Positions 1 through 64,000 of a stretch of DNA of 64,000 bases are shown here, piece after piece. This stretch comes from Arenicellales bacterium (lineage in GTDB: Bacteria > Pseudomonadota > Gammaproteobacteria > Arenicellales > JAJDZL01). Both the position numbers and the translations under genes were made by a program. The stretch covers positions 245,637 to 309,636 of the forward strand of contig CBDBFX010000002.1 of NCBI GenBank assembly GCA_965205205.1. The letters are read 5' to 3'. How positions within the stretch are numbered: the stretch's first letter is position 1; the number at the start of each line of letters is the position of its first letter. The notes under the pieces were generated by a model, which was not told where the DNA came from, searched no databases, and saw only the letters and a program-made list of their open reading frames with translations.

Positions 1-1
1 T

Positions 2-247
2 CTGCCGCCGCGCAATGAACAAAGAAACCTTGGCTACCACCCATATGGATGGGGCACCCACACGTGCCTCGGCACCCGCTGGATGGACCTCCACATGGCA
101 GTCAACATCCTGTTACTGGCGCGTTACTTCAGATTCGAGATGTCCCCGCCGGATACACCGATGCGCATCAACTCATTCCCATCAATGTCCGTGAGCAAGA
201 AAATGAAATTTCGGGTGGTCGGGATGAGAAATGAAATACCCTCGTAA
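2..247 (+). CDS. Cytochrome P450, C-terminal part (5' end outside window)
   Basis: Not in the ORF track. Frame 2 reads LPPRNEQRNLGYHPYGWGTHTCLGTRWMDLHMAVNILLLARYFRFE...EIPS*, which contains the heme-thiolate motif (F/Y)xxGxHxCxG. Confidence 0.85.
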   Translation: MPPRNEQRNLGYHPYGWGTHTCLGTRWMDLHMAVNILLLARYFRFEMSPPDTPMRINSFPSMSVSKKMKFRVVGMRNEIPS

Positions 248-562
248 CCTCTGAGTCCGGAACTCCAGGGCGGCCACCCGAACTGAAATGGTCCGAGGTG
301 AGAAACCACACCTCGGCGTTCCAAGCGTAACCTGGTTCCAGCGGCGCATCGCCCGTCACATTTACGACCCTCACCATCTCGATTCTCATTGTACGGTAAG
401 GTGTGACTCGGCAGCGCGGTCTGTACGGCGGTTCATCATCGCCACTGCAGCCCACGCGAACGCGGTTTCCACCTTCAATTCATCGGCAGCTGAGCAGACA
501 GTCAGCCGCCCGTATTCAACTGGCGACCAGTAGCCGGTTTGTAAGTTGAACTGATGCCGCCA

Positions 563-2854
563 CTACCTGTTCCTAACCCGGTCAAGCACCATCAGCAACG
601 GAGGAAGGAACAAAAAGTCGGCCAGCAGTGCGACGAATACCGTGATCACCATTAAGAGGCCAAGCGCCTGATTGTCCGAAATCCCTGATGTTCCGAATAC
701 CATGAAACCGAGCGCAAACATCAAGGACGTTACCAAAAGGGCTTTTCCGACAGTGGAGAAAGTTGATTTGATGGATTCTGCAGGCGGCAGTCCGCTTCTC
801 CGACCCTTCAGATATTTGGTCAGAAAGTGAATCGTATCGTCCACAATGATGCCGAACGCGATCGCGGTAACCACAGCGGCCGCAACGCCGATTTCGCCGA
901 TCAGATACCCCCACAGTCCAATCGCAATGGCGGCCGGAAAGAAATTTGGAATCAGACTGATGAGACCGTACCACAGGCTCTTGAAGACGAAAATCAGCAG
1001 GAATGAAACGACACCCATCGCGATAACCGTCCCCAGCAGCATTTTGTCAATATTTCTTTTGATTGAATACGAACCGACGATTGGCACACCAGTTGCCCCA
1101 ACTTCCATATCAGGCGCATTCTGACGCAACCAGGCGCGCGCGCGTTGATCAAGCTGAATCTTCTCATTGGCGGAGATGTTGGTCAAGATGACGGTCATTC
1201 GAGTCGCCGACCGCTCCACGTCGATCAGATTGTTCAGGTCCAACCCGATCGGTAGCGAGAACTCATACAGCAGTAGATACTGTGCGACCAGATCGGAGTT
1301 GTCCGGAATGCTGTAAAACTCAGGATCATCACCGTTCAGGTTCTTGTTCAGACGCTTGATCACATCGGTTATCGCAAAAACATGTCCAACTTCGGGCTGG
1401 GCGCGATACCAGTTGGCGAATGCTTCCACCTGCTGCAGATAACCCACATTTGTAATGCCGCCATTCTCACCGGAATCAAGGGCATACTCAAATGGTTCCA
1501 GTCCGGTCAGATTGGCCGTTACGAAATCGTTCGCACGTCGCAGCTCAAAACTCTCATCAAGCAGCTGCAGGTGGTTGGTGTCCAGTTCGATGCGTGAGAT
1601 GCCGGCGAGAAGTCCGATGATGACGATTGAAGACACACCGAGAAGGAGCAGATGGCGAGAGACAACGAACTGTCCGAATCGTTCAAAGAAGGTTGATTTT
1701 TCCGCCGAACGCAGCCGCACTCGAAGTGGCAGAACTGACAGCAGCGCCGGTAGCAGCGTAACTGAAAACACAAACGCGGCAAGCGCACCAAAAGCAACGA
1801 TGTTTCCCATCACTCGAAACGGTGGCATATCGGAAAAATTCAAGCTCAGAAACCCAATCGCCGTCGTGAGCGAGGTCAGGAAAACTGGCCAGGTGTTCGT
1901 CCGCATTGAAGAAAGTATGGCCTGATTGCGCGTCATGCCCTGCCGCAGCCCACCCAGCGTTCCCTCGATGATATGAACACAGTGGGCACAGGTTACGGCC
2001 ATCAATACGAATACCGATGCGCCACTTTCACCATAGAATTTCATGCCGGTCCAGCCGGCGAAGCCAAGCGTGGATGGAATGACGGCAATCAACACCAGAA
2101 CAATCGCCAACATGCCCAGGATTGAACGTAGCATCAAAACGGCGACCAGTAAGATGATGCCGATCGCAGTGGGACCGAGGATGCTGAACTCTTGGTCCAA
2201 CGTATCGCGAACCGTGCGATTCAGCAGGAGTTCACCGGTCAGATGATATTCAATGTCTGCATGATTCGCTCGGGCATCGGCAGCTGTCGCATTCAGAAAG
2301 TCAACGATCTCGATCTTGGCCGCCTGGCGATTGTCTTCGGGCACTACGAAACTGACAGTCAGCCCTGCAACCCGCCCGTCTGGCGCAACCAGTCGACCCG
2401 CAACTTCCTCAGTATTGAGCGCTATATTCATGATCCGTTCAATATCGGCGTCGCTGAGTGTCTGAGTGTCCTCGACGAGTGGTGCGACAATCAAATCATC
2501 CTCCGTCCCTTCACTGTGCGAATAATTGGTCAGTGAATCGACACGTGTGGAGTAAGGCGTCCGCCACAGTTCTTCGGTCAGTTCGTCAACCACCGCAAGC
2601 GACTCCCTGCTGAAAATATTGCCGCTTTTTGGCGCCACGGCGATCAGTACGCTGTCGGAAATCGCAAATGTGTCCTCAAGTTCCTCCAGCTCAATCAGAC
2701 GTATGTCATCCTCGGCGAAATGGTTGCGAAAATCGACATCGACCGATTTCAGATGAGGCATGCCAGCGAAAAAAGGCATCATCACAATGACTGAACAAAT
2801 GATCGTGAGCCACCGGCGTTCGATCGCCTGCGGTATCAATGAGTTTAGAAGCAT
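563..2854 (-). CDS. MMPL/RND family transporter
   Basis: 763 aa with two repeated TM + periplasmic + 5-TM halves; motifs LTSLTTAIGFLSL and GIIVDDTIHF. Confidence 0.9.
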   Translation of the reverse strand: MLLNSLIPQAIERRWLTIICSVIVMMPFFAGMPHLKSVDVDFRNHFAEDDIRLIELEELEDTFAISDSVLIAVAPKSGNIFSRESLAVVDELTEELWRTPYSTRVDSLTNYSHSEGTEDDLIVAPLVEDTQTLSDADIERIMNIALNTEEVAGRLVAPDGRVAGLTVSFVVPEDNRQAAKIEIVDFLNATAADARANHADIEYHLTGELLLNRTVRDTLDQEFSILGPTAIGIILLVAVLMLRSILGMLAIVLVLIAVIPSTLGFAGWTGMKFYGESGASVFVLMAVTCAHCVHIIEGTLGGLRQGMTRNQAILSSMRTNTWPVFLTSLTTAIGFLSLNFSDMPPFRVMGNIVAFGALAAFVFSVTLLPALLSVLPLRVRLRSAEKSTFFERFGQFVVSRHLLLLGVSSIVIIGLLAGISRIELDTNHLQLLDESFELRRANDFVTANLTGLEPFEYALDSGENGGITNVGYLQQVEAFANWYRAQPEVGHVFAITDVIKRLNKNLNGDDPEFYSIPDNSDLVAQYLLLYEFSLPIGLDLNNLIDVERSATRMTVILTNISANEKIQLDQRARAWLRQNAPDMEVGATGVPIVGSYSIKRNIDKMLLGTVIAMGVVSFLLIFVFKSLWYGLISLIPNFFPAAIAIGLWGYLIGEIGVAAAVVTAIAFGIIVDDTIHFLTKYLKGRRSGLPPAESIKSTFSTVGKALLVTSLMFALGFMVFGTSGISDNQALGLLMVITVFVALLADFLFLPPLLMVLDRVRNR

Positions 2855-3299
2855 GCCGTCATACCGATCGCTGAATCTGTTCCAATTTTAACAGGTTCAC
2901 CCACAACCCCGCTCTCATGGCAAACCATTCAGCTGGGTAACGAGCAAAGTTAATTTTAAAATAATTTTTAATGTCTGGCGTTACTATCCAATTATGAAGA
3001 CTTATCTTAAAAAATTTCCTAGAAAATAATTCTACTGTAATAGTCAATCTGTACCGACTCTTGGCAATGCCATCAGTCTGACGTTTGTAATGCAATGACG
3101 ACCGCGAGTACAAGAACGGACTACTCGCTTTCTGTCACCATGCAGATTTGTCAAAGGCCAAAGGCAGTTGTTGTCAGGTGTGCAGACTCTGGGTTTCCTG
3201 TGGAACTGAGAATTGTCCGAAGACGCAGTCGGTCCATTTTGACAATGTCCGCTGACGTTCCATGCTACAATTGGAAGGAAAAAGACGCGCGCAACAGCT

Positions 3300-3383
3300 A
3301 TGAACAAGCTTGACCTGCCAATCGGCTATTCAGCCTTTCGGGACATCAGAGAACGGGACTGGAGTACACAGACACCATGGTAA
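3300..3383 (+). pseudogene. 5' remnant of an AAA-ATPase-like/PD-(D/E)XK family gene
   Basis: MNKLDLPIGYSAFRDIRERD, then EYTDT in a shifted frame. Resembles the LPIGxxxFxxIRxxxxxYVDKT N-terminus of this family. Confidence 0.5.
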
Positions 3384-3516
3384 CAAATTCTTTATAGTCA
3401 TTGAGCGAAGCTGTGCATTCGGTGAAAAAAAAGCGTTTCTTGGTTACGCTTATTCATAAGTATGACTTATAATCTGGCAATTATATCCCAACCCATTGAT
3501 GTGAGGAGAAAAGCCG

Positions 3517-4203
3517 ATGGCACGCAACGACATTCAGTTTCAGGCCGGTATGAGTCTGAGCGAGTTTTTCAAACATTACGGCACCGAGGAGCAGTGTTTC
3601 GAGGCGCTGTTCAAGTGGCGCTGGCCGAAGGGTTTCCGCTGTCCGAACTGCGGTCATGACAAGTGGTGTCGGCTGAACACCCGCAAACTGCAGCAGTGCC
3701 ACCGCTGCGGCCGGCAGACCTCCATCACCGCCGGCACCATCTTCGAGGGCACCAAACTGCCACTGACGTTGTGGTTTCAGGGGATGTACCTGATGACGCA
3801 GCACAAGAAGGGGGTGTCGGCCATGCAGCTGCACCGGGATCTGGGGATCTCGTACAATGCGGCCTGGCGGATGCGGCACAAGCTGATGCAGGTGATGATG
3901 GAACGGGATGGGAAAAAGCCGCTGGGGGTGCGCGTGGAGTTGGATGACGCGTATCTGGGTGGCGAGCGCAGTGGCGGCCGGCGGGGTCGTGGGGCGCCTG
4001 GCAAGACGCCCTTTGTGGCGGCGGTTGAGACCGATGAGAAGGGGCGGCCGAGGCGGATGAAGCTGAGCGTGGTGCGGGGGTTCAGGCGGCGGGAGATAGT
4101 CGACTGGGCGACGCGGCACCTGCGGCCCGACACGCAGGTGTTGTCTGATGGACTGGCCTGTTTCCGCGGGGTCGCGGAGGCCGGCTGCCGGCCTCACAAA
4201 TAG
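3517..4203 (+). pseudogene. IS1595 transposase, 5' part
   Basis: Zn ribbon (CPNC...CHRC), TAGTIF, VELDDAY and VLSDG motifs; cut off by the insertion at 4193. Confidence 0.9.
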
Positions 4204-6542
4204 TCACAGTTGAATCTTTTTTCATAATGTGATAAAACAGGGCCTACCATGAAAGTAGGTCTCCATCAGTTTCACGCCCAGACCATCGACTGGTTTCAGA
4301 ATGCGGCGTCGACGCCGGGTGTGTCGCGCAACGCCCTGGCCCTCGAGCTGTGCGAGCGCGAGCAGTGGACCGGCACGACGGGCGAGCTGTGCGTGGCCTC
4401 GGCCCGAAAGGCGCTGCCGGTGCTGGCTGAGCGGCTGGGTGTGGCGTTGCCGGCGACGCACCCGTCATTCGGTTCGGGCGGCCGCGAGGCGCCGCCTGAG
4501 GTGGCTTATCCGGACCGCGCGCTGCGTCGCTCGCTGTCGGCACTGGGTGAGGTGACGGTCGAGCCGGTGTCGGGCGACGAGGAACGGCGGCAGTGGGAGT
4601 CGATGATGCGCACGCATCACCCGCAGGGCTGGCGTCAGGCGCCGGGTGGCCAGCTGCGCTACTGGGTGTGTTCTTCGCGCTACGGTCGTCTGGGCGGGCT
4701 GAACTTCTGTGCGGCGAGCTGGCACCAGCAGGTGCGCGATGCGTTCATCGGCTGGTCGGGTGAGGCGCGGGTGTCGAATCTGAGTCGGGTGCTGAACAAC
4801 CAGCGGCTGCTGATTCTGCCGGGGGTGCGGGTTCACGGTCTGGCTTCTCGGGTGCTGGAGCTGGCGTGTGCGCAGGTGGTTGAGGACTGGGAGGTGAAGT
4901 ACAATGTACGACCGGTGCTGGCGTACACGTATGTGTCGCCCGAGCATCCGGGGACGAGTTACCGGGCGGCGGGTTGGCAGCGCGGTGAGGGCGGCACCTC
5001 GGGTTGCTCGCCGGGCGGTGGCACGGTGGTACGGGCAGTGTGGCTGAAACCGCTGGTGCGCGGCTGGCGGACGGTGCTGTGCGCCGAGCCGGTGCGGCAG
5101 ATTCAGGCGGCGCCGGCGCTGCACATGGATGAGAAGACGGATTGGGCGGATGTGGAATATGGTCGCAGCACGCATCCGGACGGTCGGGTGTGCGCGCGGA
5201 TCTTGCGCATGGGTCGGGCGTGGCTGGAGCGGCCGGGGGCGTCGCTGCCGCAGATCTTTCCCCGGCGGGCGGACTTGCGTGCGGCTTACCGGCTGTTATC
5301 GAACGGGAGGGTGAAAATGGAACACATCTTGGAGTCGCACTGGGCGGCGATGGTGGATCGCTGTCGGCTGGAGCCGGTGGTGCTGGCGCTGCAGGACACG
5401 ACGGCGCTGAACTATGCGAGTCGGCCGGCGACGGCGGGGCTGGTGAACATTGGTGGCGGTGGGTCGGGCGTGCAGGGTCTGAAGGCGCATGTGGGTCTGG
5501 CGGTGAACGAGGCGGGGCGACCGCTGGGGGTGTATGCGCTGGATGCGGACTATGCGGATCGGCTGGAGCTGGAGAGTGATCGCTGGGGTGAAGGCCTGGA
5601 GCGGGCCTGTGAGCTGGAGCGGGCCTGTGCGCGGACGCGGGTGGTGACGGTATGCGATCGGGAGGGCGACCTGTGGGGACTACTGGATCAGGCGCGCTCG
5701 CAGTCGGCCGGACTGCTGGTTCGGGTGCGGCGCGGGAGTCGCCGCGAGGTGCTGTTGGCAGGCGGGAAGCGCGAGTGTCTGTGGGCGCACATGGAGAGGT
5801 TGCCGTCGCTGGCGGAGAAGACCGTGCAGGTGGTGGCCTGCGGGGGTGGTCGGAAGCGTGCGGGGCGCGAGGTGCGGCTGGAGTTGCGGGCGGCGCGGGT
5901 GCGGTTGGCGGCGCCGCGGTGGCCACCCGCAGGTGCGGACACGGCGCCGATTGAGATGCTGGCGGTCAGTGCGATTGAAGCGGACCCGCCGGCCGGCGAG
6001 CAGCCGCTGCACTGGCTGCTGCTGACCACCGAGGGACAGGCCGATGCCGCCGGCGCCGGCACCGCCGTGCGATACTATGAGCTGCGCTGGACCATTGAGG
6101 AGTACTTCCGCACCCTGAAGACCGGCGCCGGCATCGAGAAGCGGCAGCTGGACCATGCCGATGACCTGCGCAAGTGCCTGACGTTCGATGCCATCACCGC
6201 CTGTGAGGTGTTCAGCCTCGATCGGATGGCGCGCGACCGCCCGCAGACGCCGGCCGACGAGGTGGTGAGTGAAGATGACCTGTGGGTGCTGAACGCCCGC
6301 CTGGATGATTATGGCATCCGCCGGCCGAAGCCGCCGCCCGGCGAGGCGCCGGACATCCGCAGTTTCGTCGTCGATGTGGCGCGGTTGGCGGGTTTTCATC
6401 CGCGTCGCAGTCAGCCGCTGCCGGGCGTCATGAAACTATGGGAGGGGTATGTGCTGCTGCGCGAGTCGGTCTTCACCTATCGGGCGATCAGAAGGCAGAG
6501 CATGGTCCAGAATGAATAGACTCACTTGTGGGATGTTGTGAG
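4193..6542 (+). mobile_element. IS4-family (IS50/Tn5-like) element
   Basis: Ends CTCACAAATAGTCACAGTTGAATCT and AGACTCACTTGTGGGATGTTGTGAG form imperfect IRs; 9-bp direct repeat GCTGCCGGC at 4184-4192 and 6543-6551; much higher GC than the host genes. Confidence 0.92.
4249..6519 (+). CDS. IS4/Tn5-like DDE transposase with N-terminal DUF4338-like domain
   Basis: DDE motifs LQDTT, VCDREGD and YELRWTIEEYFRTLKTG, plus WLLLTT. The N-terminal RDAFIGW...NNQRLLILPGVRVHGLAS...GTSYRAAGW block is typical of DUF4338. Confidence 0.88.
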   Translation: MKVGLHQFHAQTIDWFQNAASTPGVSRNALALELCEREQWTGTTGELCVASARKALPVLAERLGVALPATHPSFGSGGREAPPEVAYPDRALRRSLSALGEVTVEPVSGDEERRQWESMMRTHHPQGWRQAPGGQLRYWVCSSRYGRLGGLNFCAASWHQQVRDAFIGWSGEARVSNLSRVLNNQRLLILPGVRVHGLASRVLELACAQVVEDWEVKYNVRPVLAYTYVSPEHPGTSYRAAGWQRGEGGTSGCSPGGGTVVRAVWLKPLVRGWRTVLCAEPVRQIQAAPALHMDEKTDWADVEYGRSTHPDGRVCARILRMGRAWLERPGASLPQIFPRRADLRAAYRLLSNGRVKMEHILESHWAAMVDRCRLEPVVLALQDTTALNYASRPATAGLVNIGGGGSGVQGLKAHVGLAVNEAGRPLGVYALDADYADRLELESDRWGEGLERACELERACARTRVVTVCDREGDLWGLLDQARSQSAGLLVRVRRGSRREVLLAGGKRECLWAHMERLPSLAEKTVQVVACGGGRKRAGREVRLELRAARVRLAAPRWPPAGADTAPIEMLAVSAIEADPPAGEQPLHWLLLTTEGQADAAGAGTAVRYYELRWTIEEYFRTLKTGAGIEKRQLDHADDLRKCLTFDAITACEVFSLDRMARDRPQTPADEVVSEDDLWVLNARLDDYGIRRPKPPPGEAPDIRSFVVDVARLAGFHPRRSQPLPGVMKLWEGYVLLRESVFTYRAIRRQSMVQNE

Positions 6543-6820
6543 GCTGCCGGCACGAGGCGCGGGTGTGCAGCGGTCGCAAGGGCCATGTGGAGGATCCCCA
6601 GTTCCGCTGGGTGAACACGATGCTCGGCAATGTGAAAACGGCACTTCGTGGCACCTATCATGCGGTTGACCCCAAATATGCGCAGCGCTATCTGGCGGAG
6701 TATGAATACCGCTTCAACCGGCGGTATCGGTTGCCGGACATGCTGCCCCGACTGGCGTATGTGGCACTGCGTACCCCACCGATGCCGGAGCGCCTGCTGA
6801 AGCTCCCTGTTGCCGTCTAG
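6543..6820 (+). pseudogene. IS1595 transposase, 3' part
   Basis: WVNTMLGNVKTALRGTYH...YLAEYEYRFNRR. Rejoins the 5' part in frame (VAEAGCRHEARVCSGRK) once the insert and one direct-repeat copy are removed. Confidence 0.9.
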
Positions 6821-7429
6821 AACGCTACTTACTTTTAGGCGTAACCAAGAAGCGTTTTGGGTAACGGATGTCGTCTTTTAATCTTCGCACTTCCTTCATT
6901 CAACCGATTTGCCGTGTAGCATATAGGAGTGTTATAGGCACGCACAGGTCAGGCGAAATTCATCGGTGAATCCAGTCATCACTTGAACTTCAGCGTATGG
7001 CGATGCTAGTGCGCCAGTAACAACTGACGTCACCGCCGCGCGATCGCTTTCCCTGCAGATTCATGTAGCAAGTGTGGCTTCCCTGCTGTGGAAACGGAAA
7101 CTGTCTTTATGGAACCGTCTTAATCCTGAGTGAAAGGATATGAAAATCAGGCATTTTCCAACTGTCTTCGGAAGCGACTCTGAGCTGGCAACAGGTCGAT
7201 TGGAACTTAGTGGAAAATTGACAGTCATTTTCAAATCCGGCACCATCCGTTGTCCAGGAGCCCGATAGTGGGATCATTTTTCGAGTGAATCCATCGCTTG
7301 ATCGCTCTGGTAACGATTCGCACATTTTGGCAATTTGCATTGCCCGAGTTCGACAGGACCGCAGATTTTTTCTGCCGGAGTCCGCAGAACAGGAATCAGA
7401 CGATTCAGAACTGAATTGATTGGTCAGCA

Positions 7430-8380
7430 ATGATTCAGCTTTTCAGCACTCCCACAAGAGACCGCCCTTTCATCGCACTCTGGCTGCTGTTTGCTGGGGT
7501 TTTCCTGCTGGCGCTGCAGGATTCTGTAATCAAGAGTGTTTCCCTGCAGACCTCTTACTGGCAGTTCCAAGCGATCAGAGCCAGTGGCAATCTGTTCTTC
7601 GCCGTGGTTTTTGCCTTTGCAGGTGGTGGGTTATACCTGTTGCGACCAATACGGGTGGGAGCGGTTTACTTTCGCGCCTTCCTGATGACTTTGTGTATGT
7701 TCTGCTTTTTTTCCGCGGCCCCCTTCCTTTCAATCACGCAAATGGCGGCTGGCTTATACACCTATCCCATTTTCGTAACCTTGCTCGCCGCGCCGGTCCT
7801 CGGTGAAAATTTGGGACCTTGGCGTCTGTCAGCGATGCTGCTGGGTACCAGCGGTGCGGTGTTGGTGTTATCACCTTGGGAAGAAGACTTTTCACTCCTT
7901 CAGGTTCTGCCGGTACTCGCCGGCTTCTTTTACGCCGCCAGCATTCTAACCATTCGCCGCGCCTGTCGTTTTGAAAATACGCTGGCTATGGTATTCGCAG
8001 TGGCCATCGCTTTTCTGGCATCGGGAACACTCGGAAGTCTCGTTTTGAGCATGTTTCCCCTACCCACAGACGTGCAGCAGCTCATGCCCTTCGTAGCCAT
8101 TGGCTGGCCGGCGCTGACATGGGTCGTGGTTGGCGTCGCGGGCTTCACTGCGCTGCTGAACCTGTGTGGCAACATCTGTCTCAGCCGCGCTTATCAGACC
8201 GCTGATGCCAGCTGGCTTGCACCGATGGAGTTCAGTTATCTGTTATTTGCCGTTTTCTGGGGTAAGACGCTTTTTGACACCTGGCCGGCGACCAATGCGA
8301 TCATCGGGATGGTATTGATTGGTGGGGCTGGCGTTCTCACAGCATGGCGAGAAGGTGTGCGGCGCAAGGTACAGGTATGA
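7430..8380 (+). CDS. DMT (EamA) family transporter
   Basis: About 10 TM segments; PIFVTLLAAPVLGE and AYQTADASWLAPMEF motifs. Confidence 0.88.
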   Translation: MIQLFSTPTRDRPFIALWLLFAGVFLLALQDSVIKSVSLQTSYWQFQAIRASGNLFFAVVFAFAGGGLYLLRPIRVGAVYFRAFLMTLCMFCFFSAAPFLSITQMAAGLYTYPIFVTLLAAPVLGENLGPWRLSAMLLGTSGAVLVLSPWEEDFSLLQVLPVLAGFFYAASILTIRRACRFENTLAMVFAVAIAFLASGTLGSLVLSMFPLPTDVQQLMPFVAIGWPALTWVVVGVAGFTALLNLCGNICLSRAYQTADASWLAPMEFSYLLFAVFWGKTLFDTWPATNAIIGMVLIGGAGVLTAWREGVRRKVQV

Positions 8381-8467
8381 AGCGAAAAAATGGAATGCGC
8401 TGGACATTCGCTGCCGGCTTAAGTGCCGGATCTATCGCAGATTGAGAACGTTCCTGCCGATCATCAG

Positions 8468-9724
8468 CTACAGCATTTCATCCAGGGCGTCAATCAATCG
8501 TGTAACCTCACTTCTGCTGTTGTAGTGGACCATGCTCACTCGGATGACGCCATCCCTTCCCAAATCAAGCGCATCAATGCAACGCCGCGCATAGAAATCT
8601 CCCGAACCGATGCCGATGTTGGCTTCGCCTAATTTTTTTGCAATTTCGGAGGGTCGCCTGTTCTCTACGGTAAACGATATCGTTGGTACACGGCGGGTGA
8701 AATCAATTTCTGGCAAGCCAATGACTCGCACATTGGGTTTAGAGTTCAGGTAATCCATAAAAGGATGCGCAATTTCATCTTCGTGCTGAGTAAAGAGATC
8801 AAATACCCTGTGGTAGCGCTCGCTGGCTGAGCCTTCACAGGGCCCGAAATGATGTTCGAATACCTGCTCCAGATACTCAACAACACCTTCAATGGCGGCG
8901 GCGGTTTCATGCTGATATCCACCGGGCTGGAGTTTCTGCGGCAATGCGGAACGGGTGAAAAAGAAATGATTCTGATTTTCCATACCGAGCAGCCGTTCAT
9001 GTCTCCCACACAGTACACCCAAGTGAGGGCCGTAGAGCTTGTACAGACTGAACAGTAGAAAATCTGCATTCGAGTTCTCGAAATTCAGCGCGCGATGAGG
9101 TGCGTATGCGACCGCATCCACACAGAGCAATGCGCCCACCGAATGGGTCAGCTCGGCGATCGCCTGAATGTCGTTGATGGTTCCGGTAATATTTGAACAC
9201 CAGGTGCAGCAGACGAGACGGGTTTTTTCGGTCAGCAGCTGAGCCAGCTGGGGCGGCCCGCCCAAATCGGCCGTAGCGGAATCGATTCGCCACTCCTTGA
9301 TCACAATACCACGGTCCACCAGTCTGCGCCACGCACCAATGTTGGCTTCGTGGTCAAGATTCGTAACGACGACTTCATCACCCGGTTTCAGCGATGATCG
9401 TATTGCATTGGCCAGCACATATACATTCATGGTTGTCGAATGTCCGATTATGACCTCTCTCGGTTTTGCGCCGATCATTTCGCTGAGTCGGCGATGACTG
9501 CGATCAATACGGTCCATCGCTTCCGCTGAAGCAGAATATGGGGCACCGGGCTGAACTTGATTTCGACGCATGTAGTCATAAATCCGATCGCTTACGGTGG
9601 TGGGGACGAAGGTGCCACCGGCGTTTTCAAAAAAAGCCCAGTCGCCAATATTCGGAAACTGATTGCGGACAAACTGCAGATCGTATTGAGGTGTGGTCAT
9701 GGATGAAAGATCTGATTTAAACAA
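8468..9724 (-). CDS. Aminotransferase class V / cysteine desulfurase-like protein
   Basis: FFENAGGT, LDHEANIGAW, VDAVAYAPH, PLP lysine in SLYKLYGPHLG, and RVSMVHYN. Confidence 0.9.
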   Translation of the reverse strand: MFKSDLSSMTTPQYDLQFVRNQFPNIGDWAFFENAGGTFVPTTVSDRIYDYMRRNQVQPGAPYSASAEAMDRIDRSHRRLSEMIGAKPREVIIGHSTTMNVYVLANAIRSSLKPGDEVVVTNLDHEANIGAWRRLVDRGIVIKEWRIDSATADLGGPPQLAQLLTEKTRLVCCTWCSNITGTINDIQAIAELTHSVGALLCVDAVAYAPHRALNFENSNADFLLFSLYKLYGPHLGVLCGRHERLLGMENQNHFFFTRSALPQKLQPGGYQHETAAAIEGVVEYLEQVFEHHFGPCEGSASERYHRVFDLFTQHEDEIAHPFMDYLNSKPNVRVIGLPEIDFTRRVPTISFTVENRRPSEIAKKLGEANIGIGSGDFYARRCIDALDLGRDGVIRVSMVHYNSRSEVTRLIDALDEML

Positions 9725-10434
9725 TGTAAGATGTCATGTCAATGTAATTTTGGGGGAATTTCGACCGAATGCCAACCGCCCAAGATCGCAGGACAAATTT
9801 CTGAATCGATCAAATGATCGATTCGATTCAATCTGGCATATATTTTACCGATTCAGCACTTGGCAATCCTGCAGGTATGGGGTCACCAGCTACCGCCGTT
9901 CAGTCGGCTGTCGGCCACCCGGTGGGGCGGCCTGTCTAACCGTTTTATGCACTGCATTCTCGTCCCAAGCGTTGCATCCCAGATCAATATTTGCTGTGGA
10001 TGGATGATCTGCTTGATTATCTCTTCGGCACGGGCCATGTGCTGTGTTAACTTTTCCAGATCATAGGCTCGCGAAAACGTCCTGCCAACAATGGCCGGTT
10101 ATTCTATTCCACGGCTCCTGTCGCGATCTGATAATGAATTACAGGGTATGCCCATGAATTTTGCCAAATGTCTCAATTGGCGGCGGAGTCAGCGATTTGG
10201 CTGTGAATGGACGGACGCGCATGGTTGGTGTGTCGCTCAGGTGGCCGTCAAAACGGCGTGGACTTCAAACCGCGTCGATAGCCTGCAACCGCATTTCTGC
10301 AGCATTCGTGTCCAGCGCGGGGGCTTGAGCTATACAATGGCCGTCTCTTGGTTGACTGCCGCGGCTTGATTACACCGGTTGATTTTTGCCTTTTTCCATC
10401 CGATCATTCGGTACGATTTGATCGGACTCAATCA

Positions 10435-10521
10435 GCGGTTGAAGAACGTTAACCCACTGAATTGACAGACCTATCCATCAGTGAACAGCTGTTGAAATTG
10501 ACCACCACGTCAGGAAATCTG
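10435..10521 (-). repeat. Diverged solo copy of the left end of the 30842-33505 transposon
   Basis: gttgaagaacgttaacccactga...gacagacct...gtcaggaaatctg aligns with the reverse complement of 30842-30930. Confidence 0.7.
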
Positions 10522-10618
10522 AACTTATCGTAGAATAAACCTAATCGGTAAACAACAATTACCTCACCTAAAACTAGAAAACACTTATATATTACCAAGA
10601 ATACTGGTATGCACTAAC

Positions 10619-11047
10619 ATGTTCAGATATTACCTTTGCTTTCTAATCCTGCTGCCAACGGTCGGACTTGCATCGCACGAACTGAAGAACCGAGATTTGG
10701 AGAACGGAAAACAACTCTATCTGCAGCACTGCAGTTCCTGTCACGGTGAAAAACTTGAAGGCGAACCCAATTGGCGAACACCCAAACCAGATGGTGTTCT
10801 GCCAGCACCGCCCCACGACGAAACCGGGCACACATGGCACCATGACAATCAGCTCCTTTTCAATTACACCAAATATGGAGGCTTGGCGACTTTTGCGGCA
10901 ATGGGAGTTACCGACATCAAGAGCGGTATGGAGGGATTCGGGCAGGTGTTGGAGGATGACGAGATTTGGAACATCCTTGGCTATATTCGTTCCACTTGGC
11001 CGGCAAGAGTTCAGCAGATTCAGGACAGCCGCAATCCTCCACATTAG
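10619..11047 (+). CDS. Monoheme c-type cytochrome
   Basis: Signal peptide, CSSCH heme motif, PAPPHDETGHTWHH block and a distal Met (SGMEGF). Confidence 0.9.
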   Translation: MFRYYLCFLILLPTVGLASHELKNRDLENGKQLYLQHCSSCHGEKLEGEPNWRTPKPDGVLPAPPHDETGHTWHHDNQLLFNYTKYGGLATFAAMGVTDIKSGMEGFGQVLEDDEIWNILGYIRSTWPARVQQIQDSRNPPH

Positions 11048-11462
11048 TTTCATCGTTGTCCCAGCGCCTCTACCCCCCCCCCTGATATAATGCTACGGAC
11101 CAGTGCGAACCGCCGTATGCGAACCGCCGTATTGATCTATTGGCACAATTCAACAATCTCACGCGACAGGCCGGCAATGGTACCCAAAAGTGGCTGGTTA
11201 AAACTCGTACACCTGAAAACGCAGTAAAATTTTTGGCAACAGGATTCGATTCGTCCGTTTATGGATTTCGCAATTTGGACCGAGGGTGCGACCGAGCAGA
11301 TAATTGGACGGTGTTTGAGATGGCAAAACGCTGTAGCGTGCCAGTTGATGAACGGAATGTTTTGAGTTCATTCCATTGCGTTTCATTCTTGTCGTACGCG
11401 CTAAGACAGAAAATTACGAATTCGAATTCATTCCTGCCGAATCATTCACGGGTCATTACATT

Positions 11463-12083
11463 ATGAATGCCATTCAATCGGTACTTGATCAATTAAATTC
11501 GGGCAACAAACGCTTTGTGGCCGGAGAGGGGCTCAACGGCGATGTTTCTCCGCAAAGACGACTGCAGCTGACAGATGGTCAGTCGCCAAAAGCCGTTGTC
11601 GTAGGGTGTGCGGACTCTCGGGTTCCTGTCGAACTGATATTTGATCAGGGACTCGGAGAACTATTCGTCATTCGAGTAGCGGGCAATATTGTGGATGAGT
11701 CGGTATTGGGCAGCGTGGAATTCGCGGTTTCTCATTTGGGCTGTAAACTGGTCATCGTACTGGGGCACAGCAGCTGTGGCGCGGTCAAAGCGACACTACA
11801 TGAAGTAAACCAACCTTCAGGCGATCTCTCCCCCAGTCTGCGTTCAATTGTCAACGCCATAGAACCCGCGGTCCGCTCACTGATGACACATAGTACCGAG
11901 CTCACCGAGGAAAATTTGACGGAACAGGCCATCCAGTCCAATGTCAGGCAGTCGCTTCTGCAGATTTACCAGAAATCGCAGGGAATCCAGTCAGCCGTTA
12001 ATGACAGAAATCTCTCTATTGTCGGTGCGATTTACGACCTTGAGACGGGTACAGTCAAGTGGATTGACAGAATTCCACAGTAG
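11463..12083 (+). CDS. Beta-class carbonic anhydrase
   Basis: GNKRF, CADSRV, FDQGLGELFVIRVAGN and GHSSCGAV; start set at ATG 11463. Confidence 0.93.
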   Translation: MNAIQSVLDQLNSGNKRFVAGEGLNGDVSPQRRLQLTDGQSPKAVVVGCADSRVPVELIFDQGLGELFVIRVAGNIVDESVLGSVEFAVSHLGCKLVIVLGHSSCGAVKATLHEVNQPSGDLSPSLRSIVNAIEPAVRSLMTHSTELTEENLTEQAIQSNVRQSLLQIYQKSQGIQSAVNDRNLSIVGAIYDLETGTVKWIDRIPQ

Positions 12084-12336
12084 ATTGATTGAATCTGCTG
12101 ATCTGATCGGAAACATGATTACCGGGCCATTTCGATTCAAGTCATTCTCGTTCCTACGTTCCTAATACATAGAAATGGGCGGTGATGGCATAGCGGTGAA
12201 GAAATCAACGCTGTCACAGAAAATCCACCATTTCACCAACGCACTTCACGGATTCACCAACTTCAGGATGTCGAATGCTCTCAAATCGCTAAGGTTAAGC
12301 AGAAGAACCGCTTGGGTCAGCTGGAAAAACTGAGTT

Positions 12337-12855
12337 ATGAATTCTAGCATTTCTGTCATTCAGGGAAGCATCACTGATGCCACCACAGATGTGATCGTCA
12401 ATGCCGCCAATTCAAAAATGCTGGGCGGCGGCGGTGTGGATGGCGCAATTCACCGAGCAGCCGGTCCAGAACTGCTGCAGCATTGCAAAATGGTGCCAGC
12501 AGTGAGTGGCATTCGTTGCCCGGCTGGCGAAGCCCGTATCACCCCCGCAGGTCTGCTTCGCGCCCGCTGGGTGATTCACGCTGTTGGACCGCGTTACAAT
12601 GTTGACCCCGAGCCGGAAAAGCTGCTCACCGCAGCCTATCGAAATTCACTTACCCTGGCGCGGGAGCATCACTGTGAATCGATCGCATTCCCAGCGATTT
12701 CATGTGGTGTCTATGGATATCCTCATGCGGAAGCGGCTGAAATTTCAATAGCCGTGTGCCAAGAAACCGAGTGGCAGAACATGCAGATATCATTTTTCCT
12801 GTTTTCTGCTGAAATGGCTGATATCTGGCGACAGGCGATCGCAAAAAATCAGTAA
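12337..12855 (+). CDS. Macro-domain O-acetyl-ADP-ribose deacetylase (YmdB-like)
   Basis: IVNAAN, GGGGVDGAIHRAAG, IHAVGP and FPAISCGVYGYP. Confidence 0.93.
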   Translation: MNSSISVIQGSITDATTDVIVNAANSKMLGGGGVDGAIHRAAGPELLQHCKMVPAVSGIRCPAGEARITPAGLLRARWVIHAVGPRYNVDPEPEKLLTAAYRNSLTLAREHHCESIAFPAISCGVYGYPHAEAAEISIAVCQETEWQNMQISFFLFSAEMADIWRQAIAKNQ

Positions 12856-13072
12856 ATTATCTTCAGGGACTCCGATTTCAGTTGCGGCATCCTGTCCTAT
12901 CAGACTACCATTTGTTGGACAAATTTCCGATCAATGAGTTGACCCCTCTACCTCACGCATCGACACTGAAGAGCCTTTCAAATTTCCAAACTCGCGTTCT
13001 ATCTGATCTTGTTGTGATTGATGTAAAGAATGATGCAACGTAGATTATTTTCTACATTTATTGATATCAGTA

Positions 13073-13306
13073 ATGGCACTGAATATAAGTAATCGCGAGG
13101 TTGAGGAGCGGGCAAGAACGGTTTCTGAACTCACAGGTAAAACTAAAACACAGGCAGTCAAGGCTGCATTAAAGGAGCGTCGAAATCAGAAAAGCCATCT
13201 GACCCGCGCATCTTCAGCGATGAATGACTGTACGCGGTGTCCTTCACGCAGTCTAGGTCGACCTGCAGGGCAGGCTACTCGGCATGCAGGGGTTGCAATT
13301 CTTTAA
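13073..13306 (+). pseudogene. VapB-like (Rv0623/PSK-type) antitoxin, probably degenerate, no adjacent toxin
   Basis: MALNISNREVEERARTVSELTGKTKTQAVKAALKER fits the family N-terminus; no PIN-domain ORF follows. Confidence 0.65.
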
Positions 13307-13640
13307 TTCAATTGATGCTGGCGGACCCGAGCACTCAGACTCGGTTTCATTGAGAGCCCAGCTACTGTGACTGAACAGGCGAATGAACGCAAAGCAATCC
13401 CGCAAAAACACCACCTCAACCAGTGCAAAACCCTGACCAATCATTACCAGAGCGATAAAAGTTCGAGCTACCCATAATCAGCGTAGCGACCTTGATGATC
13501 TGGTAAACCGCGATGAATCAAATCCTGCGTTGAAAATTCAGTTGCCTGCAACAGGTGTCAATTGAAATTCAATCCTCTATACAATCGCATGAATCTGATG
13601 CACTCTGTGGCATTTGCAACAGTTACAACGAGTTATTTTA

Positions 13641-13784
13641 TAATAGGCAGTAAATTACCTTTAATATACTATATATACTCATTATAGGCTGTTTGTAGCC
13701 CTTTATAAATTATTATTACTTATAGGCATTTTATGGCTTATAATCTAATAATAATACCTATAAAAGGCCATTTATTGCTATTTA
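13641..13784 (+). promoter_or_regulatory. Four imperfect palindromic operators upstream of the XRE-HipA operon
   Basis: AGGC half-sites at 13645, 13686, 13724 and 13765 (spacing 41/38/41) in an AT-rich stretch, e.g. TTATAGGC-N8-GCTTATAA. Confidence 0.65.
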
Positions 13785-13791
13785 TGAAGAT

Positions 13792-14130
13792 ATGAATACA
13801 TCCCGACAAATTGAAATTGAGATTGGTTCTCGTTTGGCCAAATTGCGACTTTCACGCAATGTAACACAATCCATGTTAGCAAAAGATGCTGGAATTGGTC
13901 TTCGTACCCTGCGGCGTCTCGAGGTTGGCGAGCCATCGACTCTTGACACATTCCTGCGCGTCGCCATCGCCCTGGATTTGGGAGATGCCATCCTCAGCGC
14001 ACTACCGACGGGTCACATTCGTCCCATCGAGCGGGTCTCGCGAGCCGGTTCCGAGCGTCAGCGAGCACGGCCAAAAAAACAGACTGATCGGAATCCGACT
14101 TGGTCGTGGGGTGACGAATCAATTGACTGA
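13792..14130 (+). CDS. XRE/HipB-like HTH antitoxin
   Basis: IGSRLAKLRLSRNVTQSMLAKDAGIGLRTLRRLE HTH; overlaps the toxin start. Confidence 0.88.
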   Translation: MNTSRQIEIEIGSRLAKLRLSRNVTQSMLAKDAGIGLRTLRRLEVGEPSTLDTFLRVAIALDLGDAILSALPTGHIRPIERVSRAGSERQRARPKKQTDRNPTWSWGDESID

Positions 14131-15430
14131 TGCAAGCGTCATACTCTGGGGACGGCGTATTGGAGCGGTATCATGGGATGATACGCGGGCCCTTGGCGTA
14201 TTTCAATACGATTCTGAATTCGTAGACGCCGGTATCGAGGTCGCGCCACTGACGATGCCCGTCAGAGAAACACCCTATGAATTCCCATCCCTTAACAAGG
14301 AAACCTTCAGGGGTCTGCCCGGATTGCTCGCCGATTCTCTACCCGACAGATTCGGTGATCGGCTTATCAACGCATGGCTGGCGGAAACCGGAAAGAGCCT
14401 CGAGACCTTCAACCCCGTCGATCGACTCTGCTACATTGGCCACCGAGGTACCGGTGCCCTTGAGTTCGAGCCGACGATTGGACGAGAAACAAAAGCAAAA
14501 AAACTGGAAATTGCGCGATTGGTTGACTTGGCGAATCGGGCGCTCAATGAACGGGCAAATCTTGTCGGTCGGCTGGATGGCAGCAGCGATGCCGACGCCC
14601 TTGAAGACATACTGAGCGTTGGCACCTCGGCGGGTGGTGCACGGGCGAAAGCGGTACTTGCCTGGAATCCAGAAACAGGCGAGTTCCGATCTGGACAACT
14701 CCCCTGCGAGGAAGGTTTTGAACATTGGCTTTTAAAGTTTGACGGCATCTCGAACACCCAGGATAGGGAACTGGCCGATCCCCAAGGCTTTGGCAAAATT
14801 GAATATGCTTACGCAAACATGGCCCGCGCTGCCGGCATATCAATGGCGAAATGCCGCCTTTTCCATGAAGGCGGCCGCAGTCACTTCATGACGAAACGAT
14901 TCGACCGGGACCACAACGGCCGCAAGATACACATGCAATCCCTCGGGGCGATGCGACACTTTGACTTCAACGACCCATCGGCCTATTCCTACGAACAAGC
15001 GGTACTGACAATTCGAGATTTGGGACTGGGGATGGCAGCAGTTGAAGAGCAGTTTCGGCGGGCGGTATTCAATATCATCGCACGCAATCAGGATGACCAC
15101 GTAAAGAATGTCGCGTTCCTGATGGATCGGTCTGGGAAATGGACGTTGTCACCGGCCTACGACCTCGTCTATGCTTACAATCCAAGAGGCAGTTGGACCC
15201 GTGACCACCAGATGAGTTTGGCCGGCCGCCGGAATGACTTTGAGCGCGATGACATTCTCCGTTTTGCCACCTCAATCGGCCTGAAATCTCGCCGAGCTTT
15301 GGAAATCACAAGCCAAGTGAGTGCTGCGGTCCAGAACTGGGGCGAACACGCTGATTCTGCCGGAGTCGAGATTCAAGATGAAACTCGAATCGGCAAGACT
15401 TTCAGATTGAATCTGTTGGATGGCAGTTAA
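14123..15430 (+). CDS. hipA: HipA-family kinase toxin
   Basis: LADSLPD, GTSAGGARAK, WLLKFD, NQDDHVKN and LSPAYD; start placed at the TTG overlapping the antitoxin stop. Confidence 0.9.
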   Translation: MTDASVILWGRRIGAVSWDDTRALGVFQYDSEFVDAGIEVAPLTMPVRETPYEFPSLNKETFRGLPGLLADSLPDRFGDRLINAWLAETGKSLETFNPVDRLCYIGHRGTGALEFEPTIGRETKAKKLEIARLVDLANRALNERANLVGRLDGSSDADALEDILSVGTSAGGARAKAVLAWNPETGEFRSGQLPCEEGFEHWLLKFDGISNTQDRELADPQGFGKIEYAYANMARAAGISMAKCRLFHEGGRSHFMTKRFDRDHNGRKIHMQSLGAMRHFDFNDPSAYSYEQAVLTIRDLGLGMAAVEEQFRRAVFNIIARNQDDHVKNVAFLMDRSGKWTLSPAYDLVYAYNPRGSWTRDHQMSLAGRRNDFERDDILRFATSIGLKSRRALEITSQVSAAVQNWGEHADSAGVEIQDETRIGKTFRLNLLDGS

Positions 15431-15703
15431 CATGACGCTTGTTTTCCAGATACCTGCACCATCCATTCCGCATCCGTCCCTTCCTGCCGCATCTTCTCAT
15501 AAAGCATTTGTTAGAACTCTTACGAATTTCGTTTCTTCAACATCTGAGTTAACTCCGTCTTATTAACATATTATAATGTGACTGTCAGTAAATACATTCC
15601 ATGTCCGTAGGGGTTGAGGGGTATCGCTTATTTACGCTGTGATCTTCCTTTTCCACCAGTAACGAGCACGGCTTTCAACTAGAAGCAGAGATCGAAAATT
15701 CGA

Positions 15704-16636
15704 ATGAAGAATAATCAGGCACTGTTCGATGATAGCGCTTATACGGATAATCTGCTCCTTGAATACATAAACATACGAGATGAAAAAGATTATCGGCTGA
15801 TACCTATAAGGAAAGATTGCGAAAACATGTGGGATGTTTATTCGAAGTATGCCGATGACAACTTCCTCTCGGATTTCAAAATGCAGTTCTACCCTCGCTG
15901 GTTCGAGATGTACTTGACCTTCTCCCTATTAGAAGCTGGCGTGTACATTACGAAAACAGGAGACGGTATGCCGGATGTGCTTGCAAAGATTGGTGAGCGG
16001 AAAGTCTGGATTGAGGCAGTTTGCGTTGGCCCTGGGGAACCTGGAAAACCTGATTCTGTTCCCGACATGGAACTACTTAAAGTATCTTCCACTCCAGAGC
16101 GCGAGCTAACGCTTCGCACACTCAATGCCCTTCATTCGAAGGACAAGCAATTCAAGAAATATATAGAACACGGAATTGTAGAGCCCGATGATCTTATTAT
16201 TGTAGCAATCAGCTACTGTAATATGGGATTTGAACGGCACTGGATGGCGAAATATATTCGTAGTGCTGTTTACGGCGAGGGTGATCCGATTTTAAAGCTC
16301 GGCTTAGATAATAACAGTCAGATTACTCGATCGAAATTGGAATTTGAGCAGAAAGCAGTCGTAACAAAACGCCCTGGAAGTACGTACGAAAAAGAGATTG
16401 GTGTGCAGAGTTTCATAGATTTTAGTGTAGAGTGTATGTGTATTTCTGCTATCCTCGGATCCTGTGCTTATCCAAAAGATCTTGGGGCGAAAGAACGCGG
16501 GAATGATTTTATTATGTTTCCAAATCTTACATCCGATAGGCCTCTAGCCGGTGTCAGCCTACCTGTGGGGATGAAATACGTATTCACTGAACAAGATGAC
16601 GGATGGTCCGGAAAACTCTGCCAAGCAGGTGGGTAG
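15704..16636 (+). CDS. Hypothetical protein, possible PD-(D/E)xK-like fold
   Basis: 310-aa AT-rich ORF; GMPDV...VWIEAV spacing recalls a PD..ExK-type motif but lacks the Lys. Confidence 0.6.
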   Translation: MKNNQALFDDSAYTDNLLLEYINIRDEKDYRLIPIRKDCENMWDVYSKYADDNFLSDFKMQFYPRWFEMYLTFSLLEAGVYITKTGDGMPDVLAKIGERKVWIEAVCVGPGEPGKPDSVPDMELLKVSSTPERELTLRTLNALHSKDKQFKKYIEHGIVEPDDLIIVAISYCNMGFERHWMAKYIRSAVYGEGDPILKLGLDNNSQITRSKLEFEQKAVVTKRPGSTYEKEIGVQSFIDFSVECMCISAILGSCAYPKDLGAKERGNDFIMFPNLTSDRPLAGVSLPVGMKYVFTEQDDGWSGKLCQAGG

Positions 16637-16795
16637 ATGCGTGAGTTCCAGACCGATTTTGGCCTGCCGACTACATTTTGTTCGCCGACAAATAGGTCGT
16701 TGGCTTGATTTAGGCCAAGCCAAACAACTGGGGTTCGATGAATTTCTTAATTGGTCACCCTATTTTTTCAGCTCAGGATGCCAGTTCTGAAGGCT

Positions 16796-17185
16796 TCAAT
16801 TCTTGGTGTTGTATTCAACGTCATGCAGAGCAACTATCTTCCCATTAATTTCAATTGATTTATGTGCATAGTCGTTAGCAATGTCAGCAGTATGAATTTT
16901 CTCGGAAATGGTGGCACCATAATCGGTTAGGGTTATTGGACTTTTGTCCTTGACTAATGGACTATCGATTACGCCAATCAGCAGATGGTACATTCGATCA
17001 AATTTTTCTTCAAATTTATCCAGCCGAGTCTCCAACTTATCCAGCCGGACTTCCAAATTTTCTATCTTGCCTTCAATTTTTGTTTTCCATACGGGAACCT
17101 TCCACAATAGAATTGCTAAAGTAACAAATATCCCCCAAGGAACAAGTGTTTCAATAAAATTCTGCAGTGCAACAATATTTGACAT
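16796..17185 (-). CDS. Hypothetical protein with TM helix and coiled coil
   Basis: PWGIFVTLAILLW followed by heptads IENLEVRLDKLETRLDKFEEKFDR. Confidence 0.6.
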   Translation of the reverse strand: MSNIVALQNFIETLVPWGIFVTLAILLWKVPVWKTKIEGKIENLEVRLDKLETRLDKFEEKFDRMYHLLIGVIDSPLVKDKSPITLTDYGATISEKIHTADIANDYAHKSIEINGKIVALHDVEYNTKN

Positions 17186-17530
17186 ATTTATTCTTTCAAT
17201 TTATCCGTAGTTGAAAACTGAATGAACTATATTTTTCTATATAACAAAACTCTCTTCGTATGTCTCATTCTGTTCAATGTATTAAATCATGATTTACAGT
17301 ACACAAGAGTTAATGTTTGAACATAGCCTAAATCCAGACGCGATCTATTGCTTGCCAGAAGCCAACCTGAATTCCGTTCACGTATGTGCTTCATGATGCA
17401 ATATGGAATAACCTTGGGAACGCACGGACTCAAAGACAATCATCTGGTTTGCCAAACCGATTGACTCCAGCATTGAGCCGTGCAAACGATATAGGATCAC
17501 CACCATCTCGCAACATTCGGTAGACAACTA

Positions 17531-20500
17531 ATGGACGTATTCAGATTTCGCGAAGAGCTCATCGCTGAGTATGAACGTTTTTCCCGTAGTTTCGTCAAAA
17601 TTCGGGCCGATGACATCAATCGTAAAGTCGATTCATCCTATGCTGCAGGCCGTTTCTGGCCGGCACCGCTCATCCAGTTGAATCCAAATTACGAACCGGG
17701 TGATTGGGTCGACAACCTTGTCGAGAATGGTACGCTTGACCACGAATGTAAGAAAATATTCCGATTGAAACACAACAATGACACGGCCGGTGAAAGGCTC
17801 CTGCTGCATCGGCATCAGACCGATTCCATCATGATCGCCAAGCGCGGTGAGAGTTATGTTCTGACAACCGGCACCGGTTCCGGTAAGTCTCTCGCCTACT
17901 TTATTCCCATTGTCGATGATGTGTTACGCCACAATCGTATGGGCAATACCCGAAAGGGTATCAGCGCCATCGTAATTTATCCGATGAATGCGCTGTGCAA
18001 CAGCCAATTTGAGGAACTGAAAAAATACCTGCAGACCGGCTATACAAAAGGCAAGGAACCTGTCACATTTGCTCGATACACCGGACAGGAATCGAAAGAT
18101 GAACGCGATCGAATCGCAAAAAATCCTCCAGACATCCTACTGACGAATTACGTTATGCTTGAACTGATCATGACGCGCTTCCTCGAGACCGACAAGGCTG
18201 TTCGCGAACACGCCGTCGGACTTCGATTTCTGGTGCTTGACGAACTTCACACCTACCGTGGACGACAAGGTGCCGATGTCGCCATGCTGGTCCGTCGTGT
18301 CAGGGAACGATTCAATGAACACCTGCTATGCATTGGAACTTCTGCGACCATGGGCTCGGAAGGCTCACGGGCAGACAGGAATGCCGCCGTCGCACGCATC
18401 GCGAGTCTTCTTTTTGGCTCTACGGTAAGTCCAGGTAATGTTGTTTCGGAAACACTTCGATCCGTAATCGATCAAAATACAAACGCCACTGAATCTGAAC
18501 TTCGAGCCGCAATTGAACGCGGCATTCCCGCTCCCCCCCCCCCTCGAAAATTTGTCCAAGCACCCGATTGCAAAATGGGTGGAAGACAATCTCGGACTGG
18601 AAAAGTCCGGCGACCGGCTTGAACGAATTTCCCGGCCTCTTACGGTTCTCGAAGCCGCCGATGCTCTCGCAAATGACAGCGGTCTAGACGCCAAAACCTG
18701 TCACGACTATCTTACCAAGTTCCTGCTGGTCGCACACAGCAGCCGGAATGAGCAAGGACAAGGCTTCTTCGCATTTCGCCTGCATCAGTTCATCAGCGGT
18801 GCCTGGAACATCTATTCTACACTCGAGGCACCGGAAGAGCGATACCTCACCCTAAACGGACAGCAATATAAGCCAGGCGACCGTCATCGTCTTCTTTACC
18901 CACTCTGCTTCTGTCGAGTCTGTGGGCAGGAATATTTTCCTGTCTGGGGACGGCAGAACGGCAGGCAGTTCCAAACATTTCAACCTCGCGATCTGTCCGA
19001 TCGGTCTAGCGACGACGAAACCGTTCAGTTCGGTTATCTCATGCCTGATCCAACGGAAATGTTCAATTCCGAGGATCTGGAGACACAGTACCCCGAGGAC
19101 TGGCTGGAATTCGGCGGTAAGAAACCCCAACTGAAAAACCATTACCGCCGCCACCGTCCCATCAATGTGCAATTGAACGCGATGGGCGAGGCCATTGGAG
19201 ATGGAATGCACGCGTGGTTCATTGCGGGATCATTCCGTTTCTGCCTGCATCCTGAATGCGACGCTTACTACGGTGGCAATATTCGGAGCGAATTGACCAA
19301 GCTCTCTGGGCTGTCTAGTGAAGGTCGCAGTTCTGCGACCACCGTTCTCGCTCTCTCTTCGCTCAAGCAGCTAAACGGATCAGACCTTGATGACCGCACC
19401 AAGAAGCTCCTGGCGTTCACCGACAACCGACAGGACGCAAGCCTTCAGGCGGGCCACTTCAACGACTTCATTCAGATACTGCTGTTGCGCAGCGCTCTGC
19501 TTGCCGCCATTCGAAGTGAAAGTGATGGATCACTTACTGACGAGTTTTTGACTCAAAAAACGCTCTCCCATCTACACCTTGAAGCGAGCGACTATGCCGC
19601 TACTACCGATGCCAAGGGCATCAGGAGCCAAAATACGCTGAAGGCGTTGCGTGACGTACTTGGCTACCGTCTGTATTTCGACCTGCAGCGAGGTTGGCGA
19701 ATCACCAACCCAAACCTAGAACAACTGAACCTGCTGGAAATCGGATATCGAGAACTCATGAACTGCTGCCAGGATGAAGATGAATGGAACAGGTGCCATC
19801 CACTACTTGGTTCCATCACGCCCGGCCGTCGTTTTGATATTGTTCGTGAACTTCTAGATCGTATGCGTAAAGCACTGTGCATAAAAACGATTTATCTTGA
19901 CCCAAATTTCCAGGAACGTCTGCGTAACCGAAGTTTCAACGAACTGAAAGAGCCTTGGGGGCTTTCGGAAGACGAAAAGCTGTTTTCACACGCACACATG
20001 GTCCCGCGACCGAGAGGACAACACTACCGGCGCCAGAACAGCTATCGAACTTTTCATGTTTCCCATCGATCCGCATTTGGCAGAAGCTTAAAGTCGCGAA
20101 CCATCTGGGGAGCGGACAATTCTCATTATCCATCAAGTTTTGACGAAGGGACTTTCAACAGCATTGTGGATGACATTTTGAGCGTGCTGGAGAAATACGG
20201 ATATGTCGAATCTTCGAAACTCGGAGGTGATCACACCGGCTACCGTATCAATGGTTCAACCCTCGAATGGCGTATCCCTAGCAGGTTGGACACAGATCAC
20301 GATCAGGCCAACGAATTCTTTCGAAATCTATACAGTAATGTAGCCGCATTGCTTGACGGTGATAACCGTCTTCTCCACCAGTTGGAAGCACGTGAACACA
20401 CGGCTCAGGTGGAGACTGAAATCCGCAAAGAACGCGAACGGCGCTTCCGGCAGGGCTTGGAGCCAAATGGCCTGCCCATTTTATTCTGCTCGCCAACCAT

Positions 20501-22766
20501 GGAACTTGGCGTCGACATCTCCACGCTGAATACGGTCTATATGCGCAATGTTCCACCGACACCTGCCAATTACGCTCAGCGGAGCGGGCGCGCCGGACGC
20601 GGTGGTCAACCGGCACTGGTTGTCACCTATTGCGCAGCGAGGTCACCGCACGATCAGTATTTTTTCTCCGAACCAACCCGCATGGTAACCGGTGTCGTCA
20701 GGCCACCGAGCATTGATCTTGCCAATGAGGATCTGATCCGCAGTCACCTGCAGGCGATCTGGCTTGTGGAGACAGGGGTTAAGCTCGGTTCATCCGTGCG
20801 CGATGTGCTTGATCTCAACAATTCCAAAGAACTGCCTCTGCATGATGACATCGCTAAGCAGATCTGCACCGTTCACGCGGTCAAAGAAGGGCACCGTCGC
20901 AGTCTTCAAATTCTCTCGACTCTGACATCAGAATTTTCCACACATGGCGCACCCTGGTACACAGACACATGGCTTGAAAGTGTCATGAACTCCGCGCAAC
21001 GCCGTTTTATCGAAACCTTCGGTCGATGGCGATCGTTTTACCGCGCGACTGCAGATCAGATGAAATTTGCCAACGACATCATTAACAACGCTGCCGCAAA
21101 TGAATCGGAGCGTAAAGAAGCGAAAGCGCGCCTTGATGAAGCGTTCATTCAACAGAATCTGCTTCTTGCTGACACACCATCCATGAATTCCGACTTCTAT
21201 ACCTATCGTTATCTCGCGTCTGAAGGGTTCCTTCCAGGTTACAACTTCCCACGTCTGCCTTTGATGGCATTCATTCCCGGTCGTCGTGAGAAAGTGGCGC
21301 GCGATTGGTTTCTGAGCAGACCAAGGTTTCTTGGGCTGACTGAATTCGGACCTCGATCAATCATCTATCACGAAGGCAGTACCTATCGCGTGAATCGAGC
21401 CTCTCTTTCATTTCGAGAGGAATCAACGGCGACCGTGACGGCTAGGCTTCCCGTGCAGGGGGTTCGTATTTGTTCCGCATGCGGCTATGGTCACTTTAGA
21501 GACCAGAAGAACTACGAGCGTTGCGTTAACTGCGATCAGCGTCTTAGCGGCGGACGATCAATTTCAAACCTGTATCGCATTGAACAGGTATCCACCCGGC
21601 GAGCCAACCGGATCACCTCGGATGAGGAGGAACGCCAGCGCCAGGGGTATGAGATGATCACCACCCTCCGCTTTAGTGAAGAAGACGGTTCTACACGCGT
21701 TGACAGCACCGCCGCCGTGGAGAACGGCGAAAAACTGCTGGAGCTCTCATACAGCCCTGCCGCCCGAATCTGGCGCATTAACTTAGGTTGGCGCCGGCGC
21801 GCGGAAAAATCAATTTATGGCTTCAGTATTGATGCCAATACGGGCGAATGGACGAAGGATTCACAGGCTCCCACCGATGTCGAAGACGATCAGATTCGTG
21901 AAGGGACGAGCATTGAGCGAATTACACCTTTCGTTGAAGATACGCGCAATACCCTCATTCTCCGTCCCGCAACTGATCTCACCGACAAAGCCATGGTCTC
22001 ACTGCAGTATGCAATCAAACGTGGTATTGAACAGGAATTCCAGTTGGAAGAGGCGGAAATAGCAGCTGAACCACTGCCAGACCGCATTAATCGGAAAACC
22101 ATTCTGTTTTACGAGGCCACCGAAGGTGGCGCTGGTGTTCTCACCCACTTGGTCAACGATCCCGGCGCGTTGGCTCGAATTGCCCACAAAGCACTTGAAG
22201 TCTGCCACTACTCATCACACTCGGGAGACTGGGCTGGATTGGATGACCTTAACAGTCTTGATGACGAATGTGAAGCGGGATGCTACCGATGTCTGCTGAG
22301 CTACTATAACCAACCCGATCATCCCCAAATTGACCGGCAGGACAAGGAAATGCTCAGCCTGCTTTGTCGCCTGACGCGCGCAGAGCACGCAGATCTTGAT
22401 CAGCTACCTCGTACCGGCGACAACTTTGATGAACTGTGGAATTTTGCTGGATCGAATCTTGAAAAAAGTTGGTTGACATACATCAGGAAAAATGGTCACC
22501 GTCTGCCTGATCGGGGACAACCTCATCTTGTTGACTTCGATACAAGACCCGACTTCGCTTATACCGATCACCAAACCCTAATCTATATTGACGGCCCTCA
22601 TCATCGCGAACCGCGCAGAGTATCTAAGGACGTCGACCTGACCCGTCGTCTTGAAGACGCGGGATACACGGTCGTGCGCTTCACCGAGGATTGCAAATCG
22701 TGGAAATCTGTCGTCAAGAAGTACGGCTGGGTCTTCGGGCCTGGAAATTCTTTCGCAGGTGAGTAG
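17531..22766 (+). CDS. DEAD/DEAH helicase with DUF1998 and C-terminal Vsr/DUF559-like nuclease; frameshifted at C11 (18533-18543)
   Basis: ORF 17531-18622 has TGTGSGKS, YPMNAL, LDELH and TSAT. ORF 18513-22766 has AFTDNRQDA, PTMELGVD, QRSGRAGR, EGGAG, CEAGCYRCLLSYYNQ and RPDF...IDGPHH. Removing one C fuses them. Confidence 0.88.
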
Positions 22767-22769
22767 GAA

Positions 22770-25661
22770 ATGGAAAATGCATCAACGAAAGTAGCGATCG
22801 AATTCAAGCCGGGAGACTTGGTCAAGGTTCGCTCCCGCGAGTGGGTGGTCTTGCCAGAGACGCGCGATGATCTTCTTAGACTCCGCCCACTTGGTGGGTC
22901 AGAGACCGATGCGTCTCTCATATATCTCCCACTTGAACCGGAGAAACCCACCTCCGCGACATTCGATTTACCCGACCCCAATCGGTCGGGACCCCAAGAA
23001 GCAGGCCTCCTGCTGCGAGACGCGCTTCGTCTGAAACTTAGAGCAGGTGCCGGGCCGTTTCGGAGTTTTGGAAATCTCAATGTCGAACCGCGTGCCTATC
23101 AGTTGGTCCCCCTGCTCATGGCCCTTAAACTGGAGACCGTCCGGCTGCTTGTCGCCGATGATGTCGGTATCGGCAAAACCATTGAGGCCGGATTGATTGC
23201 ACGGGAACTGCTTGATCGCGGTGAAATCGAACGACTGGCCGTCATCTGTCCACCCCATCTCTGTGAACAGTGGCAGCAGGAACTTACGGAAAAATTCAAC
23301 ATAAAGGCCGAAGTTGTCCGCACTGGTACGATCACTCGTCTGGAACGTAGTTTGCTACCAGACGAATCTGTATTTAATGCCTATCCCTTTACCGTGGTAT
23401 CGCTTGACTATATCAAATCTGATCGACGCCGCGAAGACTTTCTACGCACCTGCCCCGAATTTGTCATTTGTGACGAGGCTCATACCTGTACACAATCAAA
23501 TACGAACACCCGCCATCAACGCTACCAACTACTTAAAGGCCTCGCCGAAAGCAACCCACCGCGAGGTTTGGTACTTCTAACCGCGACTCCACATTCGGGT
23601 GACGACACCGCGTTCCACCATCTACTCGGTCTGTTGGATCCGAAGTTCACAGAACTGGCAGACCTACCCGAAGGTGCCACCCGTCGCAGTTTGCGCGAAG
23701 ATCTTGCACTTCACTTCGTGCAACGCCGCCGCGGTGACATCGCCGAATGGAATGATGAGGATACCTTTCCCATCCGCGAAAGTCGAGAAGCAACCTACCG
23801 TCTAACTGGTGAATGGGGTCAATTATTCGACGATGTACTCGCCTACGCGAGAACCATGGTTCAACGAACGGAAGGTGGATCGAAGCTCGAACAGCGCATG
23901 TCATGGTGGGCCGCACTTGCACTGTTACGTTGTGCATCCTCCAGTCCCGCAACCGTCTCACTCGCTCTGAAGACTCGACTCGAGGCAGTTTCCAGAGACA
24001 AAGGTGAGACCGCTGAAGAAAAAGTTTCAAGCTTGGATTCTACGGCACGCGAATCCGTTATGGATGAAGTGACCGATGACTCGCTAGCTTCCACCGAAAG
24101 TACTCCTGCCGGCACGATCAACAGGGTGGAGGACTCTGCGGCACTCAGTGAACTTATCAGTAGAGCTGATGAATTACGCGGCCCCAAAAAAGACGCCAAG
24201 CTCAACACCCTGATTGAAGAGATCAGGAAACTTGTGAATAATCGCTTCCGTCCCGTGGTGTTCTGTCGCTACATCGAAACAGCACATTATGTCGGTGACG
24301 GGCTGTGCAACGCTTTGTCGGAAACGGAGATTAACGTTATAGTAATCACCGGTGAACTCACACCCGATCAGCGTGAAGAACGCGTAGACAATCTCGCGGA
24401 CCTTGACGATGAAATCATACCCGTACTCGTCGCCACCGACTGTCTGTCTGAAGGAGTCAACCTTCAGAACCACTTCAACGCGGTGGTCCACTACGACTTA
24501 ACATGGAATCCCACTCGCCATGAACAGCGGGAAGGCCGCGCAGACCGCTTCGGACAGAAGTCCAGAAAGGTTCGCGCCCTGATGCTCTATGGCGAGAACA
24601 ATCCAGTCGACGGTGCGGTACTTTGCGTGATCATCCGCAAGGCTGAGAAAATTCGTAAGGAACTTGGGGTTTCTGTTCCCCTACCCGCTGACAATAACAA
24701 GGTTATTGAGGCGATCATGAACACCGTCCTGCACAAATCAGGCGTTCATTCCAGAGTCGTCCAATCCACCCTTGATTTTGGAGATATTGAAGCCGAGGTT
24801 GACGACGCATGGCAACGGGCCACAAGCAGATCGAAACCAACGGTCTTCGCCCAACGCCGTCTAACACCAAACGAGGTGCTACCTGAATATCGAAAGGCGT
24901 ATTCAGTCCTAGGTGGGTCCACAGATGTCGCACGCTTTGTACGACTGTCGGCAGCCAGGCTCAACGCACCGCTTGATGAACGAAATGGTTATTACCGACT
25001 ACCTGTCGCACACTTGCCTGATCCGCTGCAGGAACGTTTCGATGCCATCGGATTCACGGGCTCAGCGAAACTCGCTTTTGAGCAACCCACCCCAGTTGGA
25101 GCGACATACATTCATCGCACTCACCCTCTAGTCACAACGCTTGCAGACTTCGTCGCTGAACAGGCCCTCGATCCAGGACTCCCCGACACAGATATTGTAG
25201 CCCGAAGTGGGGCTATTTTCACCAGCGGTGTAACCGTACGTACCGTCCTCTATCTGTTGCGTCTGCGTAGCCACCTCCTAGTTGAGCGGCGGGGCATAGA
25301 CGGCCAGTTTTCGCCGTTCAAGTCTCTTTTAGCTGAAGAGTGCCTCGGCGTCGCCATCCAGGGCAGTAACTCGCCCGAACTTCTTACCGAGGACAAAGCG
25401 CTTTCGCTTCTTTGTCTCGAACCGGCCCGCAACATGGAAAAAGAGCAACAGATTCATCTGATTCGGCAAGCCATCGGTGCATTATCAAATCTGGAAAACG
25501 CTTTCGAAAATGTTGCCCATGAACAGACTCGGCGTCTGCTCGACGATCATCGCCGCATTCGCGAGGCCAGTAATACCAAAGGGCTACGCTACCGCGTCGC
25601 TCCCGCTCTACCAGTCGACAAAATCGGAATCTTTGTCTTCGTACCCCAAACCATATTTTGA
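22770..25661 (+). CDS. SNF2-type helicase (DrmD-like)
   Basis: PRAYQLVP, LVADDVGIGKTIEAG, DEAH, TATPHSG, TDCLSEGVNLQ and QREGRADRFGQ. Confidence 0.92.
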   Translation: MENASTKVAIEFKPGDLVKVRSREWVVLPETRDDLLRLRPLGGSETDASLIYLPLEPEKPTSATFDLPDPNRSGPQEAGLLLRDALRLKLRAGAGPFRSFGNLNVEPRAYQLVPLLMALKLETVRLLVADDVGIGKTIEAGLIARELLDRGEIERLAVICPPHLCEQWQQELTEKFNIKAEVVRTGTITRLERSLLPDESVFNAYPFTVVSLDYIKSDRRREDFLRTCPEFVICDEAHTCTQSNTNTRHQRYQLLKGLAESNPPRGLVLLTATPHSGDDTAFHHLLGLLDPKFTELADLPEGATRRSLREDLALHFVQRRRGDIAEWNDEDTFPIRESREATYRLTGEWGQLFDDVLAYARTMVQRTEGGSKLEQRMSWWAALALLRCASSSPATVSLALKTRLEAVSRDKGETAEEKVSSLDSTARESVMDEVTDDSLASTESTPAGTINRVEDSAALSELISRADELRGPKKDAKLNTLIEEIRKLVNNRFRPVVFCRYIETAHYVGDGLCNALSETEINVIVITGELTPDQREERVDNLADLDDEIIPVLVATDCLSEGVNLQNHFNAVVHYDLTWNPTRHEQREGRADRFGQKSRKVRALMLYGENNPVDGAVLCVIIRKAEKIRKELGVSVPLPADNNKVIEAIMNTVLHKSGVHSRVVQSTLDFGDIEAEVDDAWQRATSRSKPTVFAQRRLTPNEVLPEYRKAYSVLGGSTDVARFVRLSAARLNAPLDERNGYYRLPVAHLPDPLQERFDAIGFTGSAKLAFEQPTPVGATYIHRTHPLVTTLADFVAEQALDPGLPDTDIVARSGAIFTSGVTVRTVLYLLRLRSHLLVERRGIDGQFSPFKSLLAEECLGVAIQGSNSPELLTEDKALSLLCLEPARNMEKEQQIHLIRQAIGALSNLENAFENVAHEQTRRLLDDHRRIREASNTKGLRYRVAPALPVDKIGIFVFVPQTIF

Positions 25662-28600
25662 AAATGATCAGTGCTCGTCGAAATCGCGGATACACCGCCT
25701 TGAAAATCGAAGGGGGCATACTGCCGCCGGAGTACCTTCACACCATCGCTACACTCAAAGCACCTCACCAAGACCGCTCCGACTATGGGCTGTCAGAGTC
25801 TCTAGAAATTAAGGAAGAGATCTCCCGAAGTTGGCAAATTGCCAGCAAACTTCACAAGCGTTATGCTGAGCGTGGCTCTAAGCGTGACCTTTCCGCAACT
25901 CAAGATGACTGGCCAGTCGAGTTGCTACGTTCCTCGTTCGGTTACAACGATCTGACCACTGCCGAAAGTATTACGCGAGAAAATCGAGCCTTCAGGTTAA
26001 CCCATCGCGTCTGTGATGGAGCAGTCCCTCTCCTTTTCTTGACGCCCGACTTCGGCCTTGACAAATCTGACCCGCGTCTTGGATACGATGGCGGTCGTCA
26101 GGCACCATACAACATGATGCAGGAATTTCTCAACACCGATGACACTGCACTTTGGGGAATGGTATCCAATGGGTCGAAACTCCGCATTCTGCGCGAGAAT
26201 CTGAGCCTTACTCGATCCACCTATATTGAAGTTGATCTTGATCTTCTATTCGCCGAAGAGCTATATCCTGATTTTGCGGCTCTTTGGCTTTCTGCACACG
26301 CCAGTCGTCTTCGTCCCTTCACCGACAAACCTTCAAACTGCATTATGGAAGTCTGGAGAAAGGAGGCGCATAAGACCGGGGAACGCGTCCGGGAGAAGCT
26401 CCGCGACGGCGTTACCAACTCAATAAACCAATTGGGAAATGGATTCCTACGACATCCGTCGAACGTTAAACTGCGAGAATACCTAGTAAATGGCAAACTT
26501 TCGCCTGAAGATTATTTTCAGCAACTACTTCGTCTAATATACCGCCTGCTCTTTCTATTAACCACTGAGGAACGCAATCTGCTTCACACTCCAGAGGCTA
26601 CCGACGTACAACGCACAGTCTACGCAGAAGGATACTCACTCTCCCGGCTGCGCGAATACGCTCTTCACCACCGGTACTATGATCACCACCAAGATTTATG
26701 GCTGAGTCTACAAATCATCTTTCGTATGCTTGCTGAGGACACTACGGGCCTTGGGCTTTCCGCTCTCGGAGGACTTTTTCGGAGCGACCAATGTTCCGTC
26801 CTTGACGGTGCCGCCATTGCCAACAGATATTTGCTTGAAGCAGTCCGCACCCTTGCCTATTTTCGATCAGATCGTAGTCTCGCCCGCGTCAACTACAGAG
26901 ATATGGACACAGAGGAACTGGGGTCTGTATACGAAAGCCTACTAGAACTTCACCCCATCATAGATGTTAACAACTGGAATTTCTTTTTTGCAGGCAATGA
27001 CCATAATATTAGGGGATCAAAACGCAAATTGACAGGTTCCTACTATACACCGCCAAGCTTAGTGAGTGAAATTATCAGATCAACACTTGAACCTGTCATT
27101 CAGCAAGCCATCGTTTCCAGCCCAGATAACGCCAGCGCAGCTATACTCGCACTTAAAGTTATTGATCCTGCGTGCGGTTCGGGGCACTTCCTACTTGCAG
27201 CTGCCCGTCGCCTAGCCGAGGAAATAGCCCGCATCCAGTCGGTTGACGGCACGTTGAACGAGAATTCTCGCCAACATGCACTGCGTGAGGTAATGCAGCA
27301 CTGTATCTACGGAGTGGACAAAAATTCGCTCTCTGTCGAGCTCTGTAAAACCGCATTGTGGATCGAAACAATTGAGCCTGGCAAGCCACTCACCTTTCTT
27401 GATTCCCACATACTTCAGGGAGACAGTTTGATCGGTATTCTCGATCCAGATATCATGGCAGATGGGATTCCGAGCAGTGCTTACGATCAATTAACAGGAG
27501 ACAACGAAACTATATGTAGAAGTCTGAAAAAAAATAATCGCCAACCTAACCAGCAGGACTTGTTCGACCAAGATGCGATTCCAGAAGTCGCTGTGGAAAG
27601 TATTGATCTTGATAACATGCCTGAGGAAACACTGGATGATATTGAGCACAAACGTACAAAATGGCAAACAAAAATTCTTGAACAAGCCTATGCTCGCGAA
27701 ACTCTACGCGCCAATCTTTTTGTGGGAACGTATTTCACAGCTAAGACGAAAGAAACCTTTGAGACTGTACCAAGGACCTTGGACATCCAGCGGTTACAGA
27801 GCAACAAACCTCTACGTAGCGGGGTTAAAAAGCTCGTAGGTGATTTATCAATAGAGCACGATTTCCTACACTGGCATCTTGCATTTAATGAGATCATGCG
27901 GGATGGTGGATTCCATGTTATCCTTGGCAATCCCCCGTGGGAAGTCTCTCAACTTAATGAAAAAGAGTATTTTGCTACAATGGTGCCTAGTGTCGCCAAT
28001 TTAGAAGGCGATTTGCGAAAGCGTAAAATTGCTCAACTTAAAAACACTGACCCGAAACTATGGTCCGAGTACCAAAGTTCCCTACGTGGTTTCAATGCCC
28101 GAAACAAGTATTGCCGGAAAAGTGGTCGCTACTCGTTAAGTACGTTCGGAAAACTTAACAGCTATGCCCTCTTTGCAGAAACCTTTTTGCAACTCCTTAA
28201 CCCACGAGGTCGCGCCGGGTTAATCGTTCCTACGGGTATTGCCACTGACGATTCAACCAAGGTGTTCTTTGACCATATCGTTTCCAGACAAAGGCTTGTA
28301 AGTCTGTACGACTTCGAGAACCGGGAAGCGATTTTTCCTGAGGTACATCGCCAATTCAAATTCTGTCTTCTGACTCTGAGTGGCCAAGCCAATCCGGTTG
28401 CCACAGCTGAGTTCGCCTTCTTTCTACATCAAACCGATCAGTTAAAGGATTACACCCGGCGATTAACACTCGGCATGGAAGATATCGCTCTATTCAACCC
28501 TAATACACGGACATGCCCTATTTTCCGAACTCAGCGTGACATGGATATTGCGCGCAAGTTGTATAAACGAGCAGGTGTTTTTTGGAAGGAGGCGAAATCC

Positions 28601-29209
28601 GGTGAAACTGATGATAATCCTTGGGGTGTCAGCTTCATGCAAATGTTCAATATGACGAGTGATTCAAATCTATTCTGGACTAGACAACAATTGGAGGATT
28701 CTGGATGGATGCTACATGGAAACATTTTCGTGAAGGAGAATGAGCGGTATCTGCCGCTCTACGAAGCAAAGCTTTTTTATCAATATGATCATAGATTTGC
28801 CACATTTGACGGCGTTTCTGAACAGCAAATTCGGAATGGCAACGCTAGACCAATGACCATTGATGAAAAATCGGACACAAGTTCTTTAATTACCCCTAGA
28901 TATTGGGTATCCGAGAAAGATTTAGCAGATAGACTCAACTACGATTTAACAGCTACACAATCGTTTACCAGCATGGGGGGGGGGCAGGAGTGTGCTCCAC
29001 ACGCTCAACGAACTGGCTCGCAGCTCGCTCTGCGACTCATCACCAACTCGACAAACAAACGCACGGAACTGTTAGCCATGATACCACGCGTTGCACTCGG
29101 ACATACCGCAGCGGTAATGTTTCTTGGCTATTTTAGGACAGAAATATTAGCTCAGCGACTAGTAGAGAAACAACAGGTCTTTCCATTCTACAATGGTCCA
29201 CTGCAATGA
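25658..29209 (+). CDS. N6-adenine DNA methyltransferase (Eco57I/type IIG-like); C-terminal part lies in the next ORF
   Basis: LGSVYESLL, GSYYTP, DPACGSGHFL, GNPPW, PLYEAK..YDHR and PRYWV. Confidence 0.9.
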   Translation: MKMISARRNRGYTALKIEGGILPPEYLHTIATLKAPHQDRSDYGLSESLEIKEEISRSWQIASKLHKRYAERGSKRDLSATQDDWPVELLRSSFGYNDLTTAESITRENRAFRLTHRVCDGAVPLLFLTPDFGLDKSDPRLGYDGGRQAPYNMMQEFLNTDDTALWGMVSNGSKLRILRENLSLTRSTYIEVDLDLLFAEELYPDFAALWLSAHASRLRPFTDKPSNCIMEVWRKEAHKTGERVREKLRDGVTNSINQLGNGFLRHPSNVKLREYLVNGKLSPEDYFQQLLRLIYRLLFLLTTEERNLLHTPEATDVQRTVYAEGYSLSRLREYALHHRYYDHHQDLWLSLQIIFRMLAEDTTGLGLSALGGLFRSDQCSVLDGAAIANRYLLEAVRTLAYFRSDRSLARVNYRDMDTEELGSVYESLLELHPIIDVNNWNFFFAGNDHNIRGSKRKLTGSYYTPPSLVSEIIRSTLEPVIQQAIVSSPDNASAAILALKVIDPACGSGHFLLAAARRLAEEIARIQSVDGTLNENSRQHALREVMQHCIYGVDKNSLSVELCKTALWIETIEPGKPLTFLDSHILQGDSLIGILDPDIMADGIPSSAYDQLTGDNETICRSLKKNNRQPNQQDLFDQDAIPEVAVESIDLDNMPEETLDDIEHKRTKWQTKILEQAYARETLRANLFVGTYFTAKTKETFETVPRTLDIQRLQSNKPLRSGVKKLVGDLSIEHDFLHWHLAFNEIMRDGGFHVILGNPPWEVSQLNEKEYFATMVPSVANLEGDLRKRKIAQLKNTDPKLWSEYQSSLRGFNARNKYCRKSGRYSLSTFGKLNSYALFAETFLQLLNPRGRAGLIVPTGIATDDSTKVFFDHIVSRQRLVSLYDFENREAIFPEVHRQFKFCLLTLSGQANPVATAEFAFFLHQTDQLKDYTRRLTLGMEDIALFNPNTRTCPIFRTQRDMDIARKLYKRAGVFWKEAKSGETDDNPWGVSFMQMFNMTSDSNLFWTRQQLEDSGWMLHGNIFVKENERYLPLYEAKLFYQYDHRFATFDGVSEQQIRNGNARPMTIDEKSDTSSLITPRYWVSEKDLADRLNYDLTATQSFTSMGGGQECAPHAQRTGSQLALRLITNSTNKRTELLAMIPRVALGHTAAVMFLGYFRTEILAQRLVEKQQVFPFYNGPLQ

Positions 29210-29350
29210 GTAATCATTTACCAATCATTGGGCTAGATTCTGTCAAAGCCCTTCAGGCATTTCGAGATATCACGAATTCGAGAAGTGAACGGACATTTAT
29301 CGTAAACAATATACCGTTTGGGCCTATAGGAAACAACGCACCAGTTATTA
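29018..29350 (+). repeat. About three tandem divergent copies of a ~35-aa methyltransferase C-terminal segment
   Basis: Conserved Arg codons at 29033, 29140 and 29263. The similarity is at protein level (RxITNSxxxRT...IP....G); copy 2 is degenerate. Confidence 0.65.
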
Positions 29351-29877
29351 CACATCAACATTCCATGGCGGTTTCATATGCACTTGTCTTGGGAAATATG
29401 AATAGTCTACCACTTGACTGGGCCGCCAGAATTTCTGTTGGTGGAACTCACATGAGCTTTTTTGTTGTTAAGCAGCTACCTGTATTGTCACCTGAAGAGT
29501 ATCTGAAGGACAGTCCCGCAGGCCTGCAATATGTTCAACTGATCATACCACGGGTTTTGCAGTTGACCTACACGTCAATTGAAATGGCTGGATTCGCAAG
29601 TGATCTAGGTTTCGAAGGTCCACCATTTCGTTGGGACGAGGAACTTCGTCATAAATTGCAGTGCGAACTGGATGCAATTTTTGCCCACATGTACCAGCTC
29701 AGCCGAAAAGACCTCGAATGGATCTTGGATGCTCCACCGCCTAGTTCATCCTTTACAGTTCTAAAGAAAAACGAGCTGAATAAATTCGGCGAATATCGCA
29801 CCAAGCGTTATGTGCTCTTGGTATTTGATGCACTGCATCGTGGAGAAATGCCTACACTTTGTGACACCTACGAATAA
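29206..29877 (+). CDS. C-terminal (target-recognition) part of the methyltransferase as a separate ORF
   Basis: FRDITN, NSLPLDWAAR, QLPVL, FRWDEE, ELDAIFAHMY and GEYRTKRYVL align with the C-terminus of 49626-53807; ATGA overlap with the upstream stop. Confidence 0.85.
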   Translation: MSNHLPIIGLDSVKALQAFRDITNSRSERTFIVNNIPFGPIGNNAPVITHQHSMAVSYALVLGNMNSLPLDWAARISVGGTHMSFFVVKQLPVLSPEEYLKDSPAGLQYVQLIIPRVLQLTYTSIEMAGFASDLGFEGPPFRWDEELRHKLQCELDAIFAHMYQLSRKDLEWILDAPPPSSSFTVLKKNELNKFGEYRTKRYVLLVFDALHRGEMPTLCDTYE

Positions 29878-29929
29878 AGAATATCCTGCTAATTCGCTAC
29901 TAAACTGAATGTTTTAGTCAAATAAAATT

Positions 29930-30760
29930 GTGAATATAGATCAGCCAAGACAATTTCAACATTACATCCCCAAGTTTCAAATTAAATTGTTCGTGAAGGA
30001 TTCAAAAGAAGGAAAAGTGTGGTTTTTGAATAAATCTACAGGTAACATCATAAAACAAGCGCCCAAGAAAATTATGGGTGATAAGAATAGATTCCAAGCA
30101 TTCGAAAATGATAAGGGTGAAATTATCAACCCAGAAATAATACTATCAAAAATTGAAAATAAAGCAGCCCCTGTAATCAAAAAAATTGTAAAGCGGACCT
30201 TAGCTGGTGAAGTTCCAAATTTGGAACTACAACAAACTGAAACATTGTGTGAGTATTTATATAGATTGAATTCCAGAAATCCACAAAACTATGTGCAAAT
30301 GAAGATTGATTCCCCAATATTTGATAATTCAATGAGAGAAGTTTATAAACATCATGGTTTGGAATTCGAAAGTGGTAAAAAGGAAATAGAAGGTCATCGT
30401 AAGCTTGCAAAAAATTTAGTTGCGAGTGGGCAAGTAGACTTTCAAGTAAAGGATATGCAGGATTTCGTCGCGAACTACGATGTTGACTATATTCGTATTT
30501 CTAGCGATGAAAAAGATAAAGAATTCGTTTTGGGAAGTTCTTATCCAACTCTATATTCTACTAATGGAAATGTAACAGGCATATTTATTATGGTGGTCCA
30601 TCCACGCATATCTCTTGTATTCAAATGTCGTGATGGCTATTCCACAATGAATACCTTTGTAAGTACTGGAGTTGATTTAGTTAATCAAATAATTTTCAAT
30701 GCATCTGATTACTTAGTAGCAAAGAACAAGGAAACTCTGAAACCGTTTACTCCAACATAA
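29930..30760 (+). CDS. DUF4238-like protein
   Basis: N-terminal QHYIPKF and LSKIENKAAPVIKKI; very AT-rich. Confidence 0.7.
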   Translation: MNIDQPRQFQHYIPKFQIKLFVKDSKEGKVWFLNKSTGNIIKQAPKKIMGDKNRFQAFENDKGEIINPEIILSKIENKAAPVIKKIVKRTLAGEVPNLELQQTETLCEYLYRLNSRNPQNYVQMKIDSPIFDNSMREVYKHHGLEFESGKKEIEGHRKLAKNLVASGQVDFQVKDMQDFVANYDVDYIRISSDEKDKEFVLGSSYPTLYSTNGNVTGIFIMVVHPRISLVFKCRDGYSTMNTFVSTGVDLVNQIIFNASDYLVAKNKETLKPFTPT

Positions 30761-31223
30761 TCAGTGTCTGCCAGAAAACGCCCATTTCGCATAGATCGTC
30801 CGGCGATGTTGAATTTTTGAAGATTCGGTTCGAGAAAATTTCAGACTTCCTGACATGGTAACCGACTTCAGCGGTGGTTCACGGATGAACAGGTCTGTCA
30901 AATCAGTGGTTTAACGTTCTTCAACTGCGGCTTTCTCCCGATCGGGCCGTCCAATATGGCCAGCTGTAAAAATCTCTCGCCACAGATTCGATCATGATAC
31001 CTCAGTGTCCGTCGGTCGGGGGTTGAAATCACCGGATGACACCCTGGCCGCCGCCCGCTCGCCGGCGGCATCTGAAAGATCCCATCCCTCCGGTGGTCGG
31101 CCGTTGTCGGTCGTCGGTGCGGTTGTAAAAGAGCGCGGAAAAAGTGACAAAAAGTCCTCCGCATCAGACGGCTGCGGTATAAATAAGAACATAATCATCA
31201 ATACATTATAGCAGGATTCCGAC

Positions 31224-31497
31224 ATGCTTTACACAGACGCTGTCCAGCAGCCCCTGGAACTGATTCCCGCGCAGGAGACGAACATCTGCGGACCGTTCTC
31301 CTTCGTGGTCGACCAGGGCATGACCTACTACTTCAACTACCTGTCGCCGGTCGACTGCCATCCGCGCGATGACCGCCCGGCCATGCTGCTGCGCATCGGC
31401 CGCCTGCGGCAGCTGAATCAGCTGCCGGTGAAGGATCTGATGCGCGCCTTCGGTGTGTCGCGGGCGACCGTGAAACGGGTGGCCGACCGGTGGGAGG
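31224..31497 (+). pseudogene. Transposase N-terminal HTH fragment
   Basis: DLMRAFGVSRATVKR HTH; the sequence switches to IS4 DNA at about 31498. Confidence 0.6.
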
Positions 31498-32190
31498 CGG
31501 AAGCGTGCGGGGCGCGAGGTGCGGCTGGCGTTGCGGGCGGCGCGGGTGCGGCTGGCGCCACCGCGGCGGCCACCCGCAGGTGCGGACACGGCGCCGATTG
31601 AGATGCTGGCGGTCAGTGCGATTGAAGCGGACCCGCCGGCCGGAGAGGAGCCGCTGCACTGGCTGCTGCTGACTACCGAAGGACAGGCCGATGCCGACGG
31701 TGCCAGCACCGCCCTGCGGCACTATGAGCTGCGCTGGACCATTGAGGAGTACTTCCGCACCCTGAAGACTGGCGCCGGCATCGAGGCGCGGCAGCTGGAC
31801 CATGCCGATGACCTGCGCAAATGCCTGACGTTCGATGCCATCACCGCCTGTGAGGTGTTCAGTCTCGACCGGCTGGCGCGCGACCGCCCACAGACGCCGG
31901 CCGACGAGGTGGTGAGTGAAGATGACCTGCTGGTGCTGAACACGCGACTGGACGATTACGGCATCCGCCGGCCGCAGCCGCCGCCCGGCGATGTGCCGGA
32001 CATCCGCAGTTTCGTCGTCGATGTGGTCCGGCTGGCGGGTTTTCATCCGCGTCGCAGTCAGCCGCTGCCGGGCATCATGAAACTGTGGCAGGGCTATGTG
32101 CTGCTGCGGGAGGCGGTCTTCACCTATCGCTCGCTCAGAAGGCGAGGCATGATACCAGAATGAATAGATTCAACTGTGGGATGTTGTGAG
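31498..32190 (+). mobile_element. 3' fragment of the IS4-like element (second copy)
   Basis: Highly similar to 5851-6542, including YELRWTIEEYFRTLKTG and the right end ...GGATGTTGTGAG. Confidence 0.93.
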
Positions 32191-33180
32191 GTCGCCGACC
32201 GACCGGCGGCGCACCACCGGGGTCGAACCGACGGTGACCCTGGTCTTCGACCGCGAAGGCTGGAGTCCGGCCCTGTTCCTGCGCCTGGCCGCCCAGGGTG
32301 TCGCCTGCATCACCTGGCACAAGAACGCCAAGGGCGACGATTGGCCCACTGAGGAGTTCACCGACTGCGAGGTGCCGATCGACGGCCCGGCGAAAACCAA
32401 GTGGACCACCGTGCGTCTGGCCGAACGGCGGCTGCGACTGCGCGGCGGCCCCGAGGTGCGGCAGATCCGCCGCCTGATGGACGACGGCCGGCAGGTGCCA
32501 CTGATCACCACCCATCCGAACCGACCGATGGCCGAGATCGCCGGCGCCCTGTTCTCGCGCTGGGCGCAGGAGAACTTCTTCAAATACATGCGCGACGAGT
32601 TCAACCTGGACGCCCTGCTGGAACACGCCCTGCAGCCGGTCGACCTCGACCGGCGGGTAGTCAATCCTGAATACCGCGCCGTGCAGAAGATCATCGACCG
32701 GGTGAACAAGACCCGCGCGCGCCGGCTCGCCAAGGCGCACCCCACCGGCACGGCCGACCAGCTGACCGAGATCGCCCAGCTGGAACAGGAACTGGTCCGC
32801 CTCAAAGCCCAGCGCAGACAGCTGCGCAGTCATGTCCGCGTCGGCGACCTGCCGGTCGAACGGCAGCCCGAAGCCCTGCCGCCGGCCAAGCGGCTGTTCA
32901 TCGATCTGGTGCGCATGATCTGCTACCACGCCGAGACCCGCATGATGCCCTTGGTGGGCGGCGACAGCGCCGAGCAGCCCGCCGGCTGTTGCGCACGCTG
33001 CTGTCCGCCGATGCCAACCTCATCCCCGATCACTCGCACAGCGTGCTGCGCGTGGAACTGCTCGGCCTAGCCAATGGCGCCACCGAACGGGTGCTGCGGC
33101 CGGTGCTTGACGAACTGAACCGCACTCGCACCTGTTATCCCGGCACCGAGCTGCGAATGGTTTACGACATCGCCCGCTGA
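32191..33180 (+). pseudogene. Transposase C-terminal part, frameshifted near 32980
   Basis: VFDREGWSP and SRWAQENFFKYMR DDE-like motifs; continues in ORF 32989-33180. Confidence 0.75.
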
Positions 33181-33708
33181 CCGTCGACCCGCCGCAGGGC
33201 GGCGAGAGGCCCATCAGCCGACGGCGGCCGACACACCCGAAACCGACCCCTCAGCGGCCGCCGTTCATCCGGCGGTCGGATCGCGACGGATGTCTTGACA
33301 CCACCGATTCAGCTCCCAGCCGGCGACCCGACTTCACACCACTCCGTGGCATCGGCCATCAGCGCCGTGGCGATGGCGCCGACGCTGAAAATTCAGCTTA
33401 AGACCGCGCGGAATCCAAGTGTTGAAAATCGACGCAGATGGATGCCTCAGTCCGCTTCGCAGGTGAAAAATCGATCATAATAATTGGCTTAGGTCAGGAA
33501 GCCTGAATTTCTGAAAATTCAGCAATTTTCCGCCGATTCGCACACCCATTGACCCGCTGAGATCAAATCCGACCCTCAGGCAATCACCCAGACCCCTCGG
33601 TAGGACTAGATTACCATCCCATTTTTTGGCAACGAGCCGCCTTCAAGGCGGCGCGTCTAAGCTGTCGGTGTGCGTGAAAACCGCACTATTCCTGTCTCTG
33701 ATCCATGT

Positions 33709-34459
33709 TTAATTCGAAGTTCTGGAGCAAAAATTTGTTTTAAACACATGTAAGTCACTGTTTATAATATTAATAAATAAAAATAATGCAGAAAAATGCC
33801 TGCATTTGTAGTCACTAAAAGTTTTTCCTGAAATCCATCGTGAACCATAGTGGAAGCCATAAATAAAGTTTTTCATCCCGTTTATGTAGTCACTAACACA
33901 CGTCGTTACAAAGACCGCGTCTACACCACCCATCTGCTGCGACACTCCTATCCAGAAAATGGCCAAGTCAAAAAAATCACCGGCGGCAACCTCTACCATT
34001 TACCCGACTACACCATCGAAGTCCTCCGTCTGGCACTGCGCAGCAAACCCCTAGTGTCAGCCAACACCCTGCTGCCATTCCAGCGCACGCTCCTATACGG
34101 CCATGTGGCCGCCGTGCTGGGCACCATCCGAGCCATCGGCATTAGCCGCATGCTCGCCGCTCTGCGTAGCGTTCCTTCTGCAAGTGCCTGGCACAAAGCG
34201 ACGACGCGGCGCACGGCACACGGTCATCCGACCCATCACTTCCGCGGCCTGCTCGGACACCTGGGCACCTTGTGTCGCAACAGCGTTGCCATCAAACAGT
34301 TTCAGCAGCATTTCAGTCAGTTGACGGAATCGACTGAGCTGCCGCGTACCGCCTTTGAACTGCTTCACGTAAAAATCTAAACGTGGTCAGAAACTGAGCA
34401 CTGGATAGTCGATAATTCACCAAAATAACAAACACTTATCTTCCAGAACTTCGGTTTAA
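33709..34459 (+). mobile_element. Internally deleted IS1634-like element (ORF 33850-34380)
   Basis: IRs TTAAttCGAAGTTCTGGA and TCCAGAACTTCGgtTTAA. The ORF joins the N-terminal HLLRHSY.ENG.VKK.T..NL..LP...GHVAAVL directly to the C-terminal H.FRGLL.HL.TL.RN...AFELL, with no DDE core. Confidence 0.75.
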
Positions 34460-34544
34460 GTTGCCTATATTCGCTGGATGCCCTCACAATAATGAACTCA
34501 CAGTCTAAAAAAGAGGAATGGGACAGAGGTTCGTCTGTATTGCG

Positions 34545-34621
34545 TGGTGGGCCCGGAAGGATTCGAACCTTCGACCAATGGATTATGAGTCCACTGCTCT
34601 GACCGACTGAGCTACAGGCCC
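34545..34621 (-). tRNA. tRNA with CAU anticodon, probably tRNA-Ile2 (lysidine)
   Basis: GGGCCTGTAGCTCAG...GGACT-CAT-AATCC...GGTTCGAATCC...GGGCCCACCA. Its position after the dnaG operon matches ileX. Confidence 0.93.
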
Positions 34622-34788
34622 AAACTGGGAATATTATGTAGATATCAAGAATGCCGTTGCGTAACTTGCAAAACTGATTTCACCTTCACACCGTCACCTG
34701 ATAAACCGACTGAAAGAAGACCTCATTCACAGGACTGAAAACCGTCGGCCTGCTATATGGCTAGGAACGCGATGGTCCGGTTGGTGAC

Positions 34789-36573
34789 TTACCCTTCGTA
34801 GGCTTTTTTCTTAAGCGCATGTTCGTTTTTGAGTCTCTGAAGTGCTTCTTCATAATCAGCATCGTTAATTGCAAGATTTCGTTGTCTTGATAGCAGGTTC
34901 TTGTTTATCTGCTTCGTAATCCGTTCCTGAAGCCGCAACAATGCTCCTCTAAATTCTGAACATATATTACCATCGTCGGAGTTACTCTTCACTCTGGCAT
35001 AGTATTGAATCTGTTCAAAATAATTGGTCTCGCGAAAATTCTCAACCAATGCCGCTGTCGTCGGGTCGGGTTGCTGTCTCAAATATGCAAGTATTCTTAA
35101 TAACAGATCAATGTTGGAATCCGATAACACTTCAACATCCTCCAATTCTTCCACCTGCTTTACTAAATCTGGGTCATGCACTAAATGCGGGTTCTGCACG
35201 AGAAGAGTGATGAATTGTCCAGTTAGGGAGTGCGGGTTTACCGCTCCTGGAGTATCCCTCCCTACTCCAGGATCAGAATGTGCTGGTTTGAGTACACTTT
35301 TAATTTCAGAAACCGACAGTCCAGTACGCTTCGATAGTTCCGACAGCATCATCTGTCGTAGCATTCCCTCCTGCAGTCGATCAATCACATTACCAAATTC
35401 CGCTGCAAACTTGGCTCGTCCGTCGGTACGACTGATGTCGGATCTCTCCAACAATATTCTGAAAATAAATTCGTCGATTGGCTCACCGTGCAACATTCGT
35501 TCCCGAAACGCCTCACTGCCTTCTTCTCTAACCATCGAATCGGGGTCCTGTCCCTGGGGCAGAAAAACAAAACTTACCAGATGCCCGTCTTCCATCACGG
35601 GTAGAATCGTCGCAACCGCCCGCCAGGCTGCTCTTTTGCCTGCCTCATCCCCATCAAAACAAAAAACAACTTCGTGAATGGTACGAAAAAGACCCTTAAT
35701 GTGATACGGGGTAACCGCAGTGCCCAACGTAGCAACAACATTGCCGATTCCGGCCTGTGCCAATGCCACAACATCAGTGTACCCCTCAACGACCAGCACC
35801 CTTTGTTCCTTCTTGATCGCCGAAAGCGCTTTCTTAAAACCAAACAGCTCGTTTCCTTTTTTGAAAAGTATCGTTTCGGGAGAATTCAAGTATTTGGGTT
35901 CACCTTCACCAAGTACTCGCCCACCAAACGCAATCACCCGACCTCTGCGGTCTTCGATTGGGAACATCAGCCGTCCACGAAAGCGGTCGTAAAACCGCCC
36001 TTTGTCTTTAGCAACGATTAACCCGGCATCTTCCAGCAGTTTACGGTCCTCTTTCGTCTGGCCGAATTTTTTCAACAGAAAATCCCATTGATCCGGTGCA
36101 TAACCGAGTCCGAAATTCTGTGCCGTTTCAAATGATATCTGCCGGTCTTTAAGATACTCTCTGGCTGACGCCGTATCATGGTTCTTGAGCAACTGTCTGT
36201 GGAACTCGGAATTGACCTTCGCCATCAATTCCAGAAGTTTTGCATACTGACCGTCCTGGGGCGTTTTGGCATAGCCCCGCGGAACCTGCATACCAACACT
36301 TGCGGCGAGTTCTTCAACTGCATCTGGAAAGCGGTAGTTCCCGTATTTCATCAGAAACTGAAGCGCCGTACCACTCTCACCGCAACCGAAACAGTGATAA
36401 AACTGTTTGGCAGGACTGACATAGAACGACGGCGTTTTCTCGTTATGGAAAGGACAGCACGCCTTATATTCCCGGCCGGCCTGAGTCAGGGGTACCCGAC
36501 TGTCGATCACGCTGACGATATCAGCTCGGGATATCAACTCTTGAATGAAGTCTTGTGAAACCGGACTTGCCAC
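34789..36573 (-). CDS. dnaG: DNA primase
   Basis: CPFHNEKTPSF...CFGC Zn finger, PKYLNSPET, VEGYTD and FDGDEAG. Confidence 0.97.
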   Translation of the reverse strand: MASPVSQDFIQELISRADIVSVIDSRVPLTQAGREYKACCPFHNEKTPSFYVSPAKQFYHCFGCGESGTALQFLMKYGNYRFPDAVEELAASVGMQVPRGYAKTPQDGQYAKLLELMAKVNSEFHRQLLKNHDTASAREYLKDRQISFETAQNFGLGYAPDQWDFLLKKFGQTKEDRKLLEDAGLIVAKDKGRFYDRFRGRLMFPIEDRRGRVIAFGGRVLGEGEPKYLNSPETILFKKGNELFGFKKALSAIKKEQRVLVVEGYTDVVALAQAGIGNVVATLGTAVTPYHIKGLFRTIHEVVFCFDGDEAGKRAAWRAVATILPVMEDGHLVSFVFLPQGQDPDSMVREEGSEAFRERMLHGEPIDEFIFRILLERSDISRTDGRAKFAAEFGNVIDRLQEGMLRQMMLSELSKRTGLSVSEIKSVLKPAHSDPGVGRDTPGAVNPHSLTGQFITLLVQNPHLVHDPDLVKQVEELEDVEVLSDSNIDLLLRILAYLRQQPDPTTAALVENFRETNYFEQIQYYARVKSNSDDGNICSEFRGALLRLQERITKQINKNLLSRQRNLAINDADYEEALQRLKNEHALKKKAYEG

Positions 36574-36797
36574 AAATAAGATGTCAGAATTTTAGGGTGG
36601 TGAAACTGCAACCTGATCTCAGACCATTTTAGCAGAATCTCTGCCACCCGAAAGCAGGATGATGACTGAAAAAAGAGTTCACTACAAAATCCGTCGACCA
36701 CCCCGCACGACGGCTGTGAAATCTCAACAGTTGCTGAAAAAGAAAGATTTAGGCGAGTACTGATCAGAATTTAAATTCCACCAACAGCACTGATGAA

Positions 36798-37013
36798 TCA
36801 GTATGCCCGCTGTCGATAACCGCGCTGGCGCATCATCCGCTTTTTCTCGCGCTTGACAGCGGCCGCGGCTTTACGCTTACGTACACTTGTTGGCTTCTCG
36901 TAATATTCGCGCTTGCGAATTTCACTGAAAATACCCGCCCTCTCGCATGAGCGGCGAAATTGTCTGAGGACAACATCAAATGGTTCGTCATTGCGAACGC
37001 GAACACTTGGCAT
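36798..37013 (-). CDS. rpsU: 30S ribosomal protein S21
   Basis: [13 protein letters not shown]...[13 protein letters not shown]. Confidence 0.97.
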
Positions 37014-37214
37014 ATAAGTAGTTACCTCTCCTGTTGTTCATATCGGATCTTTTTCCGAATCTAAATTAACGTGGACGGCTAATTATACATTCGCTTGCGA
37101 TCGACAAGCTCTTTTCTAACCGTAGAAAATTCATTGGCAATGAAAGATTGATTTATCCCCTCCAGATTAGGTATGATGTTCTATAAACAATCAATAAGTG
37201 AGGATATTTTTACT

Positions 37215-37680
37215 ATGGATAAAATTGACCTTGAAATCTTGAATTGTATTCAACACGATGCCAGACTGTCCGCAGGACAGATCGCTGAAAAAGTCAATCT
37301 CAGTACCACTCCCTGTTGGCGGCGCATTCGAAGACTCGAGCAGGAGAACGTCATTCTGTCCAAGGTCGGCTTGCTGAACCGCGATAAACTCAACCTCGGA
37401 ATCGACATTTGTTGCCATTCGCACCACTCAGCACAACGCCGCCTGGCTTGAAGAGTTTGCGAAGGCCGTCATTGAGTTCCCAGAGGTTGTGGAGTTCTAT
37501 CGCATGAGCGGCCAAATCGATTATCTGATGCGGGTCGTGGTACCCAATATCAGTGAATTTGATAAGTTCTATAAACGCCTGATTTCGGCTGTAGATATCC
37601 ACGACGTCAGTTCCAGTTTTGCCATGGAACGAATCAAGTACACCACGGCCCTGCCGCTCCGATACGCGCTAGATGCATAG
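37215..37680 (+). pseudogene. Lrp/AsnC (DecR-like) regulator, frameshifted near 37408
   Basis: HTH NLSTTPCWRRIRRLE in one frame; FVAIRT...EFYRMSGQIDY...SSFAMERIKYTTALP in the next. Confidence 0.85.
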
Positions 37681-37754
37681 TGCCCGACCATTGTTGAGTA
37701 AAATTCGGGTGATGTTTCTTTTCCCTGAATCGATGCGACAGGAACCAGGCAACC

Positions 37755-39710
<1,956 letters not shown>

Positions 39711-39811
39711 ATTCGTAACTGAATTCCAGTTCCAATTCAGCAGCGGCTAGGCTGCGCGGCAGCATTCGAACGCCATGATTCGTTCAGGGTGCGAACTCAA
39801 CCCAATCGTTT

Positions 39812-40117
39812 TCAGCGCTCACCTTTGGCGGCCTGACGCGCCTGATAAGCCGCTTTCTGTTCATCGGATGCTTCCATCTGGTACTTTTCTTTCCAGTCCG
39901 CATATGGAATTCCGTAGACGATTTCGCGGGCATCCTCATAACTCATCTCAATACCCCGCTCATCGGCGGCTGCCCGATACCACTTTGAAAGGCAGTTGCG
40001 ACAGAAATCCGCCAAGTTCATCAAATCAATGTTCTGCACTTCCGTATGTGTTCGAAAGTGATCGACCAGGCGTCTGAATGTCGCCGCTTCAATCTCGATT
40101 CTGGTTTTTTCATCCAT
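39812..40117 (-). CDS. DUF1244 family protein
   Basis: VQNIDLMNLADFCRNCLSKW...YGIPYADWK. Confidence 0.88.
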   Translation of the reverse strand: MDEKTRIEIEAATFRRLVDHFRTHTEVQNIDLMNLADFCRNCLSKWYRAAADERGIEMSYEDAREIVYGIPYADWKEKYQMEASDEQKAAYQARQAAKGER

Positions 40118-40132
40118 CTCAGATATACCTCT

Positions 40133-40582
40133 TCATAAAACCTGCCGCGGGCCGGCAGTATTGTGCTCAACCCAACGGCTGTCACCCGCGACCAGCTGTT
40201 CCTTTTTCCAAAACGGCGCCCGCGACTTAAGATCCTCCACCATCGACTCACACGCTTCGAATGCGGCGGCCCGATGCTCGGACCAGACTGCGACGAGAAC
40301 AATCGACTCGCCTGGATGAATTTCACCAACGCGGTGCACCATGAGCAGGTCCGTCAGCTCATGCGTATCGCAAAGCCCGCGAGCGAGTCCAGTCAAATGC
40401 TGCTGCGTCATTTCAGGGTAGTGCTCGAGTGTCATCGAGGTTACCGCATCACCCTCGTTGAATTCTCTCATTGTCCCCACAAACATAGCCATCGCACCGA
40501 ATCGCCCGTCCGGCAGCGATGCCTGGTGTGTCGCCACCTCCTGCAGGGGGTCGAATGCCGACTCAACCACCTCAATTCGCAT
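40133..40582 (-). CDS. moaE: Molybdopterin synthase catalytic subunit
   Basis: FVGTMR, LEHYPEM, HRVG and LKSRAPFWKKE. Confidence 0.93.
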   Translation of the reverse strand: MRIEVVESAFDPLQEVATHQASLPDGRFGAMAMFVGTMREFNEGDAVTSMTLEHYPEMTQQHLTGLARGLCDTHELTDLLMVHRVGEIHPGESIVLVAVWSEHRAAAFEACESMVEDLKSRAPFWKKEQLVAGDSRWVEHNTAGPRQVL

Positions 40583-40584
40583 GG

Positions 40585-40818
40585 TCAGCCTCCTGTTACG
40601 GGTGGGAAAAAAGCAATCTCATCCCCCGCTTTCACTGGCGCATCAAACGGGGTGTACTGCTGATTGACCGCACACCTCGCGTTGCCTGGAATCGCCAATC
40701 CGGACACACAGGCATGCCAGGCGTCTTCAACGGTATGGACATCGTCACTGGCGATCATCGCCTCTCGCATCCCAACCCGTTCCGCCAGGCTGGCAAAAAA
40801 TCGAATCTTGATTGACAT
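40585..40818 (-). CDS. moaD: Molybdopterin synthase sulfur carrier
   Basis: FFASLAE...GDEIAFFPPVTGG C-terminus. Confidence 0.93.
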   Translation of the reverse strand: MSIKIRFFASLAERVGMREAMIASDDVHTVEDAWHACVSGLAIPGNARCAVNQQYTPFDAPVKAGDEIAFFPPVTGG

Positions 40819-40830
40819 GCCCGAAGTAAG

Positions 40831-41865
40831 TCAGACAGGTGCGCCAGCCGCCTCTTCATACTGCCCAATTGAAGCAAGCGCATTCACTTCCGCGCGCTGC
40901 AGTATTTTCTGATGAACATCAGCGGTCCTGCTGTCATCACCGCTCCAGGCTTTCATTGGTGCCTGCTGTAAGGCGCGGCCATAGGAAAAGGTCAGACGCC
41001 ACGGCAAATTCCCAACGAGCTGGTTCATTCTGTTCAAATGCCGCGTCGCCTGCTCATCCGATTGGCCACCGGACAAAAACGCGATGCCGGGAACCGCCGC
41101 CGGCACACAGCTCAGAAAACAGTCCACCGTCAGCTTGGCCACCTCATCGACATCGGCCTGCCGACTGCATTCCTTTCCAGACAGTACCATGTTGGGTTTC
41201 AGTACAATTCCACTCAGCGCGACGCGCTGTTCGTCCAGTTGCTGAAAAACCGTCATCAGAGTTCGGTGGGTTACCTCCAGACACCGATCAATGGTGTGGT
41301 CACCATCCATCAGCACTTCAGGTTCAACAATTGGCACCACATCCGCTTCCTGGCACAATGCCGCGTAGCGAGCCAACGCATGCGCATTGGCAACCAGACA
41401 TGCGTCGCTCGGGATCCCATCGCCGATGGTAATCACCGCCCGCCATTTTGCGAACCGAGCACCCAGCGATACATACTCCTGCAGGCGCTCGCGCAGCCCG
41501 TCTAGTCCTTCGGTTACCTTTTCTCGGCTGTGACCGGCCAATGCCTTGGCACCCGTATCGACTTTGATACCCGGAACGATGCCAGCATCATTCAGATAGG
41601 TTGCAAACGGAGTCTCGCCATTCACCCGCTGTCGAATCGTCTCGTCAAACAGAATGGCGCCACTGATGAATTGGGACAGACCTTCTGCGGTGACCAGTTT
41701 CGAGCGATAGCTCAACCGATTCGCTTCTGTTGATGCCACGCCTAGTTTTTCAAATCGAGACGTACAGGTGCCGGTGCTCTCGTCCATCGCCAGAATGCCG
41801 CGCCCGGCACTGACCATCTGATTTGCAGTCGCCTTCAGCGTTTCCAAGTTCATGTCAATGTCCAA
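40831..41865 (-). CDS. Class I fructose-bisphosphate aldolase
   Basis: GILAMDES, FAKWRAVI, PIVEPEV, Schiff-base Lys in LKPNMV, FLSGGQ and FSYGRALQ. Confidence 0.95.
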   Translation of the reverse strand: MDIDMNLETLKATANQMVSAGRGILAMDESTGTCTSRFEKLGVASTEANRLSYRSKLVTAEGLSQFISGAILFDETIRQRVNGETPFATYLNDAGIVPGIKVDTGAKALAGHSREKVTEGLDGLRERLQEYVSLGARFAKWRAVITIGDGIPSDACLVANAHALARYAALCQEADVVPIVEPEVLMDGDHTIDRCLEVTHRTLMTVFQQLDEQRVALSGIVLKPNMVLSGKECSRQADVDEVAKLTVDCFLSCVPAAVPGIAFLSGGQSDEQATRHLNRMNQLVGNLPWRLTFSYGRALQQAPMKAWSGDDSRTADVHQKILQRAEVNALASIGQYEEAAGAPV

Positions 41866-41887
41866 AGAATATGGGAATCATATAAAT

Positions 41888-42298
41888 TTAGTTCCGAGGG
41901 TAAATCTGATAAAAAATGAGACATGAAAGTGATGGAAGACATTGAGCGAATTGCGGATTTAACCCTATATCTTTTGTTATGGGGTAACCTCTTCGTTTGG
42001 TGCCCCACCATCGTCCGGATTTTTTTGGATTGTTGGGACGTCCTGCGAACCAATAGGCGATGATGGCTGCTGCTACTGGAAGAATTGTGTTAAACAGGCT
42101 GATGGCATTGGCTGTGTCCTTTTTCAAGATGAAAATAACAATCAGCACTCCACCCCCTAAAAAAAGAAAAGCTGCTGCACCGTAGGTAACTCTGACTCGC
42201 ACACGACTTTTTCGCAGTTCCTGCTCGACTTCAAGTTTCTTGATCTCTCGTTGCCATCCCTTTTCGGCGGCTTCAGGTTTCTTGTCTTCTCCAGTCAT
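41888..42298 (-). CDS. Hypothetical membrane protein (2 TM)
   Basis: Two hydrophobic helices ending in IIAYWFAGR; AT-rich. Confidence 0.6.
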   Translation of the reverse strand: MTGEDKKPEAAEKGWQREIKKLEVEQELRKSRVRVRVTYGAAAFLFLGGGVLIVIFILKKDTANAISLFNTILPVAAAIIAYWFAGRPNNPKKSGRWWGTKRRGYPITKDIGLNPQFAQCLPSLSCLIFYQIYPRN

Positions 42299-42571
42299 GC
42301 TTGACTTCCGTTCTCGTAAACATTGTCTTTACAGGTTTTATTGAATGTCACCCAAACACGAATACGTGCATTCAGTTCAACCTTATTTGGCTGGTAGATG
42401 TTTGTTTTCAGTTTCATCACGGGCGCTTCCTGTCAACTGTCTTTAACACTTCATTTGATATATTGATTTTACAGAAAATTACGGAAGATAGCAAACGCTG
42501 TCTTTGAAACCCACCCAATATAACTGCCTTATTTATTTGCGATTTTTCCAAGTTCCCTGAACCATTACACG

Positions 42572-43996
42572 CTAAGCAGTCAGAATCTTCATTGTATTGG
42601 TACCACCCTGAACGCCCGCTTCATCACCTCGGGTAACCAGCACCAGATCGCCCTTTTTTACGATTTTTCGTCTTCGCATTTCATTCAACCCCTGAAACTC
42701 GATCGGCAGATCCAATTCCTTGCTGACATCAAAATTGATGGGGTGTACGCCCCGAAAAAGCGTAACTCGTCGATGAGTCTTGGCATGAGGTGTAACCGCA
42801 TAGATTGGAATGCCGGACAGCTGCTGAGACAGCCATTTAGCCGTTGAACCCGATTCCGTAAGGGCCAGAATCGCAACCACATTATAGTGCCGGGCGGTAT
42901 ACATTGTCGCCTTCGCGACGGCTTCTTCCGTACTGCTGAACTGATCGTCGCCGCGCTCGATGCGGTCCATATCAAGATTGGTCGATTCTGAGCCGCGGCA
43001 GATCCGATCGACTGCGGCGACGACTTTGGCCGGATGTCGGCCGACTGCGGATTCCTGCGACAGCATGATGGCATCCGTACCGTCTAGGACCGCATTGGCC
43101 ACATCCAACACTTCAGCCCGAGTCGGAGTCGAACTTTCAATCATGGATGTCATCATCTGGGTGGCCGTAATCACAAAGCGATTGCGCCTGCGGGCAACCG
43201 CAATCAGCCGCTTCTGCACACCTGGCAACTGCGCATCGCCAATTTCCACCGCCAGGTCGCCGCGCGCAATCATGATGCCGTCAGACACATCGACAATCTC
43301 TTCAATATTCTCGACCGCTTCGACGCGCTCAATCTTCGAGACGATACCCCCTTCACAGCCGGTCGCCTGCAGCAGTTCGCGCGCGATATTGACATCCACC
43401 GCATTGCGTACAAAAGAAACCGCCAGATAATCGATCTCCATTTCGCCGGCAGTTCGAATATCCTGATGATCTTTGGGCGTCAGCGATTGTGCGGTCAGAC
43501 CACCACCCTTGCGATTGATCCCCTTGGAATCAGACAACAGCCCACCGATCAGCACTTCAGTCCTGACGACCGGGTCTAAAACCTCGGTTACACGCAGAAC
43601 AATCTGACCGTCGTCAACAATCAGAATGTCACCCAGTTTGACATCTTTTGGAAGATTCTTATAGGTAACACCGACCCGCTCCTGATCACCCCCATGCTCA
43701 TCCATATCCACATCAAGAATGAACGCATCGCCGGTGGCCAGCTGGATGTACTTATTCCTGAACTTGGCAATTCGAATTTTCGGACCCTGCAGGTCGGCCA
43801 GAATGCCAATGGCACGCTGCTGCTCGGCAGCATGCCTGCGAACCAGTTCGATTCGCTTTCTGTGGTCATCCGCTACGCCATGTGAAAAATTCACCCGCGC
43901 AACATCCAGCCCCTTTCTGATCAGACGGCTCATTTCGTGATCGCTGTCCGTCGAAGGACCAAGGGTCGCAACGATTTTCGTCTGCGTCAACGTCAC
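42572..43996 (-). CDS. pyk: Pyruvate kinase
   Basis: TKIVATLGP, RVNFSHG, DLQGPKIR, MIARGDL and ATQMM. Confidence 0.96.
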   Translation of the reverse strand: MTLTQTKIVATLGPSTDSDHEMSRLIRKGLDVARVNFSHGVADDHRKRIELVRRHAAEQQRAIGILADLQGPKIRIAKFRNKYIQLATGDAFILDVDMDEHGGDQERVGVTYKNLPKDVKLGDILIVDDGQIVLRVTEVLDPVVRTEVLIGGLLSDSKGINRKGGGLTAQSLTPKDHQDIRTAGEMEIDYLAVSFVRNAVDVNIARELLQATGCEGGIVSKIERVEAVENIEEIVDVSDGIMIARGDLAVEIGDAQLPGVQKRLIAVARRRNRFVITATQMMTSMIESSTPTRAEVLDVANAVLDGTDAIMLSQESAVGRHPAKVVAAVDRICRGSESTNLDMDRIERGDDQFSSTEEAVAKATMYTARHYNVVAILALTESGSTAKWLSQQLSGIPIYAVTPHAKTHRRVTLFRGVHPINFDVSKELDLPIEFQGLNEMRRRKIVKKGDLVLVTRGDEAGVQGGTNTMKILTA

Positions 43997-43999
43997 CGG

Positions 44000-45199
44000 T
44001 TACACCACTCGAGCAAACTTTTGTCTGCTACTCGCCGCGTGCCGCTCAAGAGCGGTCAGCGCGGGCAGCGAATGGCCCTGAACATATTCCAGAAACGCCC
44101 CACCAGCCGTCGATGCATAGGAAACGCGATCCAGACTGGCGAACCGCTCAAGGGCCACCAGCGTGTCACCGCCACCCGCAACTGAGAACGCATCGCTTTC
44201 CGTCACGGCTGCCGTGATGGCGCGGGTACCCGTGTCGAATGGAGGGTGCTCGAACGCACCGACCGGTCCATTCCAGATAATGGTTCCAGCTTGACGGATG
44301 GCGCGGCAGTAACTCTCACATGTGGCCGCGCCAATGTCAAGCATCATGTCCTGACCGGAAATGTCGGCAAGTGGTTTCGAGTAGACCGGCCGCCGCTCAC
44401 TTAACGAGGTCGAGACTATGGCATCGCTTGGCATCAGAATCTCACAGCCCTTGCGCGCGGCGATATCCATGATGTTCTGCGCATCTTTGATGAGTTCGGG
44501 CTCATATAGAGAACGACCGACGTTGAAACCCTTGGCGGCGATGAAAGTATTGGCAATCCCACCGCCGACGATCAAAGTCTGCGCAAGCATCGACAGCCGC
44601 TTCAGGGCCTGCAGTTTGCCGTCGATTTTCGCACCGCCGACAATGGCCACCAATGGTGTGGCTGGATTGTTCAGCGCCGCGTCGAGATGCCTGATCTCTT
44701 TCTGACACTGCAGGCCGAGACAGGCCATCGGAGCAAATTCGACAACCCCTGTGACGGACGCATGATGGCGATGCGCCACAGCAAAAGCATCCATCACGAA
44801 TACGTCACACAAGCTGGCCAACTGCTGGCTGAGTCCACGGTCACACGCGGTTTCTCCTTTCAGAAAGCGGACGTTTTCACCGATGGCCACCTCCCCTGGC
44901 TTGAGCTCGACTCCCTGTATCCAGTTCGTATGAAACGAGACGTTGCGTCCCAGGTACTGATGCATCAATCCCCGAATGGGTGCAAGTGAATAACGCTCGT
45001 CAAACTGACCCTCCTTCGGCCTGCCAACATGCGAGATAACCAGCACTGAAGCATTCGCATCAAGAACATGTTCAAGCGTGGCGAGGGCCGCCAGCAGCCG
45101 TTTCTTCGATGTGATCTCGCCATTCTCAAAAGAGACGTTCAGATCGACTCGCAGGAGTACCCGTCTGTAACGTAACTCAACCTGCTGGATAGGAATCAT
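44000..45199 (-). CDS. pgk: Phosphoglycerate kinase
   Basis: RVDLNV, SHVGRP, ENVRF, WNGPVG, GGGDT and STAGGAFLE; start set at the internal Met. Confidence 0.93.
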   Translation of the reverse strand: MIPIQQVELRYRRVLLRVDLNVSFENGEITSKKRLLAALATLEHVLDANASVLVISHVGRPKEGQFDERYSLAPIRGLMHQYLGRNVSFHTNWIQGVELKPGEVAIGENVRFLKGETACDRGLSQQLASLCDVFVMDAFAVAHRHHASVTGVVEFAPMACLGLQCQKEIRHLDAALNNPATPLVAIVGGAKIDGKLQALKRLSMLAQTLIVGGGIANTFIAAKGFNVGRSLYEPELIKDAQNIMDIAARKGCEILMPSDAIVSTSLSERRPVYSKPLADISGQDMMLDIGAATCESYCRAIRQAGTIIWNGPVGAFEHPPFDTGTRAITAAVTESDAFSVAGGGDTLVALERFASLDRVSYASTAGGAFLEYVQGHSLPALTALERHAASSRQKFARVV

Positions 45200-45207
45200 A
45201 TCAATCG

Positions 45208-46218
45208 CTATTCCGCACTCATCAGCGCGGCGGCGGTGTCCAGCATTCGATTCGAGAACGCCCACTCATTGTCGTACCAGCAGCAGATCTTGGCGGCTCT
45301 GGTACCGACCACTCTGGTTGTGGAGGCTTCAAATACGGATGACACCGGGCAATGATTGAAATCAATCGAAACCAGAGGTTTATCGTTGTAGGTCAAGATG
45401 CCGTCAAAAGCTCCAGCCGCCGCACGCTGAACCACACTGTGAATCGCGCCGACCGATACGTCGGACTGCGTCTGAATCGTCAGATCGACCAATGAAACAT
45501 TGGCCGTCGGCACCCGCACCGCGAACCCATCAAGTCTGCCGTCCAACTCCGGCAGGACCAGACCAATCGCCGCGGCCGCCCCCGTACTGGTTGGAATCAT
45601 GGACTGCGTTGCTGAACGCGCCCGTCTGAGATCGGGATGGTACACATCCGTCAAAACCTGATCATTGGTATAGGCGTGTACGGTCGTCATCAATCCCGAC
45701 TCGATGCCGAATGCATCGTTCAGAACTTTGGCGATGGGCGCAAGGCAATTCGTGGTGCACGAAGCGTTGGACACCACGGTATGAGAAGCGCGCAGAATAT
45801 GGTGGTTCACACCATAAACGACGGTCGCATCCACCCCACCACCCGGGGCGGACAGCAGCACCTTTGAAGCGCCCGCATCAAGATGCGCGGTCGCTTTTTC
45901 CTTGCTTGCAAAAAGCCCCGTACACTCCAGAACAAGATCAACCTCAAGGTCACCCCAAGGCAGTGCGGCGGGGTTGCGCTCTGAAAAAGTCCTGACAACG
46001 TCCCCATCGACGAGAAATCCGTCATCGACGCACTCGACTGCGGCTCCAAATCGGCCGTGTACGGAGTCGTACTGAAGTAAATGCGCATTGGTTTCCCGGT
46101 CCGCCAGATCATTGATCGCCACAATCGACAGCTCATGCCGCTGGGGCGAGTCGTACAATGCCCGCATGATGTTCCGACCAATTCGACCAAATCCGTTTAT
46201 TGCTACTCTGATTGACAT
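45208..46218 (-). CDS. gap: Type I glyceraldehyde-3-phosphate dehydrogenase
   Basis: [21 protein letters not shown] and WYDNEW. Confidence 0.93.
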
Positions 46219-46270
46219 TCGCAAGACTACCTGTATGAAGTGAATTAAACCTGATTGACTGAGAAGTTCT

Positions 46271-48307
46271 TTATGCCAGCAGTTCCAACACCGCTCTTTC
46301 GATGGCATCGACCGTCAGTCCAAAATACTCGTAGAGTGTTGGACCGGGAGCGGATTCACCAAATCGATCAATTCCGATCACCACGCCCTCGGCACCGGCA
46401 TATTTATGCCAGTAGACGGTCACACCGGCTTCAATGACGACCCGACGAGTCAGCTGAGGCGGCAGTACGGCATCTCGATAACTCTGCGGCTGCGCTTCAT
46501 ACACATCGACGCATGGCATGGACACGACCCGCACCCCTATTCCTTTCTCACTGAGCCGCTGTGCGGCATCCATCGCCAGTTCCACCTCCGTACCCGTTGC
46601 AATGACGACGGCATCGGGCTGACCACTGCAGTCGGCCAGTACATACCCCCCATTCTGTATCTGCTGAACCTGCCGTTCCGTCCGACTGTGCTGCCGAACA
46701 CCCTGCCGCGAAAACAACAGACAGGTCGGACCGTTCGTCCGTTCAATCGCCGCCTGCCACGCCACCATCGTTTCCTGCGTGTCACACGGCCGCCAGACAG
46801 ACATGTTCGGAATCAGTCGCAGGGTCGCCGCCTGTTCGACGGCCTGGTGCGTCGGTCCGTCCTCTCCTAGCCCAATCGAATCATGGGTATAGACGAAAAT
46901 CGAACCAATGCCCATCAGCGCCGACATGCGAACGGCGTTTCTGGCATATTCGGAAAACATCAGAAATGTCGCAGCGAAAGGAATGAAGCCGCCGTGCAGC
47001 GCCAGTCCATTGACCATGGCGCTCATGCCGAATTCTCGCACGCCAAAATAGATGTAGCTGCCATCGCCCGACTTTTCGTCAATGGGGACCGCCCCATCCC
47101 AACAGGTAAGATTGGAACCGGTCAAATCGGCCGAACCGCCAATCAATTCCGGCAGCATCGGCGCCAATGCATCCAGTGCCATTTTGGATGACTGACGCGT
47201 CGCCGCGGGTCGATCGGCCGTCATCCGCAGCTGTCGAATGCAATGCGCCGACCAACTGTCCGGCAATTGCCTGAGCAGGCGACGCTTCAACTCCGCCGCC
47301 AATTCTGGAAACTGGTCCGCGTAGCGCTGCAGTCGGTTCTGCCAATCGGCTTCCAGTCCATCGCCTTTGGCTCGACAGTCGAATGCCGCGCGAATGGCAT
47401 CTGGAACATGAAAGGGGGGATGATGCCAGCCCAGGCGCTTGCGGGTGAGTTCGATTTCTGCTTCACCCAGGGGCGCGCCATGCGCGCTGGCGGTGCCCGC
47501 CCTGTTGGGCGCGCCATATCCGATCACCGTTCGGCAGCAGATTAGGCTGGGACGGCCGGTCTCCGCGCGGGCGGTCTGGATGGCGGCCTCAATTTCATCA
47601 ATGTCGTGCCCATCGACCCCTTCGACGACGTGCCAGCCGTACGCATCGAAGCGTTCGGGCGTATGCTCAGTGAACCATCCGGAGACCTCGCCATCAATTG
47701 AAATGTTGTTATCATCATAGACCGCGATCAGTTTTTCGAGCTGATGCGTTCCCGCAAACGAAGCGGCCTCGTGAGAGATCCCTTCCATCAGACAGCCGTC
47801 GCCCAGAAAGACATAGGTGAAGTGATCGACGATGGCGTGACCGGGACGATTGAATCGGGCGGCCAGCACTTTTTCCGCCACAGCCATACCGACCGCATTG
47901 GCAAATCCCTGTCCCAGCGGTCCGGTCGTGGTTTCGACTCCGGGCGTCAGCCCATATTCGGGGTGGCCGGCAGTTTTTGAATGCAGCTGGCGAAAATTTC
48001 TGAGTTCCTCAAGTGGCAGGTCGTATCCAGTCAGGTGCAAAAGCGCATAGAGCAGCATGGAACCATGCCCATTAGACAGTACGAATCGATCTCGGTCGAA
48101 CCAGTTTGGATTGCGGGGGTTGTGTCGCAGATGATCCAACCATAGGGTTACCGCGATATCGGCCATTCCCATCGGCATGCCGGGATGCCCGGATCTGGCG
48201 GCCTGCACGGCATCCATGGACAGTGCGCGCACCGCATTCGCCATCTGCCGACGTAGCGAAGCAGGACTGGCATTGGGTTTCATCGATTCTGCAGGTGTAT
48301 CATTCAA
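46271..48307 (-). CDS. tkt: Transketolase
   Basis: [18 protein letters not shown] and [15 protein letters not shown]. Confidence 0.97.
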
Positions 48308-48381
48308 CTGACTGTTCCCGAGCTGGAGGTGACGAATCCAACCGCGCGCAGATTGCCGCGCAGCAGGATTCGGTCATGGAA

Positions 48382-49143
48382 TTACAGATCAATTATACAG
48401 ACGCGCTCGAACTTCCAATTGCCGTCACCGTCGGCCTGCGATGAATAGCCGCGGGGGTTTGAAAAGACCCGTGTGCTGCCGACCCAGTAGTCGGCCGACT
48501 CATGCGTATGGCCATGAATCCATAGCTCGGGCTGGTAATCGAACATCAATGGCTCCAGCGATGAACCATAAGCCGGATCAAGCTCCATACCAATCCGCTC
48601 GCGGCGCAATGATTTTACTGATGGTGCATGATGAGTTACGACGACGGTCTTCTGGGTGCCGCCATTTTCCTTTTTCAATTCAGCTTCCAGAAATTTGCGC
48701 GAGTCGTGGTGAAAACGAACGGTATCGCGCGGCTCGAGAATGTCATCGTCCAATGAGATGAGGTGATAATCATTCATACAGCGGGCGGCATTCAGCATAT
48801 TCAATTCCTTATCGCCCTGAATGGCGAAATCGGTCCAAAGCGTTGCGCAGATGAATCGGGTGTCACCAAAACACATCGATTCGTTCTCGCAGAAGTGAAT
48901 GTTGGTACCCTCGGTTTCAGCTCGAATGCGACTCTGAACCGCATTGATCTCGTGATGATAGTATTCGTGGTTGCCACAGATGTAGATGACTGGAATTTCT
49001 GGAAACTTATGTCTTGCCCAGCGAACGCCCTTATCCCCAAGGTGAATATCTCCGGCCAGAATCACGACATCGAATCCACCCTTCGGCGGTGTGAAGTTTG
49101 AGAACTCCAGATGCAGGTCTGAATAAATCAGCAGTTTCATCAT
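48382..49143 (-). CDS. Calcineurin-like metallophosphoesterase
   Basis: SDLH, LAGD, GNHE, THHAP, HGHTH and NPRGY. Confidence 0.92.
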   Translation of the reverse strand: MMKLLIYSDLHLEFSNFTPPKGGFDVVILAGDIHLGDKGVRWARHKFPEIPVIYICGNHEYYHHEINAVQSRIRAETEGTNIHFCENESMCFGDTRFICATLWTDFAIQGDKELNMLNAARCMNDYHLISLDDDILEPRDTVRFHHDSRKFLEAELKKENGGTQKTVVVTHHAPSVKSLRRERIGMELDPAYGSSLEPLMFDYQPELWIHGHTHESADYWVGSTRVFSNPRGYSSQADGDGNWKFERVCIIDL

Positions 49144-49625
49144 TTTTCCATGAGTGGCGCCATCAGCGGTTCGTCAGACTTTCCAGCCGACTGAATTGTC
49201 AACAAGAATTTGAAGAGGTGATGCAAAATCGATCTGCTCGAATGATTCACCGTCGACAGATTTGCGGGTCTATGCTTCGGAAAATACAACCGCGTTCGTA
49301 TTAATCCGTAAACACCCTGGAATGCAGGTGTACCAATGCATCCGTCCAAAACCGACCGGAATGAATTTCGCATCTCATGCTGTCGGATGGTTCGGCTTAA
49401 AACCCGTTCCCTCAAATTAAACCAATCTCGCAAATCAAATATGAGCTTAGAGATGGCGAGATGCCTTCCAACGGGCCAGTGAGATTATATTCGAAATGAT
49501 GCTAGAGTTATCCAGCAGTTTCACGCCAGCGGAGTGAATGAGTATCCAGTTCGTGTGGATTCAGTTTCATCGAAGGTGCCTGATGTGAATGGTCTTAACC
49601 AAAAAAAACACTCTCCTACCTCCAA

Positions 49626-52600
49626 TCACATACTGACCTCTGCATCCGGGGTACCCGCGGCAAATGCATTCAACCAGGCTAAGCATATCTCGCAGGAACG
49701 ATAACAGCTCCAAATCTTACTTTCCTCCTGCTCAACGATTGAGAAAGTTGAGTAAATGTGGCGGATTGCATCGCGTTCCGTAATACCGTACAGGTGAAAA
49801 TAAAGCGCATCCAGCTTAGCGCGTAGGTCGAGCCGCCGACGCTCGTCCCAGGCGAACGGCGAACGCACTTCGCCGTTGTCATCCAAAAAGCCCATGTCGC
49901 GGGCGAAAGGGACCATGTCATTCGCCGTGTAAATGAGTTCCAAAACCACCTGACACACGATTTCCGCAGCAGTTTTCGGTCCGAAACACACTGTTTCGTA
50001 CCAATCCCGCGGGACGACCGGAATCTGTTCAAGGATATACAGATTAAGATGCTGACCTTGAATTTTCTGGCGTACGATGTAGTCAAATGGCACAGCGTTG
50101 AGATTGGCAAGAAGCAGTGCCAGGTCCGTCGCGCTCTGATCGGATGTTGAAATTATGGGGAATGTGTTTCCTGCGCCGGCTCTTGGAATCAGAGTTGCGA
50201 TCATGGACCGTGCATTTGTTGATGCCGTCACGTCTTTGAAACCAAGCAGATACGAAACCGAAGGCTGTGGAATGTCACTTCGCATGACCCAATATTGCGG
50301 TTCTGGCAGCCAATCTGGATTCTGATGCTGCTCCAGGCTGGACGGCGAGCTGCTGGCAGGACGATGCCGGTTGACCGGATTGACGGTGATATCGGCGGCC
50401 CGGTGATCGAATGCCTGTACCATCTTGCCCTCGTAGAGTGGCACCCATTCACCTGCAGGACTGTCAAAGCGATTGCCTCCAATTGACCACGCACCTTCTT
50501 CCTCTGTCAATTCGGCGCGGGTACGAAACCGATGGGAATCGTTGGTCATGTGAAACATCGTCGTGTACTTCACTGGCCAAGTCTTGGTTTCCAGATCCGA
50601 CGAACGTTTAACGAGGACGGGTAGGTTTTCGTAAATGTGCCTAGTCAGCTCCGCATCAATACGGGAGCGAAAAAAAGGCGCTGTGCCAGTGTTGGGATTA
50701 ACGCGGGAAAAATCTTCGGCGGTCAGGGTAAAGCTTCGTTCCGCATCCGCCAACGTCGCCGTATCGTTTAGAAATGCCGCGTATTTCGTAGTACCGTTCA
50801 ATGGCGAAGGACTGGCAACAAAGAGACAGAATTTAAAGGAAGAATGGACATCTGGGAAAAATATCTTCTTGTTTTCGAAATCATAGAACGTCTTTAGTCG
50901 ACCTTCCGTTGCCACATTGGAGAAAAATCGCGCCGCCGTCTTGTCCGAAGCGATACCCGATGGTACCAGCAACCCAATCATGCCATCAGGTTTGACAAGT
51001 TTCATCGCGCGCTCAACGAATAGCGAATAGAGATTCAAATCGCCACCGGAAAGCAATGGGTATTCACCCGGTCGCTGCGCCATTCGCGTCGCAGCCTTGA
51101 TCCGAGACAGCACCTGATTCAGTTCCAGCGCCAACGGTTTATTGTCCTCGAGTATCTGAGCGACCAAGCGGTTGCGATCAGACGCTCTCTGAGGCAGTGC
51201 GACCTCCGGCCGCTTTGCTTCGAACCACTTGACCTGGTCTAACTTCATTCGGTCCCAGGGTGGGTTGCCAATCACAGCATCGAATCCACCTTGCAGCTCG
51301 TCCGAGTCCCAATTCGACCAAACCCCTGGGAATGCGAGTTGCCAATTCAGAAAACGTTCGCTGGCGATTAGTTTCAGCGCCTGTTTCAACAATGCATTGA
51401 AATGCACCGCTGGGGCTAAGTCCATATCACTCAGTTCAGTGAGCTGAGCAATTTCAAGCGGATCACCAAACACGCCATCAAGCCAGGCAAAATACGCGTT
51501 TTTGTCTTCACTGCTGCTTAGCTTCAGCCAATCAAACGCGTAAACCAATGTTAGAAATGCGTTCAGCGGAGCGGTCATCAACGAAATCTCAGTAAATTTT
51601 TCCGCGGAGCGATTTGCTTCCGCAAGTTGGGCATCCGTAAGATGCTCAATCGTCTGCATCGGCACCACTGCGCGGGCCGCTCGATTCAATGGTTTGCTCA
51701 AGAATAAGCCACCCTGACTTTCCGTGCGGGCGATTGTAGGCTGAACCCAAGCACCGAATAAGCTGTCACCACAGCGAAGGTGATGGTCAAGAAAACTGAG
51801 CGGCGCACCCACAGTGAAGGTATGCAGCCAAAGCGAGACCTTCGCCAGCTCCACTGCCATGGGATTTTTGTCGACACCGTATACACACCGTTTCAGTACC
51901 ATGCGCCGAACGATGTGCCAGTCGTCAAGTCGAGCATGGTCGACCGCCCAATTGCCTTCCTTAGCGTTGGTCAGAATTGTGTTGCGGACTGTTTCTATAC
52001 GCTTGATCAGAGGTGAAACGTATCCCTCAACCATCACTTCCACTCTCGTCATGGCTGTCAGAACATGACTGGTGAGATAGTCCACCAGTTGGACCAGGAA
52101 ATGACCCGAACCCATCGCCGGGTCGCAGATTTTCAAAGTTAGAATTTGCTCTGCTGGATCGATTGCTTCGAGATCGCTCTCAACGGACGGACTCTTTCGT
52201 GCCGATTCAGCTGCCGTACGAAAGGCTTCCAAATATCGCTTCACCAGCGGGTCGATCGTCTCTGCGATAATCAGTTCGACCAACTCATCCGGCGTATAAA
52301 AACTGCCAGAGGTCCTGCGCGCGAAGGCATTGGACCGTACGGTCACTTCACCACTTTCAAATACAACATCCTGTTCCAAAAGCCGCTCGTAGATTGACCC
52401 GAGTTGCCCAACACCGAGATCGCGGTAGTTGATGTAGCGGCGGCCATCAGGGGTCTGCTCGAACGACAGCGCATCAATTGCATCAGCCATAGTCGCATCA
52501 TCAAGACGAATGTCCGCTAGCAGCGGCGCATATTTTGGATCAAATAAGCCCCCGTCATAAGCAGGTAAGCCGATTGAGGCGTCTCCGCGACCAATAACGC

Positions 52601-53807
52601 GGCAAAGATCGTAGAAAACTGACCAAAAGAATGCCGCTGAGGTTGAAAACGCTTCGCCCTGCTCCCTGCGTCGTCCAACATCATCCCTTACTTTCTTCCG
52701 CAGTGAGTAGTGGCCGTACCGATGGTCGCGAATGGGTAGCAGACCGCGGTCTTCTGCGTAGAGAACAAATAACAATCGATAAAGCATGACCAATGCGGCA
52801 TCACCCACTTCGTTCAGTGGAGCGCTTGGCGCGGCGGCTGCGATTGCTCGAACGAGATTGGGATAAACCTGTCCGAACACCAAATCAGACAGATTCGCCG
52901 CCACCCTTTCCTGAAAGTACCGGCTTTCCACCATCGCACGCTGATGAAAAGTCTGTCCGTCTGTCGCATCGGGTAGAAAGGATTCACGTCGAAAAATAAG
53001 TGCAAATACTTTCAGACAGTGCCATCGAATATGTTCTGAGAGAGGGGCTGGCGTGTCATTGTGACCGCCAACTGAAAGACCAAGAACTGCTGCAAGATCG
53101 ACTTCAATAAACTGCTCAGAAACGAACCTCGCACCGGAATGGTACAGACGCCAGTGTGCACCGTTTGTGAGAATACCCCAACGAATCTTGCCGTCAGTCA
53201 GGTCGTCAATGCGTCGGAGGTAGCGTAGCATCTGCGTGCCCGGTGCGGACTCCTTACTTAAATGCTCCGACCGACGATTGAGCGGCAGAAGCCAACGTTT
53301 TGATTCCACAACCGCTAGCCCGAATTCGTAGCGCCGCCACTCCCTGTCGAAGGTATTGGCAAGATCCTTCGACTTGGAATCGGCAAACAGCAGTCCATCT
53401 GGCACTTCATCGCGACCAAAGGTCGATAAGTTCTGCTGTCTCAGCATATCAGTCCAACCGAGTCGTTCAAGCACCGGCCAAATCAAGTCATCCTCTGTCT
53501 GACTCTCATTCGGCGACTGATTCACCGGGAATCTGCTGCAAATATCGAATAGATCGGTCTCTAACTCTAGAATGTCTTGGTCTTCAAGGGTTTGCCAGCC
53601 GTCAAACTTCTTAATCGAGTCGCAGAGAAAGTCTTTCGCAAGCAGATTTCCCTGAAAGACTGTCTCCATCAACAAGTGCATATCATCCGCCGCGAATTGA
53701 CGCCTGTCGACAGAATCTGACGAAAACTTTTCCGTACCATTTTTAACTCGAGGCTGCGTGTCGTTTCCAGCCAACCTATGACTCTGCCTAGATTTCTCTT
53801 TTTTCAC
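49626..53807 (-). CDS. Type IIG (Eco57I-like) fused restriction-modification enzyme
   Basis: N-terminal PDGLLF...VESK nuclease motif, GILTNG, GSFYTP, DPAMGSGHFL, GNPPW and PLYEGK. The true start may be Met at 53669. Confidence 0.9.
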   Translation of the reverse strand: MKKEKSRQSHRLAGNDTQPRVKNGTEKFSSDSVDRRQFAADDMHLLMETVFQGNLLAKDFLCDSIKKFDGWQTLEDQDILELETDLFDICSRFPVNQSPNESQTEDDLIWPVLERLGWTDMLRQQNLSTFGRDEVPDGLLFADSKSKDLANTFDREWRRYEFGLAVVESKRWLLPLNRRSEHLSKESAPGTQMLRYLRRIDDLTDGKIRWGILTNGAHWRLYHSGARFVSEQFIEVDLAAVLGLSVGGHNDTPAPLSEHIRWHCLKVFALIFRRESFLPDATDGQTFHQRAMVESRYFQERVAANLSDLVFGQVYPNLVRAIAAAAPSAPLNEVGDAALVMLYRLLFVLYAEDRGLLPIRDHRYGHYSLRKKVRDDVGRRREQGEAFSTSAAFFWSVFYDLCRVIGRGDASIGLPAYDGGLFDPKYAPLLADIRLDDATMADAIDALSFEQTPDGRRYINYRDLGVGQLGSIYERLLEQDVVFESGEVTVRSNAFARRTSGSFYTPDELVELIIAETIDPLVKRYLEAFRTAAESARKSPSVESDLEAIDPAEQILTLKICDPAMGSGHFLVQLVDYLTSHVLTAMTRVEVMVEGYVSPLIKRIETVRNTILTNAKEGNWAVDHARLDDWHIVRRMVLKRCVYGVDKNPMAVELAKVSLWLHTFTVGAPLSFLDHHLRCGDSLFGAWVQPTIARTESQGGLFLSKPLNRAARAVVPMQTIEHLTDAQLAEANRSAEKFTEISLMTAPLNAFLTLVYAFDWLKLSSSEDKNAYFAWLDGVFGDPLEIAQLTELSDMDLAPAVHFNALLKQALKLIASERFLNWQLAFPGVWSNWDSDELQGGFDAVIGNPPWDRMKLDQVKWFEAKRPEVALPQRASDRNRLVAQILEDNKPLALELNQVLSRIKAATRMAQRPGEYPLLSGGDLNLYSLFVERAMKLVKPDGMIGLLVPSGIASDKTAARFFSNVATEGRLKTFYDFENKKIFFPDVHSSFKFCLFVASPSPLNGTTKYAAFLNDTATLADAERSFTLTAEDFSRVNPNTGTAPFFRSRIDAELTRHIYENLPVLVKRSSDLETKTWPVKYTTMFHMTNDSHRFRTRAELTEEEGAWSIGGNRFDSPAGEWVPLYEGKMVQAFDHRAADITVNPVNRHRPASSSPSSLEQHQNPDWLPEPQYWVMRSDIPQPSVSYLLGFKDVTASTNARSMIATLIPRAGAGNTFPIISTSDQSATDLALLLANLNAVPFDYIVRQKIQGQHLNLYILEQIPVVPRDWYETVCFGPKTAAEIVCQVVLELIYTANDMVPFARDMGFLDDNGEVRSPFAWDERRRLDLRAKLDALYFHLYGITERDAIRHIYSTFSIVEQEESKIWSCYRSCEICLAWLNAFAAGTPDAEVSM

Positions 53808-54760
53808 ACAAACACATTCCTACACTCAACCCACTTGCCGCCACTGGTGCGAATCCTCATGTTGAAAGATTGCTTGAGTCGCATTGCCAATTTTGGTCTG
53901 TGCTACCGATAGCAACGTGCTGGTCCATATGAAAATGGATCCAAAGAAAACGCGGCAGCCAGAATTAAGGAGAGTACGATACAGAACAACCCTTACCCAT
54001 TAATGCCGGTTCGAAAAAATAAAACATCTCGCTAAAAATAGTAGACTCAGCTCTGAATGAACTACCCGCAAATAACAAACATGACTCAGACAACCAGTCA
54101 AATCGCTCTCATTTTCACAGCATTTATGGGCATCCATCAAACATTTGAGATTTCCAGCTGAAACACGGTCAGACTTGTCCGCTAACCGCTACAGTGATTG
54201 GCTGAGCTGGTCACCCTTATTCTGACCGAGGTAAGAATTTTCGAACTCATGCAGTCACCTTACCGCAGAACTCTGCCTTAACTTCCAACAAATTGATTTC
54301 CGGCCTTATGGCTTCGATAACAACCGCTTTTTTTCATTGAATAGCTCAATTGAGTACAAGGAAACCGGTTTCAGATTGATTTCCAGACCACAGATTCTTT
54401 ACAGAGCACTTTAATTCTCTTACTGGATCCTGTTGTTACATTGTTGAAAAAAAGACTATCTTTGCGACGATGTTGGTATCGCTTTATCATATACGCATAT
54501 GCGGTCAGGTTTTGATGCAGCCATCAAAACAGCGAGTTATCGAAAATAGTTCCGCTCAGCAGACCAACGGGGGCACCTGACAGACCGGCTTTGATCCTAT
54601 TTCCATGGACCGGTAGCCACCAAAAGAACTCCCCAGTGCCTAGTGCGAACTGCCAGATTGAATGTGAGGTTTTATTTTACCCCATTCGCTGTAAAATTGT
54701 GTCAACGCGAACGTACAGAGATCGGCTTTGTACAACAGACATAGTTGAAGGAATGATTAT

Positions 54761-55315
54761 ATGACTTGGCTTACGAACCAATTTCTTGTGGCGATGCCGA
54801 CCATTTCAGATTCAGTTTTCGAACGGGCTGTGGTATTGATCTGCATGCATGATGAAGACGGCGCACTTGGAATCGTCGTCAATCGGGTTACTGAACTTGT
54901 GCTTGAAGACATTCTGAACGAACTTGATCTCGACGCCACCGGCAACCCCGAAGCCAAGCTGCCCGTTCACTTTGGCGGGCCCTGCCAACTGGAGTGCGGA
55001 CTCGTGTTGCACAATGCCGGCCAATCTTGGGCATCGACCATCAAGGTGGGCAACGAATTCTGCCTGACCACATCAAAAGACGTGCTCGAAGCCATATCGG
55101 AAAACCGCGGCCCCGAAATATTTCTGCCGGTGCTGGGATTTGCCGGCTGGGAGAGCAATCAGCTGGAAGACGAAATGCAGAACAATGTATGGCTGTCCAC
55201 GCCGGCAGATTCATCCATCATATTTGAGACGCCGATCCAGGAGCGATGGCACAAGGCCGCGTCATTGGTCGGTATTGATATCGCGACCATCTCGTCAGTC
55301 GCAGGACATGCCTGA
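54761..55315 (+). CDS. yqgE: YqgE/AlgH family protein
   Basis: FLVAMP, GALGIVVNR, FGGP, GFAGW...QLEDE and C-terminal AGHA. Confidence 0.93.
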   Translation: MTWLTNQFLVAMPTISDSVFERAVVLICMHDEDGALGIVVNRVTELVLEDILNELDLDATGNPEAKLPVHFGGPCQLECGLVLHNAGQSWASTIKVGNEFCLTTSKDVLEAISENRGPEIFLPVLGFAGWESNQLEDEMQNNVWLSTPADSSIIFETPIQERWHKAASLVGIDIATISSVAGHA

Positions 55316-55418
55316 CCCGTCAATCAGGGGAGTCCATTCCGGCTGACCGATGTGACGGCGGTGGCATTCACTTCCAGCTTCGCATTCACCCAGAATTTCA
55401 CTTTCATACCGCTAGCGA

Positions 55419-55871
55419 ATGGCCGCTTCAAGTGACAATATGCAAGCGTCCGATTGCGTCATGGCCTTTGATTATGGTACGCGCCGGATGGGTGTGGCAG
55501 TCGGTCACCCGCACATCGGCCGTGGCCGTGGCATCGGAATCGTACCGATTCGAGACGGTCACCCGGATTTCGTCAAGGTGAAAAAAATGGTGGAGAACTG
55601 GCGCCCAGAGGTGTTCGTGCTTGGCATGCCCGCCGCGCGCTCCTCATCAGACAATCGACTCAAGAAACAGATTCTTCGCTTCGGCGACGCGCTTAGCCGG
55701 GAATTCGAGGTCAACGTCTCGTATGTTGATGAAACACTGAGTACTGAAGAGTCCAACTTCCGGATCAGTCAGTTCAGGAAACGTCCATCAAGAGCAAAAA
55801 AAATCAGCCAACGCAACCAAATCTCGGCCGAAATCATACTCGAATCCTATTTTGCACAATCGGCTGATTGA
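55419..55871 (+). CDS. ruvX: YqgF/RuvX pre-16S rRNA nuclease
   Basis: AFDYGTRRMGVA and VDETLST; syntenic with yqgE. Confidence 0.9.
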   Translation: MAASSDNMQASDCVMAFDYGTRRMGVAVGHPHIGRGRGIGIVPIRDGHPDFVKVKKMVENWRPEVFVLGMPAARSSSDNRLKKQILRFGDALSREFEVNVSYVDETLSTEESNFRISQFRKRPSRAKKISQRNQISAEIILESYFAQSAD

Positions 55872-56082
55872 AATTTCGAATGTGATCAGGCGATTACCAA
55901 GAAAACAACTAGGCAACGCTCAACAGTCGTCGCAGCATTCAGTGCTCTGCCCGATCAAACCAATATAATCGGCAGTGATGTTCTCAACTCGTACGCCACA
56001 TCTGTTCCATTGTTCTCACCAGCCATGCTTACAGAAGCAGGATTCTGTCAGCCATTGGCTTGAACTGAAGTAGTGCCGATCA

Positions 56083-56595
56083 ATGACCGATCGACAACCG
56101 GCTCAGCTACCCGTCGACAAAATGCTGACGAGCATGGTGCAGGCAATCGAGCCAATGCTTGACCACTCACCCCTGCTAGTCGCCATTCGCAGCGGCGGCG
56201 TGTGGGTTGCAGAACGATTGCATCAGCGGCTCGGTCTGCAGGAACCATTGGGGCAATTGGACATTTCCTTCTATCGCGACGACTTCAGCCAGGTGGGCCT
56301 CCACCCCAAAGTGGGCGCCTCATCCCTGTCGCAGAATATCGACGGGCGGCACATCATTCTGGTTGATGATATTCTGCACACGGGCCGTACCGCCCGAGCC
56401 GCCCTGAATGAATTATTCGCCTGGGGTCGTCCGGCATCCGTGGTCCTCGCCGTACTGCTTGACCGAGGTGATCGGGAACTGCCTTTTCATGCCGAAATCG
56501 TTGGCCATAGCATGCGTCTTGACAGAAATCGGTTTGTTAAAGTTTTTCCGGATGGCCGGCTGAAGTATGCCAAGCTGGGTACTGAGGGAGCGTAG
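56083..56595 (+). CDS. pyrR: PyrR regulator/uracil phosphoribosyltransferase
   Basis: [24 protein letters not shown] and DRGDRELP. Confidence 0.93.
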
Positions 56596-57560
56596 TGCAT
56601 CAAGATATCCAAATTGCCGCGGACGGCGGTCTGAAACACTTCATCTCGCTGGATGAATTGCCTCGGGAGCTGATTGAGGAACTCCTGACGACCGCTGAAT
56701 CCTTTATCGATTTTGCCACGCGGGATACGAAAAAGGTACCGCTGCTGCGCGGTAAGACGGTGGTCAATCTCTTTTTTGAGCCGAGCACCCGCACCCGAAC
56801 AACTTTCGAGATCGCCGCCAAACGCCTGTCGGCCGATATCATCAACATGCAGTCGGATGACATGTCGACGACGAAAGGTGAGACAATTCTAGATACGGTG
56901 AAGACCCTGCAGGCGATGCACACGGACACTTTCGTCGTGCGCCACAGCTACAGCGGTGCGGCCGATCTGATCGCCCACCACGTACCGGATCATGTTCACA
57001 TCATCAACGCCGGCGATGGACGTTATTCGCACCCAACACAGGCTCTGCTCGACATGCTGACGATCCGTCAGCGCAAACCAGAATTCAAGGATCTGACGAT
57101 TGCGATCGTCGGCGATGTGCTTCACTCCCGCGTTGCGCGATCTGAAATCAGCGCGCTCAATAAACTGAATACGGGTGAAATCCGCATCATTTCACCAATG
57201 ACGCTGATACCGACGGGGCTCGAAGCGCTAGGCGTCAAGATCTTCACAGACCTGGACAAAGGACTGAAGGATGTGGACGTCATCGTCATGCTGAGACTGC
57301 AGCTGGAAAGAATGGAAGGACAGCTGATCCCCAGCAGGAGCGAGTACTATCAACGCTACGGGCTGACTGAAGAGCGGCTCAGAAATGCCAAACCTGATGC
57401 GCTTGTAATGCATCCCGGACCGATCAACCGCGGTTTGGAAATCGCCTCCTCCGTCGCTGACGGCAGTCATTCCGTCATCCTTTCTCAAGTATCCAACGGT
57501 GTTGCAGTACGGATGGCTGTCATGTCGAAGATTATGGGTGGCTCCCGCCCAGCCAACTGA
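56595..57560 (+). CDS. pyrB: Aspartate carbamoyltransferase catalytic subunit
   Basis: [18 protein letters not shown] and HPGPINRG. Confidence 0.96.
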
Positions 57561-57565
57561 GTCCA

Positions 57566-58843
57566 ATGAATAAGATCAATGTCATAAGAAACGGACGGGT
57601 GATTGATCCCGCCACGGGTCGCGATGAGATTGCTGATCTTTATTTCAACACCCGGATCGTGAATTCAGCTCGGGGCTCAGCAATGCCCATTGAACGCGAG
57701 TTCAACGCTTCGGGATTGGTCGTCTGCCCGGGCCTGATTGACATCAATGCAAGAATCGGCGAACTCAATTCCAAGGACCAGTTCAGAATGCACAGTGAAC
57801 TTCGAGCCGCACTCGCCGGTGGTATCACGACGGTCTGCGTTCAGCCCAATACCGTTCCTGTTATTGATACACCGGCGATGGCGCACATGGTTCGCGACAG
57901 CACCCGACAGCAGGGCAGCATACGCATCGTGCCGCTTGGCGCACTGACCATTGGCCTGCGAGGCGAATCGTTGACCAACATGGCGGCCCTGAAGGATGCC
58001 GGATGCGTTGGCGTCAGCAACGCGCGCGACGCGATTCACAATACGCTGCTGATGCGTCGCGCCATGCAGTATGCTGCGACTTTTGATCTGCCGGTCTTCA
58101 TTCATTCGCAGGATCCATGGCTGACCGGTAAGGGCTGTGTGCATGAGGGCGAGATGAGTACCAGACTCGGACTGTCAGCGATACCCGAAGCGGCCGAAAC
58201 GGTTGCCGTCGCCCGCGATCTGGCTCTGGTTTCCACCACTGGGGTGAGAGCGCATTTCAGTCAGCTGTCGTGTGCGCATTCAGTTGACATGATTGCTGAA
58301 GCCACGGCCCGCGGCTCGAGAATCAGTGCGGATGTCGCCGTTCACAATCTGCACCTGACCGAATTCGACATCAATGGATTCAACACGCTGTGTCACGTCC
58401 TGCCGCCGCTTCGTCAGGAATCAGATTTAAACGGTTTGCGTGAAGGCGTGATCAATGGAACGATTCAAGTGATCTGCTCGGATCATCAGCCTTGTGGCAA
58501 AGACGATAAACTGGCACCCTTCATCCAGACGATGCCTGGTATCTCTGGACTGGAAACGCTATTGCCGCTTACTCTGAAACTGGTTGACGACACCGAGCTT
58601 TCGTTACCGCAGGCGATTGCCTGTCTGACCTGTAACCCGGCGCAGGCACTGGGACTTGAGCTCGGTACGCTGGGCGACGGCGCGGCTGCTGACATCTGCA
58701 TTTTCAACGCGAACGAATCGTGGGATTTTGATCCCGAGCAGATGCTGAGCAGTGGTAAAAACAATCCTTTCGACGGAATGCGAATGCGCGGCAAAGTGGT
58801 TCACACGATCGTTGGCGGCGTGGTGGCGACGGACTTAATCTAA
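57566..58843 (+). CDS. Dihydroorotase-like protein, probably inactive PyrC'
   Basis: DHOase-fold motifs (PGLID, PNT.P, PPLR, SDHQP), but the DxHxH site reads DINAR. Confidence 0.85.
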   Translation: MNKINVIRNGRVIDPATGRDEIADLYFNTRIVNSARGSAMPIEREFNASGLVVCPGLIDINARIGELNSKDQFRMHSELRAALAGGITTVCVQPNTVPVIDTPAMAHMVRDSTRQQGSIRIVPLGALTIGLRGESLTNMAALKDAGCVGVSNARDAIHNTLLMRRAMQYAATFDLPVFIHSQDPWLTGKGCVHEGEMSTRLGLSAIPEAAETVAVARDLALVSTTGVRAHFSQLSCAHSVDMIAEATARGSRISADVAVHNLHLTEFDINGFNTLCHVLPPLRQESDLNGLREGVINGTIQVICSDHQPCGKDDKLAPFIQTMPGISGLETLLPLTLKLVDDTELSLPQAIACLTCNPAQALGLELGTLGDGAAADICIFNANESWDFDPEQMLSSGKNNPFDGMRMRGKVVHTIVGGVVATDLI

Positions 58844-58978
58844 GGTGCTTTTCAGAAATCACATGTAATTGACCAACGTCAGTAGCGACTTAATGCCGTC
58901 TTCGGATCGAGGGCTGTCGTAATACCTCTGAACGGCTTCGGAAATCGCTTGTAAATCCCCTATACCCAATTTGGGCCA

Positions 58979-59028
58979 ATGGCGGACCCGCCCCGGAAGG
59001 TGTGCGGTTTCCGGGGCGGACCTGCCAT
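58979..59028. terminator. GC-rich hairpin between convergent genes
   Basis: ATGGCGGaCCCGCCCCGGAA ... TTCCGGGGCGGacCTGCCAT inverted repeat. Confidence 0.6.
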
Positions 59029-59044
59029 CAATCAGTGCGTTGAC

Positions 59045-61865
59045 TCAGAATCTGAAAGCCAGTGCCACGCCGCCGCTGAGCGAGCTGTTGCCACGACCGG
59101 CCGTGGTGTGGTAAATGGCGCCGGATAAAGTCGACCGACCTTCATTCCAGCTCTTCGAACCACCGAATCCCAGGCGGATCGAGGTCGGTCGGGTCTCGGT
59201 GCTCACCGTCTCCGAACTCAGGTCGCTGGATACCGAGACACTGCGCTTGGCATTGAAATCATGCATCAGATCCAGCGAACCGAACAGACCGCAGCAGTCG
59301 CCCGCACCATACCGGGTGTCGACCCGGACCCCATAGCCGCCCTGCAGGCCGGATCCATCTTTCATGGCGATGGTCTCTTCCAAAGCCGTCGTCATTTCAT
59401 TGAAGGTGTTGCCGGCTTCGTCGCTATCCGATCGGTGCATGTAAGCGGTCTTGAAATCCTTCATTGACACCGACGTCCAGGTCAGCGAGCCGCGCTGCGT
59501 CACCGTCGCGTTGCCGAGTACCAGTTCCGTGGCGGCGCCAACGCCCAAAGCATAACTGGTGCCCTTGGTTTTGGCATTCACCGTAAACGGTGTCGCCTGT
59601 CCCGCGATCGTTTCCGAGGACTGCACCTGGATGTCATCATACTGGGTCACCCCCAGCCAGCCGTCCAGCACCCAGCCGTTCGCCTGGCGCTTCGACACGC
59701 CGAAGCCGGCCCCGAGTCCCGATGCCTTGACCTGTCCGCCACCGGTCACCTTGGCCCGGCCCTGCCGATGATGCAGACCGGCCCGGTAGGTGAGGCCACC
59801 GTCACCGGGCAGGTCGGCACCCACCGCAAAGCCGGTTGATGACAGCCGGTAGGAAACCGCTTCGCCCAGCGACTTTTTCAGCCGCCGATCACCACTGCCA
59901 CCTTCCACGCGCACCCAGCCGGCGTTGCCGCCGCCCGCCCCTGCGCCGTCAGCGGAAAACTGCATCGCCTCACCGTTCGGCTCGACCGAAGCATCAGGCG
60001 ATGCCGGCACATACCGGTCCATCCCATCGCTCAGGTCCCACAGCACCGACGGCAGGGACTGATAGACATTGCCCCGCCTGGCCACCTGACGCTCTGTGGC
60101 GGGTGCCGTCAGCCCGGTCAACTCACGCTCGAAATTCAGCGAGAAGACGTTGTTGACCGGCTCCGTGATGTCGGCCGTCAGTTCCACCTGGCCTTTCCAG
60201 TCATTGTAAAAGCCGCTGGGTACATTTTCCAGCGTCAGCGAAATCTTGTCGCCATCCATCAGGTCCGTATAGGTGGTCCCACCCCCCAGTTTTCGATATC
60301 GGAATAATTTGGTCCTGTCCGTAACGCTCTCAATCTTCTGGATGCCCCTGAAATTCCCGTTCAGAAGAATCAGAAGATTTTGCACCCCCTGCGGATCGTT
60401 GGCCGGCTCGGAAACTTTCACCGACCGGCTCGTCGTTCCGTCGGCGTGGGGCACCAGCTTGCCTTTGGCGCCAAGCGTGATCGTGCCGCCGCCCATCAGA
60501 TGCACCGCCGCACCGTTCTTACCGCCTCGAACCTCACCATCGACGATGACCCGCTGATGGTACATGCCGGCAATCGCCTCCCTCTTATCAATCAGCTTCT
60601 TATCTTCCGTAACACTGTCGTCAAAGGTTGTTGGCGATTTAATTGCGTGGGCCATTAAACCGTAGTCTGAGTCTCCTGGATTCTTGCCATCGTTATATTG
60701 ATGCGTGCTGATGAAAATGCCGTCTTTGGGCTCACTGCCATCACTGTCAACACCGGCTGCCACCAGACCACCTTCCGCAACCGTTACCACCACGTTTCCA
60801 CGCTTGCCGCCGGCAAAGATATCAAACATATCTTCTCTATCCTCCCTACTCATGCCTGGTTTAGTCCCAAGACTCCCATCTTCCCACCGATGATCCACCC
60901 AGATGCCGTGCCCGGTCGCATACAGCTGGCCGGCATGCGTCAGATTGACAGCGTGGAGAGCCGTTTTCTCGGGATTGTCAATCAACACGAAAACACCGTC
61001 CTTCTTCACCGGCGCATCTCCGGCGCCAATTTCAGCGCCAGCCTCGATGTCCAATGTAATCTTTCCGTCGTCTCCGTCGAAAGTCTCTACCGCGTCCCTA
61101 CTTTCGATTTTAACGCCAGAGCCAATGGCGCCGAGGATCCGCGCACCGCCCTGCAGCGTCACATGAGTGTATCCGCCAGATTTATGACGCTCATAAACTT
61201 CAACGCCGATAATATCGGCATGGGCACCTTGAATCTGCCCATTGAAGTTGATTTCGAAATCGCTCTTGCTGTGTGTGGCAGAGATCTTGACAACTCCTTC
61301 ATTAGCACCCCATCCCATTGTGAATACGCCTTTCGGTATATTCAGGGTGACCGGAACATCCGCCTTGCTTTCTTCACCCTGCCGCCGCACATCAACAAGA
61401 ATTCCAGCAGGAAAGTTGCCTTCATAATTGCCACTCGAGGTGATTACAACTTTACCAACTTTACCGTTTTTTTCTGTCAGGACTCCTTTCGCATCCACGC
61501 GCAAACCGGTAGTGTATCTTCCACGAACGAGCACTCCTTCCTCTACCGTCAGATGCAAGCCATTGCTGCCATCAACGACTTCATATCGAATTGCATCATC
61601 TGATCTATCTGGGGCCAAGCTGTCAGAAGCGTCGCAGACCACCGTCGGCGGTGCTCCCGTTGTTGGGTCTCCACACTCGTTGTCCGCCGAGGCCGGCAGC
61701 GGAGTCAGGATCAGAAGGGCCGTGAAGACGGCCGCGAGGTGAATAAGATTCTGTTGAGAATGTCTCTGCCCCCCCCCCTTTTTGGAAAACAATCGATTCG
61801 GAACCGTTCCGTCGAATCTTCTTCACAGCCCCGTACCAAGTGAATAATTTTGTCATATTAATCAT
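59045..61865 (-). CDS. Autotransporter (type Va); G10 tract in the leader puts the RBS-associated ATG out of frame
   Basis: Signal peptide ...LLILTPLPASA, Gly-rich passenger, beta-barrel starting at GWVRVEG and ending ALAFRF. GGAG RBS precedes ATG 61865; the long ORF runs 59045-61792. Confidence 0.85.
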
Positions 61866-62732
61866 TGAATTTTCTCCGTCATTCCTTAACTTAACTGATT
61901 GGTCGCTTAATTGAAAAACTCAATAGCAAATCCGCATTTTACTCGAATCACTCTGTGTGTGAGGCAATTATTACGAGGCAAATACGCTGTTTACATCTTG
62001 ATCCCTTCGAGAGCAGTTATATGCAAGGATCAGGGACGGCTTTCAGACGCACCGACCCCCCTACCGCAGGCTGATGGCGCGCCGACCGCAATCGGAATTG
62101 GAGCTAAGCGGCCTGCGGCAGGGCAAGGCACCTCAGCGAGCGGCAGTTGGACCTTTCTGCGAACCACACCAGCTGGCGGCCAATCAGTTGCGCGTTGACT
62201 GCGCCTCGAGCGCTTACACTGTCATCAGGACGGTGCGCCAAGAGCACTCGCCTGGTCCGGGCGCAGTGAGGCGCGATGCGACTGTAGCCGATCAAGGTAG
62301 GGGCGCACATTCGGGTGTGGCTGTCGATTTCGGTGTCTTATCCGCATGCCGGTGTGTTGGTCGAAAGGCCGAACAATCTGAACCGTCTGCCACTGTGACA
62401 ACCACCGCCTGACTTCAACTAGGGTGTCATTGAGCCGATTCTGGTGCCGGTCACCGGCCATTGCAGCCCAGAATCCAAATCGGTGAGCTAGCCTTCGCTC
62501 CTTGTGATGCAGTCCTAGCAGGAGCATACCGGTGGCGTTGCAGACCGTGGTTCTCAAGGTACCAGACCGCACTCGAGCCGTTGCAGCGAGAGAAGATGAA
62601 CACTTCGTCAATGCGCAGCTCAATCTCGCTTCCAGCGAAGCTTTCTCGGCATGCTGACTGGCCAGCAGCGTGATGGTTTGGCGTTTCCGTACCGACGCGA
62701 ACTCATCGAACGGGGCGGTCGGAGTCTAAACT

Positions 62733-62969
62733 CAGAGTTCCTGACCTAATCCGATTATTATGATAAATATTTCACTTGTGGAGCAGGCGGACGCGTCCAT
62801 CAAATGGCAGATCTCAGTTGGCTGGTGTCCACCTCGCCGATTATTCCATTTTCCGTCTTCTGTCCATTCGGGACGGGCCCAATCGTCGGCTGGAAAACAT
62901 CAACCCACTGTGACAGGCCGGCCCATCAGTGAACGACTGTTGATATCGACTGCCATGTCAGGAAGTCAG
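62733..62969 (-). mobile_element. MITE (~237 bp) related to the 30842-33505 transposon
   Basis: Both ends align with the two transposon ends (CAGAGTTCCTGACCTAA..ATTATTATGAT; CCATGTCAGGAAGTCAG); flanks AAACT/AAGCT form a near 5-bp direct repeat. Confidence 0.8.
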
Positions 62970-63612
62970 AAGCTGTATTCAACTCAGCTCAATGGAGATC
63001 GGAAGAGGACTTCGGAAACGGTCGCTTACCGAACACCCACTGGAAACGGCACAGAATGCGAAAGAGCGGCTTTCAGGAAATGGGGGGTCCGTTTGAGATG
63101 AATGTGACCAATCAAATAAAAAGTATGATGTGATTTCATCTTTCAGACCGTGCCCCGATCAGTTGTGATGGTCATCGGGGTCGGCAGATGGGTGTGTTTT
63201 GCACGTGTCCGACTCAAAATGCAGTTTAATCTCATTGGGTGAACAGGTCAAAACCGAAATCGGACCTGAAAAACATCAGTCGCATAAACCAATTTTGAAC
63301 AAGGTGGCATTCTGACCGTCTTTGCCGCGGTAGCATTGGCACTTGAAATCAAAGCGGCTGGCATCGCGTTCAGTGAATGGGCGAAGCACTGAAGGTTCAG
63401 ACTGCCGCGCCGGAAAATCTGTGGAAATTCGCAGATCTGATGCCACTGCGGAAAAATCCATCATTGGCTCGGCTGGTGCTGGCGGCGATGGCGATGGAAA
63501 GGGTGAAAGGAACTGAGGATGGTCATCGAACGGCGATGGGCGGTGTCATTGACGTCTATTGAGGTTTCTGATCCGTCTGATGTCGATGGCCTGCTGAACC
63601 CCTTTCACCTGT

Positions 63613-64000
63613 TCAGGCTCTCTCCACCCGAAGCGCCGCCAGATTGCGCTTCTTCCGACTGAACACCACCGCCAAAAGATGCACCTTGCGACCGCGGCTC
63701 TGATGCGGTAGCGCATAATTCTTCCCGCGCATCTGCGCCATAGCCTCCAACACCTTCGCCTCCACCTGCTCATCCACAGCCGCCACCTTGAACTCCAGCA
63801 CGAACACCTCGCCGCCCGTGTGTACCACCAGATCCGCCCGCCCCTCAGCCGACGACTGCTCCGCACTCACCTCCACACCGTTGGCGATGAAACAGGCGAA
63901 CAGCAGACTCGCGTAAAACGCCTCATAGCGCGACACCTCGCTGCTCGAATACCACTCGTTCGGCACGTTGGCATAAAACGACCGCATCTCCGCCGCGAAA
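63613..64000 (-). CDS. C-terminal PD-(D/E)XK domain of an AAA-ATPase-like protein (5' end outside window)
   Basis: YEAFYASLL...AEQSSAEGRADL...VLEFKV...AMAQMRGKNY. Confidence 0.85.
   Translation of the reverse strand, partial: FAAEMRSFYANVPNEWYSSSEVSRYEAFYASLLFACFIANGVEVSAEQSSAEGRADLVVHTGGEVFVLEFKVAAVDEQVEAKVLEAMAQMRGKNYALPHQSRGRKVHLLAVVFSRKKRNLAALRVERA

Follow-up and report, generated by a model that had tools for sequence, protein, structure and literature searches.

How is a methyltransferase gene read when a homopolymer interrupts it and three versions of one short segment follow in more than one frame? The question is raised by a locus in a 64,000-nt stretch of an Arenicellales bacterium contig (the window; all coordinates are positions within it, on the plus strand unless noted). 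No earlier description of the layout, a three-frame arrangement of paralogous segments behind a repeat within one gene, was found in the main texts of open-access papers and bioRxiv preprints.

A methyltransferase gene split behind a G10 tract

The N-terminal chain of the methyltransferase (N-chain; 1183 residues, 25658-29209) is read in the frame set by G10, which we term beta. It matches the Pfam families Eco57I (3.4e-20), N6_Mtase and MmeI_Mtase as well as the PADLOC model DrmMI (7.7e-77), and comprises the catalytic domain together with the first half of the recognition domain, a tract-encoded linker, copy 1 of a 33-aa recognition-domain segment and an unconstrained tail. The last conserved element of this part 5' of the repeat is a PRYWV motif (28895-28909) that is kept in relatives. 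The G10 simple-sequence repeat, our proposed frame selector, follows at 28975-28984, and copy 1 at 29021-29119, where it is currently read in beta and scores 45.4 bits under a profile of 178 distinct segment sequences. Copy 2 (29128-29226) lies 107 nt downstream of copy 1 and copy 3 (29251-29349; 33.2 bits) another 123 nt downstream, and both are in the -1 frame relative to the methyltransferase frame of copy 1; we term this frame gamma. A tract of G11 leads into gamma, and one of G9 into the third frame, alpha, which ends at a TAG at 29073-29075.

The stop of the N-chain and the start of a 223-aa C-terminal chain (C-chain; 29206-29877) overlap in an ATGA at 29206-29209, with the ATG at 29206-29208 and the TGA at 29207-29209, from which we infer that translation of the two chains is coupled. 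The C-chain carries the final strand of copy 2 together with an intact copy 3 and the remainder of the recognition domain, including its helical part. It is approximately 60% identical to its counterparts in two relatives, G006 and G013, and 30% identical (E = 1e-26) to residues 1183-1385 of a repeat-less paralogue of 1393 residues encoded on the minus strand at 49626-53807, which served as our reference. As the initial annotation had stated, this paralogue holds a single segment, to which copies 1 and 3 both align. The other sequence statements of that annotation, namely the G10 tract, the three segments with their frames and their spacings of 107 and 123 nt, the TAG at 29134-29136 and the ATGA-coupled start, are likewise borne out.

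Copy 2 is decayed. Aligned with seven relatives, it has lost conserved residues, and the TAG inside it is the sole stop in the -1 frame from the tract to 29206. Its claim to be a version of the segment fails by profile score alone, at 2.0 bits, but stands by location: an intact copy 2 scoring 30-59 bits occupies the exact position and frame in 59 relatives, so we regard the remnant as a decayed homologue and not as a chance match. Copy 3 of the window also scores low for its kind, that of relatives reaching mostly 34-59 bits.

An ARMADA type I-like operon

Two helicases are encoded ahead of the methyltransferase. The first is YprA-like and is severed at a C11 homopolymer (18533-18543) into a 5' ORF with the DEAD/ResIII part (17531-18622; Pfam DEAD 4.3e-27; DruE models as best PADLOC matches) and a 3' ORF (18513-22766; PADLOC DruE 3.8e-55) with Helicase_C (1.3e-10), the MrfA Zn-binding domain (DUF1998; Pfam MZB 6.4e-11) and a C-terminal DUF559/Vsr-type nuclease (1.9e-4; Pfam DUF559 match at residues 1347-1393). 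One base less in this tract would fuse both ORFs. The second is a DrmD/BrxHII/RapA-like SNF2 helicase (22770-25661; Pfam SNF2-rel_dom and Helicase_C; PADLOC DpdE 2.3e-201, DrmD 7.1e-89 and also BrxHI/II; NCBIfam RapA 7.2e-37), and 53 of 80 related loci have a homologue of it upstream of their methyltransferase gene.

ARMADA type I, as described by Bell et al. (2025, PMC12458937), consists of a YprA helicase that is nearest to DruE and bears a C-terminal Vsr-type nuclease, a BrxHII/RapA-like SNF2 protein and a PglX-like methyltransferase, in this order. The window operon agrees with that description in YprA architecture, gene set and gene order (PMC12458937). Its YprA-like helicase, here split at C11, joins a DUF1998/MrfA Zn-binding domain to a Vsr-type nuclease and is nearest to DruE, and it is followed by the SNF2 (BrxHII/RapA-like) and PglX-like genes. 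Judged by domains and gene order, the methyltransferase is thus PglX/DrmMI-like and part of an anti-phage operon of ARMADA type I, a DISARM-related system. The main text of PMC12458937 does not contain 'frameshift', 'phase varia' or 'simple sequence', and neither the repeat nor the three segment copies nor the split form of the window-type loci belongs to the ARMADA description given in that main text.

Class 1 DISARM is recognized by separate DrmA and DrmB, DrmC (a PLD nuclease), DrmD and DrmMI. Here the PADLOC model of DrmMI matches, whereas the helicase and DUF1998 domains reside in a single gene, unlike the separate DrmA and DrmB. No PLD domain was found among the scanned ORFs, and the NCBIfam DrmD model scores the SNF2 helicase at 332.5 bits, under its cut-off of 610. 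By gene content, the operon is kin to class 1 DISARM and not a member of it. In the sequences compared, the helicase tract is confined to this genus (the window and G013). The helicase of G013 has C19 at the equivalent place and the same split, and that of G006 is an unbroken frame of 1766 codons without the tract; among 16 loci with the helicase downstream, none has a frame-shifting repeat in it.

The layout is old and conserved

We examined 81 sources with an HMM of the 33-aa segment. At least three copies occur in 68 of them. In 59 of the 81, copy 1 has a frame to itself and the other two copies share the -1 frame, with spacings of 106-113 and 114-123 nt; the layout is thus no peculiarity of the window, and it occurs across bacteria of more than 10 phyla. 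The copies inside one locus share 31-39% protein identity and 48-49% DNA identity, and the same copy compared across loci is 48-55% identical. Because identity within a locus is below that of the same copy between loci, the triplication must be old, which upholds the earlier statement that it is not a recent duplication. Concerted evolution of the copies was considered and rejected on the same comparison, the copies being closer between loci than within a locus.

Two further arrangements occur among the relatives. In 5 of the 81 sources, two complete C-terminal modules, 36-45% identical, stand in tandem, with an ATGA overlap at the module junction in two of the five. A few fused natural variants (P0049, P0057-59, P0061 and P0054) keep one intact copy, which may be any of the three kinds, and the others are decayed. 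Specificity determinants usually vary more than these segments, which are conserved over phyla and not hypervariable (48-55% between loci), a fact that counts against a change of specificity.

The repeat and its length variation

A repeat lies between PRYWV and copy 1 in 48 of the 52 layout loci that include PRYWV. Its unit is 1 nt long in 6 loci, 2 in 3, 4 in 14, 5 in 14, 7 in 6, 8 in 4 and 14 in 1; there are 26 distinct units, in up to 61.8 copies, and no unit length is a multiple of 3. The relatives tolerate repeat-encoded inserts of up to approximately 100 residues. We counted repeats over 60 loci (597,937 nt in total, of which the junction makes up 11,364 nt): units that are not a multiple of 3 account for 62 calls inside the junction and 9 outside, and units that are a multiple of 3 for 0 inside and 18 outside. 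The gene therefore carries the mark of a contingency gene, an in-frame simple-sequence repeat with a unit that is not a multiple of 3 (G10 in the window).

The assemblies hint at length differences between close relatives. Two relatives that are 95-96% identical round the junction, L075 and L079, carry 9.75 and 19.75 copies of AGCC, which place them in beta and alpha, respectively. G10 is identical in contigs of three runs from another study; a contig of run X4, also from a separate study, has G9 and is otherwise identical over 351 nt, at a depth of 4.1 that makes an error possible. The assembled contigs of these four runs, in which minority tract lengths do not show, contain no joints or deletions. 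The initial annotation had pointed to cassette deletions, reordering and G-tract variants as things to look for in reads; in these contigs the first two do not occur and the third is represented by the single G9. In a metagenome scan, 0 stretches fitted a pattern made of the two flanks around a tract of 7-14 bases.

Transcriptional slippage or programmed ribosomal frameshifting in place of DNA slippage was also considered and rejected, since the unit measures 2-14 nt in 42 of the 48 repeats and the assemblies differ in frame at the DNA level. We know of no RNA-level slippage on units of that size. At homopolymers, G10 included, such slippage may be an additional source of mixed products.

Each frame ends at a defined place

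All three frames are represented in assemblies. The 48 repeat-bearing loci comprise 20 in alpha, 14 in beta and 14 in gamma, the four repeat-less loci comprise three in gamma, one in beta and none in alpha, and the protein collection holds gene-caller products of all three kinds. The repeats and the assembly states together point to slippage in vivo. That slippage acts as the selector, as first suggested, is supported by the repeats with units other than multiples of 3 in 48 of 52 relatives and by the three frames found in assemblies, and the absence of an invertase or reverse transcriptase nearby is no obstacle, as the explanation needs neither.

The stops follow a common pattern in the 59 layout loci. 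Frame gamma meets no stop before the end of the gene in 58, alpha stops at +58 in 42, and beta stops at +183, +186 or +189 in 44, with RTGA at the beta stop also in 44. The ATG or GTG start of the C-chain falls on the same codon in 51 loci and one codon further in another 5, and it is retained even where beta stops earlier. A Shine-Dalgarno-like 4-mer at -18 to -5 of this start occurs in 20 of 44 loci, a count that speaks neither way on an independent ribosome-binding site. Across copy 1, gamma is open in 59/59 loci against 0.30 expected from synonymous resampling, and alpha in 0/59; over the first 25 codons of copy 2, beta is open in 45/59 against 0.24 expected. Entropies at the three codon positions, computed over 42 loci, are 0.98/0.49/1.46 for copy 1 in beta, 1.05/0.58/1.51 for copy 2 in gamma and 0.93/0.52/1.72 for copy 3 in gamma. 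This codon-position variability shows that selection acts on copy 1 in beta and on copy 2 in gamma. Together, these data show the layout, its conservation, the frame-specific purifying selection and the exclusion of units that are multiples of 3. The strong conservation of copy 3 requires a use if the N-proximal copy always fills the slot. The obvious candidate is the alpha state complemented in trans by a separate C-chain, although only 20 of the 44 loci have a Shine-Dalgarno-like word ahead of the C-chain start.

A four-strand piece of the recognition domain

Each copy amounts to a four-strand portion of a TaqI/MmeI-type recognition domain. An AlphaFold2 model of a gamma-locked relative (pLDDT 83, pTM 0.83; linker below 50) resolves its copy 2 into four short strands at residues 406-410, 424-428, 431-433 and 438-441 (pLDDT 67-87), with copy 3 at a pLDDT of ~31-35. 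The predicted fold matches M.BseCI (Z 15.8; 360 residues aligned, rmsd 3.6), CamA (Z 15.6), M.TaqI (Z 14.1), BrxX/PglX (Z ~13) and MmeI (Z 10.3), with Foldseek E values down to 6.9e-10. From catalytic domain to C terminus, the modeled fold corresponds to solved members of the TaqI/MmeI-type (gamma-class) adenine methyltransferases. A profile of the C-chain had no match in the PDB up to E 10, and none of 42 C-chain members hit a relevant Pfam family.

The two chains of the window are also predicted to assemble. A complex of N-chain residues 760-1183 with the C-chain scored 0.87, whereas the best of 3 controls had 0.00. Among 80 solved complexes 58 attain that mark, and among 110 mismatched pairs 2 do; because the chains are halves of a split gene, the score may reflect likeness to solved one-chain relatives. 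The runs share at least 83% of contacts, with a partner pLDDT of at least 83, and copy 1 sits at the predicted C-chain interface (residues 1123, 1125-1141, 1143, 1152 and 1154). Modeled alone from an alignment of only 32 rows, the N-chain has a mean pLDDT of 70.7 and copy 1 one of ~27-34. These models suggest that copy 2 in gamma, or copy 1 in beta, fills the recognition domain.

Residues that distinguish the copies sit at the two turns of the segment. Positions 8 and 11 covary perfectly over 177 copies (R-D 76, N-N 59, R-N 0, N-D 0), and in 54 of 59 loci the copies differ from one another in this pair. Both features hint at different specificities of the copies, but the covariation could be a purely structural contact; the contacts made by MmeI are described in PMC4833311.

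A proposed three-frame slippage switch

We propose that this methyltransferase has a built-in three-frame slippage switch, probably for phase-varying defense through the choice of reader copy, a reading that we hold with middling confidence. The slippage-prone repeat would lie in a disordered linker midway through the TaqI/MmeI-type recognition domain, with three old paralogous pieces downstream of it. In alpha, a stop ~20-30 codons past the repeat would yield an N-chain without a segment. In beta, copy 1 would be read up to the RTGA stop, whose RTG would start the C-chain with copy 3 and the remaining domain; the enzyme would then consist of two chains, and copy 1 would fill the domain. In gamma, an unconstrained linker would lead through copy 2, copy 3 and the C-terminal part, so that the enzyme would be a single chain whose domain is filled by copy 2. 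Slippage of the repeat during replication would shift cells among the three states, and the likeliest purpose is phase variation of defense, which would select the installed reader copy and add an off or weak state. By analogy with Type IIG enzymes of Helicobacter pylori, the probable outcome would be changed recognition at the bases beside the methylated adenine, and a specificity change between copies is plausible on this ground.

The initial annotation's view of the segments as recognition-domain pieces behind a slippage-prone tract is upheld: they are paralogues of one such piece. Its stored 'repertoire' does not apply to the window, where the switch is half decayed and copy 2 is a pseudo-segment shut by its TAG. 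With copy 2 dead, only beta (tract lengths of the G10 type) gives the full two-chain enzyme, and both G9 and G11 truncate the N-chain; with this single productive frame, the window's gene may act as a plain on/off switch.

An extended form of the proposed switch has three working settings: alpha would use copy 3 in trans, beta would use copy 1 and gamma copy 2. A single ARMADA system would thereby switch frequently between three specificities of methylation and restriction with no recombinase involved, in a design spread by horizontal transfer through more than 10 phyla, of which the two-module loci would be a larger version. We regard this form as doubtful.

Alternative explanations

Plain on/off phase variation with redundancy is a possible, though tentative, account. 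Here the beta and gamma enzymes would share one specificity, copies 1 and 2 would let the domain fold in two frames, alpha would be off, and the switch would tune the off-frequency of ARMADA and not its target. Segments that are conserved instead of hypervariable fit this account, as do the sufficiency of any single intact copy in the fused variants, the locking of repeat-less loci in gamma or beta and never alpha, and the one productive frame of the window; on/off switching by repeats is also the usual case for methyltransferases, the G tract of pglX being an example (PMC4365076). Left unexplained are the long retention of three diverged copies with copy-specific turn residues, the standing of copy 3 as the best conserved when models place copy 1 or 2 in the domain, and the tandem C-terminal modules. 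Alpha is moreover the commonest state, which is odd if being off is harmful and acceptable if it is neutral.

Frameshift buffering is unlikely. In that case all frames would be equivalent (alpha would rely on copy 3 of a separate C-chain, beta on copy 1 and gamma on copy 2), and the repeat would be a tolerated hotspot or variable linker. Three copies do match three frames, the three states are about equally frequent, long repeat-encoded inserts are tolerated and the C-chain start is kept even behind an earlier beta stop. Buffering nevertheless predicts units that are multiples of 3 at the junction, where the census finds 0 against 62 (18 against 9 outside). Purifying selection on copies 1 and 2 would be needless if copy 3 sufficed in trans, and the RTGA overlap links synthesis of the C-chain to beta.

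Homopolymers are error-prone in long-read assemblies, which counts in favor of a broken gene or sequencing error with the extra 'copies' as debris, as do the decay and stop of copy 2 and the like splitting of the helicase in the same operon. We consider this very improbable, given that G10 is identical in contigs of three runs, that repeats of 2-14 nt units in 42 of 48 relatives are not homopolymer errors, that frame-specific purifying selection and engineered stop positions extend over 59 loci, and that the window has an intact copy 1, ATGA overlap and C-chain. Selection of one cassette from a stored array by deletion or recombination, as the initial annotation had also envisaged, is scarcely credible: three tandem paralogous segments, the few fused variants with one intact copy and the loci with two whole C-terminal modules would suit it, but 48-49% DNA identity within a locus is too low for homologous recombination, the spacing of ~107/120 nt is constant without reordering in 59 loci, the contigs of four runs hold no joints or deletions, and the layout is explicable without a recombinase.

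Relation to known systems

Campylobacter jejuni Cj0031/Cj0032 is reportedly a plain on/off system, with neither a duplicated recognition piece nor a productive second frame. As cited in PMC9881135, this phase-variable Type IIG system resembles the window in that two frames are joined or separated by a poly-G within a large restriction gene that includes a methyltransferase. In Streptomyces coelicolor Pgl, a G tract in the PglX-family methyltransferase gene pglX confers high-frequency on/off phage resistance (Sumby and Smith 2003, as cited in PMC4365076); as described there, pglX switches on and off only and, unlike the window, has no alternative segments. Phasevarions of the Type III mod and Type I hsd kinds (PMC5909438, PMC7383803) likewise switch at random through simple-sequence repeats in methyltransferase or specificity genes, but their repeats toggle expression, and specificity variants arise by allele exchange or recombination and not from paralogous pieces read in different frames. 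The class 1 DISARM DrmMI homologues of Milman et al. (2023, PMC9881135) also vary within a population, belong to the same methyltransferase family and lie in loci with one YprA plus DUF1998 gene. Their variation is by site-specific inversion between inverted repeats (PMC9881135), whereas that of the window-type loci would be by slippage and frame choice without a recombinase.

The nearest precedent is found in the H. pylori Type IIG enzymes JHP1272 (Hpy99XIV) and HP1353-HP1354 (HpyAXVI) (Krebes et al. 2014, PMC3936762). According to that paper, a repeat tract in an MmeI-type methyltransferase gene sets whether a duplicate recognition piece is translated; the piece has four short strands with recognition residues at turns 1-2 and 3-4, and the duplicate displaces the regular piece and alters recognition at the -2 and -1 positions. 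The window likewise has a paralogous four-strand piece behind a repeat tract, in three copies, copy 2 being four-stranded in the model. The initial annotation's 'undescribed' way of switching was therefore overstated as to a duplicate piece selected by a homopolymer, which is published for H. pylori (PMC3936762). In the H. pylori genes the copies number two, each switch uses a single homopolymer to choose between two states, and the added piece sits at the C terminus of a single chain (PMC3936762). Window-type loci differ in having three copies in two frames with a third, stopping frame, many types of repeat unit, one state in which a stop/start overlap would yield a two-chain enzyme, and an ARMADA/DISARM-like host system spread over many phyla. 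A change of specificity has been demonstrated in H. pylori (PMC3936762) and is proposed for window-type loci by analogy only.

If the proposed switch operates, this would be the clearest case yet of a bacterial gene built for reading in all three frames behind a hypermutable repeat, with a selected coding module in each. Repeat-driven phase variation, mostly known from host-adapted pathogens, would be a conserved part of ARMADA in uncultured environmental bacteria of many phyla. Should the three copies differ in specificity, they would provide compact, recombinase-free variation of the restriction-modification barrier and a natural guide for engineering MmeI/PglX-type recognition. For annotation, about two thirds of such genes appear 'broken' in assemblies and are probably working states of the switch.

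Layout of the methyltransferase locus in the window

The PglX/DrmMI-like methyltransferase gene carries a G10 tract at 28975-28984, 66 nt 3′ of the sequence encoding PRYWV (28895-28909), and behind it lie three paralogous 33-aa segments assigned to the recognition domain. The sequence statements of the initial annotation hold throughout. Copy 1 (29021-29119) is in the methyltransferase frame, copy 2 (29128-29226) is degenerate and lies in the -1 frame, and copy 3 (29251-29349) shares the frame of the C-terminal ORF. The overlap underlying the proposed ATGA coupling is present, with the ATG of this ORF overlapping the TGA of the long ORF at 29206-29209, and the TAG at 29134-29136 is indeed the sole stop from the tract to 29206 in the frame of copies 2 and 3. 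The paralogue at 49626-53807 has the single segment reported for it, which aligns both with copy 1 and with copy 3.

A profile of 178 distinct segment sequences scores copy 1 at 45.4 bits, copy 3 at 33.2 bits (low among copy 3 segments) and copy 2 at 2.0 bits. Because copy 2 contains a stop and lacks conserved residues of the segment, a G11 tract can no longer yield a fused enzyme here. Judged from the reading frames, the present G10 state should give a two-chain form, comprising the N-chain (25658-29209) and the 223-aa C-chain (29206-29877), and G9 should give a short product. We call the frame of this short product α, the frame that reads copy 1 β, and the frame of copies 2 and 3 γ. The tract is G10 in contigs of three runs from one study; G9 occurs in one contig from a run of another study, otherwise identical over 351 nt and with a depth of only 4.1.

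Distribution of the layout

Searching 41 related genomes at the DNA level recovered two homologues from the same genus, with (GAGCC)9 after PRYWV in one (G006) and a poly-C tract (C12, by script count) in the other (G013). In both, copy 1 lies in one frame that is closed by a stop, while an intact copy 2, copy 3 and the C-terminal part share another frame, which has no stop between the repeat and the end of the gene; as assembled, both genes are read in the third frame, which stops ~30 codons past the repeat. The subfamily is present in 3 of 31 genomes of the genus, and the other paralogues are unbroken frames of 1354-1656 codons. Another genome of the genus, which has no full gene, retains a remnant of 79 codons that shares 60% identity with the final part of the C-chain (L013, G024:C1:2710000-2710170).

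Scanning one genome per species with a C-chain alignment yielded 80 loci, mostly in metagenome-assembled genomes, assigned by record title to Alpha- and Gammaproteobacteria, Acidobacteriota, Chloroflexota, Rhodothermales, Acidimicrobiia, Gemmatimonadota, Latescibacterota, Binatia, Thermodesulfobacteriota and Cyanobacteriota. Many bin names among L021-L089 appear to resemble those used in studies of marine sponge symbionts. With the window included, at least three profile matches were found in 68 of 81 sources, and 59 have the canonical pattern of copy 1 in β and copies 2 and 3 in γ (β minus one), spaced by 106-113 and 114-123 nt. The remainder include nine variant patterns, three loci cut by a contig end, eight cyanobacterial loci with a single copy 25 codons past PRYWV, and one locus (L078) in which the segment profile found no match. 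Identities of 50-69% between C-chain proteins over more than ten phyla point to probable wide horizontal transfer.

In five loci (L048, L050, L055, L071 and L087), two complete C-terminal modules with 36-45% identity lie one behind the other, the first being shortened to 103 codons in L071. Except in L087, copy 2 is followed in frame γ by the first module. The stop of this module forms an ATGA overlap in L048 and L055, from which the second module starts, with a copy 3 of its own. In the protein collection, a related subfamily combines a repeat, a long linker, one segment and a module of the first kind. The tandem-module loci resemble an enlarged form of the same principle, in which recognition parts would be chosen between. 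Fragments of a second module are also seen in L062 and L070.

A repeat able to shift the frame

Of the canonical loci, 52 include PRYWV, and in 48 of these a repeat lies between PRYWV and copy 1, built from 26 distinct units in up to 61.8 copies and ending, in most loci, 25-31 nt before copy 1. The units are of 1 nt (six loci), 2 nt (three), 4 nt (14), 5 nt (14), 7 nt (six), 8 nt (four) and 14 nt (one), and none is a multiple of three. In a control scan of 60 loci (597,937 nt in all), repeats with units that are not multiples of three numbered 62 in the 11,364 nt of the junction and nine outside it, against 0 and 18, respectively, for multiples of three. This contrast argues for selection on the ability to shift the frame and not on a repeat per se. 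Two loci that are 95-96% identical near the junction differ in repeat number and assembled state: L075 has 9.75 copies of AGCC and is in β, and L079 has 19.75 copies and is in α. Among the 48 repeat-bearing loci, 20 were assembled in α, 14 in β and 14 in γ; the four canonical loci that lack a repeat are in γ (three) or β (one). The protein collection contains proteins called from all three states, for which the best name is ‘N-6 DNA methylase’.

Between the repeat and copy 1, ~30 nt (28985-29020 in the window) contain several bases that are nearly invariant over 57 distinct canonical sequences: T at -25, CT at -17/-16 and TGGC at -7 to -4. They would fit a conserved amphipathic peptide in frame α, a motif with Trp if read in γ, or a signal at the RNA or DNA level. 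Some relatives have further homopolymers (G12, C13 or G10) elsewhere in the methyltransferase gene (L037 4240-4251; L084 4239-4250; L024 2761-2773; L061 234-243), which may be second switches; in L084, the G12 tract marks the start of the open frame running to the end of the gene.

The three frames and selection on their products

Frame α is closed inside copy 1 in all 59 canonical loci, by a stop at +58 from the copy 1 start in 42. In 44 of 59, frame β ends at +183, +186 or +189, where the bases are GTGA (27) or ATGA (17). The C-chain has its ATG or GTG start at one and the same codon in 51 loci and one codon later in five more, also where β stops earlier. Frame γ runs without a stop to the end of the gene in 58 of 59. 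Across copy 1, it is open in 59/59 against an expectation of 0.30 from synonymous resampling of copy 1, and β is free of stops through the first 25 codons of copy 2 in 45/59 (0.24 expected).

For the 42 loci with the exact 107/120 spacing, entropies at codon positions 1/2/3 are 0.98/0.49/1.46 for copy 1 in β, 1.05/0.58/1.51 for copy 2 in γ and 0.93/0.52/1.72 for copy 3 in γ, with the signal changing over from β to γ at the end of copy 1. The pattern indicates purifying selection on both the β product, through copy 1, and the γ product, through copy 2. Copies inside one locus are 31-39% identical versus 48-55% for the same copy across loci, so the triplication must predate the gene's dispersal, and there is no homogenisation among the copies. 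The architecture and its conservation are firm, and we consider it very probable that the locus is a conserved, repeat-driven three-frame switch.

A proposed single domain slot and choice of segments

We modeled the last 653 residues of a natural γ-locked protein (L030) with AlphaFold2 from a 79-row alignment (pLDDT 83, pTM 0.83). The stretch from PRYWV to copy 2 falls below pLDDT 50, copy 2 forms four short strands (pLDDT 67-87), copy 3 is at ~31-35, and the helices that follow exceed 90. The model resembles the recognition halves of M.BseCI (Z 15.8), CamA (15.6), M.TaqI (14.1), BrxX/PglX (~13) and MmeI (10.3). From fold, form and position, we infer that the segment is probably the equivalent of the corresponding piece of MmeI.

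A predicted complex of the window N-chain (residues 760-1183) with the C-chain scored 0.87, 0.86 and 0.87 versus 0.00 for the best of three controls, a pass that may reflect likeness to solved one-chain relatives, since the chains are halves of a split gene; 58 of 80 solved complexes attain the mark applied, as do 2 of 110 mismatched pairs. Contacts agree to at least 83% between runs, with a partner pLDDT of at least 83. Copy 1 contributes residues 1123, 1125-1141, 1143, 1152 and 1154 to the predicted interface, touching C-chain residues 62 and 66; of copy 3 (C-chain 16-48), only residues 19, 22-23 and 26-27 are among those listed. Natural fused variants keep one intact copy, the others having decayed: copy 2 in P0049 and P0057-59, copy 1 in P0061 and copy 3 in P0054. 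Together with the models, these variants suggest a single domain slot that any copy can fill and that the N-proximal one takes.

The copies also differ in sequence. Segment position 12 is mostly Glu in copy 1 (44/59) and copy 3 (50/59) and mostly Gln (34) or Arg (10) in copy 2, and the commonest form at positions 26-30 is SDSGT, SNKAP and GNSAP in copies 1, 2 and 3, respectively. In the first turn, positions 8 and 11 show perfect covariation over 177 copies (R-D 76, N-N 59, R-N 0, N-D 0), with mutual information of 1.01 bit against an entropy of 1.12, and this pair is unlike among a locus's own copies in 54 of 59 loci.

Our leading interpretation, to which we give an even chance as a whole, is that the states choose which reader piece is installed, with a probable change in recognition and an off or weak state. 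A plain on/off switch, in which the β and γ products would be equivalent on-forms, is in our view the less likely of the two, though a distinct possibility. Buffering, recombination or artefact is improbable.

Comparison with known systems

In two Type IIG enzymes of Helicobacter pylori, as described by Krebes et al. 2014 (PMC3936762), a second homopolymer adds a small domain resembling a portion of the regular recognition domain, and the added piece ousts the regular one and alters recognition at -2 and -1. The corresponding contacts of MmeI are Glu751/Asn773 and Ala774/Arg810 (PMC4833311). In the model, the segment likewise takes a four-strand form, and its copies differ from one another at the two turns. 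The three-frame layout was not found in the open-access papers and bioRxiv preprints searched, whose supplements could hold relevant tables, and the main text of the ARMADA paper (PMC12458937) makes no mention of frameshifts or repeats.

Operon and neighborhood

The layout occupies the 3′ end of an operon of three genes on the plus strand. The first gene, a YprA-like helicase in two ORFs (17531-18622 and 18513-22766), encodes DEAD, Helicase_C, MrfA Zn-binding (DUF1998) and DUF559/Vsr domains over its whole length. Domain searches identify an SNF2 helicase (22770-25661) and a methyltransferase of the Eco57I/N6_Mtase/MmeI_Mtase type, directly followed by the C-terminal ORF. PADLOC matches the first helicase to DruE models, the SNF2 protein to DpdE/DrmD/BrxH models and the methyltransferase to DrmMI (7.7e-77); the NCBIfam DrmD model scores the SNF2 protein at 332.5, under its cut-off of 610. 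The operon fits ARMADA type I, as described by Bell et al. 2025 (PMC12458937), in its gene order, in the Vsr-type nuclease at the C terminus of the helicase and in the likeness of that helicase to DruE.

The helicase gene is broken into its two ORFs at a homopolymer, C11 (18533-18543). G013 has C19 at the equivalent place and the same split, whereas the G006 helicase is an unbroken frame of 1766 codons; no comparable tract was found in 16 other loci. The genus thus seems to vary its nuclease-helicase gene besides the methylase.

The flanks of the operon look like a defence and mobile island, with a HipA-like kinase (13886-15430), a protein with weak PD-T7-1/PD-T7-5 PADLOC matches (15704-16636), a DUF4238 protein (29930-30760) and a transposase fragment (32186-33070). 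Four tracts of at least 10 nt occur in the 64 kb, the G10, the C11 and two C10 tracts. One C10 (11073-11082) is ~300 nt upstream of a β-carbonic anhydrase gene (11376-12083), and the other (61769-61778) falls among the first codons of a 915-aa minus-strand ORF (59045-61792) with no Pfam match.
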